In this document: positions 1 through 64,000 of the stretch, in pieces
Layout of the letters: every line of letters starts with the position of its first letter
Numbering within the stretch: position 1 is the first letter of the stretch
Source: Escherichia phage vB_EcoP_SU7
DNA length: 64,000 bases
Reading direction: 5' to 3' (one strand)
Sequence record: NC_070980.1
The notes under the pieces: generated by a model
What the model was told of the DNA's origin: nothing
The model's database searches: none
Seen by the model: only the letters and a program-made list of their open reading frames with translations
Position numbers and translations under genes: made by a program

Positions 1-2024
1 AATATCTACAAAAGTCTGATGCTGAAGCAACATATCAAACGAAAGCAGAAGGGGCTACTAAGCAATATGTAACCGATGCTATTAACCCTATTATGACAAA
101 TGCTCTGTTTAAAGATGACCCTTTTGTCAATAATGATACACCTATCCGCTCTGGTGGTGGTAACGGTGTTGAATCGGTAGACATGATTAAAGTCACTCCT
201 GAGAATAATATCAAACTGGGGAGCTATGCTTCTTCTGTTCAGGGGGTTGAGATTCATTCTGCTGGTCGTCTTCAGGTTGTTGATCAGAACGATTCTGGAG
301 TCGAAACTAAATACCCGATATACTCCAAAAGGTATCGCCCGGAAGTTGAGGATTTACCTTTCGCTTCAATCGGTTCCTACGTCAAAGATTCCAAAGGACG
401 CACTATTGGTGTAACTCGTACTGGTATCAACTCTGATATCAAACAACTTACCCAGAAGGTAACTTTCACTCAACCCGTTACTGTTCCTGATGCAGTTGGT
501 GATTATGATGCGGTTACTTTGAGACAGCTTCGAAACAGCGGTGGTGGTTCTGGTGGTCCTACAATGAGTGGAATTTCTAACTTTGGGATTGGGGATTTTC
601 ATTTACGTGACAGCCGTGCTTTCATCCCAGCTTTTGAGGTAGTGTCTGATGGTCAGCTTTTGAATCGTGCTGATTATCCAGATTTGTGGGCTTATGCTCA
701 ACTGCTATCTCCAATCGAGGATTCTCTTTGGTTATCTAACATCTACCAGAGGGGTAAATACTCTACGGGTAACGGTACAACGACTTTCCGTGTTCCTGAC
801 CGAAATGGTATTCAAGAAGGGTCTCTGAAAGCTCTGTATGGTCGTGGTGATGGTGGAGATTCGGCTGCTAATGGTCAAATATTTGATTCTGCTGCTCCTA
901 ACATTTATGGAGATATTGGTGGTGTTGTTGCTTATGGCCAGACTGGAGCTATTCTACGAGGTCAAGAGGAACAACCTCTCGCCCCTCAACCTTCAACTGG
1001 AAATGGTGTCTTGAGAGTTAGTTTAGACGCCTCAAAAGCAAGTCCTGTATATGGTCGTTCCACCGATGAAATCCTAACCCGTAACTTTGTCGGTGTGTGG
1101 ACTATTCGTGCGCATGGTGGTTTTACTGCTGCTAATACTTCTTGGTCAGTTATTAACAGTGATGCAAACCGTCCTGCTGGTGGAACTAGGGTAACTAGCG
1201 GTTCAGTTGTTTCTGAATATAAAATAGGTTCAGAAGTAGAAGCCTCTACTACGCTCCAAACTGATGCTTATATCGACGGAGCTTATTATGGGATTATCAA
1301 TGTTTATAATAAAACCAAAGGAGTTACCAAGCAATTAGCTTTTGACGATTCTGGAACCCTGAACTCTGATAGATATGTTGCTCGGTCTAGAACATTGATG
1401 TCTTGGAGTGAAACAGGAAGTCGCAGAGGGACGTTTTCTATAGACAACCAAGGGGTTGGTGCTAACTACTCTTTTAACTCTATACTGAGTGCTTCCCAAG
1501 CATCCCAAGGTGGATACAAAACTACTACCCATGTAGGGATGATTCACAATGATGCTGGATCTTTTGCTGATTCCTGTTGGCATGTTTCGGGAGATGAAGA
1601 CAACAAATATGGTTGTCGTTTAACTCTCCGACCAAACAGGAACGAGATTTACTACTACACTTGGCAGCCAAGTTCAACCGGAACTTATACTCTTGCTATG
1701 AATCCTGTATCTGATGAAAAGTTGAAACATAACATCCAAGATATCTCTCCTGATGAAGCAATTCGTGCGATAAAAGGTTTGGATTTCAAATCGTTTGTGT
1801 ACAACAATGATAATCAAGGAAGAACTCGTCGTGGTATCATTGCACAGCAGGCAGAGAAAGTTGAACCTCTTTATGTTAAAACTCGTAAATTCCATGACAA
1901 CGATGGGGTAGAGCAGGAACAGAAAGAGTTGGATGCAACTCCAATGCTTTTAGATACCATGCAGGTTGTTCAAGATCTGCTGAAGCGTATTGAAGTTCTA
2001 GAAGCGAAGTTAGCAGAGAAGTGA
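1..2024 (+). CDS. tail fibre protein with collar-like domain and C-terminal intramolecular chaperone (peptidase S74-like) domain; 5' partial
   Basis: Frame stays open from nt 3 to the window edge (…DAINPIMTNALFK), so the true start lies upstream; FRVPDRNG collar-like motif; the last ~110 aa (…DFKSFVYNNDNQG…LEAKLAEK) look like an auto-cleaving chaperone; terminator follows. Confidence 0.75.
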   Translation, partial: YLQKSDAEATYQTKAEGATKQYVTDAINPIMTNALFKDDPFVNNDTPIRSGGGNGVESVDMIKVTPENNIKLGSYASSVQGVEIHSAGRLQVVDQNDSGVETKYPIYSKRYRPEVEDLPFASIGSYVKDSKGRTIGVTRTGINSDIKQLTQKVTFTQPVTVPDAVGDYDAVTLRQLRNSGGGSGGPTMSGISNFGIGDFHLRDSRAFIPAFEVVSDGQLLNRADYPDLWAYAQLLSPIEDSLWLSNIYQRGKYSTGNGTTTFRVPDRNGIQEGSLKALYGRGDGGDSAANGQIFDSAAPNIYGDIGGVVAYGQTGAILRGQEEQPLAPQPSTGNGVLRVSLDASKASPVYGRSTDEILTRNFVGVWTIRAHGGFTAANTSWSVINSDANRPAGGTRVTSGSVVSEYKIGSEVEASTTLQTDAYIDGAYYGIINVYNKTKGVTKQLAFDDSGTLNSDRYVARSRTLMSWSETGSRRGTFSIDNQGVGANYSFNSILSASQASQGGYKTTTHVGMIHNDAGSFADSCWHVSGDEDNKYGCRLTLRPNRNEIYYYTWQPSSTGTYTLAMNPVSDEKLKHNIQDISPDEAIRAIKGLDFKSFVYNNDNQGRTRRGIIAQQAEKVEPLYVKTRKFHDNDGVEQEQKELDATPMLLDTMQVVQDLLKRIEVLEAKLAEK

Positions 2025-2027
2025 GAT

Positions 2028-2049
2028 AAGCCCCTTCGGGGGCTTTTAG
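2028..2049 (+). terminator. rho-independent terminator
   Basis: AGCCCC-TTCG-GGGGCT hairpin followed by TTTT directly after the tail-fibre stop. Confidence 0.6.
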
Positions 2050-2113
2050 GAGTGAAACTTGTGAATAAGTAATGAAACTACTATATCCAAAAGGAAAATG
2101 AAAGGAGAAGAAA

Positions 2114-2332
2114 ATGAAAATGATGAAACAGGTAACTTATGGTCTAGCTTGCTTAGGGACAGGTTTTGTGATTTCCACAGCAGTACCTGTAAATGCAGTA
2201 GGCTCTCATTCTATTATAGAAGCTCCTGTAGAGAAGCTTAGTTCTCAATGTAAACAAAGGACCATTCAAAATAATTTGGTTGTTATTTGCCCAGACGCTC
2301 AATCTTCAGCTCTGAGAAAAATTCTTCCTTAA
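2114..2332 (+). CDS. small exported/membrane protein (possible lysis accessory protein)
   Basis: 72 aa with N-terminal hydrophobic segment; RBS AAAGGAG; sits immediately upstream of the lysozyme. Confidence 0.45.
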   Translation: MKMMKQVTYGLACLGTGFVISTAVPVNAVGSHSIIEAPVEKLSSQCKQRTIQNNLVVICPDAQSSALRKILP

Positions 2333-2365
2333 TTGACCTAAAATAACAACAAAAGGAGGTCAAAG

Positions 2366-2857
2366 ATGGACGCTATCGCATTGCCGCCTGTACAGATGAG
2401 CCTAAGTCCGGCTGGTATGGAGTTTATCATGAAGCATGAAGGCATGAGAACTAAAGCCTATAAAGACTCCGCTGGAATCTGGACTATATGTGTAGGGGCT
2501 ACGCGCGATATGAATGGGTATCCAGTAAGACAAGGATTAACGTATTCTATAGAGGATTGTCTAGCTCTGCTAGATAGAGACACACAAGACTCTGTTCGTG
2601 CTACTCAGAAAAACATAAGAGTTCCTATGCTAGCTCATGAATTTGATGCTGTCACTTCTTTCAACTTTAATGTTGGTGGTGGTGCTTTGTCAGCTTCAAA
2701 ACTTAGGAAAGTGATCAACGGAGATGTGAAGGGTGATGTTTACTCAGAGTTCTTACGTTGGGATAAGATAACTGTTAAAGGTGTAAAGCAGCGGAGTCCG
2801 GGACTTCACAATCGCAGGGTTGCAGAAGCAAATCTATACACTACAGGAAAATATTAA
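2366..2857 (+). CDS. GH24 lysozyme (T4/lambda R-type muramidase), probable endolysin
   Basis: HEG…AYKD…G.WTICVG catalytic region; RBS AAAGGAGG; 163 aa. Confidence 0.85.
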   Translation: MDAIALPPVQMSLSPAGMEFIMKHEGMRTKAYKDSAGIWTICVGATRDMNGYPVRQGLTYSIEDCLALLDRDTQDSVRATQKNIRVPMLAHEFDAVTSFNFNVGGGALSASKLRKVINGDVKGDVYSEFLRWDKITVKGVKQRSPGLHNRRVAEANLYTTGKY

Positions 2858-2869
2858 TGGAGGTGCCTT

Positions 2870-3673
2870 TTGGCTATCGAAACAACTGCGGTAGTTACTA
2901 CCGATTTAAACCCCCTATACCCACGGGACAGGGATTATCTTTATGAAGGGGCTGCCCAGATACGACTGGTCAAACAAGTATTAATTAACACCTTTCCTAA
3001 CATCACAGAGCCAGTTCAACTTGACTCAGATTCTTTCAACATCTTAGCAAACAAGGTTTCCTTTACTGGAGATTCTATGGATGTTGGAGGTTTGATGATC
3101 AAAAACTTAACTCCGGGAACTGGTGATAAAGATGCTGTAACCAAAGGTCAGATGGAAGCTTTCATGTTAAACTGGATGCAGAATAAACTCTATCGTATTG
3201 GGGCTTACTATATCACTGAAGAAGATATCAACCCCGGAGATTCTAGCTCTCTTGGTTTTGGTTCTTGGGCTAAAGTAACTGGTGTTGTTATGGGTACTGG
3301 TGTTGTTAACCCTGATGGCTCTGTTCCTAATGCTCAGCGTGTAGAGTTCCAAGCAGGTGGTACTGGTGGTCGTGTATTTAACACAATTCGTGCTGACAAC
3401 ATGCCTCTGACTACAATCAATGGTTCTAGTTTTCAAGTTAGTTCTTATTCTCACTCACATAATATCACAATGGGTCGTGGAGATGCTAGTGGTCACAACA
3501 GCAGTCCTAATTGGTATAGTCCGGGTGGTGGTTATACTCAGGTAACTGACACTAACACCCACTCTCACTCAATTACAGGTTCTGTTAGTTTTGGACGTGA
3601 TGATGTATCAAGACAACCTATTAACACTTTGCCGCCTTTCAGAGCAGCGCATATCTGGAGACGTATTAGCTAA
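2870..3673 (+). CDS. virion structural protein, tail-fibre-like
   Basis: TTG start 7 nt after GGAGG; Gly/Thr/Ser-rich with SHSHNIT and THSHSIT repeats. Confidence 0.5.
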   Translation: MAIETTAVVTTDLNPLYPRDRDYLYEGAAQIRLVKQVLINTFPNITEPVQLDSDSFNILANKVSFTGDSMDVGGLMIKNLTPGTGDKDAVTKGQMEAFMLNWMQNKLYRIGAYYITEEDINPGDSSSLGFGSWAKVTGVVMGTGVVNPDGSVPNAQRVEFQAGGTGGRVFNTIRADNMPLTTINGSSFQVSSYSHSHNITMGRGDASGHNSSPNWYSPGGGYTQVTDTNTHSHSITGSVSFGRDDVSRQPINTLPPFRAAHIWRRIS

Positions 3674-3682
3674 GGAGGAATT

Positions 3683-6600
3683 ATGGCGCTTTATCCAATA
3701 AAATCTTTAGGGGCTGTAGGGGTTATTGCTGACCAAGCTCCGACTGATTTAGCACCTAATGCTTTCACTAATGCTATCAATGCCCGCTTTGTAGAGCAAA
3801 GAGTTTTTAAGACGGGGGGCAATGCCCCTCTTTCTTATGTAGAAGAAGATAAAGAGATTACACCACTTTCTTTTATATCAATGCCTTTTGACTACTACAG
3901 TGCAGGTAATAGCTTTCTGATTGTTGGTACAGACAAAAAGCTATACAAGCTAACAGATGAAAGTTTGACAGATATTAGCCGAAAGGTTGCTACTGTCACA
4001 AAAAGAGCTTCCGCTTCTATTAAGATATATCCAGTTGTTTCTCAGATTGTTCCTAAAGAAACTTCTATTTCAATGAATTTCAATCAAACTAAAACCTTGG
4101 AAGTTTCTATTCTTCCTGAAGATGCTAACAACACAGCTTTAGTTTGGGAGGTTAGTAATTCTTCTTATGGTAAAGTAGAAGCTGACACCGAGAACCCTAA
4201 AACTGCAACCTTGACGTCTTATGAAAAAGAAGGGAATTTAGTAGTTACTGTATCAACAGCTGATAAATCTATTAGTGCTCAGATTGCAGTAAACATCATA
4301 GACGGTGATTCTGGTATCTTCTTAAGTCAGGATACAATAACTGTCCGCAAAGGTGGTAACACAACGCTAACTGCTGTTACTGGAAAAACTCCTGTAACTT
4401 GGGTCTCTAGTAATGCTTCTGTTGTGTCTGTAACACCTAATGCTAATACACTGACAGCTACTTTGTCTGCTAATGGTGAGGGTACTGTAACAATAACTGC
4501 TGATAACGGAACTAAGAGTGCTTCTTGTCAAATTACTGTTATATCTCAGATAGACAGTATCACTCTGAGTCAGACAAGCGTTCAAATGAGCAGGGGTACT
4601 CAGTATGTTTTAACTGCTACGGTTAATCCTTCAGATGCTCCCAATAAAAACATAACTTGGACTTCCTCTAATCCTGCCATTGCCACAGTTTCTGGAAATA
4701 GTACAGAAGCGGTAATAACAGGGTTACTAGCTGGGTTTACTGAAATCACAGCTGTTACTCAAGAGGGTGATAGATCAGCAACCTGTACAGTGAGAGTTGA
4801 TTTAGCTGGGAGAATGATGCGAACTTCTGCAATGTCTTTATCAGAACCTGTTGTAGATTCTATACAAGAAGAAGAAACCAATAATACTCCTATCGAATCA
4901 GAAGAGGTTTTATATTTTGTTAATGAGCCATCTGGAGTTGATACCTCAGGGATGTATGAAGGTAACAACTTCTATGATTACTCAAACGTCAATGATATGG
5001 AAGGTTTTGCACGAGCTGCACTTATGTCCAGCGATACTCCGTTGCAATCTTTATCACTAGATATCATCGATGCCTCTCTTGATGTTGGGGAAGATATTGT
5101 AATTACAGCCAATGCTTTGCCTGAGGGAGAGTATTTCTATCAGTGGACAGTGGACAAAGCAGGATATGTTTCAACCACATCTACTACCGGGAAATCTCTA
5201 AAACTGACAGCTATTCGTAAAGGTGAGATCAAAGTTACTTGTACTGCTAGTCAAATGACTCAGAAAGATTATGATGCTTTTGACGACTATCCTTGGTATC
5301 ACACCATAATCTCTAACTGTGCAGTGGCTACCACTCACTATGAAACACCACAGGTCAAAGAATTTGAATCTGAGTATTTCGTAGATCTTCCGGGATGGGG
5401 TGAGCAAACAGTCGTTGATAATGATGGCAACCCTTCTGTTAAGAAATTTAACTGGAAGTGTGAGCGTATTCGTGCATTCAACAACAGACTTTTTGCTCTG
5501 AATATGAGGGAATCTAATGCATCTGGTGTAACTACTCACTACCCTCTAAGACTTCGGTGGTCGAATTTCGCTAACGAAAACAAAGCTCCATCTCTTTGGG
5601 ATGATTATGCTTATGATCGTTTAACAACTTCAGACCTATCAGCAAACATTGTTGGTCAAACTGAGGCTTTGGAAAATGGGTACGCTGGGTATATAGATTT
5701 AGCAGATTCTAACGGAAGCTTGATTGATGTACTTCCTCTGAAAGATTACCTTTTTGTTTACACGGAGTTCGAAACCTACATTGGTTCTCCAACCAATAAC
5801 ACATATCAGCCTCTTATGTTTAAGAAGCTGTTTAATGACTCTGGCATACTTGCTCCTGAGTGTGCAGTTGAAGTCGAAGGTGGACACTTCGTAGTAACTC
5901 AAAATGATGTGATCTTACACAATGGTGCATCTAAAAAATCTATAGCATCTAACCGAGTCAAGAATCTTCTCATTAATGAGATCTGTCTAGTAAACCCTCT
6001 AGCTACTAGAGTTCACCTACACCAAGACAAGAAAGAGGTTTGGGTTTTATATGTAGGTCCGGGAGAGCCTAAAGAGAGTTTTGCTTGTAATAAAGCCGCT
6101 GTTTGGAATTATGAGTTTGACACTTGGTCTTTCCGTACAATACCATATGCTCAGTGTATTGGGTTAGTCGATCCACCAGTTCTTGAGAGAGGTCCAATCT
6201 GGGCAGATTTTCAAGAGATCACTTGGGATGATCCCTCTATTAACCAATTAGTCTGGAGAAAGGATGCTAATAATTTCCGTCAAAGGATTACAATAGTTGG
6301 CTCTTTCCTGAAGGGATTCTATCAAGTGGATGTTGGTGCTCTGGACTACATCTATGACAGAACCAATGATAGGATTATAGAAAAACCTTTAGAAATGAGG
6401 CTAGAAAGAACTGGTATTGATTTTGATAGTGTCACTAACGAGTGGAATCAAAAACATATTAATAGATTTAGACCTCAAGTCACTGGTACGGGTACTTATA
6501 CTTTTGAAGTCGGTGGAAGTCAATTCTCAAACGAGTATGGACACAATCACTCAACTAAAGAGTTTAGGGTAGGCTCAGATCGTCATGTATCCGTGAGACT

Positions 6601-6703
6601 GAACCATCCATACCTATTCTATAATGTTATAGATAATGATGTTAACAGTAATGCTTCTATGAATGGTTTAACCATAGAGTTTAGTGTTGGCGGTCGAAGA
6701 TAA
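3683..6703 (+). CDS. large virion structural protein with bacterial Ig-like (Big_2) domains
   Basis: 1,006 aa; repeated Big_2-type segments (e.g. ITVRKGGNTTLTAVTG…VTITADNGTKSASCQITV); strong RBS; terminator follows. Confidence 0.7.
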   Translation: MALYPIKSLGAVGVIADQAPTDLAPNAFTNAINARFVEQRVFKTGGNAPLSYVEEDKEITPLSFISMPFDYYSAGNSFLIVGTDKKLYKLTDESLTDISRKVATVTKRASASIKIYPVVSQIVPKETSISMNFNQTKTLEVSILPEDANNTALVWEVSNSSYGKVEADTENPKTATLTSYEKEGNLVVTVSTADKSISAQIAVNIIDGDSGIFLSQDTITVRKGGNTTLTAVTGKTPVTWVSSNASVVSVTPNANTLTATLSANGEGTVTITADNGTKSASCQITVISQIDSITLSQTSVQMSRGTQYVLTATVNPSDAPNKNITWTSSNPAIATVSGNSTEAVITGLLAGFTEITAVTQEGDRSATCTVRVDLAGRMMRTSAMSLSEPVVDSIQEEETNNTPIESEEVLYFVNEPSGVDTSGMYEGNNFYDYSNVNDMEGFARAALMSSDTPLQSLSLDIIDASLDVGEDIVITANALPEGEYFYQWTVDKAGYVSTTSTTGKSLKLTAIRKGEIKVTCTASQMTQKDYDAFDDYPWYHTIISNCAVATTHYETPQVKEFESEYFVDLPGWGEQTVVDNDGNPSVKKFNWKCERIRAFNNRLFALNMRESNASGVTTHYPLRLRWSNFANENKAPSLWDDYAYDRLTTSDLSANIVGQTEALENGYAGYIDLADSNGSLIDVLPLKDYLFVYTEFETYIGSPTNNTYQPLMFKKLFNDSGILAPECAVEVEGGHFVVTQNDVILHNGASKKSIASNRVKNLLINEICLVNPLATRVHLHQDKKEVWVLYVGPGEPKESFACNKAAVWNYEFDTWSFRTIPYAQCIGLVDPPVLERGPIWADFQEITWDDPSINQLVWRKDANNFRQRITIVGSFLKGFYQVDVGALDYIYDRTNDRIIEKPLEMRLERTGIDFDSVTNEWNQKHINRFRPQVTGTGTYTFEVGGSQFSNEYGHNHSTKEFRVGSDRHVSVRLNHPYLFYNVIDNDVNSNASMNGLTIEFSVGGRR

Positions 6704-6707
6704 CAAA

Positions 6708-6731
6708 TAGGGGCTTCGGCCCCTTTTATTG
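6708..6731 (+). terminator. rho-independent terminator
   Basis: GGGGC-TTCG-GCCCC hairpin followed by a T-run. Confidence 0.6.
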
Positions 6732-6750
6732 TTTTTAATTGGAGGTACTT

Positions 6751-7719
6751 ATGGGTGCTGGAGGTTTTCGAAAGAATACTGGTAGAAACAACACCACACT
6801 TCCGTACAATGTTGGTTTTCTAAACAATGTGCAGGATACAGAAACTTACAACGTTGCCGTCTATGATGAACTACAAAAAGTTAGTACAGCAACTAATCAG
6901 ATGTTTCAAGCCATTGATGAAATACATGAAGAAATTGATGTTAGGATTAAAGCTCTTAATGCAATGAATCTTCAATTTGATGAACTTGAAAACAGAATTA
7001 CTACAGAGATCGAAACAGCTATTGCTGATATTCAAACACAGATGGGCAATCTGTCCACTGAAGATATTTGGGATAATTCAGTACAACCGCCAGTTAAGCT
7101 AGAAAGTTCTATGGCAGGGTTTAAAACTTCTATAGAAGGTAATGAGGTTAAGATACAGTCTGTTGAGGGAATCGTAAACCAGCAGGGAGAGGAAATTGGC
7201 TTAGTTCAAACAGAGATCTCCAACATTAACAGCAGTCTATCTTCTTATATGAAGCTATCTGACTACGAAGCTACGTGGGGAATTAACTCAAACGTCAACG
7301 GCAGGTATGCTGGTGTCAAACTAACTAACAACGGCACGAATAGTCAGTTCCAAGTTACAGCTGATAAGTTTGTTGTAGGTGATGGTAACTCGGGTAATAC
7401 ACCTTTTGTGTTTGAAGGAGGTCGAGCTAAGATAGAGTTTGCTGATATTAAGAACGTCAATATCACAACTGCTCAAATTGCTAATGCTCGTATTCAGTTT
7501 GCTCAAATAGATAACGTGTGGATTACTGATGGTCAGATTGCCAATCTTACAGCTAACAAGATCACTGCTGGCTCTATGAGTGGTTCAAACTGGAGACTTA
7601 CTGTTGGTGGGGATTTTGTGATGGGTGGCACAGGTGGAGCACAGCTCTGGATGAATGGTAATAGAATTGATTTCTATGATGGGAGCGGTGCACTGAGAAT
7701 CAGAATAGGGAGTTGGTAA
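6751..7719 (+). CDS. tail fibre / tail spike-like protein
   Basis: ATG at 6751 preceded by GGAGG (the track start at 6739 is TTG); N-terminal coiled coil, C-terminal repetitive region (…QIANLTANKITAGS…). Confidence 0.6.
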   Translation: MGAGGFRKNTGRNNTTLPYNVGFLNNVQDTETYNVAVYDELQKVSTATNQMFQAIDEIHEEIDVRIKALNAMNLQFDELENRITTEIETAIADIQTQMGNLSTEDIWDNSVQPPVKLESSMAGFKTSIEGNEVKIQSVEGIVNQQGEEIGLVQTEISNINSSLSSYMKLSDYEATWGINSNVNGRYAGVKLTNNGTNSQFQVTADKFVVGDGNSGNTPFVFEGGRAKIEFADIKNVNITTAQIANARIQFAQIDNVWITDGQIANLTANKITAGSMSGSNWRLTVGGDFVMGGTGGAQLWMNGNRIDFYDGSGALRIRIGSW

Positions 7720-7720
7720 T

Positions 7721-8752
7721 ATGGCTTATGGAATATGGTGTCAACCTGTAGGACCGGGACCAGCTTCCCCAGCTCCTCTCTTTATTGATAGCGGAAGCAC
7801 TTTTCCTCAAATAAAAAATTCAATAAGTGGGAGTTTCAACTTTAACGGGGCTGGAAGATCTTTTCCTATTAGTGGGTGGGATGGGAGTGGTCAAATAGTG
7901 ATTGTACCAACAGGCTCTCTTTGTTGGCAATGGGAGGTTCCTCCTAATTTAGTTCCTGATGTATATTGTGTCAACAATATCTATGTAGAGAATAACACAT
8001 CATTCAGGGTTACATTAAACCAAAACCCGGGAAGCAACCCCTTGTTTGACTGTGGTTTCAATGTATATCAAATCTACCCAAGAGCTGATAGGAACTATGG
8101 AATAACCTTCTCTAATACAGCTGATTACTTCTCTATCTCAGATGCTGGGATTGTGGGTCAATGTATCTGGGCTTGGCAAGGAACTATAAACAACGCTCTA
8201 CAGATACCTGATATTGGTGGTTTCTATATGCCTAATGCTGTAGTTTTTGCTAACTGGTCTGATGGTGGTGTTGGTTTATCTTATACGTCAGGAGATAGGG
8301 TGATTCGAGTTTATCAAAACAGGTCTTATAACAATGGCAACACTAATGAAGGTGGTTCTGTGTTTGCTAGGGTTGCTGTATTTTGTAATGGTGCTGGGGT
8401 TCCTGAACACAACGGCGGTTTAAATATATACTCTCCCGGAACTACTCAGTGCGTATTCTCTACTTATAGGTCTCCTTTTACAGTAGACACTTTCGTAGGC
8501 TCAGCAGGTGGAAATACTGGCTTAGCTTATCCTATGATTCCTCTGTCTTCTGGAGTTGGAGCTATCAGAGGAAGTGGGAGTGGTTGGTATTATCAACAAA
8601 TGCGTTCTCATACCATGTCAGGGTCTTCAATAGGAACTGGATATGGTAGATATATGTTCCAATGGTCTAACAGTTATGACTTAGGTTCTAATGCTGCTGT
8701 TAATATCTCCATCCCTGTAATCAACGCTGCTAAGATTTTTGCAGGTTTATGA
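7721..8752 (+). CDS. virion structural protein (function unknown)
   Basis: 343-aa ORF tightly coupled to neighbours; Gly/Ser/Asn-rich. Confidence 0.55.
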   Translation: MAYGIWCQPVGPGPASPAPLFIDSGSTFPQIKNSISGSFNFNGAGRSFPISGWDGSGQIVIVPTGSLCWQWEVPPNLVPDVYCVNNIYVENNTSFRVTLNQNPGSNPLFDCGFNVYQIYPRADRNYGITFSNTADYFSISDAGIVGQCIWAWQGTINNALQIPDIGGFYMPNAVVFANWSDGGVGLSYTSGDRVIRVYQNRSYNNGNTNEGGSVFARVAVFCNGAGVPEHNGGLNIYSPGTTQCVFSTYRSPFTVDTFVGSAGGNTGLAYPMIPLSSGVGAIRGSGSGWYYQQMRSHTMSGSSIGTGYGRYMFQWSNSYDLGSNAAVNISIPVINAAKIFAGL

Positions 8753-8764
8753 TAAGGAGTTTTT

Positions 8765-9562
8765 ATGACAAAAATAATGGGAGTGTCAGAGCTTGACCCT
8801 TTGGTCCAACAAGCTTCTAAGAAATATGGCATTCCTGCTGCTCTTATACATGCAGTGATTCAGAGAGAGTCTAATGGAAGACCTTCTGTTGAATCTGGTA
8901 CAGGACCAGTAGGTTTAATGCAAATCAGTAAGGGGTTGGCTAAAGATTATGGATATAAACTTGAAGATAGGTTAGACCCTGCAAAGAATATTGACATGGG
9001 TGCTAGATATTTAAGAGATAACCTGAAAGCTTTTGATGGTGATGTGAGGAAGGCTTTGGTGGGGTATTCAGAAGGAACTGGTGGTGCTAAGCAAATGTTT
9101 GCTGGTAAGAGAGGGTTTACACCTCAAGCTTTAGATTCAATGAATAATAAGCTGTTCCTACCATTCTTTGATAAGAACACAGCAGCGGCACAAGTGGCTA
9201 ATCCTGTAGGTGCTTTGAAAGCAGTTCAGCCTGTGGACCAGTTTGATTCTAATACGCTGACTAGAGAAGGTGCTGCAAACGCTCCTACTCAAGCAGAGAT
9301 AGCTGCAAGCAAGGCTGGAGCTTTAGGTGGTCGTCCTGTAGAGTTTTACTCTGATGAACAACCTACTGGGGAAAATCAAAAACCTCAACAGAACTTTGGA
9401 AATGCTGTATTGGCAGCTGCTTCTATGCTTGCAGGAAAACAGCCTAACTCTCAAACCGTACAGAGAGCACATGCCCCTACTCAAGCAGGTTCTCGATACA
9501 GTCCACAAACACAAGCCGTGCTGAGACGTTTGTCTAGCATAGGTACTGATATTTACAGATAA
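8765..9562 (+). CDS. virion-associated lytic transglycosylase (SLT domain)
   Basis: IQRESNGRP…GLMQIS…VGYSEGTGG, the SLT catalytic Glu-Ser and GLMQ motifs. Confidence 0.75.
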   Translation: MTKIMGVSELDPLVQQASKKYGIPAALIHAVIQRESNGRPSVESGTGPVGLMQISKGLAKDYGYKLEDRLDPAKNIDMGARYLRDNLKAFDGDVRKALVGYSEGTGGAKQMFAGKRGFTPQALDSMNNKLFLPFFDKNTAAAQVANPVGALKAVQPVDQFDSNTLTREGAANAPTQAEIAASKAGALGGRPVEFYSDEQPTGENQKPQQNFGNAVLAAASMLAGKQPNSQTVQRAHAPTQAGSRYSPQTQAVLRRLSSIGTDIYR

Positions 9563-9571
9563 GGAGGACGT

Positions 9572-10624
9572 ATGTCTCTTTTCGGTTCTGCTCCTAAATC
9601 TAAGACTACGGTAGCTCCGTCTTCTCAGGTTGATGCTCTTCTGAAACAGATTGTAGCAAATGCTCAGGCTATGAATCAAAACGATCAAGGTTTTATTGGT
9701 CGTAACGTAGCGGGTTTTAATGAAAACCAAACAGCAGCTCTTTCTAATTTAGCAAATTCTAACACACTCAACCAACTCAGTCAGATGTACACCCCTAGAA
9801 CTCAACAAGGGTTGGACCAGATGAATGAGTTGGCTCAGAAATATCAAAACCTAGTTAATAAAGGTGGTATCACTGCTCAGGTTGTTAATAATTTTAGCTC
9901 TGGATTGAATAGCTCTGCTTTAGCTAAGTCTACAGGTAAAGCTGCTGCTAATGTATCTCTTGGTAATGGTTCTGATTCAGGTTCTCTTAGACGTGCTGCT
10001 GCTCAAGGTGCTGCTCTCTCTTCAGCGAATACAAACCTTTCTCGTTCTATTCAAGGTAAAAACATGGGTGTTAGCAATCTTATGAATAACAACTCCTATC
10101 AGCAAGGTTTGCTCAATGCTCAATCGGGTCTAGCAAATCAGAATTTGAATCTAGGAGCTGCTGGGGTACAAGCTGGTCAACAGGCAATACAGAATCAGCT
10201 CACTGCTGGGAATCTTCAACAACAGCAAGATCAACTCCAAGCTAACAACAATTGGGAGAATGCTATTGGCAATCAGCAGTATGGTTGGAATCGGCTTAAC
10301 AACCAGCTTAATGTATTAAACTCAGTAAGCCCAATGGCTGGGTACACCATTACTAACAAAGGTGCTGCCCCTAATGTTTCACAACAAATCCTTGGTGCTG
10401 GGGTTACTGGTCTTGGTATTGCTGGACGTCTAGGTGCTTTTACCCCTAATCAGCAAACTACTAATGCTTGGAACTCATACAATGCTTCTGGAGGTCAAGC
10501 TGGGATGGCTGGTCCTATGATTGGTGGCTCAAACCTGTCTCAACAGAATGGTCAGAGCAACTGGTTATCTACCGCAGGAAGTAATATCTTAGGTGGTGTT
10601 CTAGGAGCCTTTGGAGCAAATTAA
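9572..10624 (+). CDS. Gln/Asn/Gly-rich low-complexity virion protein (paralog A)
   Basis: Starts MSLFGS…KTT; GFNENQTAALSNL; paralogous to the next ORF. Confidence 0.6.
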   Translation: MSLFGSAPKSKTTVAPSSQVDALLKQIVANAQAMNQNDQGFIGRNVAGFNENQTAALSNLANSNTLNQLSQMYTPRTQQGLDQMNELAQKYQNLVNKGGITAQVVNNFSSGLNSSALAKSTGKAAANVSLGNGSDSGSLRRAAAQGAALSSANTNLSRSIQGKNMGVSNLMNNNSYQQGLLNAQSGLANQNLNLGAAGVQAGQQAIQNQLTAGNLQQQQDQLQANNNWENAIGNQQYGWNRLNNQLNVLNSVSPMAGYTITNKGAAPNVSQQILGAGVTGLGIAGRLGAFTPNQQTTNAWNSYNASGGQAGMAGPMIGGSNLSQQNGQSNWLSTAGSNILGGVLGAFGAN

Positions 10625-10633
10625 GGAGGAGCT

Positions 10634-11602
10634 ATGGCTTTATTCGGTGGTGGGAGTAGCAAGACTACTTCTAAAATGACAAGACCTGACTACATTCAGT
10701 CCTATATTGATCAGTTGGTCAATCAGGTTAATAGCACTAGTTCAGGCGATTATGTGTATCGAGAAAATGTTGGACTTAATCAAAACCAGCAAGAAGCTCT
10801 GAACAATCTATCACAATCTGGTGCATTAGGTGCACTTTCTTCTCAGTATATGGATGCTGCTCAATCTGGCTTAGGTTATCTAGATAATGCATACTCTGGA
10901 TATAACAACCTGTCTAACTCTGGTCAAATCACTGGGGAACAGATTGGTGCTCTTGCAGGCCAGCTCTATGACGATGAGGCTGTGCAAGCAGCTATTGCAG
11001 CGAATAATGAACAAACCCAACAGAGTTTGGCTAGGAATGCACTTCCTCAAATCTCTCAGCAGTTTGCTGGTCAGCAAGGTTCTGGTGCACGTATGGCTAA
11101 ATCTTTTGCTCAAGGTGATGCTCTGAACCAGATGCAGAACACAGCAACCAATATTACTAATAGTGCTTATGACTCCGCTCTAACTCAAGCACAGAACATT
11201 CTTTCTGGTAATAGACAAACACAAGCATCTGCTTTGGGTGGTTTATCTAACATTGGCTCCAATCTTGCTAATCTAGGAAACCAAGCTGGTCAGTTATCAC
11301 AACAGCAAATGATGAATCAGTGGAATGCAGGACTGCAACAGCAGCAACAACAGCAGTCTGATTTGAACAATGCTTATGAGAATGCTCAGAATGCCGCTAA
11401 TTGGGGTTGGCAGGATATTAACAATCAACTAGGTGCTGCCGGGGTTCTTAATGGAGCTTTAGGGACAACCACAACTACTAAAACATCTGGTGGTAGTGGA
11501 GGCTTCCTAGGTGGTGCTGCTAGCGGTGCTGCTGCTGGCTCAGCTTTTGGCCCTTGGGGTGCTTTAGCTGGCGGTGTTATCGGTGGCTTAGCTAGCTCTT
11601 AA
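10634..11602 (+). CDS. Gln/Asn/Gly-rich low-complexity virion protein (paralog B)
   Basis: Starts MALFGG…KTT; GLNQNQQEALNNL; poly-Q stretch; Gly/Ala-rich tail. Confidence 0.6.
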   Translation: MALFGGGSSKTTSKMTRPDYIQSYIDQLVNQVNSTSSGDYVYRENVGLNQNQQEALNNLSQSGALGALSSQYMDAAQSGLGYLDNAYSGYNNLSNSGQITGEQIGALAGQLYDDEAVQAAIAANNEQTQQSLARNALPQISQQFAGQQGSGARMAKSFAQGDALNQMQNTATNITNSAYDSALTQAQNILSGNRQTQASALGGLSNIGSNLANLGNQAGQLSQQQMMNQWNAGLQQQQQQQSDLNNAYENAQNAANWGWQDINNQLGAAGVLNGALGTTTTTKTSGGSGGFLGGAASGAAAGSAFGPWGALAGGVIGGLASS

Positions 11603-11616
11603 TTAGGAGAATAATT

Positions 11617-13284
11617 ATGCAACAAACTTCTTATGCGTATCTTCGCAGTCAAGACCCAAGAAATCAGATTTATGGTGTTAAACAAGGGGCCGCTTCGGCC
11701 TCTCCATACATGGCAAGACCTGCTTACCCAGCTGCTGATGTTTCAATGTATAGTCAGAGACCTCCTGCCTCTCCTGTAGGTTTATCCTCTCTTGTTGCTA
11801 CTGCTCAAGAAGACCAAGAAGCTATGTTAAATCCGGGATTTAGGCAGCGCCTTATGGAAGCAGAGAATCAAGGGACTCCTACAAGCCTTCAGGGTATTGA
11901 TATTGGCGAACCAGCTCCTGCTATGAATAACCCAGATCTATCCTCTGATGAGGGTCTACAAGCTGCTGGGTTGATGCCTAGTGACCCACTTCCTGTTACT
12001 CCTCCTCGTAAACCTCTGGAAGAAACAGATAAAGAGTTCTCTCCAGTTCAGGTGGAACAGGCTCAGAATGTTATTAACACTTTAGCTAATAGTAATCCAG
12101 CTCCTGAAGGTATGGCTGGTGCAACTCGTGCTAAAGACCAAGAACGTATTAATAATGATATTATGGAAGTAGCTAAAGCTAAAGATCCAGCACAAGCTTG
12201 GAATGAGCTTCAGAAGCAACCGTTCTACCAGAAGTCTAGTTTCTATACTGGCTTAATGGGTGTTGGTCTTTCTATCATGTCAGGTAAATCCCCTATTGAA
12301 GCTTTCCAGATTGGTTCTGGCTTAGCTGCTCAGGATGAAACTAAACAACAACTAGAAGCCAACCGTGATGCTCTGTTAGAACAAGGCTATTCTCAAGATT
12401 CAGTTGCTGCTGCAATTGCTTCGGGAGATCCCTCCCTTCTCAAAATGCGTCAGATTAGTCCTCAGGAGAAGATGGCTCTTGCTGCTCAGGATGAAGAACG
12501 TGCTAATCGTGAGTGGGATAGACGTCAACAGATTCAAGAGAATTCGATGCGGGAACGTGCTGCTGAAACTCGTCGTGCTGCTGAAGAACGTGCTAATGCT
12601 CAGTTCGAGAAACAGAAAGAACTTATTGGATATCGTGATCAAGTTAAAGCAGAGCGTGCAGAGAAGGCTGCTCAGAGCTTTACTTTCAACCCTAAAGAAG
12701 TTCGTCTGGCTCAGAACACAGCAGAAGGTACAGTTGCTAAGCAGTGGGCAGAGAAAGCAGGTCTGTTCAACCAGTCTCATAAGGACTTGGATTTAGCAGA
12801 CAAAGCTGTTAAGGATAAGGATTACCAAACTGCTCGTTCTGCTTACATGCAGGCTATTATGAACTCCGCAAGGGCAGAAATTGGTGCTAACCGTTCTCTC
12901 CAAGCTGATGACTTGGCTCACTTTGCAGAAGACCCGTCAATCTTCGTTAAGGTTGGTAATACTTGGTCCCTTAAAGCAGGCTATCGTCCTTCTGATGCTG
13001 CTCTGTCATATGCTCGTAAGCAGGCAACTGTTGGTGCTACTTCCGCTGAGAAAGGTGTGAAGGATGCTAAGAAAGCAACAATTGAGGCATATATCGGTTC
13101 TGGTATGGATAAGAAAAGAGCTACAGCTCTTGTCAACCGTGCTATCCCATCTGCTGGTTTCTATGACCCATTCGGTACGTTTGAGAGTGAAGCTGAAGCA
13201 GCTGTTGGTGGAGATACTACAAATCCTCGCTTAACAGGTGCTCTTTCTTCTTCAGCGGCAGATACGAGTTGGATGTTCCAGTAA
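11617..13284 (+). CDS. internal virion / ejection protein (unknown)
   Basis: 555-aa ORF with RBS; charged coiled-coil middle. Confidence 0.6.
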   Translation: MQQTSYAYLRSQDPRNQIYGVKQGAASASPYMARPAYPAADVSMYSQRPPASPVGLSSLVATAQEDQEAMLNPGFRQRLMEAENQGTPTSLQGIDIGEPAPAMNNPDLSSDEGLQAAGLMPSDPLPVTPPRKPLEETDKEFSPVQVEQAQNVINTLANSNPAPEGMAGATRAKDQERINNDIMEVAKAKDPAQAWNELQKQPFYQKSSFYTGLMGVGLSIMSGKSPIEAFQIGSGLAAQDETKQQLEANRDALLEQGYSQDSVAAAIASGDPSLLKMRQISPQEKMALAAQDEERANREWDRRQQIQENSMRERAAETRRAAEERANAQFEKQKELIGYRDQVKAERAEKAAQSFTFNPKEVRLAQNTAEGTVAKQWAEKAGLFNQSHKDLDLADKAVKDKDYQTARSAYMQAIMNSARAEIGANRSLQADDLAHFAEDPSIFVKVGNTWSLKAGYRPSDAALSYARKQATVGATSAEKGVKDAKKATIEAYIGSGMDKKRATALVNRAIPSAGFYDPFGTFESEAEAAVGGDTTNPRLTGALSSSAADTSWMFQ

Positions 13285-13304
13285 TCTAAGACCTAAGTCC
13301 TATC

Positions 13305-13322
13305 TCTTATAATGTATATAGG
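13305..13322 (+). promoter_or_regulatory. candidate promoter with TAATGTATATAGG motif
   Basis: TTATAATGTATATAGG about 35 nt upstream of the 13355 start; the same core recurs at 23084-23096 (-), 23157-23171 (+) and 35528-35543 (-). Confidence 0.35.
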
Positions 13323-13354
13323 AGGTAGGACATTTTTATTTATAAGGAGACGTT

Positions 13355-16300
13355 ATGGCTAATTTAAAATCGTGGGAAGAAGCTTCCAAAGCTCCTGCGT
13401 ATCTGAATGCCTCTCCAGAGCAACAGGCTCAAATGAGAGAACAATACAAGGCAGCAGGGGGCACTATTCCTGAGACTCAACCACAAGAGCAACCACAACA
13501 AGAAGAACGAGGTGTTATTGGGGAGTTTGCTCAAGGTGTGTCTAACGCTCTTCAATCAGGTGGTGCTAACATTGCAGCTAGTGCTGCTAAAGGTTTAGGT
13601 GGGCTGGTAGAGATTGGTGAAAACCTAACTGGTTCGGAAACAAGCTATGGTAAGCGCATTCAAGAGAACTCTAAGCAATTGCTGGAAGAACGCTTATCCA
13701 AGATAGGAGATGGTTTTGGTAAAACAGCTGGTCAGTATGCTGGTGTTGCTGCTGATATTGGTTTGACAGTTGCAAACCCTGCTGTTGCTGCTGCTGTTAT
13801 CACAGCTCGTGAAACAGGTCGTGCTTATGCTGATCAAACTCCTAAAGAAGATGAAGATAAGTCAATCTTAGATGCTGCTCTTGTTGGTGGTGCTAACTAC
13901 GCTGCTCAGAAGATACTTCCGGGCATGACTGGTACAGCTTCTACTACTCTAGGTCGTGTAGGACAAAGCGTAGCCTCTAACGCGGTTGCTGGTGCTAAGG
14001 GTGGTGCTATTGTTGGTGCTGCTGAAGCTCAGAACAAATATGGAGATGATACTACTCTAGCTAATGTCTTAGAAGGGGCTATTGAAGAAGGTGCACTCGG
14101 TGCCGCTTATGGTGGGGCGATTGGTGGGGTTCATGGGTTAATAAGTCGTCCTAGTCCTCAAGTGTTTGATCGTACTCCTGAGCATGTTAAGACTGACATT
14201 GCTGCTGAAGATGAGGCTATTCGTAAAGCTGCTAACGCTGATGAACTTCGTGAAGCCTATGCTAAAGCTGAGAATGCTAATGCTGCCTCTGCTTTAAACC
14301 TTCTGGATGAAAATGGTTTCCGAATCACAGATGCAGTTGCTATGGACTCTCCTGCTGTTCAACGTATATTAAATACAGATCAAAGTCGTGCAGAGAAGGC
14401 TGCTACGGTTCAGAAAGATAGTTCTAACGTTCCCGGTCTTAATCCTTTAGCTTCTCCTAAGAAGACTCAAGGTAAAGCTTTTGCTGACAATGAGTACAAC
14501 CAGAAACAAGCTGTGGCAATGAAAGATGCAATGGCTGACTACACTAAAGATAACACCAAAGCCCTTACTGATGTTCTAGACAATCTAGACCGAGAGTTAG
14601 TAGCTCTGAGAGCAAGTGGTGATTTTACTGGTAGTGCTATTGACATTAAAAACCGTACTCAAGCTGATCGTGATTTTATTGATGCTTATAAAACTTTTTA
14701 CAGTGAAGCTAATCGTTTCAAAGCTCGTGATGGTGAAGACCTAAACAACTTCATTGATAAAGCTACTCAGTTGCAGAAGCTCTCTGAAAATGTTTCTCCA
14801 GAAATGAAGAAGGCCATTGGTGGATTAAAGAAACTAAAAGGTATGCCTGAAGGTTTTAACCCTATCCAAGATGCTTTCACTCTGAATAATACAGCTAAGT
14901 TCATGAGTAACCAAGACCGTGGTTGGACCTCTCTGACTGATGACGGTTTTCGTGAAGCTCCGGCTCCTGTGTTAGTTAAGAACCCCCTCGGTGCAGCCAA
15001 GTATGTACTTAACCGCTTTACTTCCGATCGTGCTCGTGCTCAACGTGAGAAGCAACAGTCAGCTAATAGTGAAGCTATCCGCTCTTTGGCTAGGGCTGAT
15101 TTAGAAGTACAACGAGCTAGGACTCAGGCTGAAGAAGCAAGAGCAAAAATGGAAGAAGAACCAACCACAGAAGACATCAAATTCCGTACTCAAAATGATG
15201 CACCTTCCGAACCGGTTCGTGAGGAGCCTTCTGCTACTACTGTGACGGAAGAAATTCCTTCCTCTCCAGCTCCAACTGAAACACCTCTTACTGCGAGGGA
15301 TTTGGTTGCTCAAAGACGTGCTCTACAACAAGCAGAACTTAGACGTCAAGAAGCGGAAGCTGCTCAGGCTCAAGAAAGCACTACTCCAGAACCTGAACCA
15401 CAGCAAGAAGCATTGACAGCGAGAGAGCTAGTAGCTCAGCGCAGGGCTGTAGCAGAAGCGAAGAAACGTCAAGAAGCAGAGGAGGCAGAACGTGCCAAAG
15501 AAGCTCCTGAGAAGACCGTAGAGGAACCTCAAGAGAAACCTGAGCCATTACCTGCTCGTGCGCCTAAAGCTCCTGAGAAGGCTCCTGAGCCTGTTAAACC
15601 ATCACTCGGTGTAGAGCGTCTGGCTTCCATGTCAACTGCTGCCCGTCAGGCAACAAAAGATCGTGCTGACCGATTTGCTCGTTCTTTGTATTCGGCTGCT
15701 GCTAAAGCTAAAGCTACTGCGGAAAACTTCCTTTCTTATAAAGGAGACCCTAAAGAGCTTATGCGTCGTATCCGTCAGGAAGACCAAGCAAACAACACAC
15801 AGCGTCATGAAGAGATGGCTAGAAACCAGCTAGCTTCACAGCAAGGTATTGCTTCTGCTAAGTCTCAACATGTTCGTTCTTCTTTTGCTGATTGGGTAAA
15901 AGAGCGTGGATTGCCTTCTGATATTGCTACTAAGGCTTTACGTGCTGAAGAGAAGGGTTTGGGTGGAAACGTCACAAGTCTAGACTCACTGAAACGAAGA
16001 GCTGAGCGTTTATATCAGAAACAGAGAGATGATGAATTTGACCGTCTCTATCGAGAGGCTCTGGAAGAGAATAAAGCTTTTGACAAGAAAGATGCTCCTA
16101 AACTGGTAGATCAGAAGAAAGAGCTTCAGGATGAAATTGGTACACTGCTTGATGCAGAACCGTTACGTCCTGCTCAGAAAGATGCTATGCGTAGGATTAT
16201 GGAAGACTTCGTGGAGAGTAAGTTTAAATCTTCAGAGAGAGCTGGAAGGGTTGAGGCTTTGGAAGTTGGTCAGATGAAGGATGTGTGGGATGGGTTTATT

Positions 16301-17800
16301 AATACCTATAACCGAGAAGTTAACATGTTCAACAAGGCTAACAAGAATTCTCAATACGAAGCAGCAGCTAAACACTTGCAAGCACGTCAAGAACGTCTTG
16401 AGACGCTCCGTAACAGAGCTAAAGCTCGCAGTGATGCTAAGGCAGCCATGGAGGCTGAGAAGCAGTCCTTGGAGGCTATAGCGGCTCAGAAATCCGAGAT
16501 GGAGAAGATGTTCAAAGAGTTGCCTGAAAGTGTCAGAGAAGCTCAGGAAGGTCGTACTTTGAAGCAGCTTGCTGCTCACCACGATAAAAACTCTCCAGTA
16601 CCACCAGAGCGTTTCCGTAGTATTATTGAACGTATTCACAACGCTGAGAGTGATTACCTCGATCGCAAACGTCGTTTGACCGAAGCAGAGGAAGATGCTC
16701 GTGAGGCTAAGTGGAACAGGATGTATGAACAGGCTGAGGAAATGAACCGTAGGTTTGATATTGATTCTAGAGTGAAGAGAGATAAGGCTCTGAAAGAAGC
16801 TCAGGAACGGGAGAATGACCTAATGGCAGTTCAACGTCAACGTGACGACATTCATAAGCGTTTAGTCAACACTCTGGAAGAGAAGGGGGTTTCTAGGGAG
16901 GATGCTGAAGCGTATGCTGGTTCTTATATGGACAATCGGTATGCTTTGTTAGAGAAACCTATGACTCCAGTGGAACATCAGAATGCTCGTGCTCGTATCG
17001 AATCTGACGTAGAGAAGTTTGTTAAGAAGTATGAAACAGCTACTCCAATCGAAAGAGAGATTGCTAAGGCAACTGGTGATGCAGATGGGAAAGCTTCTGA
17101 CCTTGATGCAGAAACAGCAAAAGCTATCGAAGATGCTCGTAAAGTTGATTCTGATTTTAAGAAACTTTTAGATGAAGAGAAAGAAATGGAGAAGATTCGT
17201 TCGGCTCTACCTGAGGATGAAAGATCTCAGGCTAACTCTGATATTCTTGAAAGTATTAAGAAGCAGGAAGATGACTTTGCTAACAAAGCAGAGAAAGCTT
17301 TTATTGAAGGGAAAGACTTGCAGGAGTTGGCGAGTGTTGCAGAGGTTCTAGATAGGGTTCATGGTGCAGATAAGGCTGGTAACAACCGTCGATTTGTGCG
17401 TGCTCTACAGACTGCTGCTGAGAACAAGAAACGTTATGGAGATAATCCAGTGGCTTGGTTTAGTGCTGATGATTATTCTGCTATTGCGAAACTTGGTGCT
17501 GCTTCGGCAGGTGGTAACAAATCTCGAGCACTTGAGAAGATCTTTGGTTCTACAGCAGAACAAGCTAAAGGGAAACTTTTAGGGAGGGATGATGTAGCTA
17601 AGATTAGACGTGTGATTGAAGCGAATCCTAATGCTAAGATTCCTTCTTACAAGACAACTACTCGACAAGAGTATTTACAGTTCTTGGAGAAGTATAATGA
17701 CGAGGGAGAGTTGAAAGTCAAACGTGGTTCTCTGTCTGACAAGTTGGAGAGAAGTAAGCGTCAAGCTAAACTTCGTGTTAGAGTTCGAGCTAAGGAGTAA
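13355..17800 (+). CDS. very large charged coiled-coil protein (internal virion / ejection or tape-measure-like)
   Basis: 1,481 aa, Ala/Glu/Lys/Arg-rich with long helical repeats; last gene of the + module; terminator follows. Confidence 0.7.
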   Translation: MANLKSWEEASKAPAYLNASPEQQAQMREQYKAAGGTIPETQPQEQPQQEERGVIGEFAQGVSNALQSGGANIAASAAKGLGGLVEIGENLTGSETSYGKRIQENSKQLLEERLSKIGDGFGKTAGQYAGVAADIGLTVANPAVAAAVITARETGRAYADQTPKEDEDKSILDAALVGGANYAAQKILPGMTGTASTTLGRVGQSVASNAVAGAKGGAIVGAAEAQNKYGDDTTLANVLEGAIEEGALGAAYGGAIGGVHGLISRPSPQVFDRTPEHVKTDIAAEDEAIRKAANADELREAYAKAENANAASALNLLDENGFRITDAVAMDSPAVQRILNTDQSRAEKAATVQKDSSNVPGLNPLASPKKTQGKAFADNEYNQKQAVAMKDAMADYTKDNTKALTDVLDNLDRELVALRASGDFTGSAIDIKNRTQADRDFIDAYKTFYSEANRFKARDGEDLNNFIDKATQLQKLSENVSPEMKKAIGGLKKLKGMPEGFNPIQDAFTLNNTAKFMSNQDRGWTSLTDDGFREAPAPVLVKNPLGAAKYVLNRFTSDRARAQREKQQSANSEAIRSLARADLEVQRARTQAEEARAKMEEEPTTEDIKFRTQNDAPSEPVREEPSATTVTEEIPSSPAPTETPLTARDLVAQRRALQQAELRRQEAEAAQAQESTTPEPEPQQEALTARELVAQRRAVAEAKKRQEAEEAERAKEAPEKTVEEPQEKPEPLPARAPKAPEKAPEPVKPSLGVERLASMSTAARQATKDRADRFARSLYSAAAKAKATAENFLSYKGDPKELMRRIRQEDQANNTQRHEEMARNQLASQQGIASAKSQHVRSSFADWVKERGLPSDIATKALRAEEKGLGGNVTSLDSLKRRAERLYQKQRDDEFDRLYREALEENKAFDKKDAPKLVDQKKELQDEIGTLLDAEPLRPAQKDAMRRIMEDFVESKFKSSERAGRVEALEVGQMKDVWDGFINTYNREVNMFNKANKNSQYEAAAKHLQARQERLETLRNRAKARSDAKAAMEAEKQSLEAIAAQKSEMEKMFKELPESVREAQEGRTLKQLAAHHDKNSPVPPERFRSIIERIHNAESDYLDRKRRLTEAEEDAREAKWNRMYEQAEEMNRRFDIDSRVKRDKALKEAQERENDLMAVQRQRDDIHKRLVNTLEEKGVSREDAEAYAGSYMDNRYALLEKPMTPVEHQNARARIESDVEKFVKKYETATPIEREIAKATGDADGKASDLDAETAKAIEDARKVDSDFKKLLDEEKEMEKIRSALPEDERSQANSDILESIKKQEDDFANKAEKAFIEGKDLQELASVAEVLDRVHGADKAGNNRRFVRALQTAAENKKRYGDNPVAWFSADDYSAIAKLGAASAGGNKSRALEKIFGSTAEQAKGKLLGRDDVAKIRRVIEANPNAKIPSYKTTTRQEYLQFLEKYNDEGELKVKRGSLSDKLERSKRQAKLRVRVRAKE

Positions 17801-17807
17801 ACAAGAA

Positions 17808-17848
17808 AAGCCCCCAACCTGTAAAAAGGAAGGGGGCTTCTTTATTTC
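17808..17848 (+). terminator. rho-independent terminator
   Basis: AAGCCCCC…GGGGGCTT stem followed by CTTTATTT. Confidence 0.55.
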
Positions 17849-18028
17849 TAGATACAGGTTCGACGTTTTATATCAAACCTTTATCACTTCTCTTGCCATA
17901 TCTACTGTACAGTAGGGGTGTGTCCTTACTCTTAATAGGAACTATTAGAACAAAGAGAAAACCCAAGGCTACTAGAATCCATCAAATTCGTCATACATCC
18001 CAATTTTATTCTTCAATCATAAAATCTC

Positions 18029-18328
18029 CTAGATTAAATCATAATACTTAATAATATCAGAGAGTTTGAACTCTCGAATGTCGTTCTTGTCGTTGTCCCA
18101 AGCGGTCATTATCCAACAAGGTTTGCCCCCATTATGATAACGGGAAGAAGCAACTGAGGTTCGTAAAGGAATAACGGAGCGGTCTGCAATCTCGCCTCTC
18201 CAATTACGATAGCTAAAGCGAAGAACTTGTTTCGTAGATACTTGATCATGTGTGTTTTCCTTATTCATAGATTCAAAGACTTCCTTCTCTTCAGGAGTCT
18301 CTAGATTTTTTAAATTCGCGTCTTGCAT
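18029..18328 (-). CDS. hypothetical protein
   Basis: ORF on the replication strand; start placed at the internal ATG (MQDANL…); start uncertain. Confidence 0.4.
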   Translation of the reverse strand: MQDANLKNLETPEEKEVFESMNKENTHDQVSTKQVLRFSYRNWRGEIADRSVIPLRTSVASSRYHNGGKPCWIMTAWDNDKNDIREFKLSDIIKYYDLI

Positions 18329-18695
18329 CGTTTTCCTCTTTAGTCTTAATCTTATGGCAAGACTCTTTACATAAGACTTGAAAACCATCTTTCTCAACTA
18401 AAGCCCTCTCGATGATTTCATCCCAAGTAGCTTCATGGTCCACTGGAACAATAGGCTCGATGTGGTCGACAGCCACCTCTTTCAGAGGAGAGTCATTACC
18501 GCACATGGCACACTTGTAGTGCATTGCCAGCTTGCCAGTCTTAGGGTTGATTTTACGTTCTGTCTGAGCTTCTTTGAGAGCATCAAACATAGGCTTCCAC
18601 TTTCTAGTCAGAGAACGAATCCCTGACTTAATGAAGGAGTTATAACGTGCTTCAGTCCACTGACCAGAGCATCTTGTCTTCTCAGCTTTCGCCAT
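18291..18695 (-). CDS. HNH endonuclease
   Basis: CAMCGND…VDHIEPIV…CH, an HNH zinc-finger nuclease motif. Confidence 0.55.
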   Translation of the reverse strand: MAKAEKTRCSGQWTEARYNSFIKSGIRSLTRKWKPMFDALKEAQTERKINPKTGKLAMHYKCAMCGNDSPLKEVAVDHIEPIVPVDHEATWDEIIERALVEKDGFQVLCKESCHKIKTKEENDARREFKKSRDS

Positions 18696-18873
18696 AACCT
18701 ACATCCATATCAGCGTCTTCCCAAATGCGTTTATTGACTCGGTGTGATTCTTTATCAGCACGAGGGATACGACCTGTGCGACGATCAAATGCTTGGTGCT
18801 TAATCTTTTGATCTTTACGAGATTCACGAGTAGAGGAGTTTTCATCATACGAACGATAGTCAAATTTACCCAT
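18682..18873 (-). CDS. small basic hypothetical protein
   Basis: 63-aa Arg/Lys-rich ORF tightly packed between neighbours. Confidence 0.35.
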   Translation of the reverse strand: MGKFDYRSYDENSSTRESRKDQKIKHQAFDRRTGRIPRADKESHRVNKRIWEDADMDVGYGES

Positions 18874-18886
18874 TATAATATCCTTA

Positions 18887-19705
18887 TTACCAAGTTTTAT
18901 CTAACCATGACCAATCAAAGAGGTCACCTTCAGCTTGTCCAACGAAGAGCAATCGAGCATTTTCTAACATCTTAGCTTCTGCTTCTTCCTCGAACCTTTT
19001 ATAGTATTCCATTCGTATAATATGATAAAGAGTCCACTTATCGAATACCTTCTCAATAAGTTTGATTGCAGCCTTACTACCAATGCCTTTACGACGCATT
19101 ACTAGATTGCCACCCCACATCATTTCAACCTTCTCACCACATCCGGGAATGTTATCTGTGCTATCCCCGATCAGCATTTGGTAGAAGAAGTTCTGCCATG
19201 CTACTTCCTCTGATACATAATGAGGGGGTACTTCTTTCTGTCTCTCCCCGCAAGCCCAACGGTAATGCCATCCGGGGGTGATTAACAAATCTTTATCACG
19301 GGTGCAAATGATAGTGTTCTTATCACGTCTCTGTCTTTCAGCTAAGGCATCATCTGCCTCTCTCCCAAAAACTTCTACGTATTCGTAATTCTCTTTAATG
19401 TAGTCACTAACATTTTGCCAGTGGTGAGGTCTTTCTCCCGGTGGTCGATTAGCTTTATAGCCTTGCTGCTTAGCAATATCAAACCGAAAATTACCACCTT
19501 CGCTGAAGTAAAAGATTGTTTTCTCGCAACCAGACCTTGCAATGATTACATCTATTTTATGTTGAAGTCGTTCAATCAAGAATCCATAATCAACTGGAAC
19601 ACGACCTGTGTCTAGAAAAGGATGCTCTTGTGTAAGAGCACCGACTTCATATCGCAGAACATCTCCGTCCACAATTGCTACTTCAGGATAGATTACATCA
19701 GACAT
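18887..19705 (-). CDS. 5'-3' exonuclease / flap endonuclease (FEN, T5 D15 / T4 RNase H family)
   Basis: H3TH motif LIGDSTDNIPGCGEK…KGIGSKAA; ATG at 19705 lies 2 nt after the upstream gene stop. Confidence 0.8.
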   Translation of the reverse strand: MSDVIYPEVAIVDGDVLRYEVGALTQEHPFLDTGRVPVDYGFLIERLQHKIDVIIARSGCEKTIFYFSEGGNFRFDIAKQQGYKANRPPGERPHHWQNVSDYIKENYEYVEVFGREADDALAERQRRDKNTIICTRDKDLLITPGWHYRWACGERQKEVPPHYVSEEVAWQNFFYQMLIGDSTDNIPGCGEKVEMMWGGNLVMRRKGIGSKAAIKLIEKVFDKWTLYHIIRMEYYKRFEEEAEAKMLENARLLFVGQAEGDLFDWSWLDKTW

Positions 19706-20294
19706 AGAGACCTCTCCGTGTCTCTTCAATAATCCACTCTAAATCCTCAACTGCCTCTTCTACAGAACGGTCATTAAAGAGGAGGTAGGTTGGTAGGTTT
19801 GTTCCTTCAATATAAGAACGGGAGTCCCCTTCAAAGGAGCAGCCATCGCGGAGAACCTGAACCACTCGAACATGGAAGTGTTTCTCTAGTTCTTCAACTT
19901 CTGCTTTAAAACCACCATCAGAGAAGACGATAACATCATTCTGTGATGGGATATGTTGTTGGATACTGCTAACAGCAAGTTTACCCATGCAGGTCTCACC
20001 AAACATAGGCTTCAGGTAATTCTCGCTAGTTGCAATCATCAAGTCTCGAACTGACTTACCGCCCCATTCAGGACGGACAAGTTCTTTCCACTCACGGTCG
20101 TTGTACAGCTCCATGAACTCGTAAAGAGGTAGACCTAATGCAGCAGCAGCCACTCGATACATAGGCTCCTTAAAAGCCCTTACATGCGGCCTAAACTCAG
20201 TGTTACCAGTGGTCTTCTCTAACCAAGCACTGGCGATTGTATCTTTACCGCAACCCGGAGGTCCATTTAGAATTACTACTAATGGTTTACTCAT
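19698..20294 (-). CDS. P-loop kinase, deoxynucleoside monophosphate kinase-like
   Basis: Walker A NGPPGCGKDT; size and layout resemble phage dNMP kinases (recalled, not searched). Confidence 0.45.
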   Translation of the reverse strand: MSKPLVVILNGPPGCGKDTIASAWLEKTTGNTEFRPHVRAFKEPMYRVAAAALGLPLYEFMELYNDREWKELVRPEWGGKSVRDLMIATSENYLKPMFGETCMGKLAVSSIQQHIPSQNDVIVFSDGGFKAEVEELEKHFHVRVVQVLRDGCSFEGDSRSYIEGTNLPTYLLFNDRSVEEAVEDLEWIIEETRRGLYV

Positions 20295-20944
20295 TATTGA
20301 ATCATCCCTTGAAGATCTTCTTTATCAAAGTGCTTCTCTACTACCGCTTCATACAGATCACGATTCTCCGAATAACGGCGATAGAAGGTTCCGTGTGAAA
20401 TTCCCAGCTCTTGCTGGATGTGATCATGAGGTATACCGAGGAAGAGCATTGAGAACATACTTGCCATCTTGCGGTTTTCCATAATATCACTTAGGTCCTG
20501 GAAGAAGAAAAAGATTCTAGATTCCAAGAATGGGTCTCCAGTAGAATCATGCTTATCCATAGCAATCTCTAAAGGACTTTCCCATGAATTCATCTCGGGA
20601 GGTCTAAACATATCAGCCTCTGGAATAGAATAGATACGTCTGTCTCCAACTGTCTGACGATTAGAACGAATCGACCAGATGATATTCTTCACACGATAAG
20701 TCATGTGTTCAATATCTTTTTCATCGGTAAGCAATAGTTCTTCTTGCTTTGCAAATACAAAACGCCAAGAGTTCAGTAACACTTCCTGAGCAACATCCTC
20801 TGCTTCGTGATAATCTTTAATGTCGTACATAAAATACTTATGCACAACTTTCCAATTCTCTCGATAGAATTCATCGAAGGTTGGGTAGTACTTAATAGGT
20901 ATGCCATGAATACGATAGCGTGTGGGTGTTGTCTTTTTCTTCAT
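20294..20944 (-). CDS. phage-encoded sigma factor-like protein
   Basis: Region 2-like [13 protein letters not shown] and region 4-like [15 protein letters not shown]. Confidence 0.5.
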
Positions 20945-20968
20945 AAGTCATCCTTAACTTACTTTACA

Positions 20969-21193
20969 TTAAACTACACAGAATAAATACATTGCTGTTT
21001 CAGGGGAAGGTATGTGGTCACTAGGATATCTAACCCTAATCCACTCATCATCTTCTGCTACATAATAAGCCCAATAAGACCCATTTTCATTAATAAAGAA
21101 CTTGAAGGTACAACCAAAGATTTGGTTATTGTGTTCCCATACTGCATGAAACTGAGTAACACCTTCTGGTATTGTAAGTTCCGCTCTGATCAT
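20969..21193 (-). CDS. hypothetical protein
   Basis: 74-aa ORF in operon context. Confidence 0.4.
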   Translation of the reverse strand: MIRAELTIPEGVTQFHAVWEHNNQIFGCTFKFFINENGSYWAYYVAEDDEWIRVRYPSDHIPSPETAMYLFCVV

Positions 21194-21456
21194 TGTATTC
21201 CTCTCTCCTTTAGAGCTTTAAGCAAACCGTTGTGGTTAGCGGCACAGGTTGTATAAGTGTCCTGATACCACTCGAGTGTTGTTGCAAGTGCTACTCCCTG
21301 TCCACTCTGAAGTAAAGGGAGGTCTACATCACATTCAGCTTTTAGGTTTGTTGGTAAGGGCATTAGCTGCCTGCTGTTGTCGCTCGTTGAACAAGCCATC
21401 AAACTAGAAGCGAGAAAAATCACCAAACAACTCTTTTGCTTTTTCTTTGTAAGCAT
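21190..21456 (-). CDS. lipoprotein, candidate outer-membrane spanin
   Basis: Signal peptide with lipobox LMAC; short mature part with Pro and Cys; lies downstream of the candidate inner-membrane spanin. Confidence 0.4.
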   Translation of the reverse strand: MLTKKKQKSCLVIFLASSLMACSTSDNSRQLMPLPTNLKAECDVDLPLLQSGQGVALATTLEWYQDTYTTCAANHNGLLKALKERGIQ

Positions 21457-21790
21457 TTTCTGCACCCTCTTGAGTGCTGTGATAACCAAGCCAAATTACT
21501 TTGTTTTGATATCCGATGCGAGCACTCCATTTGTTAATATCCGACCTGTACCCTACACCTTTTATTCCAGTTAAAGAGTTCTTTTGAACTATTTTGTTGG
21601 CATTATTAAGGACAGGTGTTGCTCTTCTTAGATTGCTCCAAGAATTATTAGATTTGTCTAAATCTTTATGGTCTATTTGAAAATCAGGAATCTCTCCAGT
21701 TTTGATATACCAAGCAATTCTATGAGCTTTGTACTGTTTATATTGATAGGTAATCACTGTATAGCCATCTGTGGCTTTACAACCTGCCAC
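21404..21790 (-). CDS. HNH homing endonuclease with AP2-like DNA-binding domain
   Basis: IDHKDLDKSNNSWSNLR (HNH) and GIKGVGYRSDINKWSARIGY…GYHSTQEGAENAY (AP2-like). Confidence 0.6.
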   Translation of the reverse strand: MAGCKATDGYTVITYQYKQYKAHRIAWYIKTGEIPDFQIDHKDLDKSNNSWSNLRRATPVLNNANKIVQKNSLTGIKGVGYRSDINKWSARIGYQNKVIWLGYHSTQEGAENAYKEKAKELFGDFSRF

Positions 21791-21885
21791 CTTTCCAGCG
21801 AATCTTGAATTCCACTGAGCGCTCTTATCCTCAGAATGTTTCCAGTAGAGAAGACCAGAAACCTCATCGTAAGATAGATATTTAA

Positions 21886-22227
21886 CTAATTCTTTAATTT
21901 CAGTGCCTCCGCTGCTTGTTGCTGTCGTTCATTGAAAAGTCCTACATACTCATCACTAGCACACACATTGTAAAAAACTGGCTTAGTCTTTTCATAATGC
22001 ATCTCTTTGTAAATAGTTTCCGTGTTCTTCTTCCAGTTAGATAAACCAGTCAGAACTTTCTGAGCCACTTCATCAGCAGCCTTAGCTCTCTCAACCTCAA
22101 TCTCTTGCTGTTTCTTCTCATGGTCAAGAGCATTACTATTACTTCTGTATTGCTCAAACTTGACACCACCAAAGAAAATAATAGCTGTGAAAATAAGAAA
22201 GCCTATATTGTTTTGAAGCTTTTCCAT
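21886..22227 (-). CDS. type II membrane coiled-coil protein, candidate inner-membrane spanin
   Basis: N-terminal TM (IGFLIFTAIIFFGGV) then charged coiled coil; ATG at 22227. Confidence 0.4.
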   Translation of the reverse strand: MEKLQNNIGFLIFTAIIFFGGVKFEQYRSNSNALDHEKKQQEIEVERAKAADEVAQKVLTGLSNWKKNTETIYKEMHYEKTKPVFYNVCASDEYVGLFNERQQQAAEALKLKN

Positions 22228-22240
22228 TTTAACTCCAACG

Positions 22241-22264
22241 AAAAAAGCCACCCGAAGGTGGCTA
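22241..22264 (-). terminator. rho-independent terminator (minus strand)
   Basis: GCCACC-CGAA-GGTGGC stem with U-run on the minus-strand transcript, after the 22287 gene end. Confidence 0.5.
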
Positions 22265-22286
22265 AGCTATTACAAGGAGAGATTCA

Positions 22287-23027
22287 TTAGAAAGGGCTGT
22301 CATCTTCTTCAAAGGTAGACTGCGGCTCTTCGTTAATAGTAGGGATACTTGGAGTAGCATCTTTCTGTTCAATATCAGAAGCTTTAGTAACTTCACGACC
22401 AGCCAGAGGGATGTTCTTAGCATCATTAGCTTGGGTCAGAAGATTACGTTGGAATGGGAAGATTGCTTGATAAGCAGCCAAGTTAGCATCAGTCTCAGCA
22501 TATGGTTCGAAGAAGATCAACTCACTACGAGGGGCACCTACAGAATCACGATATTTGGTAGGGATTGGAGTGATACTCTTAATGGAGTTTTTCTTCTCAC
22601 CAGCTTTGTTTACATAGGAATTAACCAGAATGTTAACAGGCTGACCTAGCAGCATATCTTTAAACCAACCCAAATCACCTTTCAGTGCTTGAACACTTGG
22701 GTCGATCATTTTGATCAGATTCAGAATACCAGAGTTCTTAGCTCGTGGGTTTACGTCGAAAGTTTTAAACTGGCAAGCAGGACGAGGGTCCAGAGGTTTG
22801 CCTTCATTATCAGTCCCTGTTGCATCCACGCCAATCAGTTCAAAAGCCAAGTCCATACGGAAAGCTGGGTTCTTAGGAGTAACTGCTTTAGTCTTAGGGT
22901 CAATCCAAGGGTCACGATTGTGAACACCTAAACCTACAACACGAACAATACGTGCTTCGTACTCACCATCAGGGATTACATCGTAGTTGGATTTACGGGA
23001 TACAGACAGTTCAGGGATCATAGACAT
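22287..23027 (-). CDS. putative single-stranded DNA-binding protein
   Basis: 246 aa ending in an acidic tail …TFEEDDSPF, as in SSB and T7 gp2.5 C-termini; first gene after a 415-bp intergenic region. Confidence 0.35.
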   Translation of the reverse strand: MSMIPELSVSRKSNYDVIPDGEYEARIVRVVGLGVHNRDPWIDPKTKAVTPKNPAFRMDLAFELIGVDATGTDNEGKPLDPRPACQFKTFDVNPRAKNSGILNLIKMIDPSVQALKGDLGWFKDMLLGQPVNILVNSYVNKAGEKKNSIKSITPIPTKYRDSVGAPRSELIFFEPYAETDANLAAYQAIFPFQRNLLTQANDAKNIPLAGREVTKASDIEQKDATPSIPTINEEPQSTFEEDDSPF

Positions 23028-23083
23028 ATTAATATTTCCTTATATAAATTTAAGATTGTTGCTCTCTTTGAGCGGTTTGTATA

Positions 23084-23096
23084 CTATATACATTAC
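23084..23096 (-). promoter_or_regulatory. candidate promoter motif GTAATGTATATAG (minus strand)
   Basis: About 57 nt upstream of the 23027 start; same core as 13310. Confidence 0.35.
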
Positions 23097-23156
23097 ACTT
23101 ATACAGATAAGGTTCTATTATACTATAACCTTTTTGGTAGTAGATAATGACAAGTA

Positions 23157-23171
23157 GTAATGTATATATGG
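23157..23171 (+). promoter_or_regulatory. second copy of the TAATGTATATA motif, opposite orientation
   Basis: GTAATGTATATATGG on the plus strand inside the 23028-23442 intergenic region. Confidence 0.25.
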
Positions 23172-23442
23172 TATAGCTAGTAAAGCTATTGCAGGCTTGT
23201 ATATTGGGCAATCATTGTAACCCTTGCAAGTACCGAAGGGCAGGAGACACCTGCGAGATAAAAATAGAGAATTAAGGAAATCCTTGATTTAGGTTGTAGG
23301 GACTCCTAGGGACTTTGATTCTCTATTTAAAAGAATATTAATTACTTACTACCTAAATAATTAACTAACTTACTTAAACCAAACTCAAGAATAATAGATA
23401 AAAAGATTATTCCTAAGAAAGCTAAAAAGTAAAGGATATAAG

Positions 23443-23607
23443 TTACCATTCAAGTAAACCTTTAAAGTTAGTTTGTTCTACTATCCTCTGATAACGAAGA
23501 TTAGAATCAGCTTGTTTCTTTAACATCTCATTATATTTATCTCTGATAGGGTCTTTATAAACTACAGGTTCTTTAAATAACGAGATCTTGTTCTTTTCTT
23601 CTTTCAT
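23443..23607 (-). CDS. small hypothetical protein
   Basis: ORF 23443-23691 trimmed to an internal ATG to reduce overlap with the phosphatase gene; start uncertain. Confidence 0.35.
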   Translation of the reverse strand: MKEEKNKISLFKEPVVYKDPIRDKYNEMLKKQADSNLRYQRIVEQTNFKGLLEW

Positions 23608-24076
23608 CGAAAACCTTCCTAATCTCTTGCAGAGAAACAGCTTTATAATTAATTTGCTCCATTGATGTACAGAAATATCTCCAATCATCAATTACATGAT
23701 TATGGGTATGAGCATAAATATTAAACTTCCCTCTCATTTCATCAGTGTGAATAGGAATATGAGTTACCCAAAACTCTTTATATTTATAATCACCAGAGAT
23801 TCTACGGAAGACTTTCATCATATCAGGGAGAAGTTCTAACCTGTCATGGTTTCCTAAGACTAGATGCTTCTCTCCTTTTACTTCAGCGATGATATCAAGG
23901 GCATACTTTTCAAACACCCAATCACCGGTAAAGAAAGTTTTATCACGTTTAGTAACATGGTCAAACGCTGCTAAGATAGCTTTGTCGTGTTCTTCAATAC
24001 TACTAAACCTCTTCCTAAAGCTACAGATGTTACGATGGCCTAGGTGACCATCACCTGCAAAATAAACTTCAGCCAT
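23573..24076 (-). CDS. calcineurin-like metallophosphoesterase (Ser/Thr phosphatase-like)
   Basis: GDGHLGH…GDWV…GNHD…HTHNH metallophosphatase motifs. Confidence 0.7.
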   Translation of the reverse strand: MAEVYFAGDGHLGHRNICSFRKRFSSIEEHDKAILAAFDHVTKRDKTFFTGDWVFEKYALDIIAEVKGEKHLVLGNHDRLELLPDMMKVFRRISGDYKYKEFWVTHIPIHTDEMRGKFNIYAHTHNHVIDDWRYFCTSMEQINYKAVSLQEIRKVFDERRKEQDLVI

Positions 24077-24219
24077 TCTCGTATGTGTCCTCATAATATG
24101 AGTAGTTGAAGGATTCAGCTTTCGTTTCAGCCTCCTCCATATCGTCTGTTTCCAGAATCACTCTCCAGCCAGAACCGTTAGGATATTCAGCTCCCTCATC
24201 TAGCCAGACTTTGTATCGT

Positions 24220-24423
24220 TTAGATTGTGCAACCATCGCAGATGTAATCTCCGCTTAGAGACTCTTGCAAGAGCCGGGATTGTTCATCTGATACCAACTT
24301 GTCAACCTCTTCTTTCAGAGCCATAAGATCAACAAAGGTTAGTAGCTCGTGTCGGTCAGCAATCACTTGGTATTTGTAGTCATTAATATGTGGTGCGCTT
24401 TGTACGACGTAAATATTAGACAT
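24220..24423 (-). CDS. small hypothetical protein
   Basis: 67-aa ORF, stop-start coupled. Confidence 0.4.
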   Translation of the reverse strand: MSNIYVVQSAPHINDYKYQVIADRHELLTFVDLMALKEEVDKLVSDEQSRLLQESLSGDYICDGCTI

Positions 24424-24647
24424 TATAAGATCTCCCTTTGTTTAGCGTTAATGACTGACATTGCTGTGATTGGGTTGTTTGTTCCAAGATATTCCAGAAC
24501 AGGGACACCCTTAGTCGGTTTATCAGCCTCTGTGTAATTCTTAACCTTGCCACCAAGAACCGCTAGAGAAGCCTGAGCTTCCGCTTCATCATAGTGAATT
24601 CGGTCAACTGTTTTCTTTCCAATCCTATAAGTGTGAACGTAAATCAT
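24423..24647 (-). CDS. small hypothetical protein
   Basis: 74-aa ORF, coupled to neighbours. Confidence 0.4.
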   Translation of the reverse strand: MIYVHTYRIGKKTVDRIHYDEAEAQASLAVLGGKVKNYTEADKPTKGVPVLEYLGTNNPITAMSVINAKQREIL

Positions 24648-24850
24648 TTAACTTCCTCAATATCAACTAATTCAAAACTTCCTATTTCTTCAAGCTTAAT
24701 AATCTCTTTAACCTTCTCAACAGCTTTAATAGGGTTTTCTTCTTCTACAACTTTACACCCTGATACTTCAAGACTGCCTGTTCCACGAAGGTATAAATTC
24801 AACTTATAAACTACTTTGTAGTATTTCATCGTGCTCCCAATTTCTTTCAT
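24644..24850 (-). CDS. small hypothetical protein
   Basis: 68-aa ORF. Confidence 0.4.
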   Translation of the reverse strand: MKEIGSTMKYYKVVYKLNLYLRGTGSLEVSGCKVVEEENPIKAVEKVKEIIKLEEIGSFELVDIEEVK

Positions 24851-25019
24851 AATATCCAGAGTTGTAGTTTAGGGCGCATTTCTCGGCCTCTTCTATGTCG
24901 TCTGTGTTTAGGATATTAACCCAACCACCAACTTCATCAAAACCCTCTTCTACCTCATTGAACCACACGCTGTATTTCTTCATCTTGATAAGACCCTTCC
25001 CCAATCCTTGATGTAACAT
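24804..25019 (-). CDS. small acidic hypothetical protein
   Basis: 71-aa ORF. Confidence 0.35.
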   Translation of the reverse strand: MLHQGLGKGLIKMKKYSVWFNEVEEGFDEVGGWVNILNTDDIEEAEKCALNYNSGYYERNWEHDEILQSSL

Positions 25020-25155
25020 CGACCATCAACCCACTTGGTCTCTGATTTAAACTCTTGAGAGATTCTTGTTTCACAGTCTTCTTTACTGTAATCACCAAGA
25101 GCATCCATCACCCAAAGAAACAGAGCAATTACAATAGACCAGATTAGAAACTTCT

Positions 25156-25548
25156 TCATCGTATCACCAGAGGCTCTTCAGAGTACACAGGAGAGGTTAT
25201 TTCTACCGGAGGTGCTGCTCTAAGGTCATTAAGCCTTACGCCCTTCAGCATACCATCTAGGTGGTCCATTTTAGGGATACCTACAGGGAAGTCATCAATC
25301 CAAACATCCACAAAGAAACCCAAGCTCTGAGTGACGGAATCCTTCTGAACACCATTGCAAAAGATAACAGGAATATCTAGACTTGCTGCATCTGCTAGAA
25401 GCTCCTCATTTGAATACCCATTAGGTTGAGCAAAACGATAGGTGACAATACGTACATCATGTCCACGAGATTTCATAAGACCTACAATGTGGGTCCACAT
25501 CTCTTTGTCCACTGTAAAAGTGTCATCATAATCTAAACCAATATTCAT
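25156..25548 (-). CDS. HAD-superfamily phosphatase-like protein
   Basis: N-terminal IGLDYDDTFT resembles HAD motif I (DxDxT). Confidence 0.4.
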   Translation of the reverse strand: MNIGLDYDDTFTVDKEMWTHIVGLMKSRGHDVRIVTYRFAQPNGYSNEELLADAASLDIPVIFCNGVQKDSVTQSLGFFVDVWIDDFPVGIPKMDHLDGMLKGVRLNDLRAAPPVEITSPVYSEEPLVIR

Positions 25549-25565
25549 ATTAGCCTCTTAGACAA

Positions 25566-25590
25566 GAAAAGCCACCCGAAGGTAGCTTAT
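25566..25590 (-). terminator. rho-independent terminator (minus strand)
   Basis: Hairpin plus U-run on the minus transcript right after the 25587 gene end. Confidence 0.45.
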
Positions 25591-25832
25591 TTATTCTGTG
25601 TTTCCAGTTCGCTGATACGAACTTTCAAACCGTTAATCTCAGCCTGAGCAGCTTCTAGTTTAATTAGAGCTTCTTCAGCGTCAGCTTCTGTTTGAAGAAC
25701 CGCAGTGGTTAGTTCGTATAAAGCTTGGCGGAGAGAATCTTTTCCCATAGCATGAATCTGTGCAACAAAGAATTGCTTACCTTCCGTGGTTTCCAAAGTC
25801 TCTTTTAATTCTTTAGATGTTAAAGTCATCAT
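25587..25832 (-). CDS. small coiled-coil protein
   Basis: 81 aa, heptad-like (…LEAAQAEINGLKVRISELETQNK). Confidence 0.45.
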   Translation of the reverse strand: MMTLTSKELKETLETTEGKQFFVAQIHAMGKDSLRQALYELTTAVLQTEADAEEALIKLEAAQAEINGLKVRISELETQNK

Positions 25833-26212
25833 TACTCCCTTTCATAAATTTTAAGAACTGTACCGCCATCTGCTTCAATCTGAGCAACTACTTCATCGCG
25901 CTCTTCATCAGAATAAACCAGTTGGTTGTGAAATTTGCCTGTACTATCTTGGAAATACACATTCCATTTTGGAGCAGGTTTACGAATCAAATCCATCATT
26001 GATCTCTCTCCTCTCGTTCAACCCATGTATGGAAAAGCTCCCCATACACTTTGGCATCATCAAAACGTCCTTCTTCCTGTGCGAGTTTTTGTTGCTTCAA
26101 GCACCATTCAGAACTTTTTACTTCTTCCACTTCCTTGTCTCCTTAAAAAAGAACTAATCAATAAGACTAGTTCATTTCATAATACGATTCAGCTCTTCCA
26201 CTGAACTAATCA

Positions 26213-26524
26213 CTACTTCTCCACCACAAAGAGGTTAACTTCAATGAAAGTTTCGTATTGTGTTGACTCCTGCTTACGGGTGTAGTAGAAATGACGACCT
26301 TCTAATGCACCTCCGTACTGAGTGGCACATCTTTTAACCATCTCTTTTATCACATCTACAACTGATTCGCCTTTCCACGGACGTAACCCCTGAGTTGGGA
26401 CTTTTGCTGTACAGGTTACTTGTGTGTAACCTACATCTTGTAGAGATATCTCAAGAATCAGCTTTGCCCAAGCATCAAAATTAAGCTTGGGGTTATATTT
26501 AACTTCAGTTTTGATATCAATCAT
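26213..26524 (-). CDS. hypothetical protein
   Basis: ATG overlaps the polymerase stop (TAATGA). Confidence 0.5.
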   Translation of the reverse strand: MIDIKTEVKYNPKLNFDAWAKLILEISLQDVGYTQVTCTAKVPTQGLRPWKGESVVDVIKEMVKRCATQYGGALEGRHFYYTRKQESTQYETFIEVNLFVVEK

Positions 26525-26676
26525 TAGTGAGTATGATTCCAGTTTAATCCAATCTTACAATCTGATGCAAGAGGACATTCCATCTTGAGGTATTCCCCTG
26601 CTTTACGAACACATTCTTCAGTGAGGGTACGAAGTTTGTTAACATCATCACGATGTACAGTGAACTGACCTTCATC
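26524..26676 (-). CDS. DNA polymerase (family A), exon 2 (C-terminal 50 codons)
   Basis: Encodes DEGQFTVHRDD…KIGLNWNHTH, matching the extreme C-terminus of T7-type Pol A (HDE…G.NW..H). Confidence 0.7.
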   Translation of the reverse strand, partial: DEGQFTVHRDDVNKLRTLTEECVRKAGEYLKMECPLASDCKIGLNWNHTH

Positions 26677-27283
26677 CATTCAGTTATTCCCAAATTACTT
26701 CGGGTGTCGGACTATATCATAACAGCATAGCTAATTTGCTGTTGTTGGCGCTTCGAGGGTTTCCCTGTTAACCCCCTACTCCCTTAGGATAGTCTCTACA
26801 CTTTCCACTTCCGAATCCATCTACAACCGATTCCGAAGCTCACACCAAACTTCTCTGCAAGATGTACACCAGAGCATTCTGTTTCTAGCCAATAAAGCCT
26901 TGCAGCTTCTTGTCTATCTCCATTTCTTCCAGTGTTTGATTCTATTGCATGTTCTGAACCTTCAAGCATTTCTAAGTGCTCAAGATTGGAACAAGCCCTA
27001 TTCTTGCATTTGTGATTTATTTCATAACCATCAGGAATAGAACCAAAAGATTCTTCCCAAACATATCTATGATACATGACCCATTTGCCATCTATTACTT
27101 TTCTGAAATAACCATCTTTGTTAAGTTTGTGTGAGATAGGGATGATACACCCTGTTTCGGTTGTTTCCAAAACAAGAGTTTTCTTAGCCATATCATCTCC
27201 TAATAGCTTAGCTCGGTATTGCCCCCAACTTAATGGTAGGGTTTCACCGAGTTCACCAACTTTTACATGCACAATGAAAGTTT
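26677..27283 (-). mobile_element. group I self-splicing intron with HNH homing endonuclease ORF, inserted in DNA polymerase motif C
   Basis: P1: exon end CAUGCAU pairs with intron GUGCAUG (U.G at splice site); R-like AGAGACUA (26790-26797) and S-like GAUAUAGUCC (26709-26718) form P7; P9 hairpin with GUAA loop; terminal G at 26677; splicing restores …VIDMH|DEGQ…. Confidence 0.7.
26796..27191 (-). CDS. intron-encoded HNH endonuclease
   Basis: YEINHKCKNRACSNLEHLE HNH motif; ATG at 27191 preceded by AGGAG (track start 27272 is GTG inside P1). Confidence 0.65.
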   Translation of the reverse strand: MAKKTLVLETTETGCIIPISHKLNKDGYFRKVIDGKWVMYHRYVWEESFGSIPDGYEINHKCKNRACSNLEHLEMLEGSEHAIESNTGRNGDRQEAARLYWLETECSGVHLAEKFGVSFGIGCRWIRKWKV

Positions 27284-28978
27284 ATGCATGTCAATAACCT
27301 TCGCACAACGAACACCATCCCGCTCAATCCATTTATTGAGGAATAGCATTGCATACTTCATAACAATCGCCCCAGCGCTCTGTAAGAGTGTATTTAAGGC
27401 TTTATGGACCATAACCTTTCCAGTTGCATCTCTTCTCATTGTAATACGACGTCCATCCACACCGTAGATATATCCACTTTGCGCTTTCTCTGTCATACGT
27501 TCAATAAGGATTGCAATACAAGGGTTCTCTGCTAAGAATCTTGCTCTCATGATAGCCCCTTCGTCAGAGCCACCACCTACAATACTTCCTAACTTAGCGT
27601 CACCTGCCCCATAGTTAAAGGCATAGATAAACGTTTTAGCATTATCACGAGTAGGAAGGCCAGCAAGTTTTTGGTTATGTGAGTGAATATCTCCTTCTAA
27701 AAGAATATCTCTATACATAACAGCAGAAGCTAGACCACGTTCAGCTTCTCGTTTCTTAGCCGGGTTGTTTTCTCGCTCTGCTTCAGCGAGCATCTCACGA
27801 CATTCTTTAATAAGGTAGTGAGCTAGCATCCTCAGCTCAAGACCAGAGCCATCGTAACCTAAGAAGATTTCACGACCAGCAGGAACATAGAACTTATAGG
27901 CACCTACAGGTTTGTCTTTCTTGCCCGGTTTTCCCACTTCGTAGATAATGTTAGTACCCTTTCGTACGTAACACCCATCAGGGATATGGTTGGTAATGAT
28001 GAAAGGATGGTTATGACTATCGTCTGAGGAATAGTCAGATTGAAAAAGACTGCGGCACTCGTGACCAAACAAACCGCGAGAAGGAATATTAACAACAATG
28101 CGATGTTTAAAACGAAATGTCGGAGTAGCGCAGCTATTAGCTTCGGCGGACAACTTACCATCTTTACGTTCCTTGTCGATAAGCCCGCTAATCAAACCTA
28201 GCCTGTGAGCCGCTACAACGCGTCTCTTAAGCAAACTTCCTACACCCCCTAGCTCACCCCCAAGCCCCTCTTCAAGAGTCTCCTCAAGGTTTGTAGGGGC
28301 TGTGGGCCACTTGTTTGATGTAGCCAAAGCTTTTTTGATTTCATCAAAGGTTACAGGTTTCTTCCTATTCGGATTAAGACCTAAACCACTGACGTAGGCT
28401 TTCATGTAGTTGACAGTGTGATAACGGAAATGTTTATCCAAAAATCTTCGGATATCAGCATCTATCATCTCCGCTGTCTGTTTCTCTTTAGCATTACCTC
28501 GAATCCAAGCAGAATACCATGCAGAGTATGTACCATACTTCTTCATAGCTCTACGGATTTCAAATGTATTCCAAGGTTTCTTAGAATAATTCCACTCTGG
28601 AGGTATGAAGCCTTCGTCCATCAAGGCTTCTTTGATACGTGCATCTTTCGATGGGTCGAAGTCTACATACTCAACGCAAGTAAACGCCCCACCGATATCT
28701 TCTCTTTTAAGACCAACTCTGTCACAATAGAGCTGAGGCCACTTCTGTAAAGCACCTGACTTCTTAAAAGGTTTCGAATAAGTTGAACCATCCACCCGCA
28801 TTTTGGGGAGGAGAGGAATCAGTTCTTTATCAATATTGACAATAATCTCTTTGAGAAGGTGAACAAACCACCGAGCGTTTCTTCTGTTGAAGTTGACTCC
28901 ATGCTTCGCTTGTTTTGAGATTATATCAGCGACTGTCATCTCCGTTATGAAAGGTAACTTATCAGGGTTATCCATCAC
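27284..28978 (-). CDS. DNA polymerase (family A, T7-like), exon 1, polymerase domain
   Basis: Motif A GYDGSGLELRMLAH; motif B RDNAKTFIYAFNYGAGDAKLG; …LNTLLQSAGA…; ORF stops six codons past the splice point. Confidence 0.85.
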
Positions 28979-28991
28979 CCACTCCTTATAG

Positions 28992-29345
28992 TTATTGGTA
29001 TATTAAGTCTGTGAATGCTTGGTTGTCTTCAACAATATCTAAAGCTTCATATGAATCAGCCAATTCATCCACATAAAAGACTGCTGGAATATCTTCTGCT
29101 CGCTGTCTACGAGATTCCCTTTGTTCATTGATATTTCTTTGAACCTGTGCAAGTTTCATACCCCACACCTGCTCATACAACTCTGGATATTTGTCACTAA
29201 CCACTACATAATTTCGAGCTGGTTGGTTTCTATTAATCTTCGCTGTCAACTCAATAAACTGGCGAAACTCTTGAATAGAGAGGTTGTCATGAATATTATC
29301 CCATTTGAGAACGCAGTGACGTTCTAGGCGTTGAGGTACTGGCAT
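28992..29345 (-). CDS. hypothetical protein
   Basis: 117-aa ORF immediately upstream of the polymerase. Confidence 0.5.
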   Translation of the reverse strand: MPVPQRLERHCVLKWDNIHDNLSIQEFRQFIELTAKINRNQPARNYVVVSDKYPELYEQVWGMKLAQVQRNINEQRESRRQRAEDIPAVFYVDELADSYEALDIVEDNQAFTDLIYQ

Positions 29346-29348
29346 AAC

Positions 29349-29618
29349 TTACTCCACTGTCGGGAATGGTTTTAGGTTGTTCATGGCTGTACGAACATCA
29401 GCACAGATTTCAGGATCACGATAAGAGAGGAATTTACCATCCTTACCACGAATCATTACATTAGTCCGTGCTGTTTTATTAGGCAATAAAGAAATCCCTC
29501 CAATAAGATGGTTGGTAGGGTGTTGTCCTTGATTAACCTTGTAGTCATGAGTCTGAGCGTCACCATTAAAGAGATGATCACGAATTTGGATTAAGCTAAT
29601 CTTCATATTATGCACCAA
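29349..29618 (-). CDS. small hypothetical protein (tandem paralog 1)
   Basis: Shares TARTNVMIRGKDGKFLSYRD…NLKPFP with the next ORF. Confidence 0.5.
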   Translation of the reverse strand: MVHNMKISLIQIRDHLFNGDAQTHDYKVNQGQHPTNHLIGGISLLPNKTARTNVMIRGKDGKFLSYRDPEICADVRTAMNNLKPFPTVE

Positions 29619-29895
29619 AATTAGGGAAAGGTTTCAGATTTTCAATAGACTTAGCAATACGCTTAGGAACAGCCTTATCACGGAAGGAGATGAACTTTCC
29701 ATCAGGACCACGAAGGGCTACATTAGTACGAGCTGTTGTTTTGTTAAACTGAATCATCTCAACAGAGCTTGTAACATTTTCTACAGGAAAAGTATAGCTC
29801 TCAGTTGTGTTCAGAGAAGGGAGGAAATCAGTTACAGTGATGTAAGTTACTTTAGACATATTTATTACCTTAGGTTCTATAAAAGAAAAGGCCAC
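29608..29895 (-). CDS. small hypothetical protein (tandem paralog 2)
   Basis: TARTNVALRGPDGKFISFRD…NLKPFP. Confidence 0.5.
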   Translation of the reverse strand: MAFSFIEPKVINMSKVTYITVTDFLPSLNTTESYTFPVENVTSSVEMIQFNKTTARTNVALRGPDGKFISFRDKAVPKRIAKSIENLKPFPNFGA

Positions 29896-29909
29896 CCGAA
29901 ATGGGTAGC
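29881..29909 (-). terminator. rho-independent terminator (minus strand)
   Basis: GGCCACCC…GGGTAGCC hairpin followed by U-run on the minus transcript. Confidence 0.45.
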
Positions 29910-29915
29910 CTTATA

Positions 29916-30233
29916 TCAACTTGAGCTTAAAGCTCCTTTGCGACCGCCTGCTGATTTTCCAGCACGATCTCCACTTTTGCCGCCGTTCGAGCGATTTCGA
30001 GAGACTGATTCAACACGTAAGTTACTTGACGCATTAGAACCTCCCGACTTGATTGATCGTTTGTGTCCAACATCTTTACCTCGGACAGCAGCTTTTCCAT
30101 CGCGCTTTTCAACGATGCGACGTGCACGGTGGCGCTGAGCATCTCCGCTCTTGCTCCCAATTCCCGTTTCACCGCGCTTGATCGCAGTCCTTCTTTCTTG
30201 AGCATAGTCTCTTTTTCCTACATGATCTGCCAT
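29916..30233 (-). CDS. highly basic low-complexity protein
   Basis: 105 aa, Arg/Lys/Gly/Ser-rich; codon choice fits this frame better than two overlapping alternatives. Confidence 0.4.
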   Translation of the reverse strand: MADHVGKRDYAQERRTAIKRGETGIGSKSGDAQRHRARRIVEKRDGKAAVRGKDVGHKRSIKSGGSNASSNLRVESVSRNRSNGGKSGDRAGKSAGGRKGALSSS

Positions 30234-30562
30234 TAGATTTCTCCTGATTCTCTTTGGTTAAAGGTGTGGATGGCGTGGCAATTAGCACACAATATCCTGC
30301 ACTTCCTCATCTCTTCTTTTATTTGAGATAAAGATCTGGTGTGCCCTTTGGAGAGTTCGAATGACTTAGTTAATGGATTTAAATGATCAAACTGAAGAGC
30401 AGATGCGTGGCCTTTAAAACCACATTCAGAGCACCCGTAGAATGTTTTAACTCTACGAATAAAAGCTAGTTGCCTAAACCTTCTTCTCTCATTGTCTGCT
30501 TTTCTCTTATCTCTATTTCCTGGGTCGGCCCATCTACACGAGTCATTGCAAAACCTCTGCAT
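30233..30562 (-). CDS. HNH endonuclease
   Basis: CSECGFKGHASALQFDHLNP…CANCHAIH. Confidence 0.55.
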   Translation of the reverse strand: MQRFCNDSCRWADPGNRDKRKADNERRRFRQLAFIRRVKTFYGCSECGFKGHASALQFDHLNPLTKSFELSKGHTRSLSQIKEEMRKCRILCANCHAIHTFNQRESGEI

Positions 30563-30795
30563 TATATACTTCGTTACAAATGGTACCTTACAGGTTTCAC
30601 ATTCCTTGTGGTATGTTGCTATTTTGACCCCCTACTCAGTGTAAACAAAACCTTCTTTATCGGCTGACTCTTTTGCAAAAGTTTTTGCATCTTCAAGAGT
30701 GTCAAAAGTCTCAGTGATATAAACTTCTCGAGGCCCGTTTTTGTATACTACAGAAAACTTACCACCCTTAAGTTCTATTGGTTTCACAACAGTAC

Positions 30796-31536
30796 TCATT
30801 GAGACCCCTTCTCCATTGCTTTAACAATCGCCTTACAGAAACCAGAACGAACAATGTCATCTGATTCACCATCTACAATCTCAGCGAACTCATACAGATC
30901 ATGTTCATCAATAAAGTTAGTAGCCCAAGTAAGACCACTCTCACGACCACGCATATCATGCTGGTTAGTATCACCCATGCAGAACAGCTGAGAGGTTTCT
31001 CCCAATCGGGTCATGATTGAGAAGGCTTCATCCTTAGTTGTGTTCTGGAACTCATCTACGATAACAATAGCATCATTGAAAGAACGACCACGGAGATATT
31101 CCAGAGGTACGAACTCAATGTTACTGTTACCGAGCTGGCATTCATAGAACCCCTTACCATATCGCTGAGTAATAACATCAATGATGGGCATCAGGTAAGG
31201 TTCAAACTTCTCACGCATTCCTCCCGGAAGTAACCCAAGAGAGTTGCCCATGCCAACTGAAGGTCGACTCAGAATGATCTTCTGAATCTTACCGCTCTTC
31301 AGTGCATCAATAACTGTGGAAGTGATTACAAAGGTCTTACCACAGCCCGCAGGAGCGTCTGTGAACACAACTTGTTTAGTCTTAATAGCATTGAGTAGCT
31401 CAGACTGAAACTGGTTCTGAGGGACTACAGGCTTTGCTAAAACCACCTCTTCATACTCTCGCTTACCCTTATGAGTAACAAGTGCTTCCCGACGAAGGTC
31501 TTTCCGTGATTCTTTCCGTGATTGACGACGACTCAT
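30796..31536 (-). CDS. phoH: PhoH-like ATPase
   Basis: Walker A APAGCGKT; LGLLPGGMREKFEPYLMPIIDV; DEFQNTT. Confidence 0.75.
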   Translation of the reverse strand: MSRRQSRKESRKDLRREALVTHKGKREYEEVVLAKPVVPQNQFQSELLNAIKTKQVVFTDAPAGCGKTFVITSTVIDALKSGKIQKIILSRPSVGMGNSLGLLPGGMREKFEPYLMPIIDVITQRYGKGFYECQLGNSNIEFVPLEYLRGRSFNDAIVIVDEFQNTTKDEAFSIMTRLGETSQLFCMGDTNQHDMRGRESGLTWATNFIDEHDLYEFAEIVDGESDDIVRSGFCKAIVKAMEKGSQ

Positions 31537-31718
31537 TTACGCTCTCCAATTTCTTCGTAATGACACTCAGTAGTTAAGCAATCTTTACAGATTGCTGTAT
31601 AAACCCTGACGTTAGTAAATCGTTTGTTCTTCCCTTTGGTTGGAGAGCCTTTAGCAAGCTCTCTGATAACCTTGTTACTTAAATGAAGGTTTGTTCCTTC
31701 ACATCTAGAGCACTTCAT
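31533..31718 (-). CDS. small zinc-ribbon protein
   Basis: CSRCEG…CKDCLTTEC cysteine pairs. Confidence 0.4.
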   Translation of the reverse strand: MKCSRCEGTNLHLSNKVIRELAKGSPTKGKNKRFTNVRVYTAICKDCLTTECHYEEIGERK

Positions 31719-32034
31719 GGTTCATGTCTTTATGAATCCTGTAAACAGCTGTCGCCATACAAGCAACAGCCTCGTTGTGTGGGAGATGCATTCCTGTAGA
31801 ACCATCCCAATCTTTGAACTCAGCGTCAAAGACTCCGGTAGGCTCTGGATACAGAGCTTGCAGCTCCACTAGATCATTAGCAACTTGTTGCCATTTATCA
31901 TCAGACCAGATAGGGTCATCCAACCAGTAATACAAATAGGAATGGATGATCAATTGCCTTCTGTGCCGATTTATTACTTCAGCGGGACTTATCTCACTTC
32001 CATTTGAAGTCCTAAATGTATTACTGTCAATCAT
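31705..32034 (-). CDS. stand-alone protein resembling the N-terminal Ia domain of NAD-dependent DNA ligase
   Basis: RQLIIHSYLYYWLDDPIWSDDKWQQVANDLVELQALYPE resembles LigA domain Ia (YY..D.P.ISD..YD.L…L..L..P). Confidence 0.4.
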   Translation of the reverse strand: MIDSNTFRTSNGSEISPAEVINRHRRQLIIHSYLYYWLDDPIWSDDKWQQVANDLVELQALYPEPTGVFDAEFKDWDGSTGMHLPHNEAVACMATAVYRIHKDMNHEVL

Positions 32035-32216
32035 TTCACAACCTTAAATTTGAATGTTGTTGGGTGATAATAGTGCAACCTGTTAATGGTGTGCTTTGTT
32101 TCAAGGTATAACCTGCAAGAGTGACACATGACATGAGTCAAACCGGTTACAGGATTAGGTTTAAAGTTGGCGACAGTCTTCTCTTTCTTACAGAAGCTAC
32201 AGACTTTCTTTTCCAT
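32031..32216 (-). CDS. small zinc-binding protein
   Basis: CSFCKK…MCHSC; internal ATG chosen; overlaps the next ORF. Confidence 0.35.
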   Translation of the reverse strand: MEKKVCSFCKKEKTVANFKPNPVTGLTHVMCHSCRLYLETKHTINRLHYYHPTTFKFKVVK

Positions 32217-32430
32217 CTTTTCTCCAGTGGTCAACGAATTGCTGAAACACTTTATGGTCGAAGGTGAAACCGCGAGCAATCCCACACTCTACGAAAGTAG
32301 AAGGCATATAATCTACATCACCTTCAGATGTATGACCATAGATTTGAATAAGCTTCTTAATCTTATCCTTCTCTCTTCGAGGAAGCATTCTAAATGCCTC
32401 CTGAATATCTGTAATATGTTTTATCTTCAT
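32197..32430 (-). CDS. small hypothetical protein
   Basis: 77-aa ORF. Confidence 0.35.
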   Translation of the reverse strand: MKIKHITDIQEAFRMLPRREKDKIKKLIQIYGHTSEGDVDYMPSTFVECGIARGFTFDHKVFQQFVDHWRKDGKESL

Positions 32431-32576
32431 AAGAAATTCCTGCTAATCCTCTGAGTTGTGGGAACAGCAATATTCACATACTCCACAACAAGGGCAGATT
32501 TCTACACTTGGGTCATATGCATCATCAACTGTCATCCCACACTTGGTGCAGAACACGTCATCATCTTCTTCCAATA

Positions 32577-33224
32577 TTAACTCTCCAAAGTTTTCTTCAG
32601 GGCTGCCCACGAGATTGGGTAGAGTTTAGCCATCTCTTCGTCTAGAGATTGGGCAAACACTCGAACTTCATATTGAGCGTGAGATGAGAGTCGCTGACGA
32701 CACAACTCAAACCAGCCATACAAAGAACCAGTCCAGTACCAAGTAGTTATCATACCTTGAGGCAAAACAAATCTAGCCTGTTCCGGAGCAATAAATTTAA
32801 TCAATTCATCATAACTAGCAAGAGATGCTTCATACGCAGAGTTAAACAAAGCCAAAGCTTTTGCCTCCTCTTCCCCTTCAAGAAGCGCTCCAGAACCAGA
32901 GTGTAAATCATCTGGACGAGAGAAAATTTCTTTAGGTATGAAAATATCCACTGCTCCGTCTTTGTATCTACGACTCATCTCATTCCAAGAGAATCCAACT
33001 TGATGTTTTTGTAGCTGTCGTGCGATTGCTATCGGGGCTTCACACCGGAAGCTTGCTTGTGGGTGACGAAAAGGGCTTACATGGCGTTCTCGAGCTAAGA
33101 AGTTAATAAGCCGAGTATCATTTTCTTTCAGCTCCTCCCTTTCTACTCCCATAGTTACACGAGCGGCATTTACCACAGTAAGGTCTGATCCGAAGTTATC
33201 AATTAGTGAAGCTTTGATTGTCAT
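32577..33224 (-). CDS. thyX: flavin-dependent thymidylate synthase (ThyX family), divergent motif
   Basis: Aligns by eye to ThyX across AARV, SPF.H, F..APIA.ARQ, SWNEMSRRY, SHAQ.E, but the canonical RHR is KHQ here. Confidence 0.65.
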   Translation of the reverse strand: MTIKASLIDNFGSDLTVVNAARVTMGVEREELKENDTRLINFLARERHVSPFRHPQASFRCEAPIAIARQLQKHQVGFSWNEMSRRYKDGAVDIFIPKEIFSRPDDLHSGSGALLEGEEEAKALALFNSAYEASLASYDELIKFIAPEQARFVLPQGMITTWYWTGSLYGWFELCRQRLSSHAQYEVRVFAQSLDEEMAKLYPISWAALKKTLES

Positions 33225-33690
33225 TTATATAAATCTCCTTGACTTTATTATATTCCCTAGAGGCCTCTTCTACGGTTGAGAAGAGTCCTATATGCTTAGA
33301 TTTAAATACAGCCCGATAAGCAATAGAACCACTTTTCCTTTTATGAACAGTTACTCCAATTACTCCAGTGGATAAGTTATTACTCTGTGCTACCCTATTA
33401 AGACTGTTTCCTGCTTTAGTAGTCCCTCTAAGATTCTCTCTTTTGTTGTTCAACCTGTTGCGGTCCAAGTGGTCTACCTCTTCAGGAAGCGAACCAGTGT
33501 CCCACCAGTAAGCAAGACGGTGAGCGTAATACTTAACACCTTTATAGATGATTCTCAAATACCCATTGGTATTTACAGAACCAGCTATAGATCCTTTGTG
33601 TCCTTTTCCATAAGTTTTAACCCATCGGAAATCTCCAGTCAAAGGGTCGTAATCAAGAGCTTCTTTTATTGATAGGTCAATGTCATTCAT
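33199..33690 (-). CDS. HNH homing endonuclease with AP2-like domain
   Basis: VDHLDRNRLNNKRENLR (HNH) and GVIGVTVHKRKSGSIAYRAVF (AP2-like); directly upstream of thyX. Confidence 0.65.
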   Translation of the reverse strand: MNDIDLSIKEALDYDPLTGDFRWVKTYGKGHKGSIAGSVNTNGYLRIIYKGVKYYAHRLAYWWDTGSLPEEVDHLDRNRLNNKRENLRGTTKAGNSLNRVAQSNNLSTGVIGVTVHKRKSGSIAYRAVFKSKHIGLFSTVEEASREYNKVKEIYINDNQSFTN

Positions 33691-33705
33691 CCGTGAACTT
33701 CCTTA

Positions 33706-33981
33706 TTACTTTTTGTTCAGAGCTGTATCCAAAAAGGCTTTCAGGTTTGCTTCAGTTTGCATACCGGACAAGCTGTAATGAGCACCACTGTTCTTATCAG
33801 GGATGACAAAGGCTGGGATACTGCGAACACCATATTCAATGGCTCGCTCTCGACCATCACCTTCGGTGATATTTACTTCTTCAACTTCTACGTTGTAATC
33901 ATCTACAACCTTCTTAAACACAGGAGCCATAGCTGCACAAGGTGCACATGAATTACTATAAAACTTAATCACTTTACTCAT
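33706..33981 (-). CDS. thioredoxin
   Basis: …KFYSNSCAPCAAMAPVF… CxxC active site; ATG at 33981. Confidence 0.6.
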   Translation of the reverse strand: MSKVIKFYSNSCAPCAAMAPVFKKVVDDYNVEVEEVNITEGDGRERAIEYGVRSIPAFVIPDKNSGAHYSLSGMQTEANLKAFLDTALNKK

Positions 33982-34171
33982 TCTATTCCTTGTTAATAAA
34001 CAGGTTGATATGACGCTGGGTAGCAGGAACAACAATAAAAGATTTATACTGACCTTTTGCTAAGTCATGAGCAATCTTCTTTGTCTGACCAAGACCCATC
34101 ACACAGCCACTAACGATAATGGCATGTGCTTGTAATTCTTCAGGTAGGTTTAGTTTCACTCTTTGGGTTCC

Positions 34172-34357
34172 TTATAGCATACAAAGAATAATAACAAGAG
34201 GTAGTGTTATAGCAAAATGTACCAGAACAACACTACCTAGCTTGATAGCTTTAACATCCTCTTCTGCTGGGTTTTCTTTAATTGCTAAATTTCGAGCTTT
34301 ATATATAACAGTACCAACTATTAACGACCACACGGCCCACACAATCAGTGAAATCAT
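34172..34357 (-). CDS. small two-TM membrane protein (tandem paralog)
   Basis: Two hydrophobic helices flanking …KENPAEEDVKAIKLGS…. Confidence 0.45.
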   Translation of the reverse strand: MISLIVWAVWSLIVGTVIYKARNLAIKENPAEEDVKAIKLGSVVLVHFAITLPLVIILCML

Positions 34358-34366
34358 ATCAAACCC

Positions 34367-34588
34367 TTATGCAGTCAACAGGTGGAGAAGGAAAGGAATC
34401 ACAATAGTACAAACTACCAGAGCGATGCTGCCATGTTTAATAGCTTTAGCTTCACTTGGATTTTCTTTAAGCATCTGCTTCTGGGCCAGATAGACGATAC
34501 CACCAATAATGATTGCCCAAAAAGACCATACGATTGCTGAAAACATATTCACATCCTTATAAAGAAGTTCGCCCCACCTCTTAAACAA
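34367..34588 (-). CDS. small two-TM membrane protein (tandem paralog)
   Basis: Same layout as the previous ORF (…KENPSEAKAIKHGS…). Confidence 0.45.
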   Translation of the reverse strand: MFKRWGELLYKDVNMFSAIVWSFWAIIIGGIVYLAQKQMLKENPSEAKAIKHGSIALVVCTIVIPFLLHLLTA

Positions 34589-34609
34589 AGAGACAGGGCG
34601 GAGGTTTGA

Positions 34610-35185
34610 TTAGTAAGACACATCACCACTAGAGTGGGACATGTTGCTCTTGACGAAGTAACAGAACTTGCCAAGACCTTCATTAATTTCTTGAAGCATA
34701 CTCTGGTCCACTGGATAGGTGCACAAGTCTGAATCAAACTCATCCATCTTCTCAATGATACACATAAGAGTCATGCACATGTCGGAAAGCATACCGTCCA
34801 TGTCAAGATCAGCGTTACCTTCTCGGAACCAAGCATGACCTAAATAATTACTAGCAGTAGCATCCACCTTAACACAATGAAAGCGCATACGCTCTGCTAT
34901 TCGGTCGCCTGCCTCACGAGCATAATCTTCTAGTTCATCGAACATACCATGAACACCTTGGAAACCAGCTCCAGAGACGTTCCAGTGGTAGTTCTTTGCT
35001 TTGATGTGTAGAAGTTCAAGGTTAGCTTGCACACCACACAAGATGTGTTCTAAGCTGTTACCGCTAATCAGTTTATTCATTCCCTCAAGACGAGAGATAG
35101 AAGAGTCAGTAGTAGAGAATGGGTTGCTAGAACCCACTCGTGTTAGTTCTGGTAAGTCGAAGACATTATTATGCATTAGGTGCAT
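34610..35185 (-). CDS. Dps / ferritin-like protein
   Basis: …ANLELLHIKAKNYHWNVSGAGFQGVHGMFDELEDYAREAGDRIAERM matches the Dps di-iron helix pattern. Confidence 0.5.
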   Translation of the reverse strand: MHLMHNNVFDLPELTRVGSSNPFSTTDSSISRLEGMNKLISGNSLEHILCGVQANLELLHIKAKNYHWNVSGAGFQGVHGMFDELEDYAREAGDRIAERMRFHCVKVDATASNYLGHAWFREGNADLDMDGMLSDMCMTLMCIIEKMDEFDSDLCTYPVDQSMLQEINEGLGKFCYFVKSNMSHSSGDVSY

Positions 35186-35516
35186 CCCCTTCTAAGTTAG
35201 TTGAATTAGCTACATTACGAGCAATGTTATCCATGACCTGCTGTGTAATAACAATGCAATTCTGAGGGTCTACTGATTTAGAACGCCCCATCTCAGGGTC
35301 ATAGACTTTGACTCGCTTGGCTGTTGAGCCAGTAACTTGCAACACTTTGAGAAGATAGCCTTGGTTTCCAATAGACCATGCAACAACATCACGATTCTTG
35401 ATATAACGACCAAGCATGTCACGATGATAGAACTGCTGCATAACTTTAGCTTTGCTAATCTCTTCAGATGGCGGGGCCACTTTACTCAAATCTAACATAA
35501 CTCTCTCCTGTTTCAT
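35169..35516 (-). CDS. hypothetical protein
   Basis: 115-aa ORF preceded by an intergenic promoter-like motif. Confidence 0.45.
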   Translation of the reverse strand: MKQERVMLDLSKVAPPSEEISKAKVMQQFYHRDMLGRYIKNRDVVAWSIGNQGYLLKVLQVTGSTAKRVKVYDPEMGRSKSVDPQNCIVITQQVMDNIARNVANSTNLEGDAPNA

Positions 35517-35527
35517 ACAATATTCTT

Positions 35528-35543
35528 ATACTGTATATACATT
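35528..35543 (-). promoter_or_regulatory. candidate promoter motif AATGTATATACAG (minus strand)
   Basis: In the 35517-35568 intergenic gap; same TGTATATA core as 13310 and 23084. Confidence 0.3.
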
Positions 35544-35568
35544 TGAGAGTTATCATATCTACTACCAA

Positions 35569-35775
35569 CTAGTAATAAACCTTGCTGGATATGAATCCAG
35601 CACTGTTATGGATATTTTCAATCCAACGATGAATCTCCACCTTTTCAGCGAGACCTAAAGCTTTTGTAGCTTTCTTAGCAAGACGAGCTTCTTGTCGAGT
35701 GTCGAATAATTTAAGACAATCACCACCAAGGTCTTTGTTAGCCCATTTAACGCGAACTGCCCATAATTTAGCCAT
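35569..35775 (-). CDS. small hypothetical protein (tandem paralog)
   Basis: W.VR.KW…TRQEAR..KK shared with the next ORF. Confidence 0.45.
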   Translation of the reverse strand: MAKLWAVRVKWANKDLGGDCLKLFDTRQEARLAKKATKALGLAEKVEIHRWIENIHNSAGFISSKVYY

Positions 35776-35987
35776 TAGTAATGTACCTTTCCGCTGATAT
35801 AGAAACGACCTGATTTAAAGTCTTGAGCTTTGTGGATAGTGATCTTATTAATTGTGCTTTCACAACTTAACAAGAACTTCTTATGAGCGCGAGCTTCTTG
35901 ACGGGTGTTTCTAATACCCATCGACTCTGCACCACTACTCCAGCGAATACGAACTACCCAACGTCTTTTCATTGTTCCAAACTCCAT
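35775..35987 (-). CDS. small hypothetical protein (tandem paralog)
   Basis: W.VRIRW…TRQEARAHKK. Confidence 0.45.
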   Translation of the reverse strand: MEFGTMKRRWVVRIRWSSGAESMGIRNTRQEARAHKKFLLSCESTINKITIHKAQDFKSGRFYISGKVHY

Positions 35988-35990
35988 CAG

Positions 35991-36524
35991 TTATACGCCT
36001 TTAGAAGCAACTACACCATTACTACCGTTATAACGACCCTTCACTGCATAGGAATCATCACCAGCGTGAGAGTGTTCAAACATAACCATTTGACCAACAC
36101 GCATCCCAGCACGAACTCGTAAGCTGTGATTGTGGGTAACGTTATGGAACTCAAAGGTTAGCTTACTGCTATTAAACCCTGCATCAGCCCAACCAGCATG
36201 TAAGTGGTTCAAACCACAACGAGCCATAGAGGAGCGAAGTACAAACAGACTTGAGATGTTATCTGGAAGGTTAAACTCTTCCATTGAGTGAGCTAAGAAG
36301 AACTGTCCCGGAGTGATGACAATGCCATCTTCAGGGATTTTCACTTCTTTCCACTTGAGGTTTTCTTTAGCATCAATGTCAACAATACCATCAGCCTGTT
36401 CTTCAACAAGGATAGTATCACCAATACGGATATCCACGCTAGCAGCGTTAACATATTTATGCTCCGCATCTAAAAAGCCATTATCAATAACGCTGTGTAA
36501 TTCTTGAGAACCTAAAAGACTCAT
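35991..36524 (-). CDS. dCTP deaminase / dUTPase-superfamily enzyme
   Basis: NAASVDIRIGD… and C-terminal …GMRVGQMVMFE fit the dCTP deaminase family. Confidence 0.6.
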   Translation of the reverse strand: MSLLGSQELHSVIDNGFLDAEHKYVNAASVDIRIGDTILVEEQADGIVDIDAKENLKWKEVKIPEDGIVITPGQFFLAHSMEEFNLPDNISSLFVLRSSMARCGLNHLHAGWADAGFNSSKLTFEFHNVTHNHSLRVRAGMRVGQMVMFEHSHAGDDSYAVKGRYNGSNGVVASKGV

Positions 36525-38008
36525 GAGTTTCTGTTTCCTTGTACAGATGATGCCAAATTATTAATCATATTACGAGCTGTTTCACGAGATAGTGTAACAC
36601 CTGCTAGGTTGTTGTGAAGCTCACCAGATAGCTCACGAGCTGCTGCTCGTAGTTCTGCACCAAGTGCAGTGTCAGAGTGAGCTAGACCATTACGACGACC
36701 AACAGGTCGAGGAGCTTCGTTAGCGTCATTAGCTAATGATGCAAAACCAATATGAGCAGCTTCACGAGCCGCTATAGCTGATACTCGATCTTCTGTAGGG
36801 GTTGGCAAATCACCAACTTCTACACGTTCAATATCACTAGCACGTAGACCCTGAACAACAGAGCTTACTGTTTCCCATGAACGACGAGAACGCTGCAAAT
36901 CATCCATTGACGGAGATGGAATAGGACGAGCAGTTCCTCCTTGGACATGCCATGTACGAGTATCCATTCCAGAAGAGTGTGCACTACCAAAACTACCAGT
37001 GAAAGTATCACGAGGTCTTTCATGAGGTTGTACGTTATACCCTACAACACCCCCTCGAACAGTTCGAGAAGTTTCTTCATTAAAAGCTTGAAGATCTCGT
37101 CTGTTAGTTCCCGGAGTCCAAGGTCGTGTAATTGCTTCAGCACCTATAGTGGTTAATCCACTAGACCATTCTGTCTGTAGGTTAACTTCCTCGTCCAGAT
37201 AACTACGACCCCTTTCCTGAGGAATGTTTAATGTAGTTTCCATCATCTTCAGGGTATAATGACGACGCTGATTCTGATATAAATTTACACCAGCCATAGG
37301 CCCAACTAAATCACTGATCAGATGAACTTCTGGTTCACCAAAAGCTCCCATTGCAAGGTGCATGTACTCAGTAGAACTGCTGTAAACTGCAACTGTTGCT
37401 TCAGGCCACTTTTTGTGGACATACTTCATGTCACGACTTGTCACCACAGGGATATCATTAGTATATGCCATTGCAAACATACCTTCGTTCGACACATACA
37501 TATCATCGAGAGTCATAAACCCTTGACAAATCATAGGGAAGCGACCGCTCAGAGTATCCATATCCAGAGGGAGGTTAATCATCATCTGAATCTTCACTTC
37601 GTCAATCTCCACTTCCAAAATCTCTTGGAAAGTGAAAAGTGCTTCAGCGTAGGTTGTTCCACTGATAGGCTGAACTAGTCGAGATGTAACTTGAAGCCCC
37701 TTACTCTCTGTCCAAGACAAGAAGTTGTCAAGGAACAGTGCAGCATTACTTACGTTAGCAGGGCTGTTTTCCTGACGAGTGTTCCAACGGAATCCTCCTT
37801 GAACTAGGAAGATATCAACATCATTCGGAGTTCGATTTTGGAAGAACGTATCACGGATAGCACCACCTGCAATGACAGGATAGATACCATCAGGGACTAC
37901 GTTATCTCTGATCAGATTGCGAATCAGATCAAGCCCTACGCTGAGGGCTTCTCCTTCTTGAAGGTTTAATTCAGACAATGGAATCTTAATCATTTCTACA
38001 TTTTCCAA
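36521..38008 (-). CDS. nucleotidyltransferase-domain protein (tRNA-NT / poly(A) polymerase-like head) with long C-terminal extension
   Basis: [24 protein letters not shown] matches the GG.[VI]RD…D.D head motif; C-terminal ~250 aa Ala/Arg/Ser-rich. Confidence 0.4.
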
Positions 38009-38544
38009 TTTAGAGATGGGGGATTCTTATAATCAAATCCAGCCATTTGACAAAGACACATGTAAACTTTAACTGTCAAGTTAACGTCTTGCTCACAATA
38101 GGTGAACATGTCTTCAGTGAATGCGTCCCATGCCTCCTCCTGTTCTCCATAATCTCCTTTCAGCTCCCCAAGAAACTCGCCCCATTGTTTGAGGCCGTGA
38201 CCACGAGGGCCATGTCTAGGGTCGCCTTTGGGGTATTCTGGACTATCACCAATACGGTCAGGCTTGAGATATCTACTCAGGCACAAAGTATCGAAGACGT
38301 TAAAGCGAAAAGGTATCACATGAGAATAAAACTTAAACAAAGCAGGAAGGTCAAAATCAATAATATTGTGACCTATTACTACATCAGCTTCTTTCAGTTT
38401 GTGTAGTGCTTCTTCAATTTGGTGAGGGCGATACCCCCACCGCTCTCCAGATAATACATCAAATATCCAGATACACCAGACATTCTGAATACCATCATAG
38501 AGATTATCCCCCTCGATATCAAACGCATACAGTTTCTTTACCAC
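37996..38544 (-). CDS. stand-alone 3'-5' proofreading exonuclease (T7 DNA polymerase exo-domain-like)
   Basis: Exo [12 protein letters not shown], Exo [16 protein letters not shown], Exo [12 protein letters not shown]; 182 aa; encoded ~9 kb from the polymerase domain. Confidence 0.75.
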
Positions 38545-40328
38545 GGACGTGCCTCCCCTTCTTGTGCAAGTAAGGAAGCTGCATCCTCTCCATTGGTAAC
38601 GGTAAAAGGATGCTCTTCATCAACTTCATGATCTTCTCGTTCTACAAGACGACCTGTTTCATTGATGTATTTGGTATAGCAAACCCCTGTCTGTCCATAG
38701 TTACGCTCTTTGAGCAGTCGTATGATTGACAAGTTTTTACCTAACCCATCCGCTTGTTTGTTACGTTCAAAACCAATAATACACTGACACCAGCGCATCA
38801 ATGAACGTGAACCAGTAAACTGTACTTCTTTAACCTGACCACCTTCTTCGTGGGGTGCACCACCTGCCGGAGCGTTCAAGTGAGATAATACAAAAGCAGT
38901 GAAGTCTAATTCCTTACACATACCAGCAAGCTCTGAAGCAATCTTGCTGATTTCTGTGTTTACCTCAGATGGGGTTAAGTGAGATACCAATGCAGTGATG
39001 TTATCAAGAATGATAAATTTACACTGATTCTCAACTACCCAAAAGCGAATACACTGCTTAATGTCTTCCCACTCGTTCTGCCCAAAGTTGTCATACAAGA
39101 AAAACTTATCAGCGTATCGAAGTGCTTCATCTCGTAGCTGGCTTTCTTCGTACTCAACATCTGGTCGGTGGAATGGAATAGATGCAGATTTACCTGCAAT
39201 GTTCTTAACAGACATGCCTACCTTCTCTTCCAAGAAGAAGCCACCACCATTAAAACCATGCTCAAGGCAAAGCCATGCTACTAGTTCGTGTGCGATTAAG
39301 GTTTTACCTGAACCAACACCACCGCCGATTGCAACCATCTCTCCCCAACGAATACCAAAGGTCATGTCGTTAAGAGTTTTCCACGGATAAGGAATACCCC
39401 ATTCCGCTTTCTTCAGAGCATCTTCGAGGCAATCAAAAACTGTAACAGCTCCAGCAGGAGATTCCCGCTTAGCTGAATATTTCAGATTGTTGAAAAGCTC
39501 TTGACCTCTCCCTGCAAGTAACATGTCGTTTGCATCTTTGATTTCCTTTTCTTGTCCGTTATAAGTGAACGTACCTTTTGGAATCCTTGCAAACTTAACA
39601 TGCGGGTACAGAGAACGACCCTTAGTTAAAGCAATCTCACCTGCATCATCATTGTCCATGCAGAGTACAATCTCCTCGAAACCATTAATAAAATCACGGT
39701 TTCTTGATAATACAGAAGAGATTGAACCTGCACCGAACGGAAGAGAGACGCAAGCAGGTTTGATGTTAGTTGCGTTTGTAAACGCGGTAAGTACGTGGAA
39801 CCCAGACATACAAGAGAGAGGGTCTTCAAAGATGAAGAGTTTCTTGTTGTATACGTCACCACGTTGTGCTTGAGCCATACCAAACAAGTCGGCTTCTTTC
39901 ACATTACCTACATAATAGAACTTCTTGCTGTCTAGAAGTTTTACTTCATATCCAACAATGTTCCCATCACGTTCACGAGGGAAGAAGTAGCTGTCAGGAG
40001 TTTGACCATCTGTTTGGCTTAAACCGATACGGCATCCATAACGTTCAGATACAGCTTTAGGAATTAAGCGACGAGTCAACTCTCCCTGAGGAAGCTCTAA
40101 GCAATCGTCTAAGACTTCTCGGAGTTCTTCAGGGGACAGCTCTTTCTTTTCATTAGGAGTGGGCGTCGTTCCTTTCTCGAAGATTTCATACGCACCACAT
40201 CTGTTACATGAACCCCACTCCTCACCGGACTCTTCATTTCGGAAGAGAATCATGTGATTGCGGGTCTTATCACGACCATGAGAGATACACTCTTTACAGC
40301 CCGTGTCTCCCAAAATGATCTTTGACAT
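38538..40328 (-). CDS. DNA primase-helicase (T7 gp4-like)
   Basis: N-terminal zinc ribbon; [15 protein letters not shown]; Walker [10 protein letters not shown]; Walker B FIILDNI. Confidence 0.85.
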
Positions 40329-40363
40329 GCTCTATCCTCCTTGGAATTCCTTGAGCAATCTTC

Positions 40364-40570
40364 TTAGTAAAACGATCGTATTTCTTCCCACACATCATCT
40401 TGCAAGTTTCTAAAACCCTGCAAGGTTTGCTTTGTTCTGTGAATAAATTCTTCAGAGTGCTTATCAGGTGTGAGCATACTGACAAACTTTTCATAGCGAT
40501 TAATCTTCCACCGCATCTTTAAGTAGTCAGATTCAAGCTTTCTTAACTTCTGCCTGTCAGTTACTGTCAT
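40364..40570 (-). CDS. small hypothetical protein
   Basis: ORF 40364-40666 trimmed to an internal ATG; start uncertain. Confidence 0.3.
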   Translation of the reverse strand: MTVTDRQKLRKLESDYLKMRWKINRYEKFVSMLTPDKHSEEFIHRTKQTLQGFRNLQDDVWEEIRSFY

Positions 40571-40988
40571 CCTTCTCACCTGCCAGATATGCTGTCCAGT
40601 CACCCGATTCAACCAGAACATCTTGTTCTTCGTCGATGTGATAAATCCACGCTTCCACAGTTTCACCGCTGTCCAATAATACTGGAATCAGCGTACGCTT
40701 GTAAAAGGTGTATGGGTTATCATTACCACGATGACCTTCCAGACCGTCATACGGACCTTCCAGACCAGCTTGGGTTGTTTCAAAGACTTCTACACGAACA
40801 GGCTTACCATTGCTGTCATGCTCCAAAGATACACTTGGGAAGTATGCTGTGCAATATTGATACAGGTTACAGTTGTTTACTGTCCACCCTTCACCAATAG
40901 ACACACCACCGGCACGAGCATTGATAGCGTGGTTGTGTTGACCTTTTCTCAAGCTTCCGTAAGTTGCAACTAGTACTTTATCAGACAT
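40557..40988 (-). CDS. gamma-glutamyl cyclotransferase-fold protein (AIG2 / GGACT-like)
   Basis: N-terminal VATYGSLRKGQHNH matches the YG[ST]L[KR]KG..NH motif of AIG2/GGACT enzymes. Confidence 0.6.
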   Translation of the reverse strand: MSDKVLVATYGSLRKGQHNHAINARAGGVSIGEGWTVNNCNLYQYCTAYFPSVSLEHDSNGKPVRVEVFETTQAGLEGPYDGLEGHRGNDNPYTFYKRTLIPVLLDSGETVEAWIYHIDEEQDVLVESGDWTAYLAGEKDDSN

Positions 40989-41054
40989 TATATTACCTTT
41001 TAGTGTTTCAGTTAAATTCGAACTAGCCTCCTCTTTCGAAGAGGCTAAAGCAAA

Positions 41055-41240
41055 TTATTCTACTTCGAAGTGTTTGATCACACCAGTCAGTACATCAGAT
41101 TGGAATGTACCCACTAGCTCTGTACCTCGGAAGAAGTTGACATTTGTTCCAAGTGATTCAAAGCGATCTGCTTGAATGTCCAGAGATTGAATATTTCCTT
41201 CTGCTGACATTGTACGAAACATGATTGTGTATTTATTCAC
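41055..41240 (-). CDS. small hypothetical protein
   Basis: 61-aa ORF. Confidence 0.35.
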   Translation of the reverse strand: MNKYTIMFRTMSAEGNIQSLDIQADRFESLGTNVNFFRGTELVGTFQSDVLTGVIKHFEVE

Positions 41241-41479
41241 AGACTTGTTACTCCCTTATCTGCTTGTGCAATTGCGATGATACGCTCAGCACATTCCATT
41301 GAATATTTATCACCTCGTTTGAGGAAGGTGATGATTGCAGAGAACTGATTACCAATCATTCTCTTATTTGTGATACCGAACTCTTCACAGAGTTGGTTGA
41401 TAGCTTTACGAGAGCCTACAATAAGAGGCTCTTTTTCTTCGGTCATTCCACGGCTGATCAAATCTTCGATAGACAACAT
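41237..41479 (-). CDS. small hypothetical protein
   Basis: 80-aa ORF coupled to neighbours. Confidence 0.4.
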   Translation of the reverse strand: MLSIEDLISRGMTEEKEPLIVGSRKAINQLCEEFGITNKRMIGNQFSAIITFLKRGDKYSMECAERIIAIAQADKGVTSL

Positions 41480-41505
41480 TACAAATTCCTTTTTGTTTAA
41501 TTTAA

Positions 41506-42741
41506 TTACAGAGTTACTGCTACTTCGCTACCTTCAACATTGACAGACTCTAACTTGCGAGGGTTATGAATCTGGACTGGATTGACCGGAACGTTCCAAC
41601 CACTGCGGTAGAAGTTACGACCATCACAGAACAGGATGACATTGGCAGACATTGCATTCGGTTGCAGGTTGTTGTGGACATGACGGATATTTGCAATCCA
41701 GTAGCCACGAGACAAAGTGTAGCCAGTAGGTGCATTACGAATAGTTTGAGTATTCATCTGACCTTCCAGTTGCATTTCTTCAGGAACCACATCAACTGAA
41801 TCAATCGGCTGTGCTACTTGTCCTTCCAGTGCAAAGTTTTCATCATCAGCACTTTCACTGTCAGCAACCAATTCACCGTCCCCGTCTTCAATCGGAGTCT
41901 GGTAAACCACTTTATACTGAGGGGTATAGAGAGGGTTCTGAGCTTTAACAAACTCAAGAATGTTGTGACGATAAGTATCCAGAGTCGTACCAGTCAGTCC
42001 CGGTGCTGTGTTAACTTCCAGTACCCATGCTTCTTGACCTTTGGTGATAATATCAACTGCACCGAAATCCAGACCCATTGATTCAACAGCTTTCACCGCA
42101 TTGATCAGAGAGGCATCATTCGGAGCATCTGTGAAGGAGCTTGAGTAAACCCAGCCAGTGTGGTGATTACGAATATCTTCACGATAGTTAGGGTCTTCGC
42201 GATAACCATTGCGACGAATCTTCTTCTGAACATAGGTGATTACACCTTTGAACACATGGACACGCCATTCACGACGTGGGCCTTGAATACCTTTAGTGTA
42301 CAGCTCAGCCTGATCAACTGTAGTGTTAGGCTCTACAACAACAATACCTGAACCAGAGTGACCAGTCAGCTCGTGACGCTCATACACAATGTTGCCAGCG
42401 TTTGACCACTCCTGAGCAGTCTCTTGAACATCTGTGTATTCCACAGTTTTAACACCTGCTTGGTCCATCACACTGAAAGCACGACGTTTGTTCGCTGCCA
42501 TATGTAAGGCTGCGGTACGGTTAAGGACGGTTGCAGAACCAAAGAATGATTCAGGATAGCGACGGTTCCCGTAGTTAACAACCACATCATCTTCACGAGA
42601 ACGCCAGCGGCTATTCTCTGAAAGAAGCCCCATCACGTTAGCATTGATGCGTTCATCACGGATAGTATCACTGATAGCAGATACCAGAGCGTTAACAGAA
42701 TCAGACGGGCCATACGGAAGAACACGGATACGAGTAGTCAT
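41506..42741 (-). CDS. ATP-grasp ligase
   Basis: AWVLEVNTAPGLTG is the ATP-grasp Mg-ATP E-x-N motif; 411 aa. Confidence 0.65.
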   Translation of the reverse strand: MTTRIRVLPYGPSDSVNALVSAISDTIRDERINANVMGLLSENSRWRSREDDVVVNYGNRRYPESFFGSATVLNRTAALHMAANKRRAFSVMDQAGVKTVEYTDVQETAQEWSNAGNIVYERHELTGHSGSGIVVVEPNTTVDQAELYTKGIQGPRREWRVHVFKGVITYVQKKIRRNGYREDPNYREDIRNHHTGWVYSSSFTDAPNDASLINAVKAVESMGLDFGAVDIITKGQEAWVLEVNTAPGLTGTTLDTYRHNILEFVKAQNPLYTPQYKVVYQTPIEDGDGELVADSESADDENFALEGQVAQPIDSVDVVPEEMQLEGQMNTQTIRNAPTGYTLSRGYWIANIRHVHNNLQPNAMSANVILFCDGRNFYRSGWNVPVNPVQIHNPRKLESVNVEGSEVAVTL

Positions 42742-42743
42742 TT

Positions 42744-42974
42744 TTAGATACCTTTTAGTTTAAGAATTTCGTTACGACAGGATTGAATTTTAGCTTCGAT
42801 TGCCCAATACTCAGCGAACATTTCGTCTTCTTGGGCATCGCTTGGAGAGTCGATTAAGTTAAAAGCAAACGGATACAGCTTTCGCTGCTCCGTTACCAGT
42901 TGTTGAAGTCGGAGTTGTTGATACTCCAGCATTGTCAGGTGAGGCTTAGCTCCCTTGCTTGACATGAGGCTCAA
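42744..42974 (-). CDS. small hypothetical protein
   Basis: 76-aa ORF directly downstream of the ATP-grasp gene. Confidence 0.4.
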   Translation of the reverse strand: MSLMSSKGAKPHLTMLEYQQLRLQQLVTEQRKLYPFAFNLIDSPSDAQEDEMFAEYWAIEAKIQSCRNEILKLKGI

Positions 42975-43179
42975 CTTTAATCCCCTTCATTTTAACATAG
43001 TCAGCCAACACGTTGTTGATAACGGTTGGAAAAGGGATTTCTACTGGAGAATCAACCAGCTTCCCAATACCTTCTTGCATCCACTTCTGAATTGCTCGGA
43101 GGTTATCACATCCTGTGCTTGTCATCGGAATACGGCGGGTAGTTACCACGTTATCCAACATCAGTTTACGAACTTCCAT
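42946..43179 (-). CDS. small hypothetical protein
   Basis: 77-aa ORF. Confidence 0.4.
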   Translation of the reverse strand: MEVRKLMLDNVVTTRRIPMTSTGCDNLRAIQKWMQEGIGKLVDSPVEIPFPTVINNVLADYVKMKGIKVEPHVKQGS

Positions 43180-43190
43180 AACTATACCTC

Positions 43191-45224
43191 TTAGTGTTTA
43201 CCTTTACAGTAATCTGAATTACAGATCACCCTGTTTTCTTTGTTCAGTGAGCAAGTTTCTGCATCACGCCACGGAATTTGTTTATAACAGACTGCACAAA
43301 ACCCAATTGAAGTCCAGAGGGCTTTTGTGAACTCGGCTGTTCGTTGTCCATCATAGCTGACAACTGTTTTTCGGAGAGAGGTTGACTTTTTTGGAAATGT
43401 CTCCGCTTTCTCAGCGGGTACCTCCTTTGGGGAATTCTTTGGACCATAAACAGAGATGGCATAAGTATCACCACCACGTTTTTCCAAATACGAATTAGGA
43501 ACATCTGCAAGTGTAATATCCCCTGAACGTTTTGCTGAGCTAACCATTACGATCATACGGCTAAGCATACGTTCATCAACACGAACAGCTACTTCAGGAC
43601 GACGTGGGTTGGTTGTGTCTACTGCTTTAGTCCAAATATAACCCTCAGATAGAGTAACATTCTTTACTTTATCTTTGATTTCTTTGGAGCAGATATAACA
43701 AACATCTTCACCACGAAGTTTACTCATTTCGTTGTCAAACTCGAAATCAGTCTTGACTTCACCACAGACAGCACATACGCCCAAAGGCACATCTTCTTCA
43801 TCTTCAGAGATTTTAGATAACGCTTCGAAGCATTCTGGATGCCAGTATGCTTGATAAGCAAACACAGCCTTACGAGCATCTTTCCAGTCAATGTGCTTAT
43901 CACAACCACCACAATCACCATGAGAGTGAGATTCCCAGAACTTACGAGTGACTTCTACACCATTTTTAGTGATGAAGGAGTCCTCTGCATCAAAAGGGAT
44001 GTCATCATCAAAATCAGCAGTAGTGCTTTGAGGCTCCTTATCTGTAGCATCAACAAACAGCCCTGAAGTTAGTACGAGGCGAATCATACTGTCCACTTCG
44101 GAGATACAAGCAATCGTCCCGCGATATACTACCTTTGGGTTTTCAAGAGCCTTAAGATATTCATCTTTGGCTACGTTGTGAACATCCCCTTCGACATACT
44201 CTTGGGCTTTATCGTCGTAGATGTAACCAATCATCTTACCACGATCTGTGTTGTTATAAGCATGGAACTCGTGAGGAATAATATCCACACGACCATCACG
44301 ACGATAAGGAAGACCACGATCGGCAGCCAGTTTGTTCTGGTCTTCAATCGCTTTACGACGACGAATGTCTCCGCTTGTCACGCCGGGCTTGTCGTCTTTG
44401 TTTCCGTAAATGTCGCTTGTGCTGCTGCTTGATTTGTTTGTCTGTTGGTTCTGATATAGAGAGGAGTTCGAGTAATAGCCGCCCCAGCGACTCGTTATCG
44501 TAAAAACCGGAAGCTTGTGCTCCACCTCTTGAACCAGAGTCATACGACTGTTAGACACATCAAAGATATACTCAGTTCCCACTTTACATTCGAAGTGGTC
44601 ATTGATACGGTTCTTGTGGGATTTAGAACGCTCTAAAATCCACATAAGCATAGCTTCTTCAGAAGCCCCAAACCAATCTAAACCACAACGGGCTAGGTGG
44701 AAAGGACGCTCATCATTACGGATAATGTGAAGCGTGTTGTCTTTAGCATCATGCCAAATCAAAGTGAATGCACCATCCAGTTTTTGGATAGTCTCTGCTG
44801 CTCCAATGGTATTAATTGAGTGGCAGATGTTTTCACTATCAACTTCGAAACGCTTACTGTCAGGAAGGAGATCTTGATCTAACAGGGTTCCATTATGAAC
44901 CAGAGTAATATCCCCGTGAGTAAATGGGTGAGCATTTCGAGCATTGACAGCCCCACGAGTGGCATGTCGGCTGTGACCAACAATCCACGAAGGAGGAACT
45001 ACGTAGTTCGTAAGCCCTTTGGTAATATTTGTATATTCTGTCTGGAGCATAAAAGCATAAGAAGGAAGAGCTTCTTTATAAGAGAAGACTTGCTTTTCAC
45101 CTTTACGCTGACCAAACACACCAGTTGAGTGCTGTCCACGGAAAACACCAGCATACAGAAGTTGGTTGAAAATATCCAAATCTGTTGAGGTCATGTTGCC
45201 GCCAGCTAATACGATACCACAAAT
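43191..45224 (-). CDS. class II glutamine amidotransferase-like (Ntn hydrolase) protein with C-terminal Cys-rich zinc-binding region
   Basis: In-frame CGIVLAGG sits just 5' of the track ATG and is preceded by AGGTGG plus an ATT codon 8 nt downstream; GVFRGQHSTG; C-terminal CxxC clusters. Confidence 0.5.
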   Translation of the reverse strand: MCGIVLAGGNMTSTDLDIFNQLLYAGVFRGQHSTGVFGQRKGEKQVFSYKEALPSYAFMLQTEYTNITKGLTNYVVPPSWIVGHSRHATRGAVNARNAHPFTHGDITLVHNGTLLDQDLLPDSKRFEVDSENICHSINTIGAAETIQKLDGAFTLIWHDAKDNTLHIIRNDERPFHLARCGLDWFGASEEAMLMWILERSKSHKNRINDHFECKVGTEYIFDVSNSRMTLVQEVEHKLPVFTITSRWGGYYSNSSLYQNQQTNKSSSSTSDIYGNKDDKPGVTSGDIRRRKAIEDQNKLAADRGLPYRRDGRVDIIPHEFHAYNNTDRGKMIGYIYDDKAQEYVEGDVHNVAKDEYLKALENPKVVYRGTIACISEVDSMIRLVLTSGLFVDATDKEPQSTTADFDDDIPFDAEDSFITKNGVEVTRKFWESHSHGDCGGCDKHIDWKDARKAVFAYQAYWHPECFEALSKISEDEEDVPLGVCAVCGEVKTDFEFDNEMSKLRGEDVCYICSKEIKDKVKNVTLSEGYIWTKAVDTTNPRRPEVAVRVDERMLSRMIVMVSSAKRSGDITLADVPNSYLEKRGGDTYAISVYGPKNSPKEVPAEKAETFPKKSTSLRKTVVSYDGQRTAEFTKALWTSIGFCAVCYKQIPWRDAETCSLNKENRVICNSDYCKGKH

Positions 45225-45301
45225 TTTCTAATCCACCTGAAGGGTAAACCCTTTCATCTAATTAACCTTTAAATGCGCCCTTTATCAGAGCGCCCATTGT
45301 G

Positions 45302-46402
45302 TTACAGCAGTCGTTCTAATTGCATTTCCAGATGGTCTGGAATGTAATCAGTGATGTTATTATCACTGCTACCTGATTCACGCATCAGAGCAAACATGTG
45401 ACGAATTTCACGAACCGTTGCGATTCGAGTGCTTTCAATCTGAGGGGTGTAGTAGGTCATGATCTCTTCATAGACAGTGTTGGCATTACCGCGCACATAT
45501 CCCAAGAAACCATAGAAGTCATTCATATCACGTAAGTTGATAAGGACTTCACCATCAGGGCCAGTCTGTTGCACACGAACACGACCAACCAAAGTTACAG
45601 ATTGCTCACGACAGAACAGAATATCACGAGCAAGACGATACCCTTCAGTGAGATCACTGTCTCTTGGAGTATAGTCTAGGGGTAGATGTTGAATCATAGG
45701 AGCGAAGCGCAGCTCATTCAACTTCTCAACATAAGCTTCATTGTCTAAATCTGCATATTCAACAGCCAGTTTCTTGAGAACCAAGAAGCGGTTGACCAGA
45801 TTCAGAAGTTGGCTCTTTTTCCACTTCGGCTCTGAGATACGGAACTCAACAGAACCAAATTGAGATAGAGGCAAAAGATTAAGGGAGGTATATTTATCCC
45901 AGCTATTAACAAGAGAGTGGAAGAAAGCTTCCCCGTCTCGGTTGAACGCTGACGAAGCATTCATAACTTGTGCTTGAACGACAGCAAAAGCTGGACAGAA
46001 GTTGCTACGATAGCGATGGTATCCAGAACATTTGAACATCATCTTTTCATAGAACGTCCATCCAAGAATAACTTTCTTAAGGATATTACTATCAGCGTCA
46101 CGCATATCCATATGAACGTGAGTGGAACAGCGCCAAGTTCCCTCGGCTCCAGAATCCTGTACTGCTTCACTCAGATTGTTAATAGCACGAAGTAATTCTT
46201 CACCGTTGTAAGGTCGTGCACATACTAATTCACAACCATCACGAAGAGAGCCATCTTCAGTACAAACCCACATATCAGCGTCAATGTTAGTTGTACCTTC
46301 GACTTCTAACTCAATACCAACACCACACTGAAAAGCAATACTTGGATGCGGTTCAGATAAGCGAGGGTTACGGTATCCAAAAACTTGTGCTACGGTTGTC
46401 AT
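45302..46402 (-). CDS. glutamine-synthetase-like amidoligase (putative carboxylate-amine ligase)
   Basis: GIELEVEG and STHVHMD metal-binding-type motifs; sits next to GATase II-like and AIG2-like genes. Confidence 0.4.
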   Translation of the reverse strand: MTTVAQVFGYRNPRLSEPHPSIAFQCGVGIELEVEGTTNIDADMWVCTEDGSLRDGCELVCARPYNGEELLRAINNLSEAVQDSGAEGTWRCSTHVHMDMRDADSNILKKVILGWTFYEKMMFKCSGYHRYRSNFCPAFAVVQAQVMNASSAFNRDGEAFFHSLVNSWDKYTSLNLLPLSQFGSVEFRISEPKWKKSQLLNLVNRFLVLKKLAVEYADLDNEAYVEKLNELRFAPMIQHLPLDYTPRDSDLTEGYRLARDILFCREQSVTLVGRVRVQQTGPDGEVLINLRDMNDFYGFLGYVRGNANTVYEEIMTYYTPQIESTRIATVREIRHMFALMRESGSSDNNITDYIPDHLEMQLERLL

Positions 46403-47025
46403 AATGATTCCACCAACTCTACATTATATGATGACAGGTCTGAAGAAATATGCTTGAACTTCTCCAGAAGGTTTAAAGATTGACGACCATTGTCGCCATA
46501 ACCAGCTTCAAGAAGCACGTTTCCAACGTAAGCTCCTTTGTAATAAACTTTTCCATCGACAGGATTGATATAGATGAAACGAGTAACCAACCCTTCAAAC
46601 TCTGGATTAAACAGGTTGTACACCAAATCACCCGGAATCGAACGTCCGAGAGAAGGTGGAGTACCACGAAGTTTATTCCCCATCAATCCTTTAGCTCGCT
46701 GACGAACAGGGTTGATATGGGTCCAGCTCACCATGTTATTACCATGCTGAAGGTATCCTACATCTGGAGACTCCAGAATGAGGCTGTGATCAAACACTGG
46801 GATATTACTAACAATCTGACGCTCAAACTGACCTTCGGAGTTTTTAGTCCAGCGTTCCGCCTCAAACACTAAAGACATTTCAGCGTCGTGTGAGTAGTCG
46901 TCGATATCAAAGTTACCTTGCTGACGAACATCAAGCACATATAGAGGGAGGTTTTTACCATCAGGTGATCGCTGAGCAATCCATGTTCCACAATAATAGT
47001 GTTGAAAATCTCTTAACAAGCTCAC
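46399..47025 (-). CDS. hypothetical protein (cluster member)
   Basis: 208-aa ORF, stop-start overlap with the amidoligase. Confidence 0.5.
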   Translation of the reverse strand: MSLLRDFQHYYCGTWIAQRSPDGKNLPLYVLDVRQQGNFDIDDYSHDAEMSLVFEAERWTKNSEGQFERQIVSNIPVFDHSLILESPDVGYLQHGNNMVSWTHINPVRQRAKGLMGNKLRGTPPSLGRSIPGDLVYNLFNPEFEGLVTRFIYINPVDGKVYYKGAYVGNVLLEAGYGDNGRQSLNLLEKFKHISSDLSSYNVELVESL

Positions 47026-47034
47026 AATATCACC

Positions 47035-47844
47035 TTATACAATCTGGAGTTTAGAGGAGAATTTATCCGCTTCTTTAACATCGTTACTGTTGATGATGTT
47101 GTGAAGCTTTTCAATTGGAAGGCGAGAGTGAAGTGACATCAATACTTCCATATCACAGCCTTGAACAACCTTATCAACTTGCTCATAAACAAACTTGCGG
47201 GTTGACTTCTCGCCAATCCAGAAGTTAGAAAGAGAACGATATTCAATACCGTAATCTTTGTAGCGAATGGCAGAAGCCTTTCCGTATAACTCTTTACGAC
47301 GAGTATCTTTATCCATGATCACAGCTGGCAAGGACAGGAAGTAATCACACAACACACCTAACATCATTTGAGTCTGACGACTAATTTCCAGCGTACCAGT
47401 GACGCCAAGGTGAACATGACCACCAGCAGTACGCAGACCTTTGTCTGTCGCTACTGGAGATGGGTTTTTCTGACCAGTGAAGGCGTTGAAATCAGGAGTA
47501 CAACCAAATACAAAGGCTGACGGATGGAAAGATTCCATCTCTTCTGAAGTGAACACATGAGAGCTAATCCCAAGTGCTGCCTCCATGCCACGTTCATTGA
47601 GAACTTTGTTAGTCAGATCAATACCACGCTGAATGTTATCATTAAACGCTTCAAACCCTTTCTGTGGGTTAATATCGAACTCGGCCAGAACGTTGTCTTC
47701 TTGAAGACGAACATCAGGGGCCAGATCAATTTTGTTGTCTTTAGAGCAGCCCAGCTTACCAGCCACAGAGGTGATAATACCAGAAGCAGTACGAACAAAC
47801 ATTTCCGGATCCGACCCTATTAAGAATTTACGTTTAGTAGTCAT
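47035..47844 (-). CDS. hypothetical protein, possibly a second carboxylate-amine ligase-like enzyme
   Basis: IGSDPEMFV and GGHVHLG motifs; assignment weak. Confidence 0.3.
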   Translation of the reverse strand: MTTKRKFLIGSDPEMFVRTASGIITSVAGKLGCSKDNKIDLAPDVRLQEDNVLAEFDINPQKGFEAFNDNIQRGIDLTNKVLNERGMEAALGISSHVFTSEEMESFHPSAFVFGCTPDFNAFTGQKNPSPVATDKGLRTAGGHVHLGVTGTLEISRQTQMMLGVLCDYFLSLPAVIMDKDTRRKELYGKASAIRYKDYGIEYRSLSNFWIGEKSTRKFVYEQVDKVVQGCDMEVLMSLHSRLPIEKLHNIINSNDVKEADKFSSKLQIV

Positions 47845-48311
47845 GCTTTAGTCCAACCTTTATGAGATAGATAGTTTTTAAATCTGCCACTGTGCACAGC
47901 GCCCATGTGGCCTTGATGTAAGTCGTTGCTTCTACAGAAGTCTTTAAGATTGTATATTGTTACAACCTCGCCATCTGGAGATCTAAACTTCCAAAATCTA
48001 GCATTCCCTTTCACAGCGTTTTCTTCACTGGTCAGAAGTTGGAAATTACTTGGGTGGTTATTAAGTTTATCGCCATCGATGTGATCAACAGTCATACCAT
48101 CCGGAATAGGCCCAATAAACAATTCATACATAAGTCTATGTAATAAAAAGTTCCTTGTTATCTTTTCAGGAGCCTGAACTGTTGTAAACTTAAGATAACC
48201 ATCTTTATCAGGAAACAGTTTCCTCTGTTTCCCTGTTCTTGCATGGAATATACTACCGTCTTCGAACACCAAGAAGGTAGCAACTCCGACTACTAACTCC
48301 CTAAATTCCAT
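47841..48311 (-). CDS. HNH homing endonuclease
   Basis: VDHIDGDKLNNHPSNFQLLTSEENAVKG. Confidence 0.6.
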   Translation of the reverse strand: MEFRELVVGVATFLVFEDGSIFHARTGKQRKLFPDKDGYLKFTTVQAPEKITRNFLLHRLMYELFIGPIPDGMTVDHIDGDKLNNHPSNFQLLTSEENAVKGNARFWKFRSPDGEVVTIYNLKDFCRSNDLHQGHMGAVHSGRFKNYLSHKGWTKA

Positions 48312-48335
48312 AGAGAACCAATAAGGAAAGCACGC

Positions 48336-49286
48336 TTAGTCATTGTAATACTCCACGAGTTCATCAAAAAGGGAAACAACACGAGCACCAGCTTCTTCTG
48401 GTGTCATTGAGGAAGGTACTGCTTGCATCAGACGTTCGATAAAACTTCGAACAGTAATTCTGTCCATACGCTGATCTAATACTTCTCGCTTGTGACCTGC
48501 ACAAGTTGACCAGAGACGTAACCACTCACTCATACTCTCATAATGGTCAGGGTCTTGGTCACGACGACGTGCCATACGACGGAGAACTCCATCATTATGG
48601 TTTCGTACATAACCATCTCGGTTGTCATCAACACCGAATACATTCTGAACCCATACGTTTTCAGAAAATTCATCAGTGGTGCAAATTAATGGCAGAAATG
48701 CAATTGCACTCATGTCGCCATCAAAATAAGTCGCTGCTGACTCATCGGTTGAGTCTACGTCATTACTATAACACCAGCGACCAAAGAAGTTACGACTTAA
48801 ACCAGCTAAGCGTAGAGCTAAACCGATTCGTTGTCGCTTAAGCAACTCTTCCTTGTCTTGTACGCCTTCCTGAAGGAACTCCATTCCATTAAAATCACCA
48901 TCCAAATAGCTACGGATGGTCATTAGTCCAGTAAACACCTTGTCTGCTGGATGGTTTCGAAGGTTCACGGCAATGGAGTTCACCGAAGTGACAGAGAACA
49001 TATCTTTATAGCAAGACATTGAGTTAAAAATATCTGTTGCTTCAACTAAAGCTCTTTCGATATCTTTAGCTGGCACGCCATAAAAATTGTGAGGCCAGAA
49101 GTTAATAACTTCAATTTCTGAAGTTCTATCACGAAGGCTTGTTCGGTTACGACTTTCACCGTTAATGTCTGTAACAGAATACATGTGCATACAGTTAAAA
49201 GTACCAAAGCAAGCTCTTCCTTTGAACACTGACTCACCGAAATCCTCTGCCGGTGTTACCGGAGCAATCGATGCGGAGATTGACAT
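48336..49286 (-). CDS. hypothetical protein (cluster member)
   Basis: 316-aa ORF, no motif recognised. Confidence 0.5.
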   Translation of the reverse strand: MSISASIAPVTPAEDFGESVFKGRACFGTFNCMHMYSVTDINGESRNRTSLRDRTSEIEVINFWPHNFYGVPAKDIERALVEATDIFNSMSCYKDMFSVTSVNSIAVNLRNHPADKVFTGLMTIRSYLDGDFNGMEFLQEGVQDKEELLKRQRIGLALRLAGLSRNFFGRWCYSNDVDSTDESAATYFDGDMSAIAFLPLICTTDEFSENVWVQNVFGVDDNRDGYVRNHNDGVLRRMARRRDQDPDHYESMSEWLRLWSTCAGHKREVLDQRMDRITVRSFIERLMQAVPSSMTPEEAGARVVSLFDELVEYYND

Positions 49287-49294
49287 ATTCGCCT

Positions 49295-50512
49295 CTATTT
49301 ATTAAAGAATAGTTTTTCCATAATGGTTTCCCACTCTTCTGAGGGGAGGGTTGAGAACCCGTTTCCGTGAAGCCTGTTTGTCATGCAACTAATAATATTG
49401 TACATGTTGTAGCTTCGGGTGGATTCTGTTCCATTGTTCCAGTTGTAACCGAAAACAATTTTATCGAAGGAGGTTTTATCCGTAGTTACTTCTCGGATAA
49501 ACTCAACCAAGAGCGATTTCTCTGTGATGACCGCACGTTCACCATCTGGCAGATTGCAATACTGAGGAAGAAGGATTGGTAAGAACATCGAATTGTTCAC
49601 TCGACAATCACGAACACCTTCACTGCGATAGATTAGGCTTGAGAAGTCTTCATCACGCAGGTGTCCTTCACCTTCAGTGTATTCACACTGTCGCCACTTG
49701 GTCTGGCGAGGCTCAATCATTGTACTACCAACGCCTACTGTATACAGAGACGCTTGGAAAATACATGAATCGTAATCATTCCCTGTTAAAGCAACACGTT
49801 CGTTACCGAACACATCCACTGAAGAGTTGATCAGTCGGCTGAATGCAAGAGAGGCTAGTGGAGACCAACCTTTCTTATACATCTTGTTCAGCATTTCATA
49901 CACAGCAGATTTTTCATCATCTGTATAGAATGTACGATTCAGCATCAGATAGAACAGAGCGCGATCAGCAGGACAACCATCAGTACAAACACCCATGAAT
50001 CCTACTTCATGCCATACCAGACATGAGTCAGAATCTTTATCCATGAATGCTTCAAAGGCTTCCATTACAGCCCTGTCAGTAACATCAGGACGGTTGTTTT
50101 CTTCTGCCCATGTTTCTACATGAGAAGGGGGACGAGGGTCTCCATTCTCCACCCCTTCGCGGAAATATTGAGTGGTAATAGGCTTTTTATCACCATAACG
50201 TTTTACACCATAAGCGGGAAGGTGTGTACCAGAGTTCCAGATGTACTTGATTTCGGACATAGGCATCATGTTTTCGAGAACATTCTCTTCAGCAGTGCCT
50301 TGACGAACCATCATACCCTCACTCCACACCTTAATACGGATATTCCAGCCAAAATTGCTGTCATATGCGTTGTAGTAGTCAGGATAACCATCTTCATCTT
50401 CATCATAATCACCACCCTGATAGTAACCTGCTTTCAGGAAACCATAACAAGGAGGCCAGACGGTTACAACATCATCTGATTCTTTCCAGCTTTGAAGTGT
50501 TACAGGGAACAT
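49295..50512 (-). CDS. hypothetical protein (cluster member)
   Basis: 405-aa ORF, acidic Tyr-rich N-terminus, no motif recognised. Confidence 0.5.
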   Translation of the reverse strand: MFPVTLQSWKESDDVVTVWPPCYGFLKAGYYQGGDYDEDEDGYPDYYNAYDSNFGWNIRIKVWSEGMMVRQGTAEENVLENMMPMSEIKYIWNSGTHLPAYGVKRYGDKKPITTQYFREGVENGDPRPPSHVETWAEENNRPDVTDRAVMEAFEAFMDKDSDSCLVWHEVGFMGVCTDGCPADRALFYLMLNRTFYTDDEKSAVYEMLNKMYKKGWSPLASLAFSRLINSSVDVFGNERVALTGNDYDSCIFQASLYTVGVGSTMIEPRQTKWRQCEYTEGEGHLRDEDFSSLIYRSEGVRDCRVNNSMFLPILLPQYCNLPDGERAVITEKSLLVEFIREVTTDKTSFDKIVFGYNWNNGTESTRSYNMYNIISCMTNRLHGNGFSTLPSEEWETIMEKLFFNK

Positions 50513-50523
50513 CTTTTACCTCT

Positions 50524-50886
50524 TTACTCTGCTACCAAAAGGCTCAGAGATTTGCGAATGTAGTCAATACTACGGAAGTTTCGATAGTTCTCTTGGAAGC
50601 GCATTTTTTCAAACTCTGCTTCCTGAAGCTCTACCTCTGCTGCTTTATATCCTGATAAAGCTAAACTTACCACATCCTGAGGTAAGGTATTACGACGGCG
50701 AATAAGATATTTATTCGCTTTTAGTTTACCTTGTGCACGAGCCATTTTGGCCTTTGCCGCCTTGATACCATGAGAAATCCAAAGCAGTTGCTGTTTCAGA
50801 TCTTCCTCATCCATACCACCTAAATCATTTGCTACTTTATGAAGCGTAGACAGGTTCACATGGCCTTTAATGGGGCGTAGGTTCAT
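50524..50886 (-). CDS. hypothetical protein
   Basis: 120-aa ORF, helical. Confidence 0.45.
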   Translation of the reverse strand: MNLRPIKGHVNLSTLHKVANDLGGMDEEDLKQQLLWISHGIKAAKAKMARAQGKLKANKYLIRRRNTLPQDVVSLALSGYKAAEVELQEAEFEKMRFQENYRNFRSIDYIRKSLSLLVAE

Positions 50887-51253
50887 AACTTCTCCTGTTT
50901 ATCACATTGATTGGTCAGCCAGTTGTAAGCCCCTCTGTTGTTCTTGCTTAACTCACAAGATGCAAAAGAATAGGTTCTGACAAACCCTACGGTGGCTAAG
51001 CAAATAAAGATTGCTGCCAATAAGAACTTAACTTTCAACTTATTATCCATACAACCTCTTCTTTGAACTTAAAAAAGGACTCTCCTAAGAGAGCCAAGCT
51101 TTAAGGCCAATTAAATAGATATCACCCAATATCTGTGGATAACCTGCTCTTAAAATATTCTATCCGACGGATGTTCGAGGATTACTCCTCTCCCTAGCAT
51201 CGGCCCCATACGGGTAAGATTAAATTAAGATTAGGTTAGTTGAGCCAGAATAG

Positions 51254-51287
51254 CTCACATAGCCCTCTGATACTCACAAGGGCTATA
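51254..51287 (-). repeat. conserved hairpin element (copy 1) just 3' of a paralog gene
   Basis: CTCAC-ATAGCCCT-12 nt-AGGGCTAT; 8-bp stem 51259-51266 / 51279-51286; no U-run. Confidence 0.5.
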
Positions 51288-51291
51288 GATG

Positions 51292-51540
51292 TTACTCTGT
51301 GGCTCCGTCGAAGCGGAGGATTGCTGCTGGGGCAGGGTATACTTCCAGATCTTCATCCAGTCGGTACAGGTGCCCTGTGCTTAAATTTACAGCTGTTACT
51401 GGCTTAGAGTGACCTCCAGCCTGTATGGAAGGGACTCTGATAAAGAACTCTTCCGGATATTCAACAGCGTGGAACACACTCCCTGAATAGAGATTCTTTA
51501 TTTTGGAAGTTTGTTTAGGAGTTTTATCGGCAATTTGCAT
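51292..51540 (-). CDS. small protein, multi-copy early paralog family
   Basis: Shares …LS.G.VF……H..V.L..G.L..L.ED.EV.P.P with 52661-52924, 52928-53182, 55147-55398, 56112-56342. Confidence 0.5.
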   Translation of the reverse strand: MQIADKTPKQTSKIKNLYSGSVFHAVEYPEEFFIRVPSIQAGGHSKPVTAVNLSTGHLYRLDEDLEVYPAPAAILRFDGATE

Positions 51541-51773
51541 TACAGACCTTTCTTAGCACGATCTTTGGCAGTTTTGCCAGTGCGAATACGGTGGGAAACA
51601 TTAACCAGTTCGCCGCCTTCGACGATGGTTACGCTTTTGTTTTTCGCAATATCAAACACAGTCTTCTCTGTACCGCCCAGACGGATCTGTTTAGGTTCGC
51701 TGTGGGTCTGAGTTGATTTAGACTGGAACTGGAACGGCTGACGGATGGCATCAATTGCGCTAACTTTAGACAT
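51540..51773 (-). CDS. small hypothetical protein
   Basis: 77-aa ORF coupled to neighbours. Confidence 0.45.
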   Translation of the reverse strand: MSKVSAIDAIRQPFQFQSKSTQTHSEPKQIRLGGTEKTVFDIAKNKSVTIVEGGELVNVSHRIRTGKTAKDRAKKGL

Positions 51774-51800
51774 GTTTTATTACCTTATTTTAAAGAGAGA

Positions 51801-52229
51801 TTAAACAACAAATTGGAACGCTTCGTATCCAAACTTGTAAGAGAAGTCATGCTTGAATTTCACTACACGACCACAATCACGGAAAGATTTCAAACGGCTA
51901 CTGAACCCAGCCATCGGCTCAGGGTCGATAGGGCTACGAATCTTCATAGCTACAGAGTGCAGCTTGAAGCGTTTACCAGTGCTACAGGCCATCATCACAT
52001 ACTCCATACGAGTAGTCCAGATGTTGAGCACCATGCTTGTTTTCTCCGCTGACCAACCAGTCTTGCGGGCGATTTCCTTGTGGACATTAAGCTCCAAAGG
52101 AAGAGGGAATTGCTTGTTGAATGAAGCCGGATATAGCTTGACCAGAAGATCAATGTTTTCTTTATACGTGAGGTAAGCCAATTTCTTGCTTACGTTGGGG
52201 AATTTCCCAGCCATTTTTTGAAGCTCCAA
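51801..52229 (-). CDS. ProQ/FinO-domain-like RNA-binding protein
   Basis: …LYPASFNKQFPLPLELNVHKEIARKTGWSAEKTSMVLNIWTTR… resembles the ProQ N-terminal domain. Confidence 0.4.
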   Translation of the reverse strand: MELQKMAGKFPNVSKKLAYLTYKENIDLLVKLYPASFNKQFPLPLELNVHKEIARKTGWSAEKTSMVLNIWTTRMEYVMMACSTGKRFKLHSVAMKIRSPIDPEPMAGFSSRLKSFRDCGRVVKFKHDFSYKFGYEAFQFVV

Positions 52230-52413
52230 AACAGCGCCGAAAAGAGAGGCGTCATAGTAGTTAAAAGGAGGAGAGAAGAGAGCTTATTTACTTGCCTTTT
52301 TCTGTCCGTTAATGTACCAGATAACTGAGCCGTCAGGCTGTCGTTGACCGAAACCTTTCAGGTTAACCATTTCTTCTTCAGAGTAGGCACGTTTTCTCAC
52401 TGATTTTCTCCTG

Positions 52414-52671
52414 TCAATAGAAGGTGTGTGTAGAGTCGTCGTTCATAGATAACCAAACGAAGAAGACAATCACACAGAAAGCAATAACACCGAGAATTGC
52501 AAGGATTATAGTGTTAGCTAATGTGATATCTAACACGCTTTGCAGATACATAAAGAACTGTACGACACCACATATCATTAGCACAACCCCAATAATAATA
52601 AGGAGCCAGTACGTGCAGAGAAGGGCTGCATCCAATAGCGATACATACTTTGGATGGTCTTTATGTTTCAC
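52414..52671 (-). CDS. small polytopic membrane protein
   Basis: 85 aa with 2-3 hydrophobic helices. Confidence 0.45.
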   Translation of the reverse strand: MKHKDHPKYVSLLDAALLCTYWLLIIIGVVLMICGVVQFFMYLQSVLDITLANTIILAILGVIAFCVIVFFVWLSMNDDSTHTFY

Positions 52672-52924
52672 TGATCTTCTCCACTAAATCCAGAGTTGCT
52701 GATTCAAACACAATACCAACTGGCATATTGGATGCCATATTACGAACGTATCCACTCTGCATAGACACAGCTCGGTGGTATTCACAACCATTAGAGCTTT
52801 TGTTCACTTTCATGTAAATGGTTTGTTCTTTATCTTCTTTCAAAGTAAAGAAAGAACCGATAGAAACACCTGCCACCATTAGAGGAATATCCGCAATACG
52901 AGTTTTGTTAATGGTCAGAGCCAT
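52661..52924 (-). CDS. small protein, early paralog family
   Basis: Family pattern as for 51292-51540. Confidence 0.45.
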   Translation of the reverse strand: MALTINKTRIADIPLMVAGVSIGSFFTLKEDKEQTIYMKVNKSSNGCEYHRAVSMQSGYVRNMASNMPVGIVFESATLDLVEKISET

Positions 52925-52927
52925 TGC

Positions 52928-53182
52928 TTACTCCTTAATAGTTGCTTCAGCTTTAATAGGAATAACAGCAACATCTTTACGAGGAGCTGTCGCTCGGCCT
53001 GTGTTAAGACAGGCTACAAGTCTATGCTCATCCGCACCCTTAATGCAGAGTCGAGTTGAGAACTCTGTAGATAGTAAGATGTACAAATCACCATCTTCAC
53101 TGTTAGGGTACATGAAGCAATCCCCAAGACGCAGAGCGCTGAGTGGTATTGCGTTCTTACTGGCTGGTTTGTTGACTTTCAT
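52928..53182 (-). CDS. small protein, early paralog family
   Basis: LSALRLGDCF…HRLVACLNTG…DVAVIPI. Confidence 0.45.
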   Translation of the reverse strand: MKVNKPASKNAIPLSALRLGDCFMYPNSEDGDLYILLSTEFSTRLCIKGADEHRLVACLNTGRATAPRKDVAVIPIKAEATIKE

Positions 53183-53458
53183 TTTACCACCTTTAGTTAT
53201 GGACCAATTTATGAGAGAACTCTCGGAAGAATGCTTTCATAAATAGGGGGAGGGGACGAATCCTCCCATATCCTATTAATTAATGTTGCATGTAAGACCT
53301 AACAATCCGATGCTGTAGTGGATAGCGTAAAACGCTTACCGGCATTAAACCCAGCCCATGAGGGGCTTATGTGAATAAAATGCTCAACATTGAGCGGTTA
53401 GTTGATAGGAGATCTGAAGTCCTATCTCAAAGGACTCTCGTAAGAATCCTTCACGATA

Positions 53459-53725
53459 TTACTTAGTAACAAAGATTGTCACCTTATCCATTACCCAACC
53501 TATCAACATAAGTAAAGGTAAGAAGAGGATAAAGATCAGCATAAAAGGCCAGAAGAATATCACCGTCCAAATAGAGTATTCATCAGGCTTACCACTCCAT
53601 GAGGAATGGAAGAAGTTGTAGAGTGTATTGGTTTTGAAGCACCATTTAACTACAATGGCTGCCAACCACCAACCAATAACATAAATCAGGAGGACATACG
53701 CTGCTGTAACCATTGACCGTTCCAT
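53459..53725 (-). CDS. small polytopic membrane protein
   Basis: 88 aa with 3 hydrophobic helices. Confidence 0.45.
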   Translation of the reverse strand: MERSMVTAAYVLLIYVIGWWLAAIVVKWCFKTNTLYNFFHSSWSGKPDEYSIWTVIFFWPFMLIFILFLPLLMLIGWVMDKVTIFVTK

Positions 53726-53940
53726 TGATAGTTGCGAGTGACCACGTTTCCGTGGATAAGAAAGTGCTGTCGGCGAAGTATATCTTTAACGTTGTAATAA
53801 GCAGCGTTTCCAAGATGACCTTCTTTGACAAGCCAACGCAGGTTTTGAATATCAACCAACAACATTTTTACTTGCTGTTGGCATGAAGTCTTAGCCGCTG
53901 TTTCAAGTAAAGCTTTTGTATCAGAATAATGACCAGACAT
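53686..53940 (-). CDS. hypothetical protein
   Basis: 84-aa ORF. Confidence 0.4.
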   Translation of the reverse strand: MSGHYSDTKALLETAAKTSCQQQVKMLLVDIQNLRWLVKEGHLGNAAYYNVKDILRRQHFLIHGNVVTRNYQWNGQWLQQRMSS

Positions 53941-53941
53941 A

Positions 53942-54268
53942 TCACCACTCCTTACCCTTTGTTGTCACAGAGCCACTACATTGCACACCACGGGAGATAA
54001 AGTCGTATCGTGACCAATCACCTTGTGTTTCCATGTCACGTTTTGCATAAGCTTTCTCGTCAACAGCACCGCCATTAGAACAAGAAGCGCCAGCATAACG
54101 CATATCAATTTCACCGCTAGGAACCTTCTCCCCACTATGCCAACGGGAAACACAGACACCTTCTACAGATAATGCACACCACCCATCAGGACGATGCTGT
54201 ACACAGCCTGTAAGAGCTACACAGGCGATAAAGATACAGGTTAAGGTAATTACACCACCCCAGCTCAT
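53942..54268 (-). CDS. lipoprotein (candidate superinfection-exclusion / receptor-blocking)
   Basis: Signal peptide with lipobox LTGC; 108 aa. Confidence 0.45.
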   Translation of the reverse strand: MSWGGVITLTCIFIACVALTGCVQHRPDGWCALSVEGVCVSRWHSGEKVPSGEIDMRYAGASCSNGGAVDEKAYAKRDMETQGDWSRYDFISRGVQCSGSVTTKGKEW

Positions 54269-54422
54269 GATCCCTCCTGAAGCGCCTTACGGCGGCTATC
54301 TCGCCAAGCCATCCATAGGTAGGTTTTAAGTTCTTCTCTTTCTTCTTCGCTGAACAAAGGAGAAGTAAAGATATCATCGAACCACTCATTAAACTCAGGG
54401 GTCATAAACCCTCCTACGTTGA

Positions 54423-54498
54423 TTGGTGCACCCTACAGGATTCGAACCTGTAACCAACGACTTAGAAGGTCGCTGCTCTGTCCATTGAGCTAAGGGTG
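54423..54498 (-). tRNA. tRNA-Arg (anticodon UCU)
   Basis: Minus-strand read GCACCCT-TA-GCTC…GAGC-A-GCGAC-CUUCUAA-GUCGU…ACAGG-UUCGAAU-CCUGU-AGGGUGC-A-CCA folds as a canonical cloverleaf with encoded CCA. Confidence 0.85.
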
Positions 54499-54508
54499 CT
54501 GGATTTGT

Positions 54509-54760
54509 TTAACTGAAAATACGCAAGGCCACATCATGACCGATATGACCGGGAACTTTATGCTGTTCTATTTTCAAACAGTGTTTACAGATACGAGATA
54601 CCCGAGATTCTTTTCTCTCTACTGGAGTATCTTTAGCGTGAGTGATGTGTAGGTTTTCAGTGATCACCCACTCGTGTTTACATCCAGAATCTTCGGGCTT
54701 TTTCTTACGAAAGAACATAACACCCCTTAGATCAGATCTGTTTTCTTGTGCAGACCACAC
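54509..54760 (-). CDS. small zinc-finger protein
   Basis: CKHEW…CKHCLK. Confidence 0.4.
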   Translation of the reverse strand: MWSAQENRSDLRGVMFFRKKKPEDSGCKHEWVITENLHITHAKDTPVERKESRVSRICKHCLKIEQHKVPGHIGHDVALRIFS

Positions 54761-54915
54761 ACTTTACAGCGAGAGTAGATACGCAACCCTTGTCGCTCTC
54801 TGTCAGTAAGTTTATTTGTGATCGTCAGTTCATAAGTAGAAAGATCTTCCCACTCATGGAAATGAAAGAGACGCTTGAACCATTTAATCATACTAAGCAC
54901 ACGCCGGTAGTTCAA
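54727..54915 (-). CDS. small zinc-ribbon protein
   Basis: 62 aa; …CKVCGLH…. Confidence 0.35.
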   Translation of the reverse strand: MNYRRVLSMIKWFKRLFHFHEWEDLSTYELTITNKLTDRERQGLRIYSRCKVCGLHKKTDLI

Positions 54916-55150
54916 TTAACTGAGGAGTACGACAAGGACCGTCTTCATACACACCAACCAACGTTGGCATGTAAGGCCCAGCGCACTGGTATTCGTCGAA
55001 CAGTTCATTGTAAGTAGGCTTCCACTTCCAAGCCCACACACAACCCATTCGGTCAATGGCAATGTAACGAGTGTTCAGAGGAACTTGCATCATTACATCA
55101 CCAACTGCTATTACTTTAGTAATAACTGCTGCTCGGAAGTTTGTCTTCAT
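54893..55150 (-). CDS. small hypothetical protein
   Basis: 85-aa ORF. Confidence 0.4.
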   Translation of the reverse strand: MKTNFRAAVITKVIAVGDVMMQVPLNTRYIAIDRMGCVWAWKWKPTYNELFDEYQCAGPYMPTLVGVYEDGPCRTPQLIELPACA

Positions 55151-55398
55151 GGTGATTTAATCTCAATCTGAACACTGACAACAAATACAGTATGGTTTGC
55201 ACTGTACACCGAAGTGCCGATGATTGGCTTATCATCACTGAGGATTTCAACAGCGTGATCGAGGTTGATCTTCAGATGAAGACGACCTGATTCCATGAAG
55301 AAATCACCAGCACGTATCTCACCGAACTTAGCTGGCACACCGATAGAAGGTATCAGTATGTCAGTGCGACCTTTACGGTCAAATAAACGATTGAACAT
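55147..55398 (-). CDS. small protein, early paralog family
   Basis: FGEIRAGDFF…LHLKINLDHAV; start set at internal ATG 55398. Confidence 0.45.
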   Translation of the reverse strand: MFNRLFDRKGRTDILIPSIGVPAKFGEIRAGDFFMESGRLHLKINLDHAVEILSDDKPIIGTSVYSANHTVFVVSVQIEIKSP

Positions 55399-55448
55399 AT
55401 CAACCTCTCTTGTTAGTTTAAGTAAGAGTTGTCCCTTAATTAAAACAA

Positions 55449-55478
55449 CAAAGGCCACCCCGAAGGGCAGCCTCTTAT
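55449..55478 (-). terminator. rho-independent terminator (minus strand)
   Basis: GC-rich imperfect hairpin plus U-rich tract on the minus transcript after the 55478 stop. Confidence 0.4.
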
Positions 55479-55687
55479 TAAGCACTACGCAACTTGTTGT
55501 TCAAGAAGCGATCCTCTGCATTATATAGGAATGCATAGAACAATTCTTTTGCTACATCCCGATCGCAATTGAGACATTTAGAAACCTGTAACAACAGGCC
55601 ATCGCGACTGTTAGGGTGGTCAATTATCGCAAGACGAATAATCTCAAGAATACCAACATCATGCTCAGCCGCCATAGAACCAATCAC
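55478..55687 (-). CDS. small hypothetical protein
   Basis: 69-aa ORF. Confidence 0.4.
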   Translation of the reverse strand: MIGSMAAEHDVGILEIIRLAIIDHPNSRDGLLLQVSKCLNCDRDVAKELFYAFLYNAEDRFLNNKLRSA

Positions 55688-56065
55688 CTTGACGCTTACG
55701 GATGTTAGTTGTCAGACGAAGCATGGCAGACTCAATCTTCAGAGCACCATTTGCTACTGCATCCATACGTTCAGGACGGTTCATACGCTTGGTTGACTTC
55801 TTCATAACGTTCTCTCTTTGTTAATGGAGGCAGGATTGCCAGTTAATATAAAGGGAAGCCCTACACGTTAAGGCTTCCGCTTGTACAAACTGTCGAGAAC
55901 TCTCTACCCCTAGATTGTTCTCTATCCCAAACCGATACATACCCCTACATATCGGAAAGCTGTTCGAAAATTAACAGGTTTTAGTCTATCACCGGATGTT
56001 TGAGACAAGTCTCGCCCTAGCGGTGAGCCATATGGCGTTGAGATTATAGTTAATTGAGGAACACC

Positions 56066-56099
56066 CTCACATAGCCCTCTGATAAACACAAGGGCTATA
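56066..56099 (-). repeat. conserved hairpin element (copy 2) just 3' of a paralog gene
   Basis: CTCAC-ATAGCCCT-12 nt-AGGGCTAT, near-identical to 51254-51287. Confidence 0.5.
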
Positions 56100-56111
56100 A
56101 GTCGATGTTAC

Positions 56112-56342
56112 TTAACCATTGATATGAGTTACTTGAACATCAGGTACAGGGATAACTTCATGGTCTTCCTGTAATTGGAACAGTGTCCCCTGACTAAGAC
56201 CAACCACACGATGCATATCGTTAAGGCTAGTGTCTGTCTTTAGGTAGACATTTTCAGAGTTAGTTGGTAAACGGAACACATCGCCCGGACGTAACTCACT
56301 GAGCTTTTTAGTAACAACTACAGAGAAGAGATTAATTTTCAT
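56112..56342 (-). CDS. small protein, early paralog family
   Basis: LSELRPGDVF…HRVVGLSQGTLFQLQEDHEVIPVP. Confidence 0.5.
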   Translation of the reverse strand: MKINLFSVVVTKKLSELRPGDVFRLPTNSENVYLKTDTSLNDMHRVVGLSQGTLFQLQEDHEVIPVPDVQVTHING

Positions 56343-56515
56343 TTGATTAACACCAAATCAGTACGACGTTCGAAGGAAGGAGAAGATTCACCATTCCACT
56401 GAACAAGATAACAGAGAACACCATCAATCGTTGTTCTCCGACGAATAACACCTGTTTGAGTACCGCCAACAAGGCGAACAGTGTTACCAGTGGTAAACTT
56501 AACCTTTGAGCGCAT
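56339..56515 (-). CDS. small hypothetical protein
   Basis: Start set at ATG 56515 with upstream AGGAAACAGAGG. Confidence 0.4.
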   Translation of the reverse strand: MRSKVKFTTGNTVRLVGGTQTGVIRRRTTIDGVLCYLVQWNGESSPSFERRTDLVLIK

Positions 56516-56804
56516 CCTCTGTTTCCTCATTCTGGCGTTTAATTTCTTCAGTGAGTTGCTTGTTGAGATCTTGAATACGTTTAATCTCCCAACCCAAAGA
56601 AGCCAAACGATCATTACGTGCTTCAATTTGCTCCTGCATCTTGAGCAGTTTGGAACGAACATCAGCATTAAAGACTTCCTCTTGCTTAAGAAGGAACTCA
56701 TAACGACGCTTCCAGCTTGCTGACTTATTACTTAACGCAATAAATCCTAGAACAGAAATCGTTACAGTGAGTACGAGAAGGAATCTATAAACCTCTAAAG
56801 TCAT
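56499..56804 (-). CDS. membrane-anchored coiled-coil protein
   Basis: N-terminal TM (FLLVLTVTISVLGFIAL) then charged coiled coil. Confidence 0.45.
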   Translation of the reverse strand: MTLEVYRFLLVLTVTISVLGFIALSNKSASWKRRYEFLLKQEEVFNADVRSKLLKMQEQIEARNDRLASLGWEIKRIQDLNKQLTEEIKRQNEETEDALKG

Positions 56805-57005
56805 ATCTTTATCCTCTTAAAGTAAGATATTATAAGAAATGTTATTTAGAATTTATTATTTCTAAACTTAATTTCTATCAATAATTTTCAGAGGTCTATA
56901 TACAGTCATTACCTCTGGTCCCAAATCACTTCCACTTTTTGCAGAGAAAATCATAAGTGTGTGATTTATAAGGAAATTTAGTTTGTCAATCTTGGCACCT
57001 ATGAA

Positions 57006-57392
57006 TCAATCACGGGCACTATTATTGAACACTAAATCACCACAATACATTGGATTGGTATACCACTTTGGCACCCCTTCGCTCTTACTCTGAAAGTATG
57101 TACCGCTGTATAAAGGCACATAACCTCTCTTCAGTGCACGTCTCGCAAGCTCCTCGCTCTCTCTGATTGCTTTCTTTATCAGAGGATTATCATCACGAAT
57201 TAGCTTTACATAACGCTTAAAAGGTTTCTCCTTCTTTAGTAGGACGGGTATCCACTCGAACTGGTTTCGTTGGTTTATAACCTGCTCGGCAGTCAGTTTT
57301 CGTTGTGACATTCTGTTTATTACGGTATCCGCTACTAATGCTTTGCAAGCGGTTGGCTGATTCCCTGCCTCATAATAAATAGTCAATGTCAA
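57006..57392 (-). CDS. cell-wall hydrolase, SleB-like
   Basis: …IYYEAGNQPTACKALVADTVINRM…NQFEW… matches the SleB-type pattern. Confidence 0.55.
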   Translation of the reverse strand: MTLTIYYEAGNQPTACKALVADTVINRMSQRKLTAEQVINQRNQFEWIPVLLKKEKPFKRYVKLIRDDNPLIKKAIRESEELARRALKRGYVPLYSGTYFQSKSEGVPKWYTNPMYCGDLVFNNSARD

Positions 57393-57443
57393 AAGTAGCT
57401 GTGCTGTCGTTATCAGAACTTACTACCCCCTGTTTTACGGGCA

Positions 57444-57471
57444 TAAAAAAGCCCCATCCGAAGACGGGGCG
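57444..57471 (-). terminator. rho-independent terminator (minus strand)
   Basis: GCCCC-ATCCGAAGAC-GGGGC hairpin with U-run on the minus transcript. Confidence 0.5.
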
Positions 57472-57706
57472 ACCTGAAAAGTGAACATGACCTCACTCAT
57501 TTAAAAATCCTCGCAAAGACTCTTAAAAAGCGGCCTCGTTAAAGGCCCGGTCAAATGACCATCCAATAGGGATTGAACCATGCCAATGATTCACAAAGGG
57601 AGTTCCCTTTAGGCATCACTAGCTACGCAAAAAGCCGCACAGAGGCGGCAGACAAAAGACGCTCAAGAAGAGCGTCATAGTAGTTGACCACTGGTACAGA
57701 AGGGGC

Positions 57707-58150
57707 TTACTTAACTCTTGCTGTTTTGATTGGGTCAATATATTTTTCAACTCCCCACTTATGTTTACTGTCAGCGTAGAAAACATCAGGTGCACATTGA
57801 CTAGTAGTAGGAAATGCTTTCGGTGGCTTAGTGCTACCTTTATTCTTCTGCTTACCTTTAGTGCGACCGTTACAAAAGATTTCTAAACGTTTTTCTTGTT
57901 CTGTTTTCGCCGCCCCGTTGGTTAACAAGGAACGCTTGTGATCAGCAAGAAGAAGCGCATCAGCACGATGAACACGACGACCTAGCACCTTTGGTACAGG
58001 TGATTCTTTATGTGCTTGAGCGGCCTGTTTCATAGCTCTTCGTTTAAGGCTACGTTTGCTAATATGACTAACAGCGGCTGGCTTTTCTTTTTCCAGCTCA
58101 CTCATAGAGAACACTCGTCCGCCTTTCATGCTGATTTTAGATTTAGCCAT
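57707..58150 (-). CDS. basic hypothetical protein
   Basis: 147 aa, Lys/Arg-rich. Confidence 0.45.
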   Translation of the reverse strand: MAKSKISMKGGRVFSMSELEKEKPAAVSHISKRSLKRRAMKQAAQAHKESPVPKVLGRRVHRADALLLADHKRSLLTNGAAKTEQEKRLEIFCNGRTKGKQKNKGSTKPPKAFPTTSQCAPDVFYADSKHKWGVEKYIDPIKTARVK

Positions 58151-58220
58151 TGCTTTATTCCTTTCGCTGATAAATTATATCGTGCAAGCCTTACCACACA
58201 GCAAGGCTTAACCAAATAAC

Positions 58221-58430
58221 TTAATCAATTAAACTAAATGATTTCCAACTACGTGTAATTGCTACACGTTCGCCATCAAAGAGAACACTTACGGAGATTA
58301 GCTTACCGCAGCGACTTGATACCGTGGTAATACGTCCAGTTAATGCCTTACCTTTATTCAGGTAGTGGTAGCGAACACGACGCCCTAACAGTCGAGTCGC
58401 TTTCTTCTCTAACGTGCTTAAACTAGTCAT
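58221..58430 (-). CDS. small hypothetical protein
   Basis: 69-aa ORF. Confidence 0.4.
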   Translation of the reverse strand: MTSLSTLEKKATRLLGRRVRYHYLNKGKALTGRITTVSSRCGKLISVSVLFDGERVAITRSWKSFSLID

Positions 58431-58652
58431 TTAAACAACCTCTTTATATTGGAGTGCTCTTACACGACGATACATTACAGAAGATGCACTAATCGCCGCT
58501 TGTTTTCTTTCGTGCTCATGCTGATTCTTTCGAATCTTATCCATTTCGGCATCATTACGACGACGCTGTAGTATTCTGCTACATTTGCGATGGTTGTTAT
58601 TAGCACGTGCTTTCTTACAGATAGGGCACAAATGGGATTGAGTTAAGATCAT
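58431..58652 (-). CDS. small basic zinc-binding protein
   Basis: CPICKK…; stop-start coupled. Confidence 0.4.
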   Translation of the reverse strand: MILTQSHLCPICKKARANNNHRKCSRILQRRRNDAEMDKIRKNQHEHERKQAAISASSVMYRRVRALQYKEVV

Positions 58653-58873
58653 TTGCGTAACCCCAGCTTACGAAGGAATCGGCCTAGCTTAGTTTCCTGC
58701 GTGATAGTGTAAGTAACAGAGTTTTCAATCAATGCTTGTTCTTGAATCGGCGACGGATACCACTCGCCAGTAAGAATGCATTTGCATTCGATTCCGTATT
58801 TATCGGTTTTACGATAGGTCATGTTGTTGAGAATGTTACGATACATCTTAACTTCTGTTTTCAGTTTTGGCAT
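58649..58873 (-). CDS. small hypothetical protein
   Basis: 74-aa ORF. Confidence 0.4.
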   Translation of the reverse strand: MPKLKTEVKMYRNILNNMTYRKTDKYGIECKCILTGEWYPSPIQEQALIENSVTYTITQETKLGRFLRKLGLRK

Positions 58874-58981
58874 GGTGTTTATCTCTTTTTAGTTTCTTTG
58901 ATTAGTACACTGAATCAATGCACTAGTAAAAGAAAAGGCGCTACCCTTTCGAATAGCGCCTTATGTGTTCTTTATTGTTGG

Positions 58982-59893
58982 TTATGCTGCCTGTTGGCGT
59001 GCTGCCATGATTTCGGCAGCTTTGCGCAACACTTCTTCTTCTTCCTGCGCAGCTTTCTCGTTCGCTTTGATAGTTGAAGCATTTGAGATGCGACCACGAA
59101 GGTTAGACAATTTTTCAGTCATTTCGTTGATCGCTTTTTCCATTTCATCAGCGTATGAGTCCAGAGATTCAAGCTCTTTAGTCGAGGCATTAATCAGGTA
59201 GTCATCGCTGATAGATACAGTTGATGCGGTCACTTTCTTAAGGAGTGAATCGAAAGTTTTCTTAACTTTGCCTACTTCTTCACTCAGTGCGATAGTGTTA
59301 TCAGAAGATGCGCCGTTGCGTTCATCTGCCAGTAGTGCCGCTTCAATACGGATTGCAGCCAGACGGTCAACCAGTGCATAAATATCCTGATTAAAGTTTT
59401 CGTTAACCTTCTGGTTGATCTGGTTTGCTACCGGAACATTGTCGTTGCAACCTTTGTAGAATGCTGGGTTATCAACCTGCACGTCTTCACCTTTAGCAAA
59501 GCGTTCAAAGGAGTTCGACCAGCGGGCGCGGTTTTGTTCCATTTTAGATTTAACTTGTTCCGGTTTAGCATCTTCTTTAGCTTTCGCTTCACCTTCCAGA
59601 TTAATCCATTTCTTCTTACCGTTCGCCCCGTCAGTGTTATATTTGATAGGAGTCAGGAAAGAGATTGCAACCGAAATCACATCTAAATCACGATAACGTT
59701 CAATTAACAGGAAATCAACCGCCGCCTGTAATACATCAAGTTTCTTACCGTTAGTGCGGAAGTGCTGCAAATGGCCTAACAGGAAGTTAGAAACATCTTG
59801 TTTGATCGCCGCGTTGTTGCTACGAATGTTGTTAGCCAGTGCATTAAAACCAGATTCGTTAACCAGATTAAAGATTTTAGCCATGATATTCAC
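58982..59893 (-). CDS. hypothetical protein (first gene downstream of the large non-coding region)
   Basis: 303-aa helical ORF. Confidence 0.5.
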   Translation of the reverse strand: MNIMAKIFNLVNESGFNALANNIRSNNAAIKQDVSNFLLGHLQHFRTNGKKLDVLQAAVDFLLIERYRDLDVISVAISFLTPIKYNTDGANGKKKWINLEGEAKAKEDAKPEQVKSKMEQNRARWSNSFERFAKGEDVQVDNPAFYKGCNDNVPVANQINQKVNENFNQDIYALVDRLAAIRIEAALLADERNGASSDNTIALSEEVGKVKKTFDSLLKKVTASTVSISDDYLINASTKELESLDSYADEMEKAINEMTEKLSNLRGRISNASTIKANEKAAQEEEEVLRKAAEIMAARQQAA

Positions 59894-60703
59894 CTTTCAA
59901 TTGTAAGGGCGCTATTGCCCCGCTCTCTATGAGCTTTTTAAGTCACTATTAACTTAACTATAAACGCTCACTACTAAACGCTTATAGGTAAGTGGGGCGG
60001 TCTTATCAGGAGTTAACCTTGCCGCCCCCTTATCCGTGATGTTTCATCTGGTATCTTTAATTAGTCGCTATAAACGAAGCCGACCTGATAGCGATGATCA
60101 ATCATCACAATAAGGCAGTGCGTCCGACACTATTTAATTACTTTATCGTAACCGTCGGCAATATCGTCTACTTTGCTTTCGCTCCCGCCTATCCTTTTGT
60201 ACTAACTCTCAATCGCTAACCATCGCCCACTACGGGAGGTTATTGCGAAAGAGTCATTAGCCGTCTAATACATTGACGTTTTATATCTTTCAGCAGGTTT
60301 ACTACATAAACTGATTATGTACGCCATCAATAGTGGCCTCAAATCATTCACATCGTAAACGTTCACACTAAACCTTATTGTTAAATAGCAATTTGCCACT
60401 TTTTAACCACTCCCCGCCGCTCGCAATTGAGCGTTAATTCTTCGGACTTGTCTACCCTGATTAACTTCTTTCACTGTAGCGCCTTGTTAGCGATGACCGC
60501 CGCTACCCTTAACCGTGGGCGATTAGCTTAAGTCTTTGCGTGCACTCAATGAATCCGTCTATCAGTGGTGACGTTTCCAGTAAGGGATTGTAAGATTGTT
60601 TTCTCTGATAGTTTAGAGAATCTCACACCGTTTTATCTGGTATGCTTTCCGATGGTTATTATCATCAAGCATATTCAACCGATATAGGAGAATGTTTAAA
60701 TTA

Positions 60704-61489
60704 TTAAAGAGCGGTAAATCTATCAGTGTGCTTTCTCACACTATGCAACTGTTAGCCGTTGTTACGCTTTTCTTAAGCGGTGATTTGCTTAAGTGATGTG
60801 CTCATTATGAATCATGCTGTTTTAGCTGTCAACCACTTTTTTAAATCTTTTCTCATCTATTCTTTCGAATGACTAGTTAATCACGCATTGGATTAACAAG
60901 ATTGTAAGCGGTTGCGCTTAACTTTCTGATTCATATTTTTAAAGAGCGGTGTTTCTTACTGCTTAGTGAACATTCTAACAGAACGTTTCACCTTGTCAAC
61001 TCTTTTTATCGTCTTCTTTTTATTCTCTTCCCTTATCTCGCGTGAATCTTTGCGAAAGGGCAAGACGATAAATTGTTAAAGAGCGGGGCACTAAGTGCCG
61101 GATGTTTTATGTCATCACTGACCGTGTGAACATCTTATCATAATGATTCGATGTGTCAACAACTATTTTTCGATTAATGCATCTTGATAAACTAGCGACC
61201 GTTAAGGCCGCTAACCTTACCTTAGTTCATACGTTTAAAGGTTAAATCTTTATCCGTACTTACCAGCGATAACACCGCAATAGCTTTGCCTTTATCGGCA
61301 TCGGCTACCATCTCTTTTGCCTGCTGTAATGTACTACCGACTATTCTCATAATCATGTTAGTAACGTTAATGCTAGTGCAAGTGATTTGCGTGTCTTTGC
61401 TTGAGAAGGTATACACGTTCATTGATAAATCCTCATTATGGCATGGTTGGGAGTTTATCAAGATACACTAATCGAATTATTAAAGAGCA
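60704..61489. repeat. array of four TTAAAGAGC(G/A)(G/A) motifs, each followed by a short hairpin
   Basis: TTAAAGAGCGG at 60704, 60949 and 61076; TTAAAGAGCAA at 61479; each preceded by AT-rich sequence; lies within and just past an ORF-free region. Confidence 0.5.
61222..61461 (-). CDS. small hypothetical protein
   Basis: 79-aa ORF. Confidence 0.35.
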   Translation of the reverse strand: MINSQPCHNEDLSMNVYTFSSKDTQITCTSINVTNMIMRIVGSTLQQAKEMVADADKGKAIAVLSLVSTDKDLTFKRMN

Positions 61490-61782
61490 AGGCTAAACAT
61501 CTAGCCTATCAGGAGGTAACTTACTGCATCACGTCCTGACAAGATTCAATATACACTATCCTAAAACCGTTGCAAGCCTTTTTCTAAAAATAATTTCACT
61601 TTCTTTTGTGTACAGAGGAACGCGCACACGAATAACATCAAGGGAGGAAGAAAACAAGCCTTATAATCGAAAATAAGGCATACAGGAGGTGTTCTAACGA
61701 GCTAAACAAGGGCAAGATGTGCAATCACCTTAGAAATGAAAAAAGCGCCTCAAAAGGGCGCTTAGAAAGTCTTACGGATTGG

Positions 61783-62109
61783 TTACGGATTGGTGCAAGT
61801 GCCGTTGCCTGATGCTATTTCGTTCATCGACTCATCGAACAACGTCATGCTAGATCGCATCATGTGATCTATGGTGACTTGTTTGCCTGTTGTCTGATTG
61901 ACCAGCATTGCAGACTTACTATCAACTATCTTGCTGTCGTAGTCGTTAAGGTCAACCAATATTGCCTTGCTGGACTTCTTGCCAGTGTCGTAGTTTTCCA
62001 TAAGATAGGTGCATTGCAGACCATCTAAACTGGCCTCGTTGAATACGGCAGCATGTGACACGGAAGAAATAGCGAACAAAGCAGAACATACAGCTAATTT
62101 AATTTTCAT
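61783..62109 (-). CDS. secreted/periplasmic protein
   Basis: ATG at 62109; signal peptide MKIKLAVCSALFAISSVSHA. Confidence 0.45.
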   Translation of the reverse strand: MKIKLAVCSALFAISSVSHAAVFNEASLDGLQCTYLMENYDTGKKSSKAILVDLNDYDSKIVDSKSAMLVNQTTGKQVTIDHMMRSSMTLFDESMNEIASGNGTCTNP

Positions 62110-62201
62110 GATCCAACCCTTAAGCGGAACGTGCAACAAAGAAAAACATGTCATAGATAAATAACATGATACAGAAAGCAATAAGGCAATGCAAAAAGTA
62201 T

Positions 62202-62474
62202 TTATGAATCACCACTTACAACCTTATCTAGATGATCATCGAACGTTTCACAAATGGATTGCACTTCGTCAATGTCCAGTAGTATCCCATTACGGGCAAA
62301 GAACTGGGCTAGCTCAAGATAATCCACACCAATGAGCATGACACCATTGAAAGGAGCAATTTTAGCATCACTAGGGGTGACTAATAACAAATTACCAATA
62401 TCAGCCATAGCGTCATAATTCAGTGTAATGCCTACACCGTAATTATGTGTTTCAATAATGGCAATAGTTTCCAT
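62202..62474 (-). CDS. small hypothetical protein
   Basis: 90-aa ORF. Confidence 0.4.
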   Translation of the reverse strand: METIAIIETHNYGVGITLNYDAMADIGNLLLVTPSDAKIAPFNGVMLIGVDYLELAQFFARNGILLDIDEVQSICETFDDHLDKVVSGDS

Positions 62475-62476
62475 CG

Positions 62477-62725
62477 TTAATTATCCTCGACGGTTAGTAG
62501 TTCTTCCAGTGACAAACCGGATTTAACCAGCAAGTCACGATACTCGTTAGCATCCATCGGATCAAGGCCGGACAATTGAGCGATGGTCATGCGTGCACGT
62601 AATGAAGACAAGGAAGCCAACGCACGGATAGGGATCAGTACAAGGCCATACTTGCCACTGATAACTAAATCACCGTGCTGGATGCACATATAGGCATTTA
62701 TTACAGTTGCGTATGACTCATTCAT
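62477..62725 (-). CDS. small hypothetical protein
   Basis: 82-aa ORF. Confidence 0.4.
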   Translation of the reverse strand: MNESYATVINAYMCIQHGDLVISGKYGLVLIPIRALASLSSLRARMTIAQLSGLDPMDANEYRDLLVKSGLSLEELLTVEDN

Positions 62726-63222
62726 TGGATAGCCTCACAATTAGCAAAGTTAATAAAGGTTGTATAAACTGCTACACCGTCATGATATGCAGTAGTAGCG
62801 AGTACGGTTTCACTCACATCACCATAACTAACGAGATTAGTTACAAACTGTAATTTCTCTTTCTCAACCTTCTGATACAGAGAATAAGTAACCATGTCAT
62901 GATCACTATCAGCACGTTTCAATTTAATGACTGACTGAGTGCCAGATTTCTCGTCCAACGGGGTAAGAGTGACACGCACATCTTTTACGGTTACAGAGTT
63001 AAAATGCACCTTCCAGAAGTCATCATTACCATCACTACCAACGTCACGGCAGACCATATCAGGAGCATTCTTAAACGTGCTAACAAAGGATTGCAGACCA
63101 GTAAGAGCGGATAACGCTTTATCATCTTTAGCCTGAACATTGGTAGCGATAGCACTAACACCGATAGCTGCAACCAGTGCATAAGACGCTAGATTGATAG
63201 CCTGCATTGCTTTGATAGCCAT
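62722..63222 (-). CDS. secreted/periplasmic protein
   Basis: ATG at 63222; signal-peptide-like N-terminus ending …NVQA|KDD. Confidence 0.45.
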   Translation of the reverse strand: MAIKAMQAINLASYALVAAIGVSAIATNVQAKDDKALSALTGLQSFVSTFKNAPDMVCRDVGSDGNDDFWKVHFNSVTVKDVRVTLTPLDEKSGTQSVIKLKRADSDHDMVTYSLYQKVEKEKLQFVTNLVSYGDVSETVLATTAYHDGVAVYTTFINFANCEAIQ

Positions 63223-63499
63223 TATTACTACTCCTGATAAATGAAAGATTGTTTGTCGTGTGTGGTTACTTAGGCTGATCAACCTTCACTACTCACTATC
63301 ACCGCTAACTACTTTACATCACTGCTTCATTAACGATAATTCAAACTACGATTGCAACTATATATTAAAGGAAAAACTTGTCAACCACTTATTTTCAAAC
63401 TGTTTAGATTTCTAATCACAACTCATTGAATCTAAAAGAAATTTAATTTACTAAACTTTCTTGTTCAGAGATATAGCTTACTACTTAATAACACTTATA

Positions 63500-63610
63500 G
63501 AACGGGTAGCAGACCAACGGGATAGATGCATGGGTAAGACGTGCCGCATAGGTTAGCCAATGGGTAAGAAGCCTAACGGGGAAGGGGAAACGGGTAGGGT
63601 ATAATGTAAG
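63500..63610. repeat. cluster of about six degenerate A(C/T)GGGTA(A)G repeats ending in a TATAAT-containing motif
   Basis: ACGGGTAG, ACGGGATAG, ATGGGTAAG (x2), ACGGGGAAGG, ACGGGTAGGGTATAATGTAAG at 11-28 bp spacing in an ORF-free region. Confidence 0.4.
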
Positions 63611-64000
63611 TTAGTTACAGGTAACAGGTCAGACCATGCGGTAATAAATTACCAGTCAAAAATCTACTCATCAAAAGAAAAAAGAAACGCTGAAAAAGAA
63701 AAGAATAAAAGAAAGAATAAAAATAATAACTAAAGTAAACAACTACCAATTCTCATTGCTACGCAATGGACTAAAACCAGTCTAATGATACATACATCAA
63801 TAATCCACTCATGAAACATTAACATAAGTTATTACATTCAAACGTGGGGAAGTGTTAGCAACAGTATAGTTTACATAGGTTATCATTAATGTTCTTACTA
63901 TTAATACCGGTTAGTTATAGTCACTATCAGTATGCCTGTACAGTGCTAGCCTTTCATCCCTTCTCAACATGAGTAAGAGAAATACGGGTAGGAAATCACT

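Follow-up and report, generated by a model that had tools for sequence, protein, structure and literature searches.

The stretch of DNA analysed here (the window, 64,000 nucleotides) comes from Escherichia phage vB_EcoP_SU7, a phiEco32-like coliphage (Gordonclarkvirinae). An earlier note on this DNA had described a coiled-coil membrane protein and a lipoprotein with spanin-like features, split by an inserted HNH gene, and all three open reading frames were found on the minus strand where it had placed them. The features of the locus, and the holin and endolysin genes that are discussed with it, are the following:

22246..22263, minus strand: intrinsic-terminator-like hairpin (AGCCACC-TTCG-GGTGGCT, then a T run), directly upstream of the i-spanin ribosome-binding site
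21886..22227, minus strand: predicted i-spanin gene, 113 aa, with its ATG after GGAG (phrog_1152 match, hydropathy, AlphaFold2 model)
22162-22206, minus strand: predicted N-terminal membrane helix of the i-spanin, residues ~8-22 (hydropathy; helical in the model)
21404..21898, minus strand: HNH homing endonuclease ORF (HNH_3, weak AP2; Pfam and PHROG), 164 aa if the start is the ATT at 21896-21898
21190..21456, minus strand: o-spanin gene, 88 aa, predicted outer-membrane lipoprotein (phrog_2425, weak phrog_456; homology to phage Maleficent)
2114..2332, plus strand: putative holin, 72 aa, one hydrophobic segment (phrog_11161 'holin', E 1e-40; annotated holin in Bas86)
2366..2857, plus strand: endolysin (lysozyme family, GH24-type; phrog_7 endolysin, E 7.7e-46; annotated endolysin in Bas86)

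The 21886-22227 product matches phrog_1152 'Rz-like spanin' (PHROG, E 1.5e-32). Its hydrophobic core comprises residues 8-18 (IGFLIFTAIIF; Kyte-Doolittle 2.81), with a score of 1.60 for the 19-mer at 4-22, from which a single N-terminal transmembrane domain with type II (N-in/C-out) topology is predicted. The periplasmic domain is predicted to be predominantly alpha-helical, the single-sequence AlphaFold2 model consisting of two helices (residues 2-89 and 92-112; mean pLDDT 72.5). The earlier description of a spanin-like membrane protein thus holds. In phage 4E8, a terminator is annotated at the place equivalent to the hairpin at 22246..22263.

The lipoprotein also agrees with its earlier description, and the prediction of signal peptide, lipobox and membrane segment that had been suggested as a check gave, by lipobox scan and hydropathy, the lipobox and the membrane helix of the i-spanin. 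Its N-terminus reads MLTKKKQKSCLVIFLASSLMAC and then STSD, so that the mature part begins CSTSDNS, with Ser at +2. The lipobox, MLTKKKQKSCLVIFLASSLMA before C-S-T, fits a PROSITE PS51257-style pattern and, because there is no Asp at +2, the protein is predicted to be sorted to the outer membrane. Its own (best) PHROG family is phrog_2425 (E 1.7e-23), which carries the label 'unknown function', and the match to phrog_456 'Rz-like spanin' is weak (E 0.008). A scan of the 64-kb window in all six frames with the PROSITE-style pattern gave four loci, of which 21190-21456 is the sole credible one: the second and third are antisense, one of them certainly within the tail-fibre gene at 93-2024, and the remaining one has a poor signal region. 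With no other credible lipobox ORF in the window and no other spanin annotated in the complete genome of Bas86, no true spanin pair was found elsewhere.

Lambda Rz/Rz1 is the experimentally characterised two-component spanin. The likeness to it consists in the parts, an inner-membrane protein of type II whose periplasmic domain is helical and a small lipoprotein of the outer membrane that is read from the same DNA in the +1 frame, and in the presumed role, the disruption of the outer membrane once the endolysin has acted. However, the sequences show no detectable similarity, Rz1 is fully embedded where the genes of the present family are overlapped, and the spanin function of the window's pair is predicted from sequence. 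The two proteins are 34% (i-spanin) and 33% (o-spanin) identical to the CPT-annotated pair of Citrobacter phage Maleficent, and the spanins of phiEco32, ECBP2, KBNP1711 and NJ01 have been catalogued as overlapped two-component spanins of the JH2/Felix O1 i-spanin family (Kongari et al. 2018, PMC6139136). Since PHROG matches, curated annotations and the 2018 spanin census all point the same way, family membership can be considered settled, and we infer that 21886-22227 and 21190-21456 form a two-component spanin pair with spanin activity and lipidation of the o-spanin. As had been noted, the pair lies on the minus strand about 19 kb from the GH24 lysozyme, but this distance is the standard layout of the whole subfamily and no peculiarity of this genome. 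The claim that no holin stands beside the lysozyme, on the other hand, must be withdrawn, as the gene directly upstream of the endolysin (2114-2332) has the holin match given above.

Comparison with 151 related phage records bears out the view that the pair is split by an inserted gene. Only seven of these records, from six phages, carry the HNH gene, and the others (~95%) align across a clean gap. In the relatives free of this homing endonuclease gene (HEG), the 3' end of the i-spanin gene contains the start of the o-spanin gene, which is in the +1 frame and overlaps it by 116 nt, whereas in the window the two genes are 429 nt apart with the HNH gene in between. The parts of the insertion are:

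21397..21943, minus strand: inserted cassette, 547 nt (alignment with HEG-free UKE3)
21942..21995, minus strand: remnant of the ancestral o-spanin start, MKRLSQFFTMCVLVMSM and a stop, in the +1 frame inside the i-spanin gene
21886..21945, minus strand: replacement i-spanin C-terminal tail, VGLFNERQQQAAEALKLKN and a stop, a recoded copy of the ancestral VSLFNERQQQAANALTNKPKS and stop
21906..21910, minus strand: GGAGG, candidate ribosome-binding site of the endonuclease gene, 7 nt upstream of the in-frame ATT
21391..21456, minus strand: new o-spanin signal peptide and lipobox, MLTKKKQKSCLVIFLASSLMAC (hydropathy, lineage comparison)
21335..21400, minus strand: displaced ancestral i-spanin tail, DGLFNERQQQAANALTNKPKS and a stop (comparison with UKE3)

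The cassette takes the place of 'CA' in the HEG-free allele (target GATGAGTATGT^CAGCTTGTTCAACG; the HEG-free sequence at the site, and candidate cleavage substrate, is GATGAGTATGTCAGCTTGTTCAACGAGCG), two codons upstream of the lipobox cysteine and inside the dual-coding overlap, and all seven HEG-bearing sequences have it with the same boundaries and the same length. Against UKE3, which holds an intact overlapped pair, the flanks are 99.7% (left, 300 nt) and 100% (right, 205 nt) identical, the i-spanin is 95% and the o-spanin 83% identical, and the mature o-spanin is 100% identical in both protein and DNA. Traces of the older arrangement remain on both sides of the insert. The start of the ancestral o-spanin, which in UKE3 is intact and reads MKRLSQFFTMCVLVMSMSAC..., now ends at a TAG made by the insertion junction, and the displaced i-spanin tail survives only as an alternative frame of the mature N-terminus of the o-spanin. 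The block around the site, the sole part of the cassette-free locus still matching Felix O1-like phages, has ~85% nucleotide identity to them, and an IMG/VR scan with the exact site 20-mer matched one unrelated GC-rich viral contig with an uninterrupted overlapped spanin locus and gave no new insert variants. As far as sequence comparison goes, the HNH gene is clearly an insertion, and the ancestral state was an overlapped spanin pair rather than two genes merely adjacent to each other.

Both ends of the cassette carry replacement coding segments, conserved across its variants. The last 19 codons of the i-spanin gene (from 21943) come from the insert, and over the 15 codons shared with the ancestral tail there are 15 nucleotide differences and only two amino-acid differences (13/15 residues kept); when 15 substitutions were placed at random, none of 200,000 trials gave so few amino-acid changes. 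The cassettes fall into two lineages with 66% nucleotide identity, both of which keep the tail copy and the signal peptide. The tail of lineage B repeats the pattern of kept protein and changed nucleotides, and the i-spanin frame, the tail sequence and the stop codon are kept in three cassette variants. In terms of sequence, the recoded tail differs from the right half of the target at 7 of 18 positions. At the other end, the cassette encodes the first 21 residues of the o-spanin. The ATG of the window (lineage A) has AGAGGG 8 nt upstream, and lineage B has AAGGAG and a GTG start, giving (M)HIKKKLLSCTGILLAFSLSAC; in the alignment, the ribosome-binding sites of the two lineages coincide, and so do the start codons. 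Each of the three cassette variants encodes a lipobox, and the i-spanin body and the mature o-spanin are intact in all seven HEG-bearing sequences.

The new signal peptide probably arose by overprinting, 53 of its 66 nt lying in an alternative frame of the C-terminal codons of the HNH gene, although the conservation of its frame is confounded by the overlapping HNH frame. That such a frame could be a generic by-product of the C-terminus of this HNH family was considered and rejected, as the same frame of the related HNH genes of phiEB49 and T5 (hegI) holds no signal-like peptide; of the signal-like frame, only the Lys-rich start is matched in part in phiEB49, and T5 lacks even this.

The gene between the spanins had been labelled HNH-AP2. 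The HNH half of this label stands, with 51.8 bits for HNH_3 (Pfam) against a cut-off of 24.8 bits, but the AP2 match (28.7 bits, E 1.7e-6) falls below its curated cut-off of 33.3 bits. The reported overlap of about 50 nt with the start of the lipoprotein gene is 53 nt, measured from the HNH stop at 21404-21406. From its first canonical start, GTG 21790, the ORF spans 21404-21790 and encodes 128 aa, and there is no ATG, GTG or TTG between the upstream stop and 21790. The phrog_99 match nevertheless improves from 2.5e-48 to 3.5e-58 when 35 upstream codons are added, and the alignments with T5 hegI and phiEB49 gp51 begin at the region of the ATT. The candidate ribosome-binding site GGAGG sits inside the replacement i-spanin tail, and lineage B has AGAGGG and then ATC at the same columns. 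Residues D83, H84, N91, N92 and N105 are invariant in comparison with T5 hegI and phiEB49 gp51, in keeping with an intact HNH motif and suggesting HNH nuclease activity, with the dual-coding site as the likely target. Because the conserved N-terminal 35 residues lack a canonical start, the endonuclease could be decaying in the lineage of the window; however, dN/dS argues otherwise, with values of ~0.13 (~0.07 for codons 6-36) between the window and Bas86, and of ~0.04 between EK010 and KM01. The ORF is open, and on these estimates the endonuclease is under purifying selection.

The distribution of the cassette suggests mobility. HEG-bearing genomes are scattered over different backbones, and the cassettes of Bas86 and Bas87 are 100% identical, with flanks of 92% and 94.6% identity. 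In EK010 and E20-1 the left flank resembles UKE3 (93%), the cassette is 95.6-95.8% identical to that of KM01 and the right flank is 97.1% identical to KM01 and 98.5% to PE006, a mosaic of UKE3-like left side and KM01/PE006-like cassette and right flank that looks like co-conversion. The disagreement between the phylogenies of cassette and flanks thus indicates homing.

We consider it likely that insertion of the HEG converted overlapped into separated spanin genes, and that the cassette itself mends both genes without splicing. In the ancestor, the i-spanin gene and the o-spanin gene would have shared 116 nt, the latter beginning in the +1 frame before the former ended, and a free-standing HNH cassette of 547 nt would have entered this shared block. 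An insertion into dual-coding DNA truncates the i-spanin tail and removes the o-spanin signal peptide at once, and the cassette would make up for both losses: its first 58 nt would supply a recoded i-spanin tail and stop codon, and its last ~60 nt a new start codon, Lys-rich n-region, hydrophobic core and lipobox for the o-spanin. The endonuclease, probably translated from the weak non-AUG start ATT at 21896-21898, which overlaps the end of the i-spanin gene, would in a co-infected cell cut the alleles that lack the HEG, at the conserved dual-coding block or close to it, and repair would then copy the cassette, at times together with flanking DNA. The recoded tail may turn the occupied allele into a poor target.

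The alignments leave little doubt about the insertion, its boundaries and the mosaic phylogeny, and the insert holds no recognisable intron. Splicing has nevertheless to be weighed, since in the BASEL records of Bas86 and Bas87 the Rz-like spanin is a 'join' of two pieces on either side of the HNH gene, which implies that their curators considered it. On this view the 547 nt would be a self-splicing group I intron with the HNH gene inside it; its removal would give back the ancestral mRNA of overlapped i-spanin and o-spanin, and the apparent replacement ends would have no meaning. HNH endonucleases are frequently found in introns, and both lineages allow a splice that keeps the frame, with U preceding the 5' site and G closing the insert (GAGTAT/GT...TAG/TTT), so that group I boundary rules give no argument against splicing and were not used as one. 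However, Rfam gave no Intron_gpI or group II match at E<=10 for the window and the diverged EK010 cassette, which represent both lineages, and at these permissive thresholds returned only chance matches of the snoRNA/miRNA type; with all but ~7 nt of the insert coding, a ribozyme core would also find no space. The first 19 codons of the supposed intron, moreover, keep the i-spanin frame, the protein sequence (beyond any of the 200,000 simulations) and the stop codon in three variants, and in both lineages the 3' end of the insert retains a start codon with ribosome-binding site and lipobox. The BASEL 'join' was also used for another HEG-split gene, in which the recoded duplicate has its own ATG, and the BASEL paper makes no mention of introns. 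An intron is therefore extremely unlikely. Just as hard to believe is the reverse polarity, with the separated, HEG-containing layout ancestral and the endonuclease gene lost in most relatives to give the overlapped layout. Kongari et al. (PMC6139136) left the direction open in the comparable case of T5 and Shivani, but here the overlapped form is found in ~95% of related records, in distant Felix O1-like phages and in the unrelated GC-rich contig, while the cassette sits on scattered backbones with a phylogeny incongruent with that of its flanks. HEG-bearing alleles also retain the truncated ORF of the old signal peptide and the displaced old tail, and a precise deletion would have had to produce, in the +1 frame of the i-spanin tail, a signal peptide that works.

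Two further readings concern the function of the pair rather than the history of the locus. The insertion may have left the o-spanin signal or the i-spanin tail defective and so disabled the spanin; the phage would then lyse without a working spanin, and the intact ORFs would be no more than recent leftovers. Plaques can form without spanins under many laboratory conditions, as for lambda Rz/Rz1; no spanin was detectable in 91 of 677 (~13%) surveyed phages of Gram-negative hosts (PMC6139136); and the Met at -2 of the new lipobox (LMAC) is unusual. We find this reading quite improbable, though, given that lineages only 66% identical in DNA both keep an open tail, stop, ribosome-binding site, start, hydrophobic core and lipobox, that the tail is strongly conserved at the amino-acid level, and that neither the mature o-spanin nor the i-spanin body is broken in any of the seven sequences. 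It is very improbable, too, that the two small membrane proteins are no spanins and serve some other envelope function of early or middle genes. This would explain their place in the replication block beside the phage sigma-factor gene, on the opposite strand and 19 kb from holin and endolysin; the best PHROG family of the o-spanin is of 'unknown function', and the literature yielded no experimental test for members of this spanin family. Against it, the sequence-level hallmarks of a two-component spanin are all present, the pair is homologous to manually curated i-/o-spanin pairs and is the sole such candidate in the genome, and unlinked spanin genes are well known from T4 pseT.3/pseT.2 (PMC6139136) and phage Privateer (PMC7881722).

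The reading that we favour, a HEG insertion mended by its own cassette, follows a principle known since 2018 for T5-like phages, and the current understanding stands. The T5 spanins are overlapped by 70 bp, and those of Shivani and phiR201 are separated by ~700 bp with a GIY-YIG homing endonuclease (Kongari et al. 2018, PMC6139136). [quoted passage not shown] The two systems differ in the endonuclease, which is HNH_3 in the window and GIY-YIG in Salmonella phage Shivani and Yersinia phage phiR201, and in the spanin family (phiEco32/JH2 in the window, another one in the T5 family). Unlike in T5/Shivani, the direction of the insertion can be argued here from distribution and mosaicism. The tail of the window is a recoded near-copy of the old one, whereas the Shivani-type tail is, by the description in the paper, merely 'different', and essentially the whole signal peptide of the window is new and comes from an alternative frame of the HEG, whereas 'a few residues' differ in Shivani (PMC6139136). 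The phiEco32-group and Felix O1-like spanins (JH2 family; SpaninDB) are homologous to the present pair, but they are overlapped and the window's genes are separated by 429 nt. No literature linking spanins and HNH endonucleases in Kuravirus or Gordonclarkvirinae was found.

Other phages offer looser parallels. Bonocora and colleagues are said to have described, in 2011, the bypass element of T4 gene 60 together with the mobA endonuclease as a mobile cassette. The 50-nt bypass element and mobA have been treated as one such unit more recently as well (bioRxiv 10.1101/2022.08.31.505936). In both T4 and the window, the HEG travels with a short sequence that would neutralise the damage of its insertion, but the device is translational bypassing in T4 gene 60, whereas in the window a duplicated tail and a new signal peptide, both normal coding sequence, would do the work. 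In the 'genes in pieces' case of mobE in nrdA of Aeromonas phage Aeh1, a free-standing HEG without intron or intein also brings sequence that helps to keep host function (PMC3045599). There, one gene is split into two polypeptides that reassemble, whereas in the window two overlapping genes are unlinked and each would still yield a single polypeptide.

More tentatively, and with somewhat less than even confidence, the 547-nt cassette can be pictured as a self-contained 'gene-healing' mobile unit in three overlapping frames: a recoded i-spanin tail that holds the ribosome-binding site of the endonuclease, an ATT/ATC-started endonuclease beside the i-spanin stop, and a de novo lipoprotein signal peptide overprinted on the endonuclease C-terminus. 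Recoded duplicates of disrupted gene ends may even be a general strategy of HEGs without introns or inteins that has gone unrecognised, since a second HEG in the window brings along, in recoded form, the first 11 codons of the gene that it interrupts. The locus shows how a selfish endonuclease can settle in dual-coding DNA, which is the most conserved kind of target because it is the most constrained, by bringing replacements for both genes. It is also a probable example of an overprinted signal peptide, and it offers a clean natural experiment on spanin architecture, UKE3 and the window being near-isogenic and differing only in overlapped or separated genes, the last residues of the i-spanin and the o-spanin signal peptide.

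These results bear on annotation, too. The i-spanin is sometimes annotated as a spliced gene, where we favour two ordinary unspliced genes, and annotations of the o-spanin are routinely wrong, giving a 57-aa 'hypothetical protein' from an internal Met, as in PAS59, UKE3, Bas86 and EK010.

The spanin-like genes proposed in the earlier note, and the HNH gene between them, were located where it had placed them, as three ORFs on the minus strand:

21886-22227 (-), i-spanin, 113 aa, matching phrog_1152 'Rz-like spanin' (E 1.5e-32)
21404-21790 (-), HNH_3 nuclease (Pfam HNH_3, 51.8 bits)
21190-21456 (-), o-spanin lipoprotein precursor, MLTKKKQKSCLVIFLASSLMAC followed by STSD..., with Ser at +2, matching phrog_2425

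The N-terminal segment of the i-spanin is strongly hydrophobic by hydropathy, and its structure model has two helices (residues 2-89 and 92-112); the phrog_2425 matched by the o-spanin is a family of unknown function, and a spanin PHROG was matched weakly. The designation HNH-AP2 holds for its HNH_3 part (51.8 bits), the AP2 match (28.7 bits) lying under the 33.3-bit cut-off, and the overlap of nuclease and lipoprotein ORFs, put at about 50 nt, measured 53 nt. A true spanin pair elsewhere, the alternative raised in the same note, did not appear: a six-frame lipobox scan returned no other credible lipoprotein in the window, and no second spanin is annotated in the complete genome of the BASEL phage Bas86. 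The observation is confirmed and, from sequence, its interpretation as a candidate spanin pair split by an inserted HNH endonuclease is essentially right. Start miscalls of the o-spanin are a systematic annotation error in public records. In those of PAS59, UKE3, Bas86 and EK010 it is a 57-aa 'hypothetical protein' (window equivalent 21190-21363, minus strand) that begins at the internal Met of ...RQLMPLPT and so leaves out both signal peptide and lipobox; in one KM01 record its label is 'Appr-1-p processing enzyme family protein'.

Both Escherichia phage vB_EcoP_PAS59 (96% identity to the window region) and Bas86 (94.5%, collinear with the window over its ~11.7-74 kb) belong to the phiEco32-like podophages (subfamily Gordonclarkvirinae). 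Free-standing endonucleases are unusually abundant in this group, whose main synteny breaks are homing-endonuclease insertions according to the BASEL authors (BASEL paper). Bas86, the closest annotated relative, has six HNH endonuclease genes spread over structural and replication modules.

The HNH gene is absent from 144 of the 151 related phage records. The closest relative free of this homing-endonuclease gene (HEG) is vB_EcoP-101114UKE3 (UKE3), with flank identities to the window of 99.7% and 100%. Its i-spanin ends in ...DEYVSLFNERQQQAANALTNKPKS and a stop codon, and its o-spanin, MKRLSQFFTMCVLVMSMSAC followed by STSD..., begins 116 nt ahead of this stop and is read in the +1 frame. The overlapped layout is also seen in the Felix O1-like Citrobacter phage Maleficent (Center for Phage Technology annotation; 34% i-spanin and 33% o-spanin identity to the window), and overlapped two-component spanins were described for phiEco32, ECBP2, KBNP1711, and NJ01, whose i-spanins share one family with that of Felix O1 (Kongari et al. 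2018, PMC6139136). Felix O1-like phages match the locus only in the ~70-nt block read as both spanin genes (~85% identity), and the cassette appears to target the most conserved part of the spanin locus. A 20-mer of this block, TGTGCTAGTGATGAGTATGT, has an exact match at 1596-1615 of an unrelated GC-rich viral contig, IMGVR_UViG_2541047080_000001, within an overlapped spanin pair (1326-1830; i-spanin ...VCASDEYVRLFN..., +1-frame o-spanin MKWLSRYLVPCVLVMSMCGC...), and therefore nucleotide conservation of the dual-coding block reaches far beyond Gordonclarkvirinae.

In the alignment, the dinucleotide CA of GATGAGTATGT^CAGCTTGTTCAACG is replaced, with exact boundaries, by 547 nt (21397-21943). 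In the o-spanin frame this point precedes the lipobox cysteine by two codons, and it precedes the i-spanin stop by 21. Nearly all of the insert is coding, in three overlapping frames. The i-spanin is completed by VGLFNERQQQAAEALKLKN and a stop codon, encoded in the first 58 nt of the insert. Over the 15 codons that they share, the replacement and old tails differ by 15 nucleotides and two amino acids; when 15 substitutions were placed at random 200,000 times, no trial gave two or fewer amino-acid changes. The tail copy may have arisen from a duplication next to the target that was then recoded, or a diverged allele may have been its source. Two remnants of the old gene ends sit within DNA that is still coding in a different frame:

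21942-21995 (-), truncated old signal-peptide ORF, MKRLSQFFTMCVLVMSM and a stop codon
21335-21400 (-), displaced old i-spanin tail

Seven sequences carry the cassette, without exception 547 nt long and at one site, in two diverged lineages (A and B) with only ~66% DNA identity:

variant A1, window and PAS59
variant A2, Bas86 and Bas87
variant B, EK010, E20-1 and KM01

The last ~60 nt of the insert encode the new o-spanin N-terminus, from the start through a Lys-rich n-region and a hydrophobic core to the lipobox, with AGAGGG 8 nt upstream of the ATG, in an alternative frame of the C-terminal codons of the HNH gene (...AYKEKAKELFGDFSRF and stop). Lineage B has AAGGAG and a GTG start in the alignment column of the lineage A ATG, its signal peptide being (M)HIKKKLLSCTGILLAFSLSAC and its i-spanin tail VSLFNQRQEEAKRVLKSKE and stop. 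No signal-like peptide was found in the matching alternative frame of the related phiEB49 and T5 HNH genes. Because it is kept in the ~66%-identical lineage B and has no signal-like counterpart in phiEB49 or T5, the new signal peptide looks selected rather than incidental.

The open frame of the endonuclease begins 10 codons upstream of an ATT (21896-21898), which has GGAGG 7 nt ahead of it and the i-spanin stop 8 nt further on; in lineage B the matching columns hold AGAGGG and ATC. Alignments with T5 hegI and phiEB49 gp51 begin in the ATT region, the PHROG score improves by ten orders of magnitude when 35 upstream codons are included, and these codons are under purifying selection, with a dN/dS of ~0.07 that is similar to the remaining gene. 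Since this conserved in-frame N-terminus has no ATG, GTG or TTG upstream of GTG 21790 and an ATT follows GGAGG, non-AUG initiation, or termination-reinitiation coupled to the i-spanin, is suggested for the region 21791-21910 (minus strand); for the endonuclease we infer weak non-AUG initiation. Of the lineage B sequences, only EK010 has an internal ATG; at its place E20-1 and KM01 have GTG.

In the BASEL records the spanin is given as a join of two pieces, as would befit a spliced group I or II intron, and simple splice-boundary rules leave room for group I. A second gene interrupted by a HEG in Bas86 is written with the same 'join' convention, the BASEL paper mentions no introns, three Rfam searches covering both lineages gave no group I or II signal at E<=10, and the insert has essentially zero non-coding space. 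Splicing is further disfavoured because conserved features would then serve nothing, namely the replacement tail with its stop codon, and the ribosome-binding site, start codon and lipobox of the o-spanin.

An inserted mobile cassette also accords with the flanks. Bas86 and Bas87 have identical cassettes between flanks of 92% and 94.6% identity, and the window and Bas86 have 90% identical cassettes between 97-99.5% identical flanks. EK010 and E20-1 combine a UKE3-like left flank (93%), a KM01-like cassette (95.6-95.8%) and a KM01/PE006-like right flank (97.1% and 98.5%), a mosaic of the pattern that would be expected of co-conversion in homing. After the o-spanin the window has a 74-aa gene (20969-21193; phrog_30479, unknown function), whose place in EK010 and E20-1 is taken by another gene, ~112 aa long and annotated 'ribonucleotide reductase NrdA-like', and therefore a recombination boundary lies to the right of the spanin locus too.

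The same kind of event was already described in 2018 for the T5 family: T5 spanin genes overlap by 70 bp, and those of Shivani and phiR201 are ~700 bp apart with a GIY-YIG homing endonuclease between them, the i-spanins differing only at the C-terminus and the o-spanins only in the lipoylation signal, which the new o-spanin N-terminus must still encode (Kongari et al. 2018, PMC6139136). The window, with another endonuclease class and another spanin family, is a second, independent instance of HEG-separated spanins, and is of interest mainly as a well-resolved example, adding an argued insertion direction, a tail that is a recoded near-copy, and a signal peptide of overprinted origin. The T4 gene 60 bypass/mobA cassette follows a related principle, as do the mobE/nrdA 'genes in pieces' (PMC3045599).

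A second HNH endonuclease in the window (47035-48343, minus strand) is inserted after codon 10 of a 'COOH.NH2 ligase' gene:

48314-48343 (-), 30-nt ligase stub (remnant) upstream of the second HNH gene
47841-48311 (-), second HNH gene
47035-47844 (-), ligase gene downstream

The HEG-free HC-25922 reads ATGACTAAGCGTGCTTTCCTTATTGGTTCT/GACCCTGAAATG (MTKRAFLIGS/DPEM) at this site, and a recoded copy, ATGACTACTAAACGTAAATTCTTAATAGGGTCG (MTTKRKFLIGS), at the 3' end of the second HNH gene restarts the ligase gene with an ATG that overlaps the HNH stop. The insertion is sporadic (5/56 records) and shares its logic with the spanin site: the HEG brings along a recoded version of the gene end that it broke.

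As the earlier note held, the spanin pair lies ~19 kb from the lysozyme, an endolysin gene (2366-2857) among the tail genes. Its statement that no canonical holin adjoins the lysozyme did not stand, for the endolysin is directly preceded by:

2114-2332 (+), putative holin, 72 aa, phrog_11161 'holin' (E 1e-40), annotated holin in Bas86

In this ORF, residues ~11-29 form the only hydrophobic segment, a moderate one; GLAC stands at residues 10-13, and a polar tail with two cysteines follows. The product could be a holin with one TMD, or a protein that is signal-anchored or secreted; with one hydrophobic segment only, 'holin' is therefore a family label and not a demonstration. In Gordonclarkvirinae spanin genes are as a rule unlinked, and unlinked ones are known outside the subfamily, e.g., in T4 (PMC6139136). 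The spanin genes of the window are placed in an early/middle, sigma-factor-adjacent block, where a strong terminator-like hairpin (22246-22263, minus strand) separates the i-spanin start from the 246-aa gene upstream, and in phage 4E8 a predicted promoter is annotated within the o-spanin gene.

Follow-up and report, generated by a model that had tools for sequence, protein, structure and literature searches.

Back-to-back gp36 promoters, one known and one predicted, at a transcription-unit boundary in Kuravirus phages, and a candidate structured non-coding RNA gene ahead of one of them

What does a long, A+T-rich gap with promoter-like motifs facing both ways do in a phage genome whose genes, from about 18 kb onward, all lie on the minus strand? 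A preliminary description of such a gap, made from the letters of a single 64-kb stretch of phage DNA (the window, hereafter), had offered three answers: a transcription switch point, an origin, or the source of an antisense or non-coding transcript. The window belongs to a Kuravirus, a phiEco32-like coliphage, and the 2.5 kb around the gap match 97 phage records, all of them phages of Escherichia or Shigella that belong to the phiEco32 group (Kuravirus and relatives), with HC-25922, MLP3 and 4E8 the closest by match. The model among phages that employ a sigma factor of their own to redirect host RNA polymerase is phiEco32, in which gp36 does so together with the dual-role factor gp79. Kuraviruses (among them ES17, SU10 and several BASEL phages) have been used or considered for therapy, and in their records the stretch discussed here is unannotated or covered by a doubtful ORF.

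The gap is flanked by a 246-aa gene, the homolog of phiEco32 gene 40, and by small genes that stand ahead of a phosphoesterase gene; the A+T content of the region is 70%, against about 58% for the whole window (Table 1). The gp40 homolog is the first gene of an operon leading to the sigma gene, whose product retains all ten of the published DNA-contact residues of gp36 (E79, H80, Y83, R84, W90, S91, S94, N95, Y186 and R187, each identical). The original extent of the gap, 415 bp, stands only if short ORFs are ignored: because 23342..23449(-) is a conserved 35-aa gene, the non-coding part comes to 23028-23341 (314 bp), and the AT-rich stretches that had been read as non-coding are largely this gene. 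In phiEco32 its homolog carries the annotation gene 41. Its start codon shares bases with the stop of the gene before it (ATGGTAA), and across relatives it shows conservative substitutions only, plus a 25-aa variant; it is deleted in Bas86, TH34, ECBP2, XT32 and Paul. With one predicted transmembrane stretch followed by a polar tail, the peptide has the look of a small membrane protein. The gene is genuine, and its coding sequence takes up the AT-rich third of the gap. An ORF annotated in 4E8 across the promoters described below is, by contrast, probably not real, since its frame changes between phage groups, and the local annotation is corrected on both counts. A scan for sigma-70 promoters and terminators scored the gap region at chance level while calling the phage's canonical terminator at 22263-22246, and a search for tRNA and tmRNA genes found none in the gap region.

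Table 1. Features in and around the gap, in window coordinates
Feature	Position	Strand	Basis or remark
gp36 orthologue, phage sigma factor expected to read both promoters	20294..20944	minus	E = 2.8e-117 to PDB 9m7y chain F
gp40 homolog CDS, 246 aa, phrog_6599	22287..23027	minus	homolog of phiEco32 gene 40
gp40 mRNA 5' UTR (predicted)	23028..23080	minus	start ~23080 placed from AATG = -14..-11 (P68 geometry, PMC12276001)
P40, -10-type element TAATGTATATA, gp36-dependent middle promoter for gp40	23085..23095	minus	homology to SU10 and phiEco32 promoters
-35-type element TTGGTAGTAGAT (-37G = 23136, -34A = 23139)	23134..23145	plus	shared with P68 homolog; invariant in 29/29
-10-type element TAATGTATATA (AATG = 23159-23162 = -14..-11)	23158..23168	plus	P68 spacing, conservation
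H1, predicted 5'-terminal hairpin AUAGCU-AGUAA-AGCUAU, predicted +1 = 23173	23173..23189	plus	+1 from P68 geometry; covariation
H2, variable domain	23191..23234	plus	hairpin-forming; swapped in some relatives
H3, predicted hairpin GCAGG-AGACA-CCUGC, stem invariant	23240..23254	plus	
H4, long predicted hairpin; candidate 3' end/bidirectional terminator	23262..23328	plus	fold, 98-99% identity
35-aa hydrophobic small-protein gene (phi32_41 homolog), MVTYILYFLAFLGIIFLSIILEFGLSKLVNYLGSK	23342..23449	minus	phrog_24970, E = 4e-23

The two oppositely oriented motif copies reported earlier are there, as TAATGTATATA at 23085-23095 (minus) and 23158-23168 (plus). Three exact copies occur in the window against 0.01 expected, and the two in the gap make up a perfect 12-nt inverted repeat, GTAATGTATATA (23085-23096 and 23157-23168), with 60 nt between the arms. 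Their promoter-like character was also borne out: they contain TAATGTATA, the published promoter element recognised by the phiEco32 sigma factor gp36 (PMC4281155, PMC8948821, PMC12276001), and the minus copy coincides with a mapped promoter, P40. Published accounts give the middle and late gp36 promoters one shared element, tAATGTAtA, with the start site 6-8 nt further downstream (PMC4281155, PMC8948821), and six have been mapped in phiEco32: P6, P13, P26, P40, P58 and P68 (PMC8948821 supplement). In the cryo-EM structure of the P68 open complex, gp36 reads -14A, -13A, -12T and -11G plus -37G and -34A, the last two being contacts of its C-terminal domain, and mutation of the gp36-contacted bases abolishes transcription from P68 (PMC12276001).

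Homology identifies the minus copy. The SU10 paper places a middle promoter, 'aagcgtaatgtatactatacataaccgctcaaagagagcaa between CDS37 and CDS38', and the minus strand of the window reads GTGTAATGTATATAGTATACAAACCGCTCAAAGAGAGCAA at the corresponding site; the SU10 sequence, gtaatgtata...ccgctcaaagagagcaa, matches the minus copy, and the promoter at this position is called P40 in phiEco32 and P37 in SU10. All 29 relatives examined keep it, and in phages of Proteus, Aeromonas and Cronobacter, too, TAATGTA stands on the sense strand shortly before the gp40 homolog. The minus copy is thus the known middle promoter P40, driving the operon that runs from gp40 to the sigma gene. Host RNA polymerase core bearing gp36 would start here at about 23080 and transcribe gp40 and the genes downstream, the sigma gene included, with a predicted gp40 leader of 53 nt that carries a Shine-Dalgarno sequence, AAGGA, at 23036-23040. 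Of the functions first suggested for the gap, that of a transcription switch point is a fair description in so far as it means a boundary between transcription units.

The plus copy is not one of the six promoters mapped in phiEco32; it is oriented against every neighbouring gene, and no ORF follows it. Its closest likeness is to P68, with which it shares -37G, -34A, AATG and an identical spacing; the exact 12-mer TTGGTAGTAGAT occurs in the window only here and in the P68 homolog, at 35557-35568(-), and a search of the window for other sites combining the features of the plus copy and P68 returned no further site. In an alignment of 29 promoter sequences (18 distinct), the -35 block TGGTAGTA.AT is invariant and the -10 block TAATgTATAtA invariant or nearly so, whereas the spacer varies at 12 of its 12 positions and yet keeps its length in 29/29, the distance from GGTAGTA to AATG being 23 in every sequence. 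AATG itself is kept in all but one of the 29, the exception being a metagenomic contig (L035) that reads AATA, a G-to-A change at -11, within TAATATATA. Invariant blocks separated by a variable spacer of fixed length are the footprint expected of a working promoter, and in ES17-type phages, where an insertion of about 150 nt separates the two promoters, the plus promoter has stayed with the conserved region ahead of it and not with P40. From these comparisons we infer that the plus promoter fires in vivo and that its +1 lies at 23173, a position homologous to nt ~36719 of phiEco32 (EU330206); transcription would then lead away from P40, the two predicted starts being 93 bp apart. Published promoter searches looked upstream of genes, or on the gene-sense strand only, and a full-text literature search with the promoter sequences retrieved only unrelated papers; the plus promoter is missing from the published promoter lists consulted and, like the conserved stretch ahead of it, appears to be undescribed.

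That stretch, about 155 nt long (23173 to ~23330), is present in 97/97 kuravirus-group records, and in nearly all of the records listed no annotated feature lies under the match. Its last 90 nt (23240-23329) show 98-99% identity, the highest in the 2.7 kb examined, and do so among phages whose gp40 proteins differ by 18%. Beyond the group the trail ends abruptly: complete E. coli genomes and plasmids contain no relatives of the stretch; in distant genera just 75-100 nt lie upstream of the gp40 homolog and the conserved stretch is absent; and locus searches, run with the gp40 protein and with an alignment of gp40, turned up nothing intermediate between kuraviruses and those genera. A pattern scan of IMG/VR returned five contigs that are known isolates and one other, and a metagenome scan returned six contigs, mostly of ES17 type.

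Protein coding does not account for this conservation. The stretch contains no ATG and no conserved reading frame, and relatives differ in it by 1-2-nt indels and by a domain swap. Coding readings of 23050..23211 and of the plus-strand ORFs were rejected on the same grounds: a frame that is not conserved, indels and no ATG. Nor does the sequence belong to a catalogued RNA family, for in Rfam, at gathering and at permissive thresholds, only a tRNA-Arg elsewhere passes gathering and the best local matches have E > 1. Within the window, a search for paralogs of the stretch or for long complementarity to it gave a longest match of 13 nt, about the chance level, and the four CsrA-type GGA motifs in the RNA, against a rough expectation of about two, are not significant.

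Folding favours the plus sense. The plus-sense RNA of 23173-23335 has a minimum free energy of -45.4 kcal/mol (z = -2.65; 0/200 shuffles as low), against -35.7 kcal/mol (z = -1.79) for the minus-sense RNA; the plus sense folds better in each of 23 distinct sequences, by 7.0 kcal/mol on average, and RNAalifold gives -31.15 (plus) versus -25.4 (minus) for the same alignment in its two orientations. Four hairpins are predicted, H1 to H4. In H1, two of six pairs have changed on both sides (U-A/G-C; C-G/U-A/A-U), and one pair alternates between G-C (12 sequences) and G-U (11 sequences); there are six double-change cells, and none of 500 shuffles reached the observed covariation score. H2 is replaced in MN05, ECBP2, ES17 and several metagenomic contigs by a longer, unrelated sequence that also forms a hairpin, with G-C closing pairs in both versions. 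Covariation support is confined to H1: H3 and H4 never vary, so covariation is uninformative on them, and the indels found in H4 are located in its predicted loops and bulge. Single-substitution events, of which about three favour the plus sense and two the minus, leave the strand undecided, so that the plus-sense assignment rests on the promoter and the invariant G-U pairs.

The outer arms of H4 are AAATAGAGAAT (23262-23272) and ATTCTCTATTT (23318-23328), and it holds the direct repeat pointed out in the preliminary description, which is accurate as two copies of TAGGGACT at 23297-23304 and 23307-23314 (period 10 nt), the first in the apical loop and the second in part of the 3' arm. The GGGACT repeat is no iteron array: there are two 8-mers only, and they sit towards the tip of the long hairpin predicted for H4. 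In TH34, ECBP2, XT32, Paul and L040, both GGGACT copies are shortened together to GGACT, a joint change that the RNA pairing does not require and that may reflect a sequence-specific binder. Positions left unpaired in H3 and H4 are as invariant as the paired ones, so something more than RNA folding seems to constrain them; recognition of the DNA, recognition by a protein or a role for both strands would fit. The 5' flank of H4 is A-rich and its 3' arm U-rich. On the minus side the U-tract UAUUUUUAU follows in all relatives, and on the plus side the tail is weak, UAUUUAAAA, or, in TH34-type phages, lacks a U-tract altogether. By canonical criteria H4 is not an intrinsic terminator (its stem is AU-rich, its interior is a large 45 nt, and the terminator scan made no call). 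Conservation and deletion breakpoints both stop at H4, so it can be taken as the end of the conserved unit, and we infer that the RNA, with whatever regulatory role it may have, ends there. H4 lies only 13 nt past the stop of the 35-aa gene, which is transcribed towards it. Transcripts from both sides may be affected: H4 probably marks the end of the plus RNA and also stops or attenuates the upstream operon that converges on it. Given that TH34-type phages lack a plus U-tract after H4, the RNA may, alternatively, continue past it as a long antisense RNA.

The same observations could be taken to mean that the conserved region acts in the minus sense or as DNA—as a terminator, a processing site, an mRNA stability element or a site for a protein that insulates or regulates P40—with the plus motif a competing or decoy gp36 site that tunes P40. 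The U-tract after H4 is indeed better on the minus strand than on the plus, H4 follows the convergent stop at once, loops and linkers are invariant, the joint shortening of the repeat hints at a binder specific for sequence, and only 93 bp separate the two promoters, start to start. Against this stand the weaker minus-sense fold in 23/23 sequences and the loss of H1 from the minus-sense consensus, where its G-U pair becomes C-A. A decoy, moreover, would hardly need the full P68-type architecture, with a conserved -35 block and fixed spacing; H4, AU-rich and with its 45-nt interior, is unlike the canonical terminator at 22263-22246; and the insertion in ES17-type phages, which parts the conserved region from P40, carries an ORF of 47 aa on the minus strand, which suggests minus-strand read-through and hence incomplete termination. 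We consider such a function unlikely, if by no means negligible.

A plus transcript aimed at the 35-aa gene also invites comparison with type I toxin-antitoxin pairs, in which it would be the cis-antisense regulator of the convergent hydrophobic peptide gene. The peptide, with its transmembrane stretch and polar tail, has the size and shape of a type I toxin, and no strong plus-strand terminator stands between promoter and gene. Yet at least five phages that have lost the peptide gene (Bas86, TH34, ECBP2, XT32 and Paul) keep the conserved region and its promoter unaltered, conservation of the RNA stops short of the ORF, and the ORF itself, in the operon of a lytic phage, is coupled in translation to the gene upstream of it. 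Since the conserved region is retained where the ORF is gone, we reject this explanation as the main one and regard it as very improbable.

An origin, the second function first suggested for the gap, would here take the form of a promoter-primed one: within the conserved region and the A+T-rich DNA past it, the plus transcript would form an R-loop or act as a primer, and phage DNA synthesis would start there. It would give a purpose to a promoter that opposes all neighbouring genes and has no ORF to serve, and it would explain a degree of DNA conservation that extends to positions which the RNA model leaves unpaired. All phage types, with or without the 35-aa ORF, have an A+T content of 72-82% over the 110 bp that follow H4, and the locus lies amid genes for nucleotide metabolism and replication (a 5'-3' exonuclease; a dNMP kinase, annotated in 4E8). 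However, two 8-mers are not an iteron array, the A+T-rich tract is variable and in large part codes for a protein whose gene is deleted in several phages, and cumulative GC skew has no inflection near 23 kb, although skew is dominated by transcription direction here. Covariation and G-U alternation in H1, and an H2 that can be swapped, are what one would sooner expect of a functional RNA than of an element for unwinding DNA, and distant relatives with the same replication genes do without the region. On balance we think an origin improbable.

We therefore favour, with a probability that we put at roughly 0.55, the reading of the gap as a boundary between transcription units with back-to-back gp36 promoters, of which the plus-strand one serves a structured non-coding RNA gene. 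The plus transcript would start at about 23173, directed against all neighbouring genes, and run for some 155 nt, to ~23330, folding into H1-H4; it would be made in the middle and late phases of infection. The early guess of an antisense or non-coding transcript agrees with this reading, on comparative evidence. A bolder version is tentative and, as a whole, rather doubtful: that this is a seventh, antisense promoter, dependent on gp36 and gp79, giving rise to a new family of abundant structured RNAs of about 155 nt, universal in the genus and near-invariant in their 3' 90 nt, with a sequence-specific function that matters for infection. Within that version, candidate functions are titration of a host RNA-binding protein, regulation of host or phage mRNAs, and priming of replication as an R-loop. 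The public RNA-seq data in PRJNA1225266, taken from E. coli NC101 at 10 min after infection in a study with the kuraviruses RSB02 and RSB04 (PX402466 and PX402468) in its phage panel, were mapped to the host only. Purified gp36 holoenzyme, gp79 and assay templates exist, so the idea of a seventh promoter is easily tested. The phiEco32 transcription map consists of six gp36 promoters, all ahead of genes; if the reading is right, a conserved, antisense-facing seventh that feeds a conserved non-coding region would bring an RNA into that map.

Set beside those six, both copies here share TAATGTATA, the minus copy being homologous to P40 in position as well as in sequence. The plus copy has the 12-mer TTGGTAGTAGAT, -37G, -34A, AATG and spacing of P68, and differs from all six in opposing the gene clusters with no ORF following. 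The arrangement on the P40 side recurs in Salmonella phage 7-11, where the phage-sigma promoter P48 stands immediately ahead of the gp40 homolog (7-11 gene 48), with the sigma gene coming after that homolog as it does here; P48 is a mapped promoter for which positive feedback on the sigma gene that follows has been proposed (PMC8948821). Phage 7-11 differs in its consensus, GTAAtg-(16)-aCTA, and in its gap, which is about 100 nt long and has neither a divergent promoter nor a conserved region.

Two further systems resemble the plus side. In the primary origin of T7 and in T4 ori(uvsY) and ori(34), a phage-specific promoter is followed by A+T-rich DNA, and here too a promoter of that kind is followed, within ~160 nt, by DNA of 72-82% A+T in a block of replication and nucleotide-metabolism genes. 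The transcribed segment here is, unlike theirs, conserved, structured and GC-richer, and much of the A+T tract is a dispensable gene. In lambda, OOP RNA is a short antisense RNA made from pO, convergent with cII and once proposed as a replication primer. The RNA proposed here would likewise be a short transcript running against the flow of a phage operon, with its own promoter, a hairpin end near the 3' end of a convergent gene and replication functions nearby, and it invites the same competing readings, regulator or primer. It has no sequence or Rfam similarity to OOP, would be about twice as long with four predicted hairpins, would be transcribed from a promoter for a phage sigma factor, and has a conserved part that overlaps no CDS. 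If made as proposed, it would join the phage-encoded small and antisense RNAs of which OOP is one.

In the plus-strand promoter predicted for the phage sigma factor gp36, AATG (-14 to -11) is altered in just 1 of 29 sequences, metagenome contig ERZ1034915 NODE-75 (L035), whose promoter reads TAATATATATA, with a G-to-A change at -11. Homologs of two further promoters, P68 and P26, lie elsewhere in the window (table below). The CDS g037c, annotated in phage 4E8 across the promoter region, is probably a false gene call, since its frame is not conserved and differs between phage groups.

In ES17-type phages, ~150 nt are inserted between the plus-strand promoter and P40, the minus-strand promoter of the gp40 operon. 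Inside the insertion lies a minus-strand ORF encoding a basic 47-aa product (MKFNHKYAATEKARAYVTARQSRVYKRQSPTNNSKETFVWTKPTTFR), the start codon of which abuts the -35 block of the plus-strand promoter; their P40, too, carries -37G and -34A.

A perfect 9-nt inverted DNA repeat (23034-23042 and 23273-23281) places UAAGGAAAU in the predicted plus-strand RNA, where it matches the gp40 mRNA's Shine-Dalgarno region exactly, as a copy and not a complement. Both GGGACT copies (equivalent to 23297-23314) are shortened together to GGACT in a single phage group, made up of TH34, ECBP2, XT32, Paul and the relative L040, a joint change that is unexplained by the pairing predicted for the RNA.

Features of the window and of related loci
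Feature	Location	Strand	Remarks
P26 late promoter homolog	13310-13320	+	
128-aa ORF	21404-21790	-	HNH_3 + AP2 domains
CDS g037c, annotated in 4E8	L001 (4E8) 2550-2744 = window 23050-23211	-	covers both promoters
35-aa ORF, hydrophobic, unlisted	23342-23449	-	phi32_41 homolog
P68 promoter homolog	35536-35568	-	TTGGTAGTAGAT, 12 nt, AAATGTATATA
tRNA-Arg(TCT) gene	54424-54499	-	Rfam / ARAGORN
Region with the ES17-type insertion	L020 (ES17) 557-832		also loci L008, L035-L039

The start of the 35-aa ORF shares bases with the stop of the gene upstream (ATGGTAA); a 25-aa version of this phi32_41-type ORF occurs in EcoN5, PE006 and L037, and the ORF is deleted from several phages. The tRNA gene is the sole Rfam or ARAGORN match within the window. 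From its domains, the 128-aa ORF looks like a homing endonuclease; in IME267, another HNH gene, distinct from this one, is inserted at L003 2724-3209, upstream of the gap by a few genes.

Follow-up and report, generated by a model that had tools for sequence, protein, structure and literature searches.

[quoted passage not shown]

Described polymerase introns and the interrupted gene

Group IA2 introns in the polymerase genes of the T7-like phages phiI and W31, together with the endonuclease I-TslI, were reportedly described by Bonocora and Shub in 2004. As recounted in PMC3428280, both of these introns are self-splicing members of subgroup IA2 and interrupt the gene at Pol I position 881, between H and DE. 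The likeness that we draw to them (AY769989, AY769990) is one of published properties, taken second-hand from that account, and our sequence comparison is with the introns of 13a, K1F, and others. Further self-splicing IA2 introns with nicking HNH endonucleases are found in the polymerase genes of SPO1, SP82, and Bastille (I-HmuI, I-HmuII, and I-BasI) and of the cyanophage Pf-WMP3 (I-PfoP3I) (PMC3428280, PMC8845596).

Here, we analyzed a 64,000-nt stretch of the phage vB_EcoP_SU7 genome (NC_070980.1; hereafter, the window), in which a 607-nt insert breaks the gene for a family A DNA polymerase. This insert is very probably a mobile group IA2 intron with an HNH homing-endonuclease gene, inserted in motif C between the codons for His and Asp, and it belongs to the already described phiI/W31 IA2 family. 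The intron family was already known from T7-like phages, and for phiEco32-like, Kuravirus, or ECBP2 phages our literature searches turned up no mention of an intron. Homology to the introns in gene 5 of T7-like phages (13a, K1F, and others) is directly established, with 65-68% identity along about 98% of the insert, and the annotations of 13a and K1F join the polymerase CDS across the corresponding inserts. All 24 distinct homologues (26 loci, with two duplicates) are inserted at ...H|DE..., a site that reads VIDMH|DEGQ in the window and AWVH|DEIQ in the T7-like members, and the window intron shares with those of phiI/W31, 13a, and K1F this same H|DE point of motif C (Pol I 881 in the account of PMC3428280). 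Moreover, as in the phiI/W31-type introns, P2 is absent, P7.1 and P7.2 are linked by GUA, and the HNH ORF is placed in P6a. In contrast to the T7-like introns, the window host is Kuravirus-like (Gordonclarkvirinae), with a polymerase C-terminus about 30% identical to T7-type gp5, the guide sequence and P10 have been refitted to the kuravirus exon, L5 has 12 additional nt, and P7.2 is down to about 5 bp and a loop of 12 nt. The introns of SPO1, SP82, Bastille, and Pf-WMP3 have in common with the window intron the subgroup, the endonuclease class, and the type of host gene, but they are found at Pol I 674 rather than 881 (PMC3428280), and our homology search detected no nucleotide similarity between them and the insert. 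Phage ECBP2 (JX415536 / NC_018859), which is placed in another genus (Suseptimavirus) and has flanking exons about 95% identical to those of the window, carries at the same site an insert 98.2% identical over all 607 nt, though its record lists DNA polymerase, HNH endonuclease, and DNA polymerase in turn, without an intron annotation.

The first-pass annotation of this DNA had read the split in motif C as a group I intron that carries an HNH ORF, a proposal that is now supported by the intron-less allele, homology, covariation, covariance models, and an alignment to T7 gp5. Its starting point was a Pol A ORF that stops six codons past AKVIDMH, without the DE, and a separate ORF for the missing C-terminus (DEGQFTVH...GLNWNHTH), and both are indeed in the ORF listing. 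The former (28978/28975..27263, minus strand) ends with ...AKVIDMH-KLSLCM-stop, six codons past the H, and the 51 codons of the latter (26679..26524, minus strand) read M-DEGQFTVH...GLNWNHTH, with an ATG that is formed by the final three insert bases and is in frame with exon 2. As for the boundaries, these are directly established by the sister phage vB_EcoP_HC-25922, which has an intron-less allele (site ...GTTATTGACATGCATGATGAAGGA...). There, two segments that are contiguous match the window at 29200-27284 (99.4%) and 26676-26400 (99.6%), and because this allele aligns without a gap between the exon ends, the insert is exactly 27283..26677. The junctions put forward at first pass, U27284 and G26676 with 607 nt between them, are hence correct to the base, as is the terminal G placed ahead of exon 2, which is G26677, the final intron base. 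However, the terminal G of the homologues gives no independent evidence, since the regular expression that collected them demanded a G at the intron end.

With the start at ATG 28975, which corresponds to the CDS start annotated in HC-25922, the spliced CDS (28975..27284 plus 26676..26524) comes to 1845 nt, a length equal to that of the uninterrupted annotated CDS in this relative. Joining of the exons, with a predicted nucleotide junction (27284/26676) of ...GACAUGCAU|GAUGAAGG..., rebuilds ...VIDMH|DEGQ... in a predicted product of 614 aa with a complete HDE, and Pfam DNA_pol_A matches this product with an E of 4.5e-24. The alignment to T7 gp5, which had been named as a check, is continuous for the spliced protein through VHDEIQ, and exon 2 matches HDEIQ...NW. 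The features of the locus are collected in Table 1.

Table 1. Features of the interrupted polymerase gene, with positions in the window
Feature	Position	Strand	Remarks
Group I intron, subgroup IA2	26677..27283	minus	607 nt; ends from intron-less allele, homology, and covariance models
Exon 1, family A DNA polymerase	27284..28975	minus	564 codons; motifs A and B; C-terminus ...VIDMH
Exon 2, polymerase	26524..26676	minus	DEGQF...NHTH and stop; source of catalytic D and E of motif C
HNH homing-endonuclease gene, 131 aa	26796..27191	minus	Pfam HNH_3; homology to intron ORFs
P1 5' strand, ACAUGCAU	27291-27284	minus	last 8 exon bases; U27284 is the 5' splice-site U
Internal guide sequence (P1 3' strand), GUGCAUGU	27265..27272	minus	window coordinates and homologue alignment
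P10 5' strand UUUCAU, loop L1	27274..27279	minus	partner AUGAAG, exon 2 bases 26675-26670
P3 GUUGGUG / CGCCAAC	27254..27260 / 26750-26744	minus	6 of 7 pairs with compensatory change; 99.3% of cells paired
P4-P5 domain	27212..27251	minus	sequence and homologue alignment
P4 CUCGGU / ACCGAG	27251-27246 / 27217-27212	minus	
P5 CCC / GGG	27241-27239 / 27224-27222	minus	L5 12 nt longer, kuravirus-specific
P6 GCU / AGU	27210..27212 / 26802-26800	minus	endonuclease ORF in loop between (P6a/L6a)
P7-P3'-P8 core	26710..26794	minus	coordinates, RNAalifold, covariance model R1
P7 GACUA / UAGUC	26794-26790 / 26714-26710	minus	
P7.1 UCC-UAAG-GGA	26789-26780	minus	
GUA linker	26779-26777	minus	joins P7.1 and P7.2
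P7.2	26776-26755	minus	about 5 bp, 12-nt loop
P3'	26750-26744	minus	
P8	26742-26722	minus	
P9 hairpin CCCGAA-GUAA-UUUGGG	26704-26689	minus	100% paired; 4 of 6 pairs with compensatory change
P9 and 3' tail up to terminal G	26677..26704	minus	

The endonuclease gene and the distribution of the insert

As had been noted at first pass, the HNH ORF opens with an ATG of its own at 27191, which is preceded by the Shine-Dalgarno sequence AGGAG (27201-27197), and in the encoded protein an HNH_3 domain is directly observed at residues 40-82 (Pfam, E 1.6e-12). The start codon of this ORF is buried in a hairpin (AGCUAU...AUGGCU), which may restrain translation of the endonuclease. The two P6 strands (27212-27210 and 26802-26800) enclose the ORF (27191-26796), which sits in P6a as in the phiI/W31-type introns and has its UAG stop (26798-26796) one base 3' of the P6 3' strand. 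The protein has 98.5% identity with the ECBP2 'homing endonuclease' and 55-63% with the T7-like intron ORFs, and a PDB sequence search with it gave no meaningful match. Another HNH ORF in the window (30562..30233) is free-standing, and T3-like phages have free-standing relatives of the insert's HNH protein adjoining gene 5.

Among 84 related records, the insert is present in only about seven distinct phages and is distributed patchily among phages with 99% identical exons, so that a presence/absence polymorphism among near-identical phages is plainly observed. Between window and ECBP2, the intron (98.2%) is more conserved than the exons (about 95%) across genera, and between window and 13a, the C-terminal region of the polymerase is 29.6% identical (125 aa), as against 61.8% for the intron ORF. 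Kuravirus-like phages carry two variants of the insert that are 85% identical (the window copy and L121) and have the same structure, with a compensatory change of C-G to U-A in P8. Here, we considered that the intron may be genuine but its endonuclease inactive, such that the element would now be inherited only vertically. In favor of this is the want of a co-conversion tract beside the insert, as none from an ECBP2-like donor is found in the flanking exons, and the window exons keep to the intron-less Kuravirus sequence to within 9 nt on either side. Nonetheless, we regard an inactive endonuclease as rather unlikely, given that the ORF is full-length (131 aa) with its HNH_3 domain intact, that the protein and its ECBP2 copy share 98.5% identity though the exons of that genus are about 95% identical, and that the insert is so patchy among phages with 99% identical exons.

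RNA structure of the insert

For subgroup IA2, the criterion given in PMC3428280 is the presence of P7.1 and P7.2 between P7 and P3' with a G-U-A joint, and all three elements are present in the window, though P7.2 is shorter than in the T7-like introns. In this part of the core, the sequence GGAGUAGG is invariant throughout the homologues. Also found are the general group I features, namely a P1 with U.G, a terminal G and P10, and a covarying P3-P9 core with a P3/P7 pseudoknot. Both the P7 pairing (GACUA/UAGUC) and the P9 hairpin with a GUAA loop lie where the first-pass annotation had them. Its P1 was right as to the U.G pair at the 5' splice site but not as to a length of 7 bp, as eight pairs are possible in the window, the six inner ones being well conserved in the family. 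The U27284.G27272 pair stands at the base of P1, and U.G is invariant here in 20 of 20 homologues, and pair 7-49 switches between G-C and A-U in step with the exon codon. In P10, the five inner pairs (UUCAU/AUGAA) are 96.8% paired across the family, two of them with compensatory changes, and the sixth, outer U.G pair was drawn from the window sequence alone. P1 and P10 co-vary with the kuravirus exon sequence, and the guide follows the local exon. For P6, a helix of seven positions (CUAAGCU/AGUGUAG) reached a pairing of only 74% and gave way to the 3-bp GCU/AGU right after P4, where covariation is perfect (at pair 106-126, 12 sequences have U-A, 8 have C-G, and none is unpaired). One candidate pairing within P6a has a competing local hairpin.

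Over 20 homologues, 97.1% of the cells in the proposed pairs are paired, compared with 31-45% when partners are slid, and 16 pairs have changes on both sides, a count equaled by none of 500 shuffles. The RNA structure with its compensatory changes is therefore directly established, and support by covariation in these pair counts extends to P1, P3, P4, P5, P6, P7, P7.1, P9, and P10. Because MAFFT put P8 and P7.2 out of register over the full set, both were left out of the counts and were checked instead by per-sequence folding and by RNAalifold on the T7-like (non-kuravirus) subset, where RNAalifold recovered P7, P7.1, P7.2, P8, and P9 with 13 pairs showing compensatory change. A covariance-model scan, likewise named at first pass as a check, turned out positive with family-specific models and weakly positive, below threshold, with Rfam. 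Two independent models trained without any kuravirus sequence each gave a single match in the window, the 5' part at 27291-27207 (79.6 bits, E 4e-18) and the 3' part (model R1) at 26804-26678 (92.7 bits, E 1e-19). Since each model matches once and the core sequence pattern is likewise unique (1 occurrence per 64 kb; 0 of 100 shuffles), the group I core is not due to chance. With Rfam at gathering (curated cut-off of 50 bits for RF00028), the whole window returned tRNA only and no group I match, and a permissive search of a 1.1-kb stretch with RF00028 gave 26.3 bits (E 2e-4; 26795-26688) and 14.3 bits (27250-27186), both below the cut-off. It is likely that this shortfall is caused by the 396-nt ORF, which splits the model. 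An ORF-less homologue at the same site (L108; 225 nt), with only a short hairpin at this place in P6, passes the cut-off as a group I intron with 61.2 bits (E 3.9e-15).

It is with these structural data that a dead intron relic has to be weighed, in which case there would be no splicing, and the polymerase would be made in two pieces (polypeptides of 571 and 51 aa) or another polymerase would be used. Consistent with a relic, exon 2 has an in-frame ATG from the final intron bases and is annotated in ECBP2 as a separate gene (ECBP2_0048), the window falls below the Rfam cut-off, and P7.2 is shortened relative to its T7-like homologues. Yet every core helix is intact, the break falls between the H and DE of a catalytic motif, and the 85%-identical variants share one structure, including the compensatory P8 change. 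Moreover, the guide and P10 fit kuravirus rather than T7-like exons, a match to be expected only if selection for splicing continues, and we consider a relic very improbable. Still less credible, to a degree that we would hardly entertain it, is a free-standing homing-endonuclease gene (or intein) in the polymerase gene that has no ribozyme, with expression restored at the protein level if at all; free-standing HNH genes are common in these phages (e.g., that at 30562..30233), and free-standing relatives of the present HNH lie beside gene 5 of T3-like phages, but the ORF here is flanked by about 210 nt of structured non-coding RNA with a covariation signal, and the ORF-less 225-nt version at the same site passes the Rfam group I cut-off. 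As the exon 1 frame stops six codons into the insert and the HNH ORF begins at a start codon of its own, the insert is not an intein, and an intein, ribosomal bypass, and a group II intron are all ruled out by the in-frame stop, the insert length, and the covarying group I core.

For the mobile group IA2 intron that we favor, we infer the splicing chemistry, endonuclease activity, and homing as follows. The polymerase gene would be transcribed straight through the intron, and the RNA would adopt the P1-P10 core, in which the guide (27272-27265) pairs with the last exon bases and sets the U.G at the splice site. An external guanosine would then attack after U27284, and the released exon 1 would attack after terminal G26677, positioned by P10, such that exon ligation would give an mRNA for the 614-aa polymerase with the HDE motif intact. 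The HNH protein, presumably made from its own ribosome-binding site within loop L6a, would be expected to cut or nick the intron-less polymerase alleles of co-infecting relatives, and repair at the cut allele would copy the intron in.

Transfer between phage families and annotation of the polymerase

We find it reasonably likely that a single mobile intron lineage has moved between unrelated phage families, these being the T7-like Autographiviridae, the Kuravirus-like Gordonclarkvirinae, and the group of Vibrio phage Vp_R1, whose hosts are E. coli and other gamma-proteobacteria. Such a lineage would target the His-Asp-Glu codons that are universally conserved in family A polymerases, with its guide and P10 re-tuned for each exon. 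The Kuravirus-like phages were apparently invaded more than once, since the two variants are 85% identical and the window copy is 98% ECBP2-like despite a 5% difference in the exons. Taken thus, the locus is a clear case of one group I lineage at the same catalytic-site codons in families with about 30% identical polymerases, its guide sequence co-adapted to each host gene, and it fits the published idea that introns and endonucleases persist by targeting unchangeable sequences; it opens no new question. In practical terms, the polymerase of these phages is now annotated as two or three genes (e.g., ECBP2_0050, 0049, and 0048), which skews gene counts, core-genome analyses, and polymerase phylogenies, and recognition of the intron corrects this for a phage group that is under development for therapy.

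A second intron is found in the same polymerase gene of the same phage group, in KBNP1711 and KarlSchell_Bas89 (Rfam group I, 48.1 and 34.7 bits). The window lacks this intron, which interrupts motif B within the Tyr codon (FIYAFN|YGAGD) and whose 150-aa ORF is unrelated and has no Pfam match. The P7/P7' sequence motif of this second intron (L028) is identical to that of the window intron.

Boundaries of the insert and the predicted spliced polymerase

Seven records carry polymerase exons that are 99.0-99.4% identical to those of the window, though with a query coverage of only 78% and in two pieces. When the window was aligned with one of these, the intron-less allele of phage vB_EcoP_HC-25922, positions 29200-27284 corresponded to 501-2417 of that locus and 26676-26400 to 2418-2694. 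As the subject is gap-free between the two pieces, the insert spans exactly 27283..26677 (607 nt). Once spliced, the CDS measures 1845 nt, equal in length to the uninterrupted CDS annotated in vB_EcoP_HC-25922, with CAU|GAU GAA (...VIDMH|DEGQ...) at its junction, and the encoded protein matches the Pfam DNA_pol_A domain (E 4.5e-24). Moreover, its alignment with T7 gp5, a check proposed in the first-pass annotation, is unbroken through AWVHDEIQVGC (E 4e-33), and so in motif C the insert comes between the His and the catalytic Asp-Glu. The first-pass observation of a motif C divided at H|DE is thereby confirmed, now with an intron-less allele bounding the insert, and all its coordinates proved correct in our ORF reading of the window (Table).

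Here, we noticed that the last three intron bases, 26679-26677 (-), are an AUG in frame with exon 2, which is why gene callers predict a separate 51-aa 'DNA polymerase' gene there; T7-like introns, by comparison, end mostly in AAG. Records of the Kuravirus-like group likewise annotate the polymerase pieces as separate genes. A GTG lies one codon 5' of the polymerase ATG at 28975. The polymerase (28975-26524) consists of the polymerase domain only, its N-terminal 350 aa having little similarity to T7 gp5, and the 3'-5' and 5'-3' exonucleases are separate genes in all Kuravirus-like phages (PMC9965538).

Homologues, insertion site and endonuclease

The insert and that of phage ECBP2 share 98.2% identity; in ECBP2 the region is annotated only as polymerase, HNH endonuclease and polymerase. 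A second variant (PE006, PAS59, FH3, 1-6af and others) has about 85% identity to the window insert. Gene 5 inserts of many T7-like phages (13a, VSG32, and Yersinia, Klebsiella and Salmonella phages) match the window insert at 65-68% identity along about 98% of its length, and that of K1F does so along about half; both 13a and K1F have a polymerase CDS annotated as joined across the insert. Shorter matches (79-84% of the insert length) came from Vibrio phage Vp_R1 and Aeromonas phage PT2, the latter a member of the T7-like group (Studiervirinae).

To these phage records we added matches from an IMG/VR scan for the P7...P7' core motif that also had the family's P4 motif, and among the matches listed and the records there were at least 24 distinct homologues, with insertion at ...H|DE... 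in 24 of 24. According to PMC3428280, this is E. coli Pol I position 881, the site of the self-splicing IA2 introns of phiI and W31, which hold the HNH ORF I-TslI within P6a and have no P2; the window intron shares that site. At least 120 viral contigs (loci L013-L132) contain the core motif itself, GAGACTATCC-N55-85-GATATAGTCCGA, and most of those among the matches listed are without the P4 motif and the H|DE context; an IA2-type core is therefore widespread in phage genes beyond this polymerase site.

Pfam assigns an HNH_3 domain (E 1.6e-12) to the 131-aa intron protein, which shares 98.5% identity with the ECBP2 protein, about 82% with that of the second kuravirus variant, 55-63% with the proteins encoded within the introns of T7-like phages and Vp_R1, and 45-49% with HNH genes adjoining gene 5 in T3-like phages. 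Bonocora and Shub (2009) reportedly found a common cleavage position in intron-less polymerase genes for I-TslI and the product of the free-standing T3 gene 5.3. I-TslI is also cited, in PMC8845596, as an intron-encoded nicking homing enzyme. The loop beyond P6 holds the start of the ORF, whose stop (26798-26796) is one base 3' of the P6 3' strand. A hairpin, AGCUAU...AUGGCU (27213-27186, minus strand), has the start codon in its stem and the Shine-Dalgarno AGGAG in its loop, and similar hairpins of other sequence are found in many homologues, including 13a, Vp_R1 and the relative locus L076. Such a hairpin may act as a translational brake on the endonuclease; one of the candidate pairings for P6a is in competition with it.

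Predicted fold of the intron RNA

Reading the homologues side by side pointed to a standard IA2 fold (Table). When 20 constructs with the ORF deleted were aligned (A1), standard pairs filled 97.1% of cells with the final P6, against 31-45% when the 3' partners were slid by 1-3 columns; both sides changed at 16 of 45 pairs, and none of 500 shuffles reached the observed pairing values. Covariation was seen in P3 (6/7 pairs) and P9 (4/6), and P6 pair 106-126 is U-A in 12 and C-G in 8, without exception. P7.2 and P8 were excluded from these counts, since MAFFT gave no common register across the full set. RNAalifold, with the 15 non-kuravirus homologues only, independently recovered P7, P7.1, P7.2, P8 and P9, with 13 compensated pairs. 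P1 and P10 vary together with the exon sequence: guide GUGCAU matches the kuravirus exon AUGCAU, while in T7-like introns guide GUGCAC matches exon GUGCAU. In comparison with the T7-like introns, L5 is 12 nt longer in the kuravirus copies, and their P7.2 is shorter, with about 5 bp and a loop of 12 nt, and lacks the conserved GUGAGAUUC-type loop.

Features of the polymerase locus and the proposed intron fold
Feature	Position	Strand	Detail
Family A polymerase ORF	ATG 28975 to stop 27265-27263	minus	ends ...AKVIDMH-KLSLCM
131-codon ORF	start 27191, stop 26796	minus	own AGGAG-N5-ATG
51-codon ORF	26679..26524	minus	M-DEGQFTVH...NWNHTH
P1	27291-27284 / 27272-27265	minus	ACAUGCAU / GUGCAUGU; U27284.G27272
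P2			absent in window intron
P3	27260-27254 / 26750-26744	minus	GUUGGUG / CGCCAAC
P4			CUCGGU / ACCGAG
P5			CCC / GGG
P6	27212-27210 / 26802-26800	minus	GCU / AGU
P7	26794-26790 / 26714-26710	minus	GACUA / UAGUC
P7.1			UCC-UAAG-GGA
Linker after P7.1			GUA, invariant
P7.2	26776-26755	minus
P8			ACAGCA...UGCUGU
P9			CCCGAA-GUAA-UUUGGG
Terminal G	G26677	minus
P10	27279-27274 / 26675-26670 (exon 2)	minus	UUUCAU / AUGAAG
Second insert	L004 (KBNP1711, NC_023593) ~2210-3060 = window ~27625		codons FIYAFN|YGAGD

Of the covariance-model scan suggested in the first-pass annotation, the family-specific part stood, while the general Rfam group I model stayed below its cut-off. At gathering, the Rfam model gave no match on the window, and in a 1.1-kb stretch it scored 26.3 (E 2e-4) and 14.3 bits (cut-off 50), apparently because the 396-nt ORF sits mid-model. 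The ORF-less L108 intron reached 61.2 bits (cut-off 50, E 3.9e-15), and Rfam assigned to it the helices of the proposed fold. Two models trained on non-kuravirus homologues alone each gave one full-length match in the 64-kb window, the 5' domain at 27291-27207 (79.6 bits, E 4e-18) and the 3' domain at 26804-26678 (92.7 bits, E 1e-19). Homology, covariation, these family models and HNH_3 support the first-pass interpretation of a group I intron with an HNH ORF, and we identify the insert as a putatively mobile IA2 intron with a homing-endonuclease gene. The window intron belongs to the phiI/W31 family of gene 5 introns, and from homology and structure conservation we infer that it splices and homes.

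Distribution among phages

Over the 2.8 kb around the intron, 84 phage records match, nearly all Escherichia phages of the Kuravirus-like group, and the window clearly comes from an E. coli phage of this group (phiEco32-like, Gordonclarkvirinae). Among these related records, about seven distinct phages carry the insert, and phages with 99.4% identical exons lack it. The 98.2% identity with the ECBP2 intron is found though ECBP2 belongs to another genus, with exons about 95% identical. Against 13a, the polymerase C-terminal region is 29.6% identical (125 aa) and the intron ORF 61.8%; an intron far more similar than the host genes speaks for its horizontal spread among phage families. A co-conversion tract was not found: on either side, the window exons follow the Kuravirus allele that lacks the intron until within 9 nt of the junction. 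In the literature on phiEco32-like, Kuravirus and ECBP2 phages, we found no published mention of the intron.

The T7-like L108 (9330-9587; IMG/VR contig 3300045988-type) holds, at the same site (AWVH|DEIQ), a natural 225-nt version of the intron that has no ORF, and homologue L018 holds one of 419 nt whose ORF is truncated; the element thus exists in full, decaying and ORF-less stages. A different insert, absent from the window, splits the motif B Tyr codon within the polymerase gene of KBNP1711 and KarlSchell_Bas89; its 150-aa ORF is unrelated and without a Pfam match, and the insert has Rfam group I matches of up to 48.1 and 34.7 bits and a GAGACUAUCC...GAUAUAGUCCGA core. About 1.3 kb upstream of the window polymerase gene, a free-standing 109-aa ORF (30233-30562, minus strand) matches Pfam HNH weakly (E 2e-4; 21.9 bits, cut-off 21.4) and is probably another homing-type endonuclease. 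Lastly, the window has one tRNA gene (54427-54499, minus strand; Rfam tRNA 73.2 bits), whose anticodon loop CUUCUAA gives the anticodon UCU (Arg), a single tRNA being in agreement with the Kuravirus-like genome table in PMC9965538.

Follow-up and report, generated by a model that had tools for sequence, protein, structure and literature searches.

A solo Nlig-Ia protein of a Kuravirus-like phage, related to the NMN-binding domain of NAD+-dependent DNA ligase, and its possible place at replication forks

The NAD+-dependent DNA ligase LigA grips the nicotinamide-mononucleotide (NMN) half of NAD+ with its domain Ia, which in the E. coli enzyme spans residues 1-69 (PDB 2owo, 5tt5, 4glx). Within the ligase, this domain holds the NMN leaving group in its orientation, with the nicotinamide stacked against two tyrosines (PMC7470946). 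A stand-alone form of the domain, Nlig-Ia, has been described from 81 phages, ECBP2_0056 being the example given (Iyer, Burroughs, Anantharaman & Aravind 2022, Viruses 14:1977; PMC9503650). According to that paper, 80 of the 81 phages have no ligase and one has a separate catalytic module, the ligand-binding residues are conserved in the solo proteins, and the role proposed for them is that of an NAD+ sensor reporting NADase attack or of an NAD+ shield. Since the family was described there, a stand-alone Ia-like phage protein is already known from sequence analysis and the basic observation belongs to the literature. Beyond the passages of that account that were consulted, we describe here a second conserved motif, a tryptophan and a glutamine that are fixed in one clade, clamp-binding-like tails and recurrent replication-gene neighbourhoods.

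The phage DNA analysed here, a single stretch of 64,000 nucleotides (the window), carries an Nlig-Ia gene at positions 31705..32034 on the minus strand. Its 109-residue product is 100% identical to gp62 (phi32_62; YP_001671807) of Escherichia phage phiEco32 (Kuravirus, Gordonclarkvirinae), 77% identical to the ECBP2 orthologue, and 76-99% identical to proteins in about 90 coliphage, Shigella-phage and Salmonella-phage records. The window itself is not phiEco32: the best match to its DNA shows 89% identity over 92% of a 10-kb stretch, and extra ORFs that are absent from phiEco32 adjoin the Nlig-Ia gene. The macro-domain gene gp37 of phiEco32 is likewise absent from the window, and there is thus no obligate pairing of Nlig-Ia with gp37. 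With thyX/trx on one side and phoH on the other, the gene belongs to a minus-strand block for replication and nucleotide metabolism that extends from primase-helicase to polymerase. Immediately upstream is a gene for a 61-residue CxxC..CxxC zinc-ribbon protein similar to phiEco32 gp63 (32031..32216, minus strand; PHROG 15951), whose zinc-ribbon Pfam matches are weak and below threshold and whose stop codon overlaps the Nlig-Ia start codon (ATGA). Downstream, a second 61-residue CxxC..CxxC zinc-ribbon protein, similar to gp61 (31533..31718, minus strand; PHROG 14369), is encoded by a gene that shares 14 nt with the 3' end of the Nlig-Ia gene and 4 nt with the start of phoH. With both flanking genes overlapping it, and the gp61-like gene overlapping phoH in turn, the Nlig-Ia gene sits in a tightly packed operon; an Rfam scan found no structured RNA near it. 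Against three orthologues, the ECBP2-type one among them, dN/dS is 0.07, 0.07 and 0.13, and the gene is under strong purifying selection.

The window protein matches Pfam family PF22745 ("Nlig-Ia, DNA ligase-like N-terminal NAD+-binding domain") with 120 bits (cut-off 27; E 6.8e-35) over profile positions 1-90 of 92. This is its sole Pfam match above threshold, and it also matches PHROG 6466 with an E of 8e-43. When a profile built from 51 family sequences was compared with the PDB, the matches were mostly NAD+-dependent ligases, the best being E. coli LigA (E 2.5e-4) through LigA residues 2-53 only. Residues 4-54 of E. coli LigA, for their part, match the first 52 positions of PF22745 (2-52) with an E of 2e-11. 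The predicted helical fold of the window protein can be superposed on LigA domain Ia, which has the two N-terminal helices and the fold in common with it. The resemblance to LigA domain Ia that the earlier note had put forward is therefore present at profile level in the PF22745 match, the PDB profile search and the LigA scan alike. The protein is a four-helix protein of about 100 residues, helices 1 and 2 of which are homologous to LigA domain Ia. We take it to be a complete and functional Nlig-Ia protein that stands alone.

Conservation was counted over 324 unique homologues, with LigA correspondences taken from the alignment. The first conserved block is shared between helices 1 and 2. Helix 1 ends with the motif H-S-Y-L-Y-Y (codons 31-36; 31927..31944, minus strand), which contains Y35 and Y36, each kept in 322 of the 324 homologues and aligned with E. 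coli LigA Y22 and H23, as well as H31, kept in 317. At the start of helix 2, the motif D-D-K-W-Q (codons 45-49; 31888..31902, minus strand) brings D45, W48 and Q49 into register with LigA D32, Y35 and D36. D45 is present in all homologues but one (323/324), position 48 is aromatic in equally many (W in 295, F in 18, Y in 10), and position 49 carries Q in 262 homologues and D in 40. The five LigA residues concerned (Y22, H23, D32, Y35 and D36) are reportedly the essential ones identified by Sriskanda and Shuman in 2002. Counterparts of Y22, H23, D32 and Y35 are thus kept in the family, whereas the clade of the window protein has W for Y35 and Q for D36, both fixed in a D-x-x-W-Q motif; members from phages of Gram-positive hosts have a LigA-like D-x-x-[YF]-D.

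Because the stacking and hydrogen-bonding residues of the LigA type are kept, we infer from the sequence that the window protein by itself binds NAD+ or NMN. In the window clade a ligand other than NAD+ is conceivable, since different residues (W for Y and Q for D) have become fixed at two of the five LigA positions. A literature search found no NAD+-binding measurements for members of the Nlig-Ia family. A second motif, F-K-D-W-D-G-S-T-G-M-H-L-P (codons 73-85; 31780..31818, minus strand), is specific to the family, has no matched counterpart in LigA and lies outside the part of PF22745 that LigA matches. It is as conserved as the first block, with F73 in all 324 homologues, W or F at position 76, T or S at position 80 and G81 in 321 each, and H83 in 270. 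The loop formed by residues 73-85, together with helix 4, may complete a self-sufficient ligand pocket, as the adenylation domain does in LigA. At the other end of the protein, the N-terminal extension MIDSNTFRTSNGSEIS (codons 1-16; 31987..32034, minus strand) is by alignment confined to the Kuravirus-like clade, and its residues 1-10 are predicted at lower confidence (mean pLDDT 70) to form a small β-hairpin.

A profile search of 1.84 billion cluster representatives returned 1,112 proteins at E<=1e-3, 603 of them at E<=1e-10. The family consists of small solo proteins, nearly all of 60-190 residues (61-321 among the matches listed, 150 of the 1,112), and LigA was not retrieved at E<=1e-3 among the matches listed from this search. 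It is widespread in phages, with at least 600 clusters, and almost absent from cells: the 185,579 bacterial and archaeal species genomes gave only 10 loci, at least two of which, in Janthinobacterium and Massilia, are apparent prophage copies. Cultured carriers include Kuravirus-like podophages, phages of Arthrobacter, Clostridium, Enterococcus, Rhodococcus, Carnobacterium, Bacillus and Streptococcus, and jumbo phages of Erwinia and Proteus. One metagenomic homologue (P0010) has the Nlig-Ia domain fused to a C-terminal zinc ribbon. Dozens of phage records and several papers call the gene "NAD-dependent DNA ligase" or "DNA ligase", and this annotation is wrong.

The window protein ends at residue 109, directly after the Ia-like module. 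An adenylation domain with the motif I lysine and an OB fold are absent from it, and it scores 15.9 bits against the NCBIfam LigA equivalog, for which the cut-off is 369; the same Pfam scan detected all the other domains of E. coli LigA. A single-sequence phmmer search of all window ORFs with E. coli LigA gave no match, but it missed the Ia-like ORF as well and was too insensitive, and it was replaced by Pfam scans of the concatenated ORFs. These scans covered ORFs of at least 100 residues in the early and middle, mostly minus-strand block. The replication part of the set comprises polymerase A, a 3'-5' exonuclease, a primase-helicase and a 5'-3' exonuclease; the remainder includes PhoH, ThyX, thioredoxin, a Dps-like protein and dCTP deaminase, along with several HNH endonucleases and a group of clustered amidoligase-type enzymes. 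Among these ORFs the scans found no domain of the DNA_ligase_aden, ATP-ligase or RNA-ligase kind. By the phiEco32 annotation, the plus-strand structural ORFs encode tail, lysis and ejection proteins, and the part of phiEco32 that falls outside the window is annotated with terminase, portal, capsid and fibres. Apart from gp62 itself, no ligase is annotated in the phiEco32 genome, and among 87 related loci none showed a LigA core within 10 kb. A gp73-like protein annotated as a nucleotidyltransferase (36521..38008), 4.5 kb from the Nlig-Ia gene, was considered as a hidden ligase core and rejected: it has no Pfam or PDB sequence match, and its GGAIRD...DVD motif is of the Pol-β or CCA-adding type, not the KxDG of ligases.

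The earlier note had described an Ia-like domain standing alone, with the catalytic domains of a ligase missing, and both the Pfam scans and the annotation bear this out; neither a split nor a full ligase turned up in the scanned window ORFs or in the annotation of phiEco32. Its suggestion that the protein might be a ligase fragment has to be given up in view of a solo family of some 600 to 1,100 clusters, the dN/dS of 0.07-0.13 and a near-invariant motif of the family's own. The window protein is neither a ligase nor a fragment of one, nor does it make up half of a split enzyme, and it cannot join DNA. With its own polymerase and primase-helicase and no ligase, the phage must rely on host LigA for the sealing of Okazaki fragments.

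Short terminal sequences resembling sliding-clamp-binding peptides occur in 85 of the 324 family members, as against 14 of 1694 neighbouring ORFs used as controls, and about three-quarters of the family lack them; as the patterns were drawn up with the sequences, which are related to one another, already in view, these counts and those that follow are descriptive only. The first type, found in 29 of 324 members and 0 of 1694 neighbouring ORFs, is a C-terminal Q-x-[SDGAT]-[LMI]-[FLY] after a Pro/Ala-rich linker, typically Q-[MAL]-[SGA]-L-F and in some members with another "ALF" ahead of it; in the Janthinobacterium and Massilia copies the termini are QGSLF and QMALF. The bacterial β-clamp consensus is QL(S/D)LF; in E. 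coli, the clamp makes contact with ligase and accelerates ligation (PMC9690074). The second type, N-terminal [ST]-L-[DE]-x-F-F-[DE], is present in 36 of 324 members and 3 of 1694 neighbouring ORFs, mostly on T4-like contigs. It closely resembles the T4 gp43 sequence ...ASLDFLFG and the gp55 sequence ...SLDFLYEAND, ends that bind the gp45 clamp (PMC2988020). It does not reproduce the clamp-binding end of the gp33-like proteins encoded on the same contigs, which end in K-x-x-x-L-P-[LIV]. In the third type, a Lys/Pro-rich linker comes after an N-terminal M-(x)-LF, Dp-1 Gp16 being an example (MQKSLFG..., with a basic linker). Several members carry "LF" at both ends. The window protein has no clamp-binding-like motif at either end, and its Kuravirus-like relatives are also without a recognisable tail. 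Since motif type and terminus differ between clades and the type of motif matches the type of phage or host, the tails would be explained most simply by repeated recruitment of the Nlig-Ia domain to sliding clamps. The presence of such terminal motifs in the family appears to be a new observation.

Replication genes recur around the Nlig-Ia gene in relatives as well. In Arthrobacter phage DrManhattan a single small overlapping ORF separates it from DNA polymerase I, which lies just upstream. In pneumophage Dp-1 it is found between recA and three clamp-loader genes, with a phage dnaN a few genes upstream, and at a further locus (L081) a dnaN homologue is upstream and a clamp-loader-like gene adjoins. 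T4-like metagenomic contigs show a conserved array, in the order DUF932, an unassigned gene, SNase, Nlig-Ia, cell-wall hydrolase, gp33, gp59 and gp32, which places the genes for the late-transcription coactivator gp33 and for gp59 and gp32 downstream of Nlig-Ia. Cultured T4-like phages carrying the N-terminal-motif form of the protein were looked for and not found. In several metagenomic phages the gene is surrounded by very small ORFs without annotation, replication genes being few or absent in the vicinity, and two metagenomic neighbourhoods (P0031 and P0037) consist almost entirely of small unannotated ORFs; such settings suit an accessory or an anti-defence role equally well. In a yeast two-hybrid screen of Dp-1 against its host, Dp-1 orf16 was reported only with RuvB of the host, a prey to which a second phage protein bound as well.

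We propose, with about an even chance of being right, that the protein is an autonomous NAD+/NMN-binding accessory at the replication forks of phages that depend on host LigA. The basis for this is the homology, the fold, the residue conservation, the absence of a ligase, the purifying selection, the operon position and the tails of relatives; ligand binding, clamp binding and a partnership with LigA are putative properties of the window protein or its family. The putative NAD+/NMN-binding protein would act at the fork where host LigA seals Okazaki fragments, and might there keep NAD+ for host LigA or hand it over. Alternatively, it may couple replication to the supply of NAD+, for example when host NADase defences drain it. 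Speaking against a role at the fork, host LigA has its own domain Ia in cis, so that an Ia acting in trans has no obvious mechanistic opening.

A narrower version of this proposal, which we regard as speculative and rather improbable, makes the solo Ia a reader of the NMN moiety on the sliding clamp. As an NAD+ chaperone, it would hand NAD+ to host LigA at the forks of ligase-less phages under NAD+ depletion. As a reader of NAD-capped primers, it would recognise the 5' ends of RNA primers by their exposed NMN, which is exactly what domain Ia grips; in vitro, E. coli primase is able to initiate primers from NADH or FAD, and the processing of such primers is altered (PMC7367122). If true, either version would make the protein a new kind of replisome accessory factor.

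Of the alternatives to a fork accessory, the one that fares best is also possible, though we hold it to be doubtful: an NAD+ sensor or shield that opposes NADase effectors of the host (TIR, SIR2 and the like) and has no particular tie to the replisome. By binding free NAD+, the protein would either signal to the phage that NAD+ is running out or set aside a protected reserve of it. This is what Iyer et al. propose for exactly the Nlig-Ia family, with ECBP2_0056 as the example (PMC9503650), and it accords with the conserved ligand-binding positions, the almost exclusively viral distribution and the placement of the gene in small-ORF blocks in several metagenomic phages. It leaves unexplained, however, why different clades should carry different clamp-binding-like tails at different termini, and why polymerase, clamp and clamp-loader genes recur as neighbours. 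A sensor, moreover, would call for an output domain or partner, and none is evident, whereas a shield, soaking up a millimolar metabolite in stoichiometric fashion, would have to be expressed at a very high level. This alternative overlaps with the fork accessory and is not exclusive of it; the latter extends the published idea without contradicting it. The decoy or modulator of LigA or of NAD metabolism suggested in the earlier note overlaps both with the accessory at the fork and with the published sensor or shield.

A decoy or inhibitor of host LigA, along the lines of the earlier note's suggestion, is improbable. A solo Ia that docked on the adenylation domain, or competed with the ligase for the clamp, would block adenylylation and shut down host DNA repair and replication. 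The homology to the very domain that closes over the LigA active site is in keeping with such an action, as are the clamp-type motifs of relatives, which could compete with host clamp clients. The idea is unattractive because the phage itself needs LigA: with a primase-helicase and a polymerase and no ligase of its own, it should require LigA activity. The cis Ia of LigA also has a large advantage in local concentration, and near-invariant residues for small-molecule binding are not expected in a pure protein-protein decoy.

Still less can be said for a split NAD+-dependent ligase, in which the solo Ia would serve in trans a separately encoded, Ia-less phage catalytic subunit. One of the 81 phages does have a separate catalytic module, according to the published survey (PMC9503650), and the window has a gene annotated as a nucleotidyltransferase 4.5 kb away. 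Yet the Pol-β type motif of that gp73-like protein, the lack of ligase Pfam domains in the early-strand ORFs of at least 100 residues, the phiEco32 annotation with gp62 as its only ligase entry and the 87 related loci without a LigA core largely refute this reading and leave it highly improbable. That the gene is a decaying, functionless remnant of a once complete ligase gene, as the "DNA ligase" label in many records and the presence of the N-terminal domain alone might suggest, has practically no chance of being correct and is refuted by the conservation data, namely the dN/dS of 0.07-0.13, the intact reading frame in all of the about 90 matching Kuravirus-like genomes, at least 600 clusters with their own motif absent from LigA, and a packed operon with overlapping stop and start codons.

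For the accessory at the replication fork, which we favour, the consequence of a real clamp link would be that NAD+ supply is tied to Okazaki-fragment sealing through a new type of replisome accessory. If the family buffers or senses NAD+, it would form part of an NAD+-centred conflict between phage and host, an active field. A widespread mis-annotation is corrected, and the clamp-motif observation provides a concrete, testable hypothesis.

Compared with the solo Nlig-Ia proteins of Iyer et al. (PF22745), the window protein belongs to the same family, has the same solo architecture and conserved ligand-binding positions, and comes from a ligase-less genome, with nothing essential different. 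Compared with LigA, it has no covalently attached adenylation, OB, zinc-finger, HhH or BRCT domains, and it has about 40 extra residues that contain the F..W.G.TG.HLP motif and a fourth helix. Small phage proteins are also known from other parts of NAD+ biology: the nucleotide sponges Tad1 and Tad2 bind cyclic ADPR signals, and the counter-defences NARP1 and NARP2 rebuild NAD+ enzymatically. We know of no sequence or fold relationship of these proteins to Nlig-Ia, and the likeness is at most a functional analogy, that of a small phage protein in the NAD+/ADPr economy of the infected cell. Ligases tethered to clamps include T4 ligase with gp45, E. coli LigA with the β clamp, and human ligase I, which carries an N-terminal PIP box. 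The window protein differs from clamp-tethered factors and ligases in having no tail, and clamp binding by its relatives is putative, as read from their termini. Like T4 gp33 and gp55, those relatives pair a small domain with a hydrophobic or acidic terminal peptide on a flexible linker; the T4 sequence SLDFL[FY] resembles their N-terminal SL[DE]xFF[DE], and the β-clamp consensus resembles their C-terminal QxSLF.

Residues 32-67 of the 109-aa Nlig-Ia protein (31705..32034, minus strand), which resembles domain Ia of LigA, gave a sub-threshold Pfam match (E 3e-4; 21 bits vs a cut-off of 26.9) to Imm41, which belongs to the immunity proteins of polymorphic toxin systems. The same match was seen again in P0010, a metagenomic homologue, and Imm41 and the Ia fold may be distantly related.

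The metagenomic homologues also include unusual architectures. P0246 comprises three Nlig-Ia domains as tandem repeats, and in both P0183 and P0204 the domain is joined to a C-terminal region of ~200 aa that has no Pfam match. P0010 carries a CxxC..CxxC zinc ribbon at its C-terminus, and P0171 a Cys-rich segment at its N-terminus. Solo Ia-like ORFs of 120-140 aa were found at four loci in cellular-genome bins (L098-L101, from SAR324 and Deltaproteobacteria MAGs). These have a LigA-like D-x-x-Y-D arrangement and a C-terminal half that differs, with the sequence ...EASGYSIRxYP...; they may form a separate solo branch or be of prophage origin.

Another gene of the NAD+/ADP-ribose network is found in the reference Kuravirus phiEco32, whose gp37 is a macro-domain ("Appr-1-p processing") protein (NC_010324.1, 34833..35273). 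By tblastn, neither gp37 nor gp35 of phiEco32 was found in the window; because gp37 is absent, a solo Nlig-Ia gene can evidently occur without this macro-domain gene, and the pairing of the two is not obligate.

Beside the Nlig-Ia neighbourhood, two small minus-strand ORFs (32197..32430 and 32443..32610) separate thyX from the gp63-like gene, which encodes a zinc-ribbon protein; the corresponding site is empty in phiEco32. One encodes a 77-aa protein that matches PHROG 4452, "anti-restriction nuclease", with an E-value of 5e-31, and the other a Cys-rich protein of 55 aa.

The window also holds several homing-endonuclease-like HNH ORFs, all on the minus strand. That at 21404..21790 matched both HNH_3 and AP2 in Pfam, and that at 33199..33690, flanked by thyX and a thioredoxin gene, matched HNH_3 only; phiEco32 has no HNH ORF at the latter site. 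Others lie at 47841..48311 and 30233..30562. A further HNH_3 endonuclease ORF (26796..27272) resides within an insertion of ~607 bp that splits the DNA polymerase A gene (26527..28975, minus strand) in two. Mapped against phiEco32 gp53, the first piece (28975..27284) corresponds to residues 1-564 and the second (26676..26527) to residues 565-614. Since Rfam detected no group I intron within the insertion, two readings are left: an intron that went unrecognised, or a gene that is truly split.

The gp73-like "nucleotidyltransferase" (36521..38008, minus strand) had no match in Pfam, NCBIfam or PDB by sequence search. Its GGAIRD...DVD motif is a head motif of the Pol-beta/CCA-adding-enzyme type, and the composition of the long C-terminal region that follows suggests disorder. 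A 142-aa ORF (51801..52229, minus strand) showed a weak, sub-threshold match to the ProQ/FinO domain (E 1e-4).

A tRNA-Arg (anticodon tct; 54424..54499, minus strand) is shared with phiEco32. Lastly, a cluster of peptide-ligase-type enzymes (40557..47844, minus strand) comprises a gamma-glutamyl cyclotransferase-like protein, a class-II glutamine amidotransferase, Amidoligase_2, a "phiEco32-like COOH-NH2 ligase" and, by a weak match, a RimK-like ATP-grasp protein; we take this cluster to be the known phiEco32 amidoligase system.
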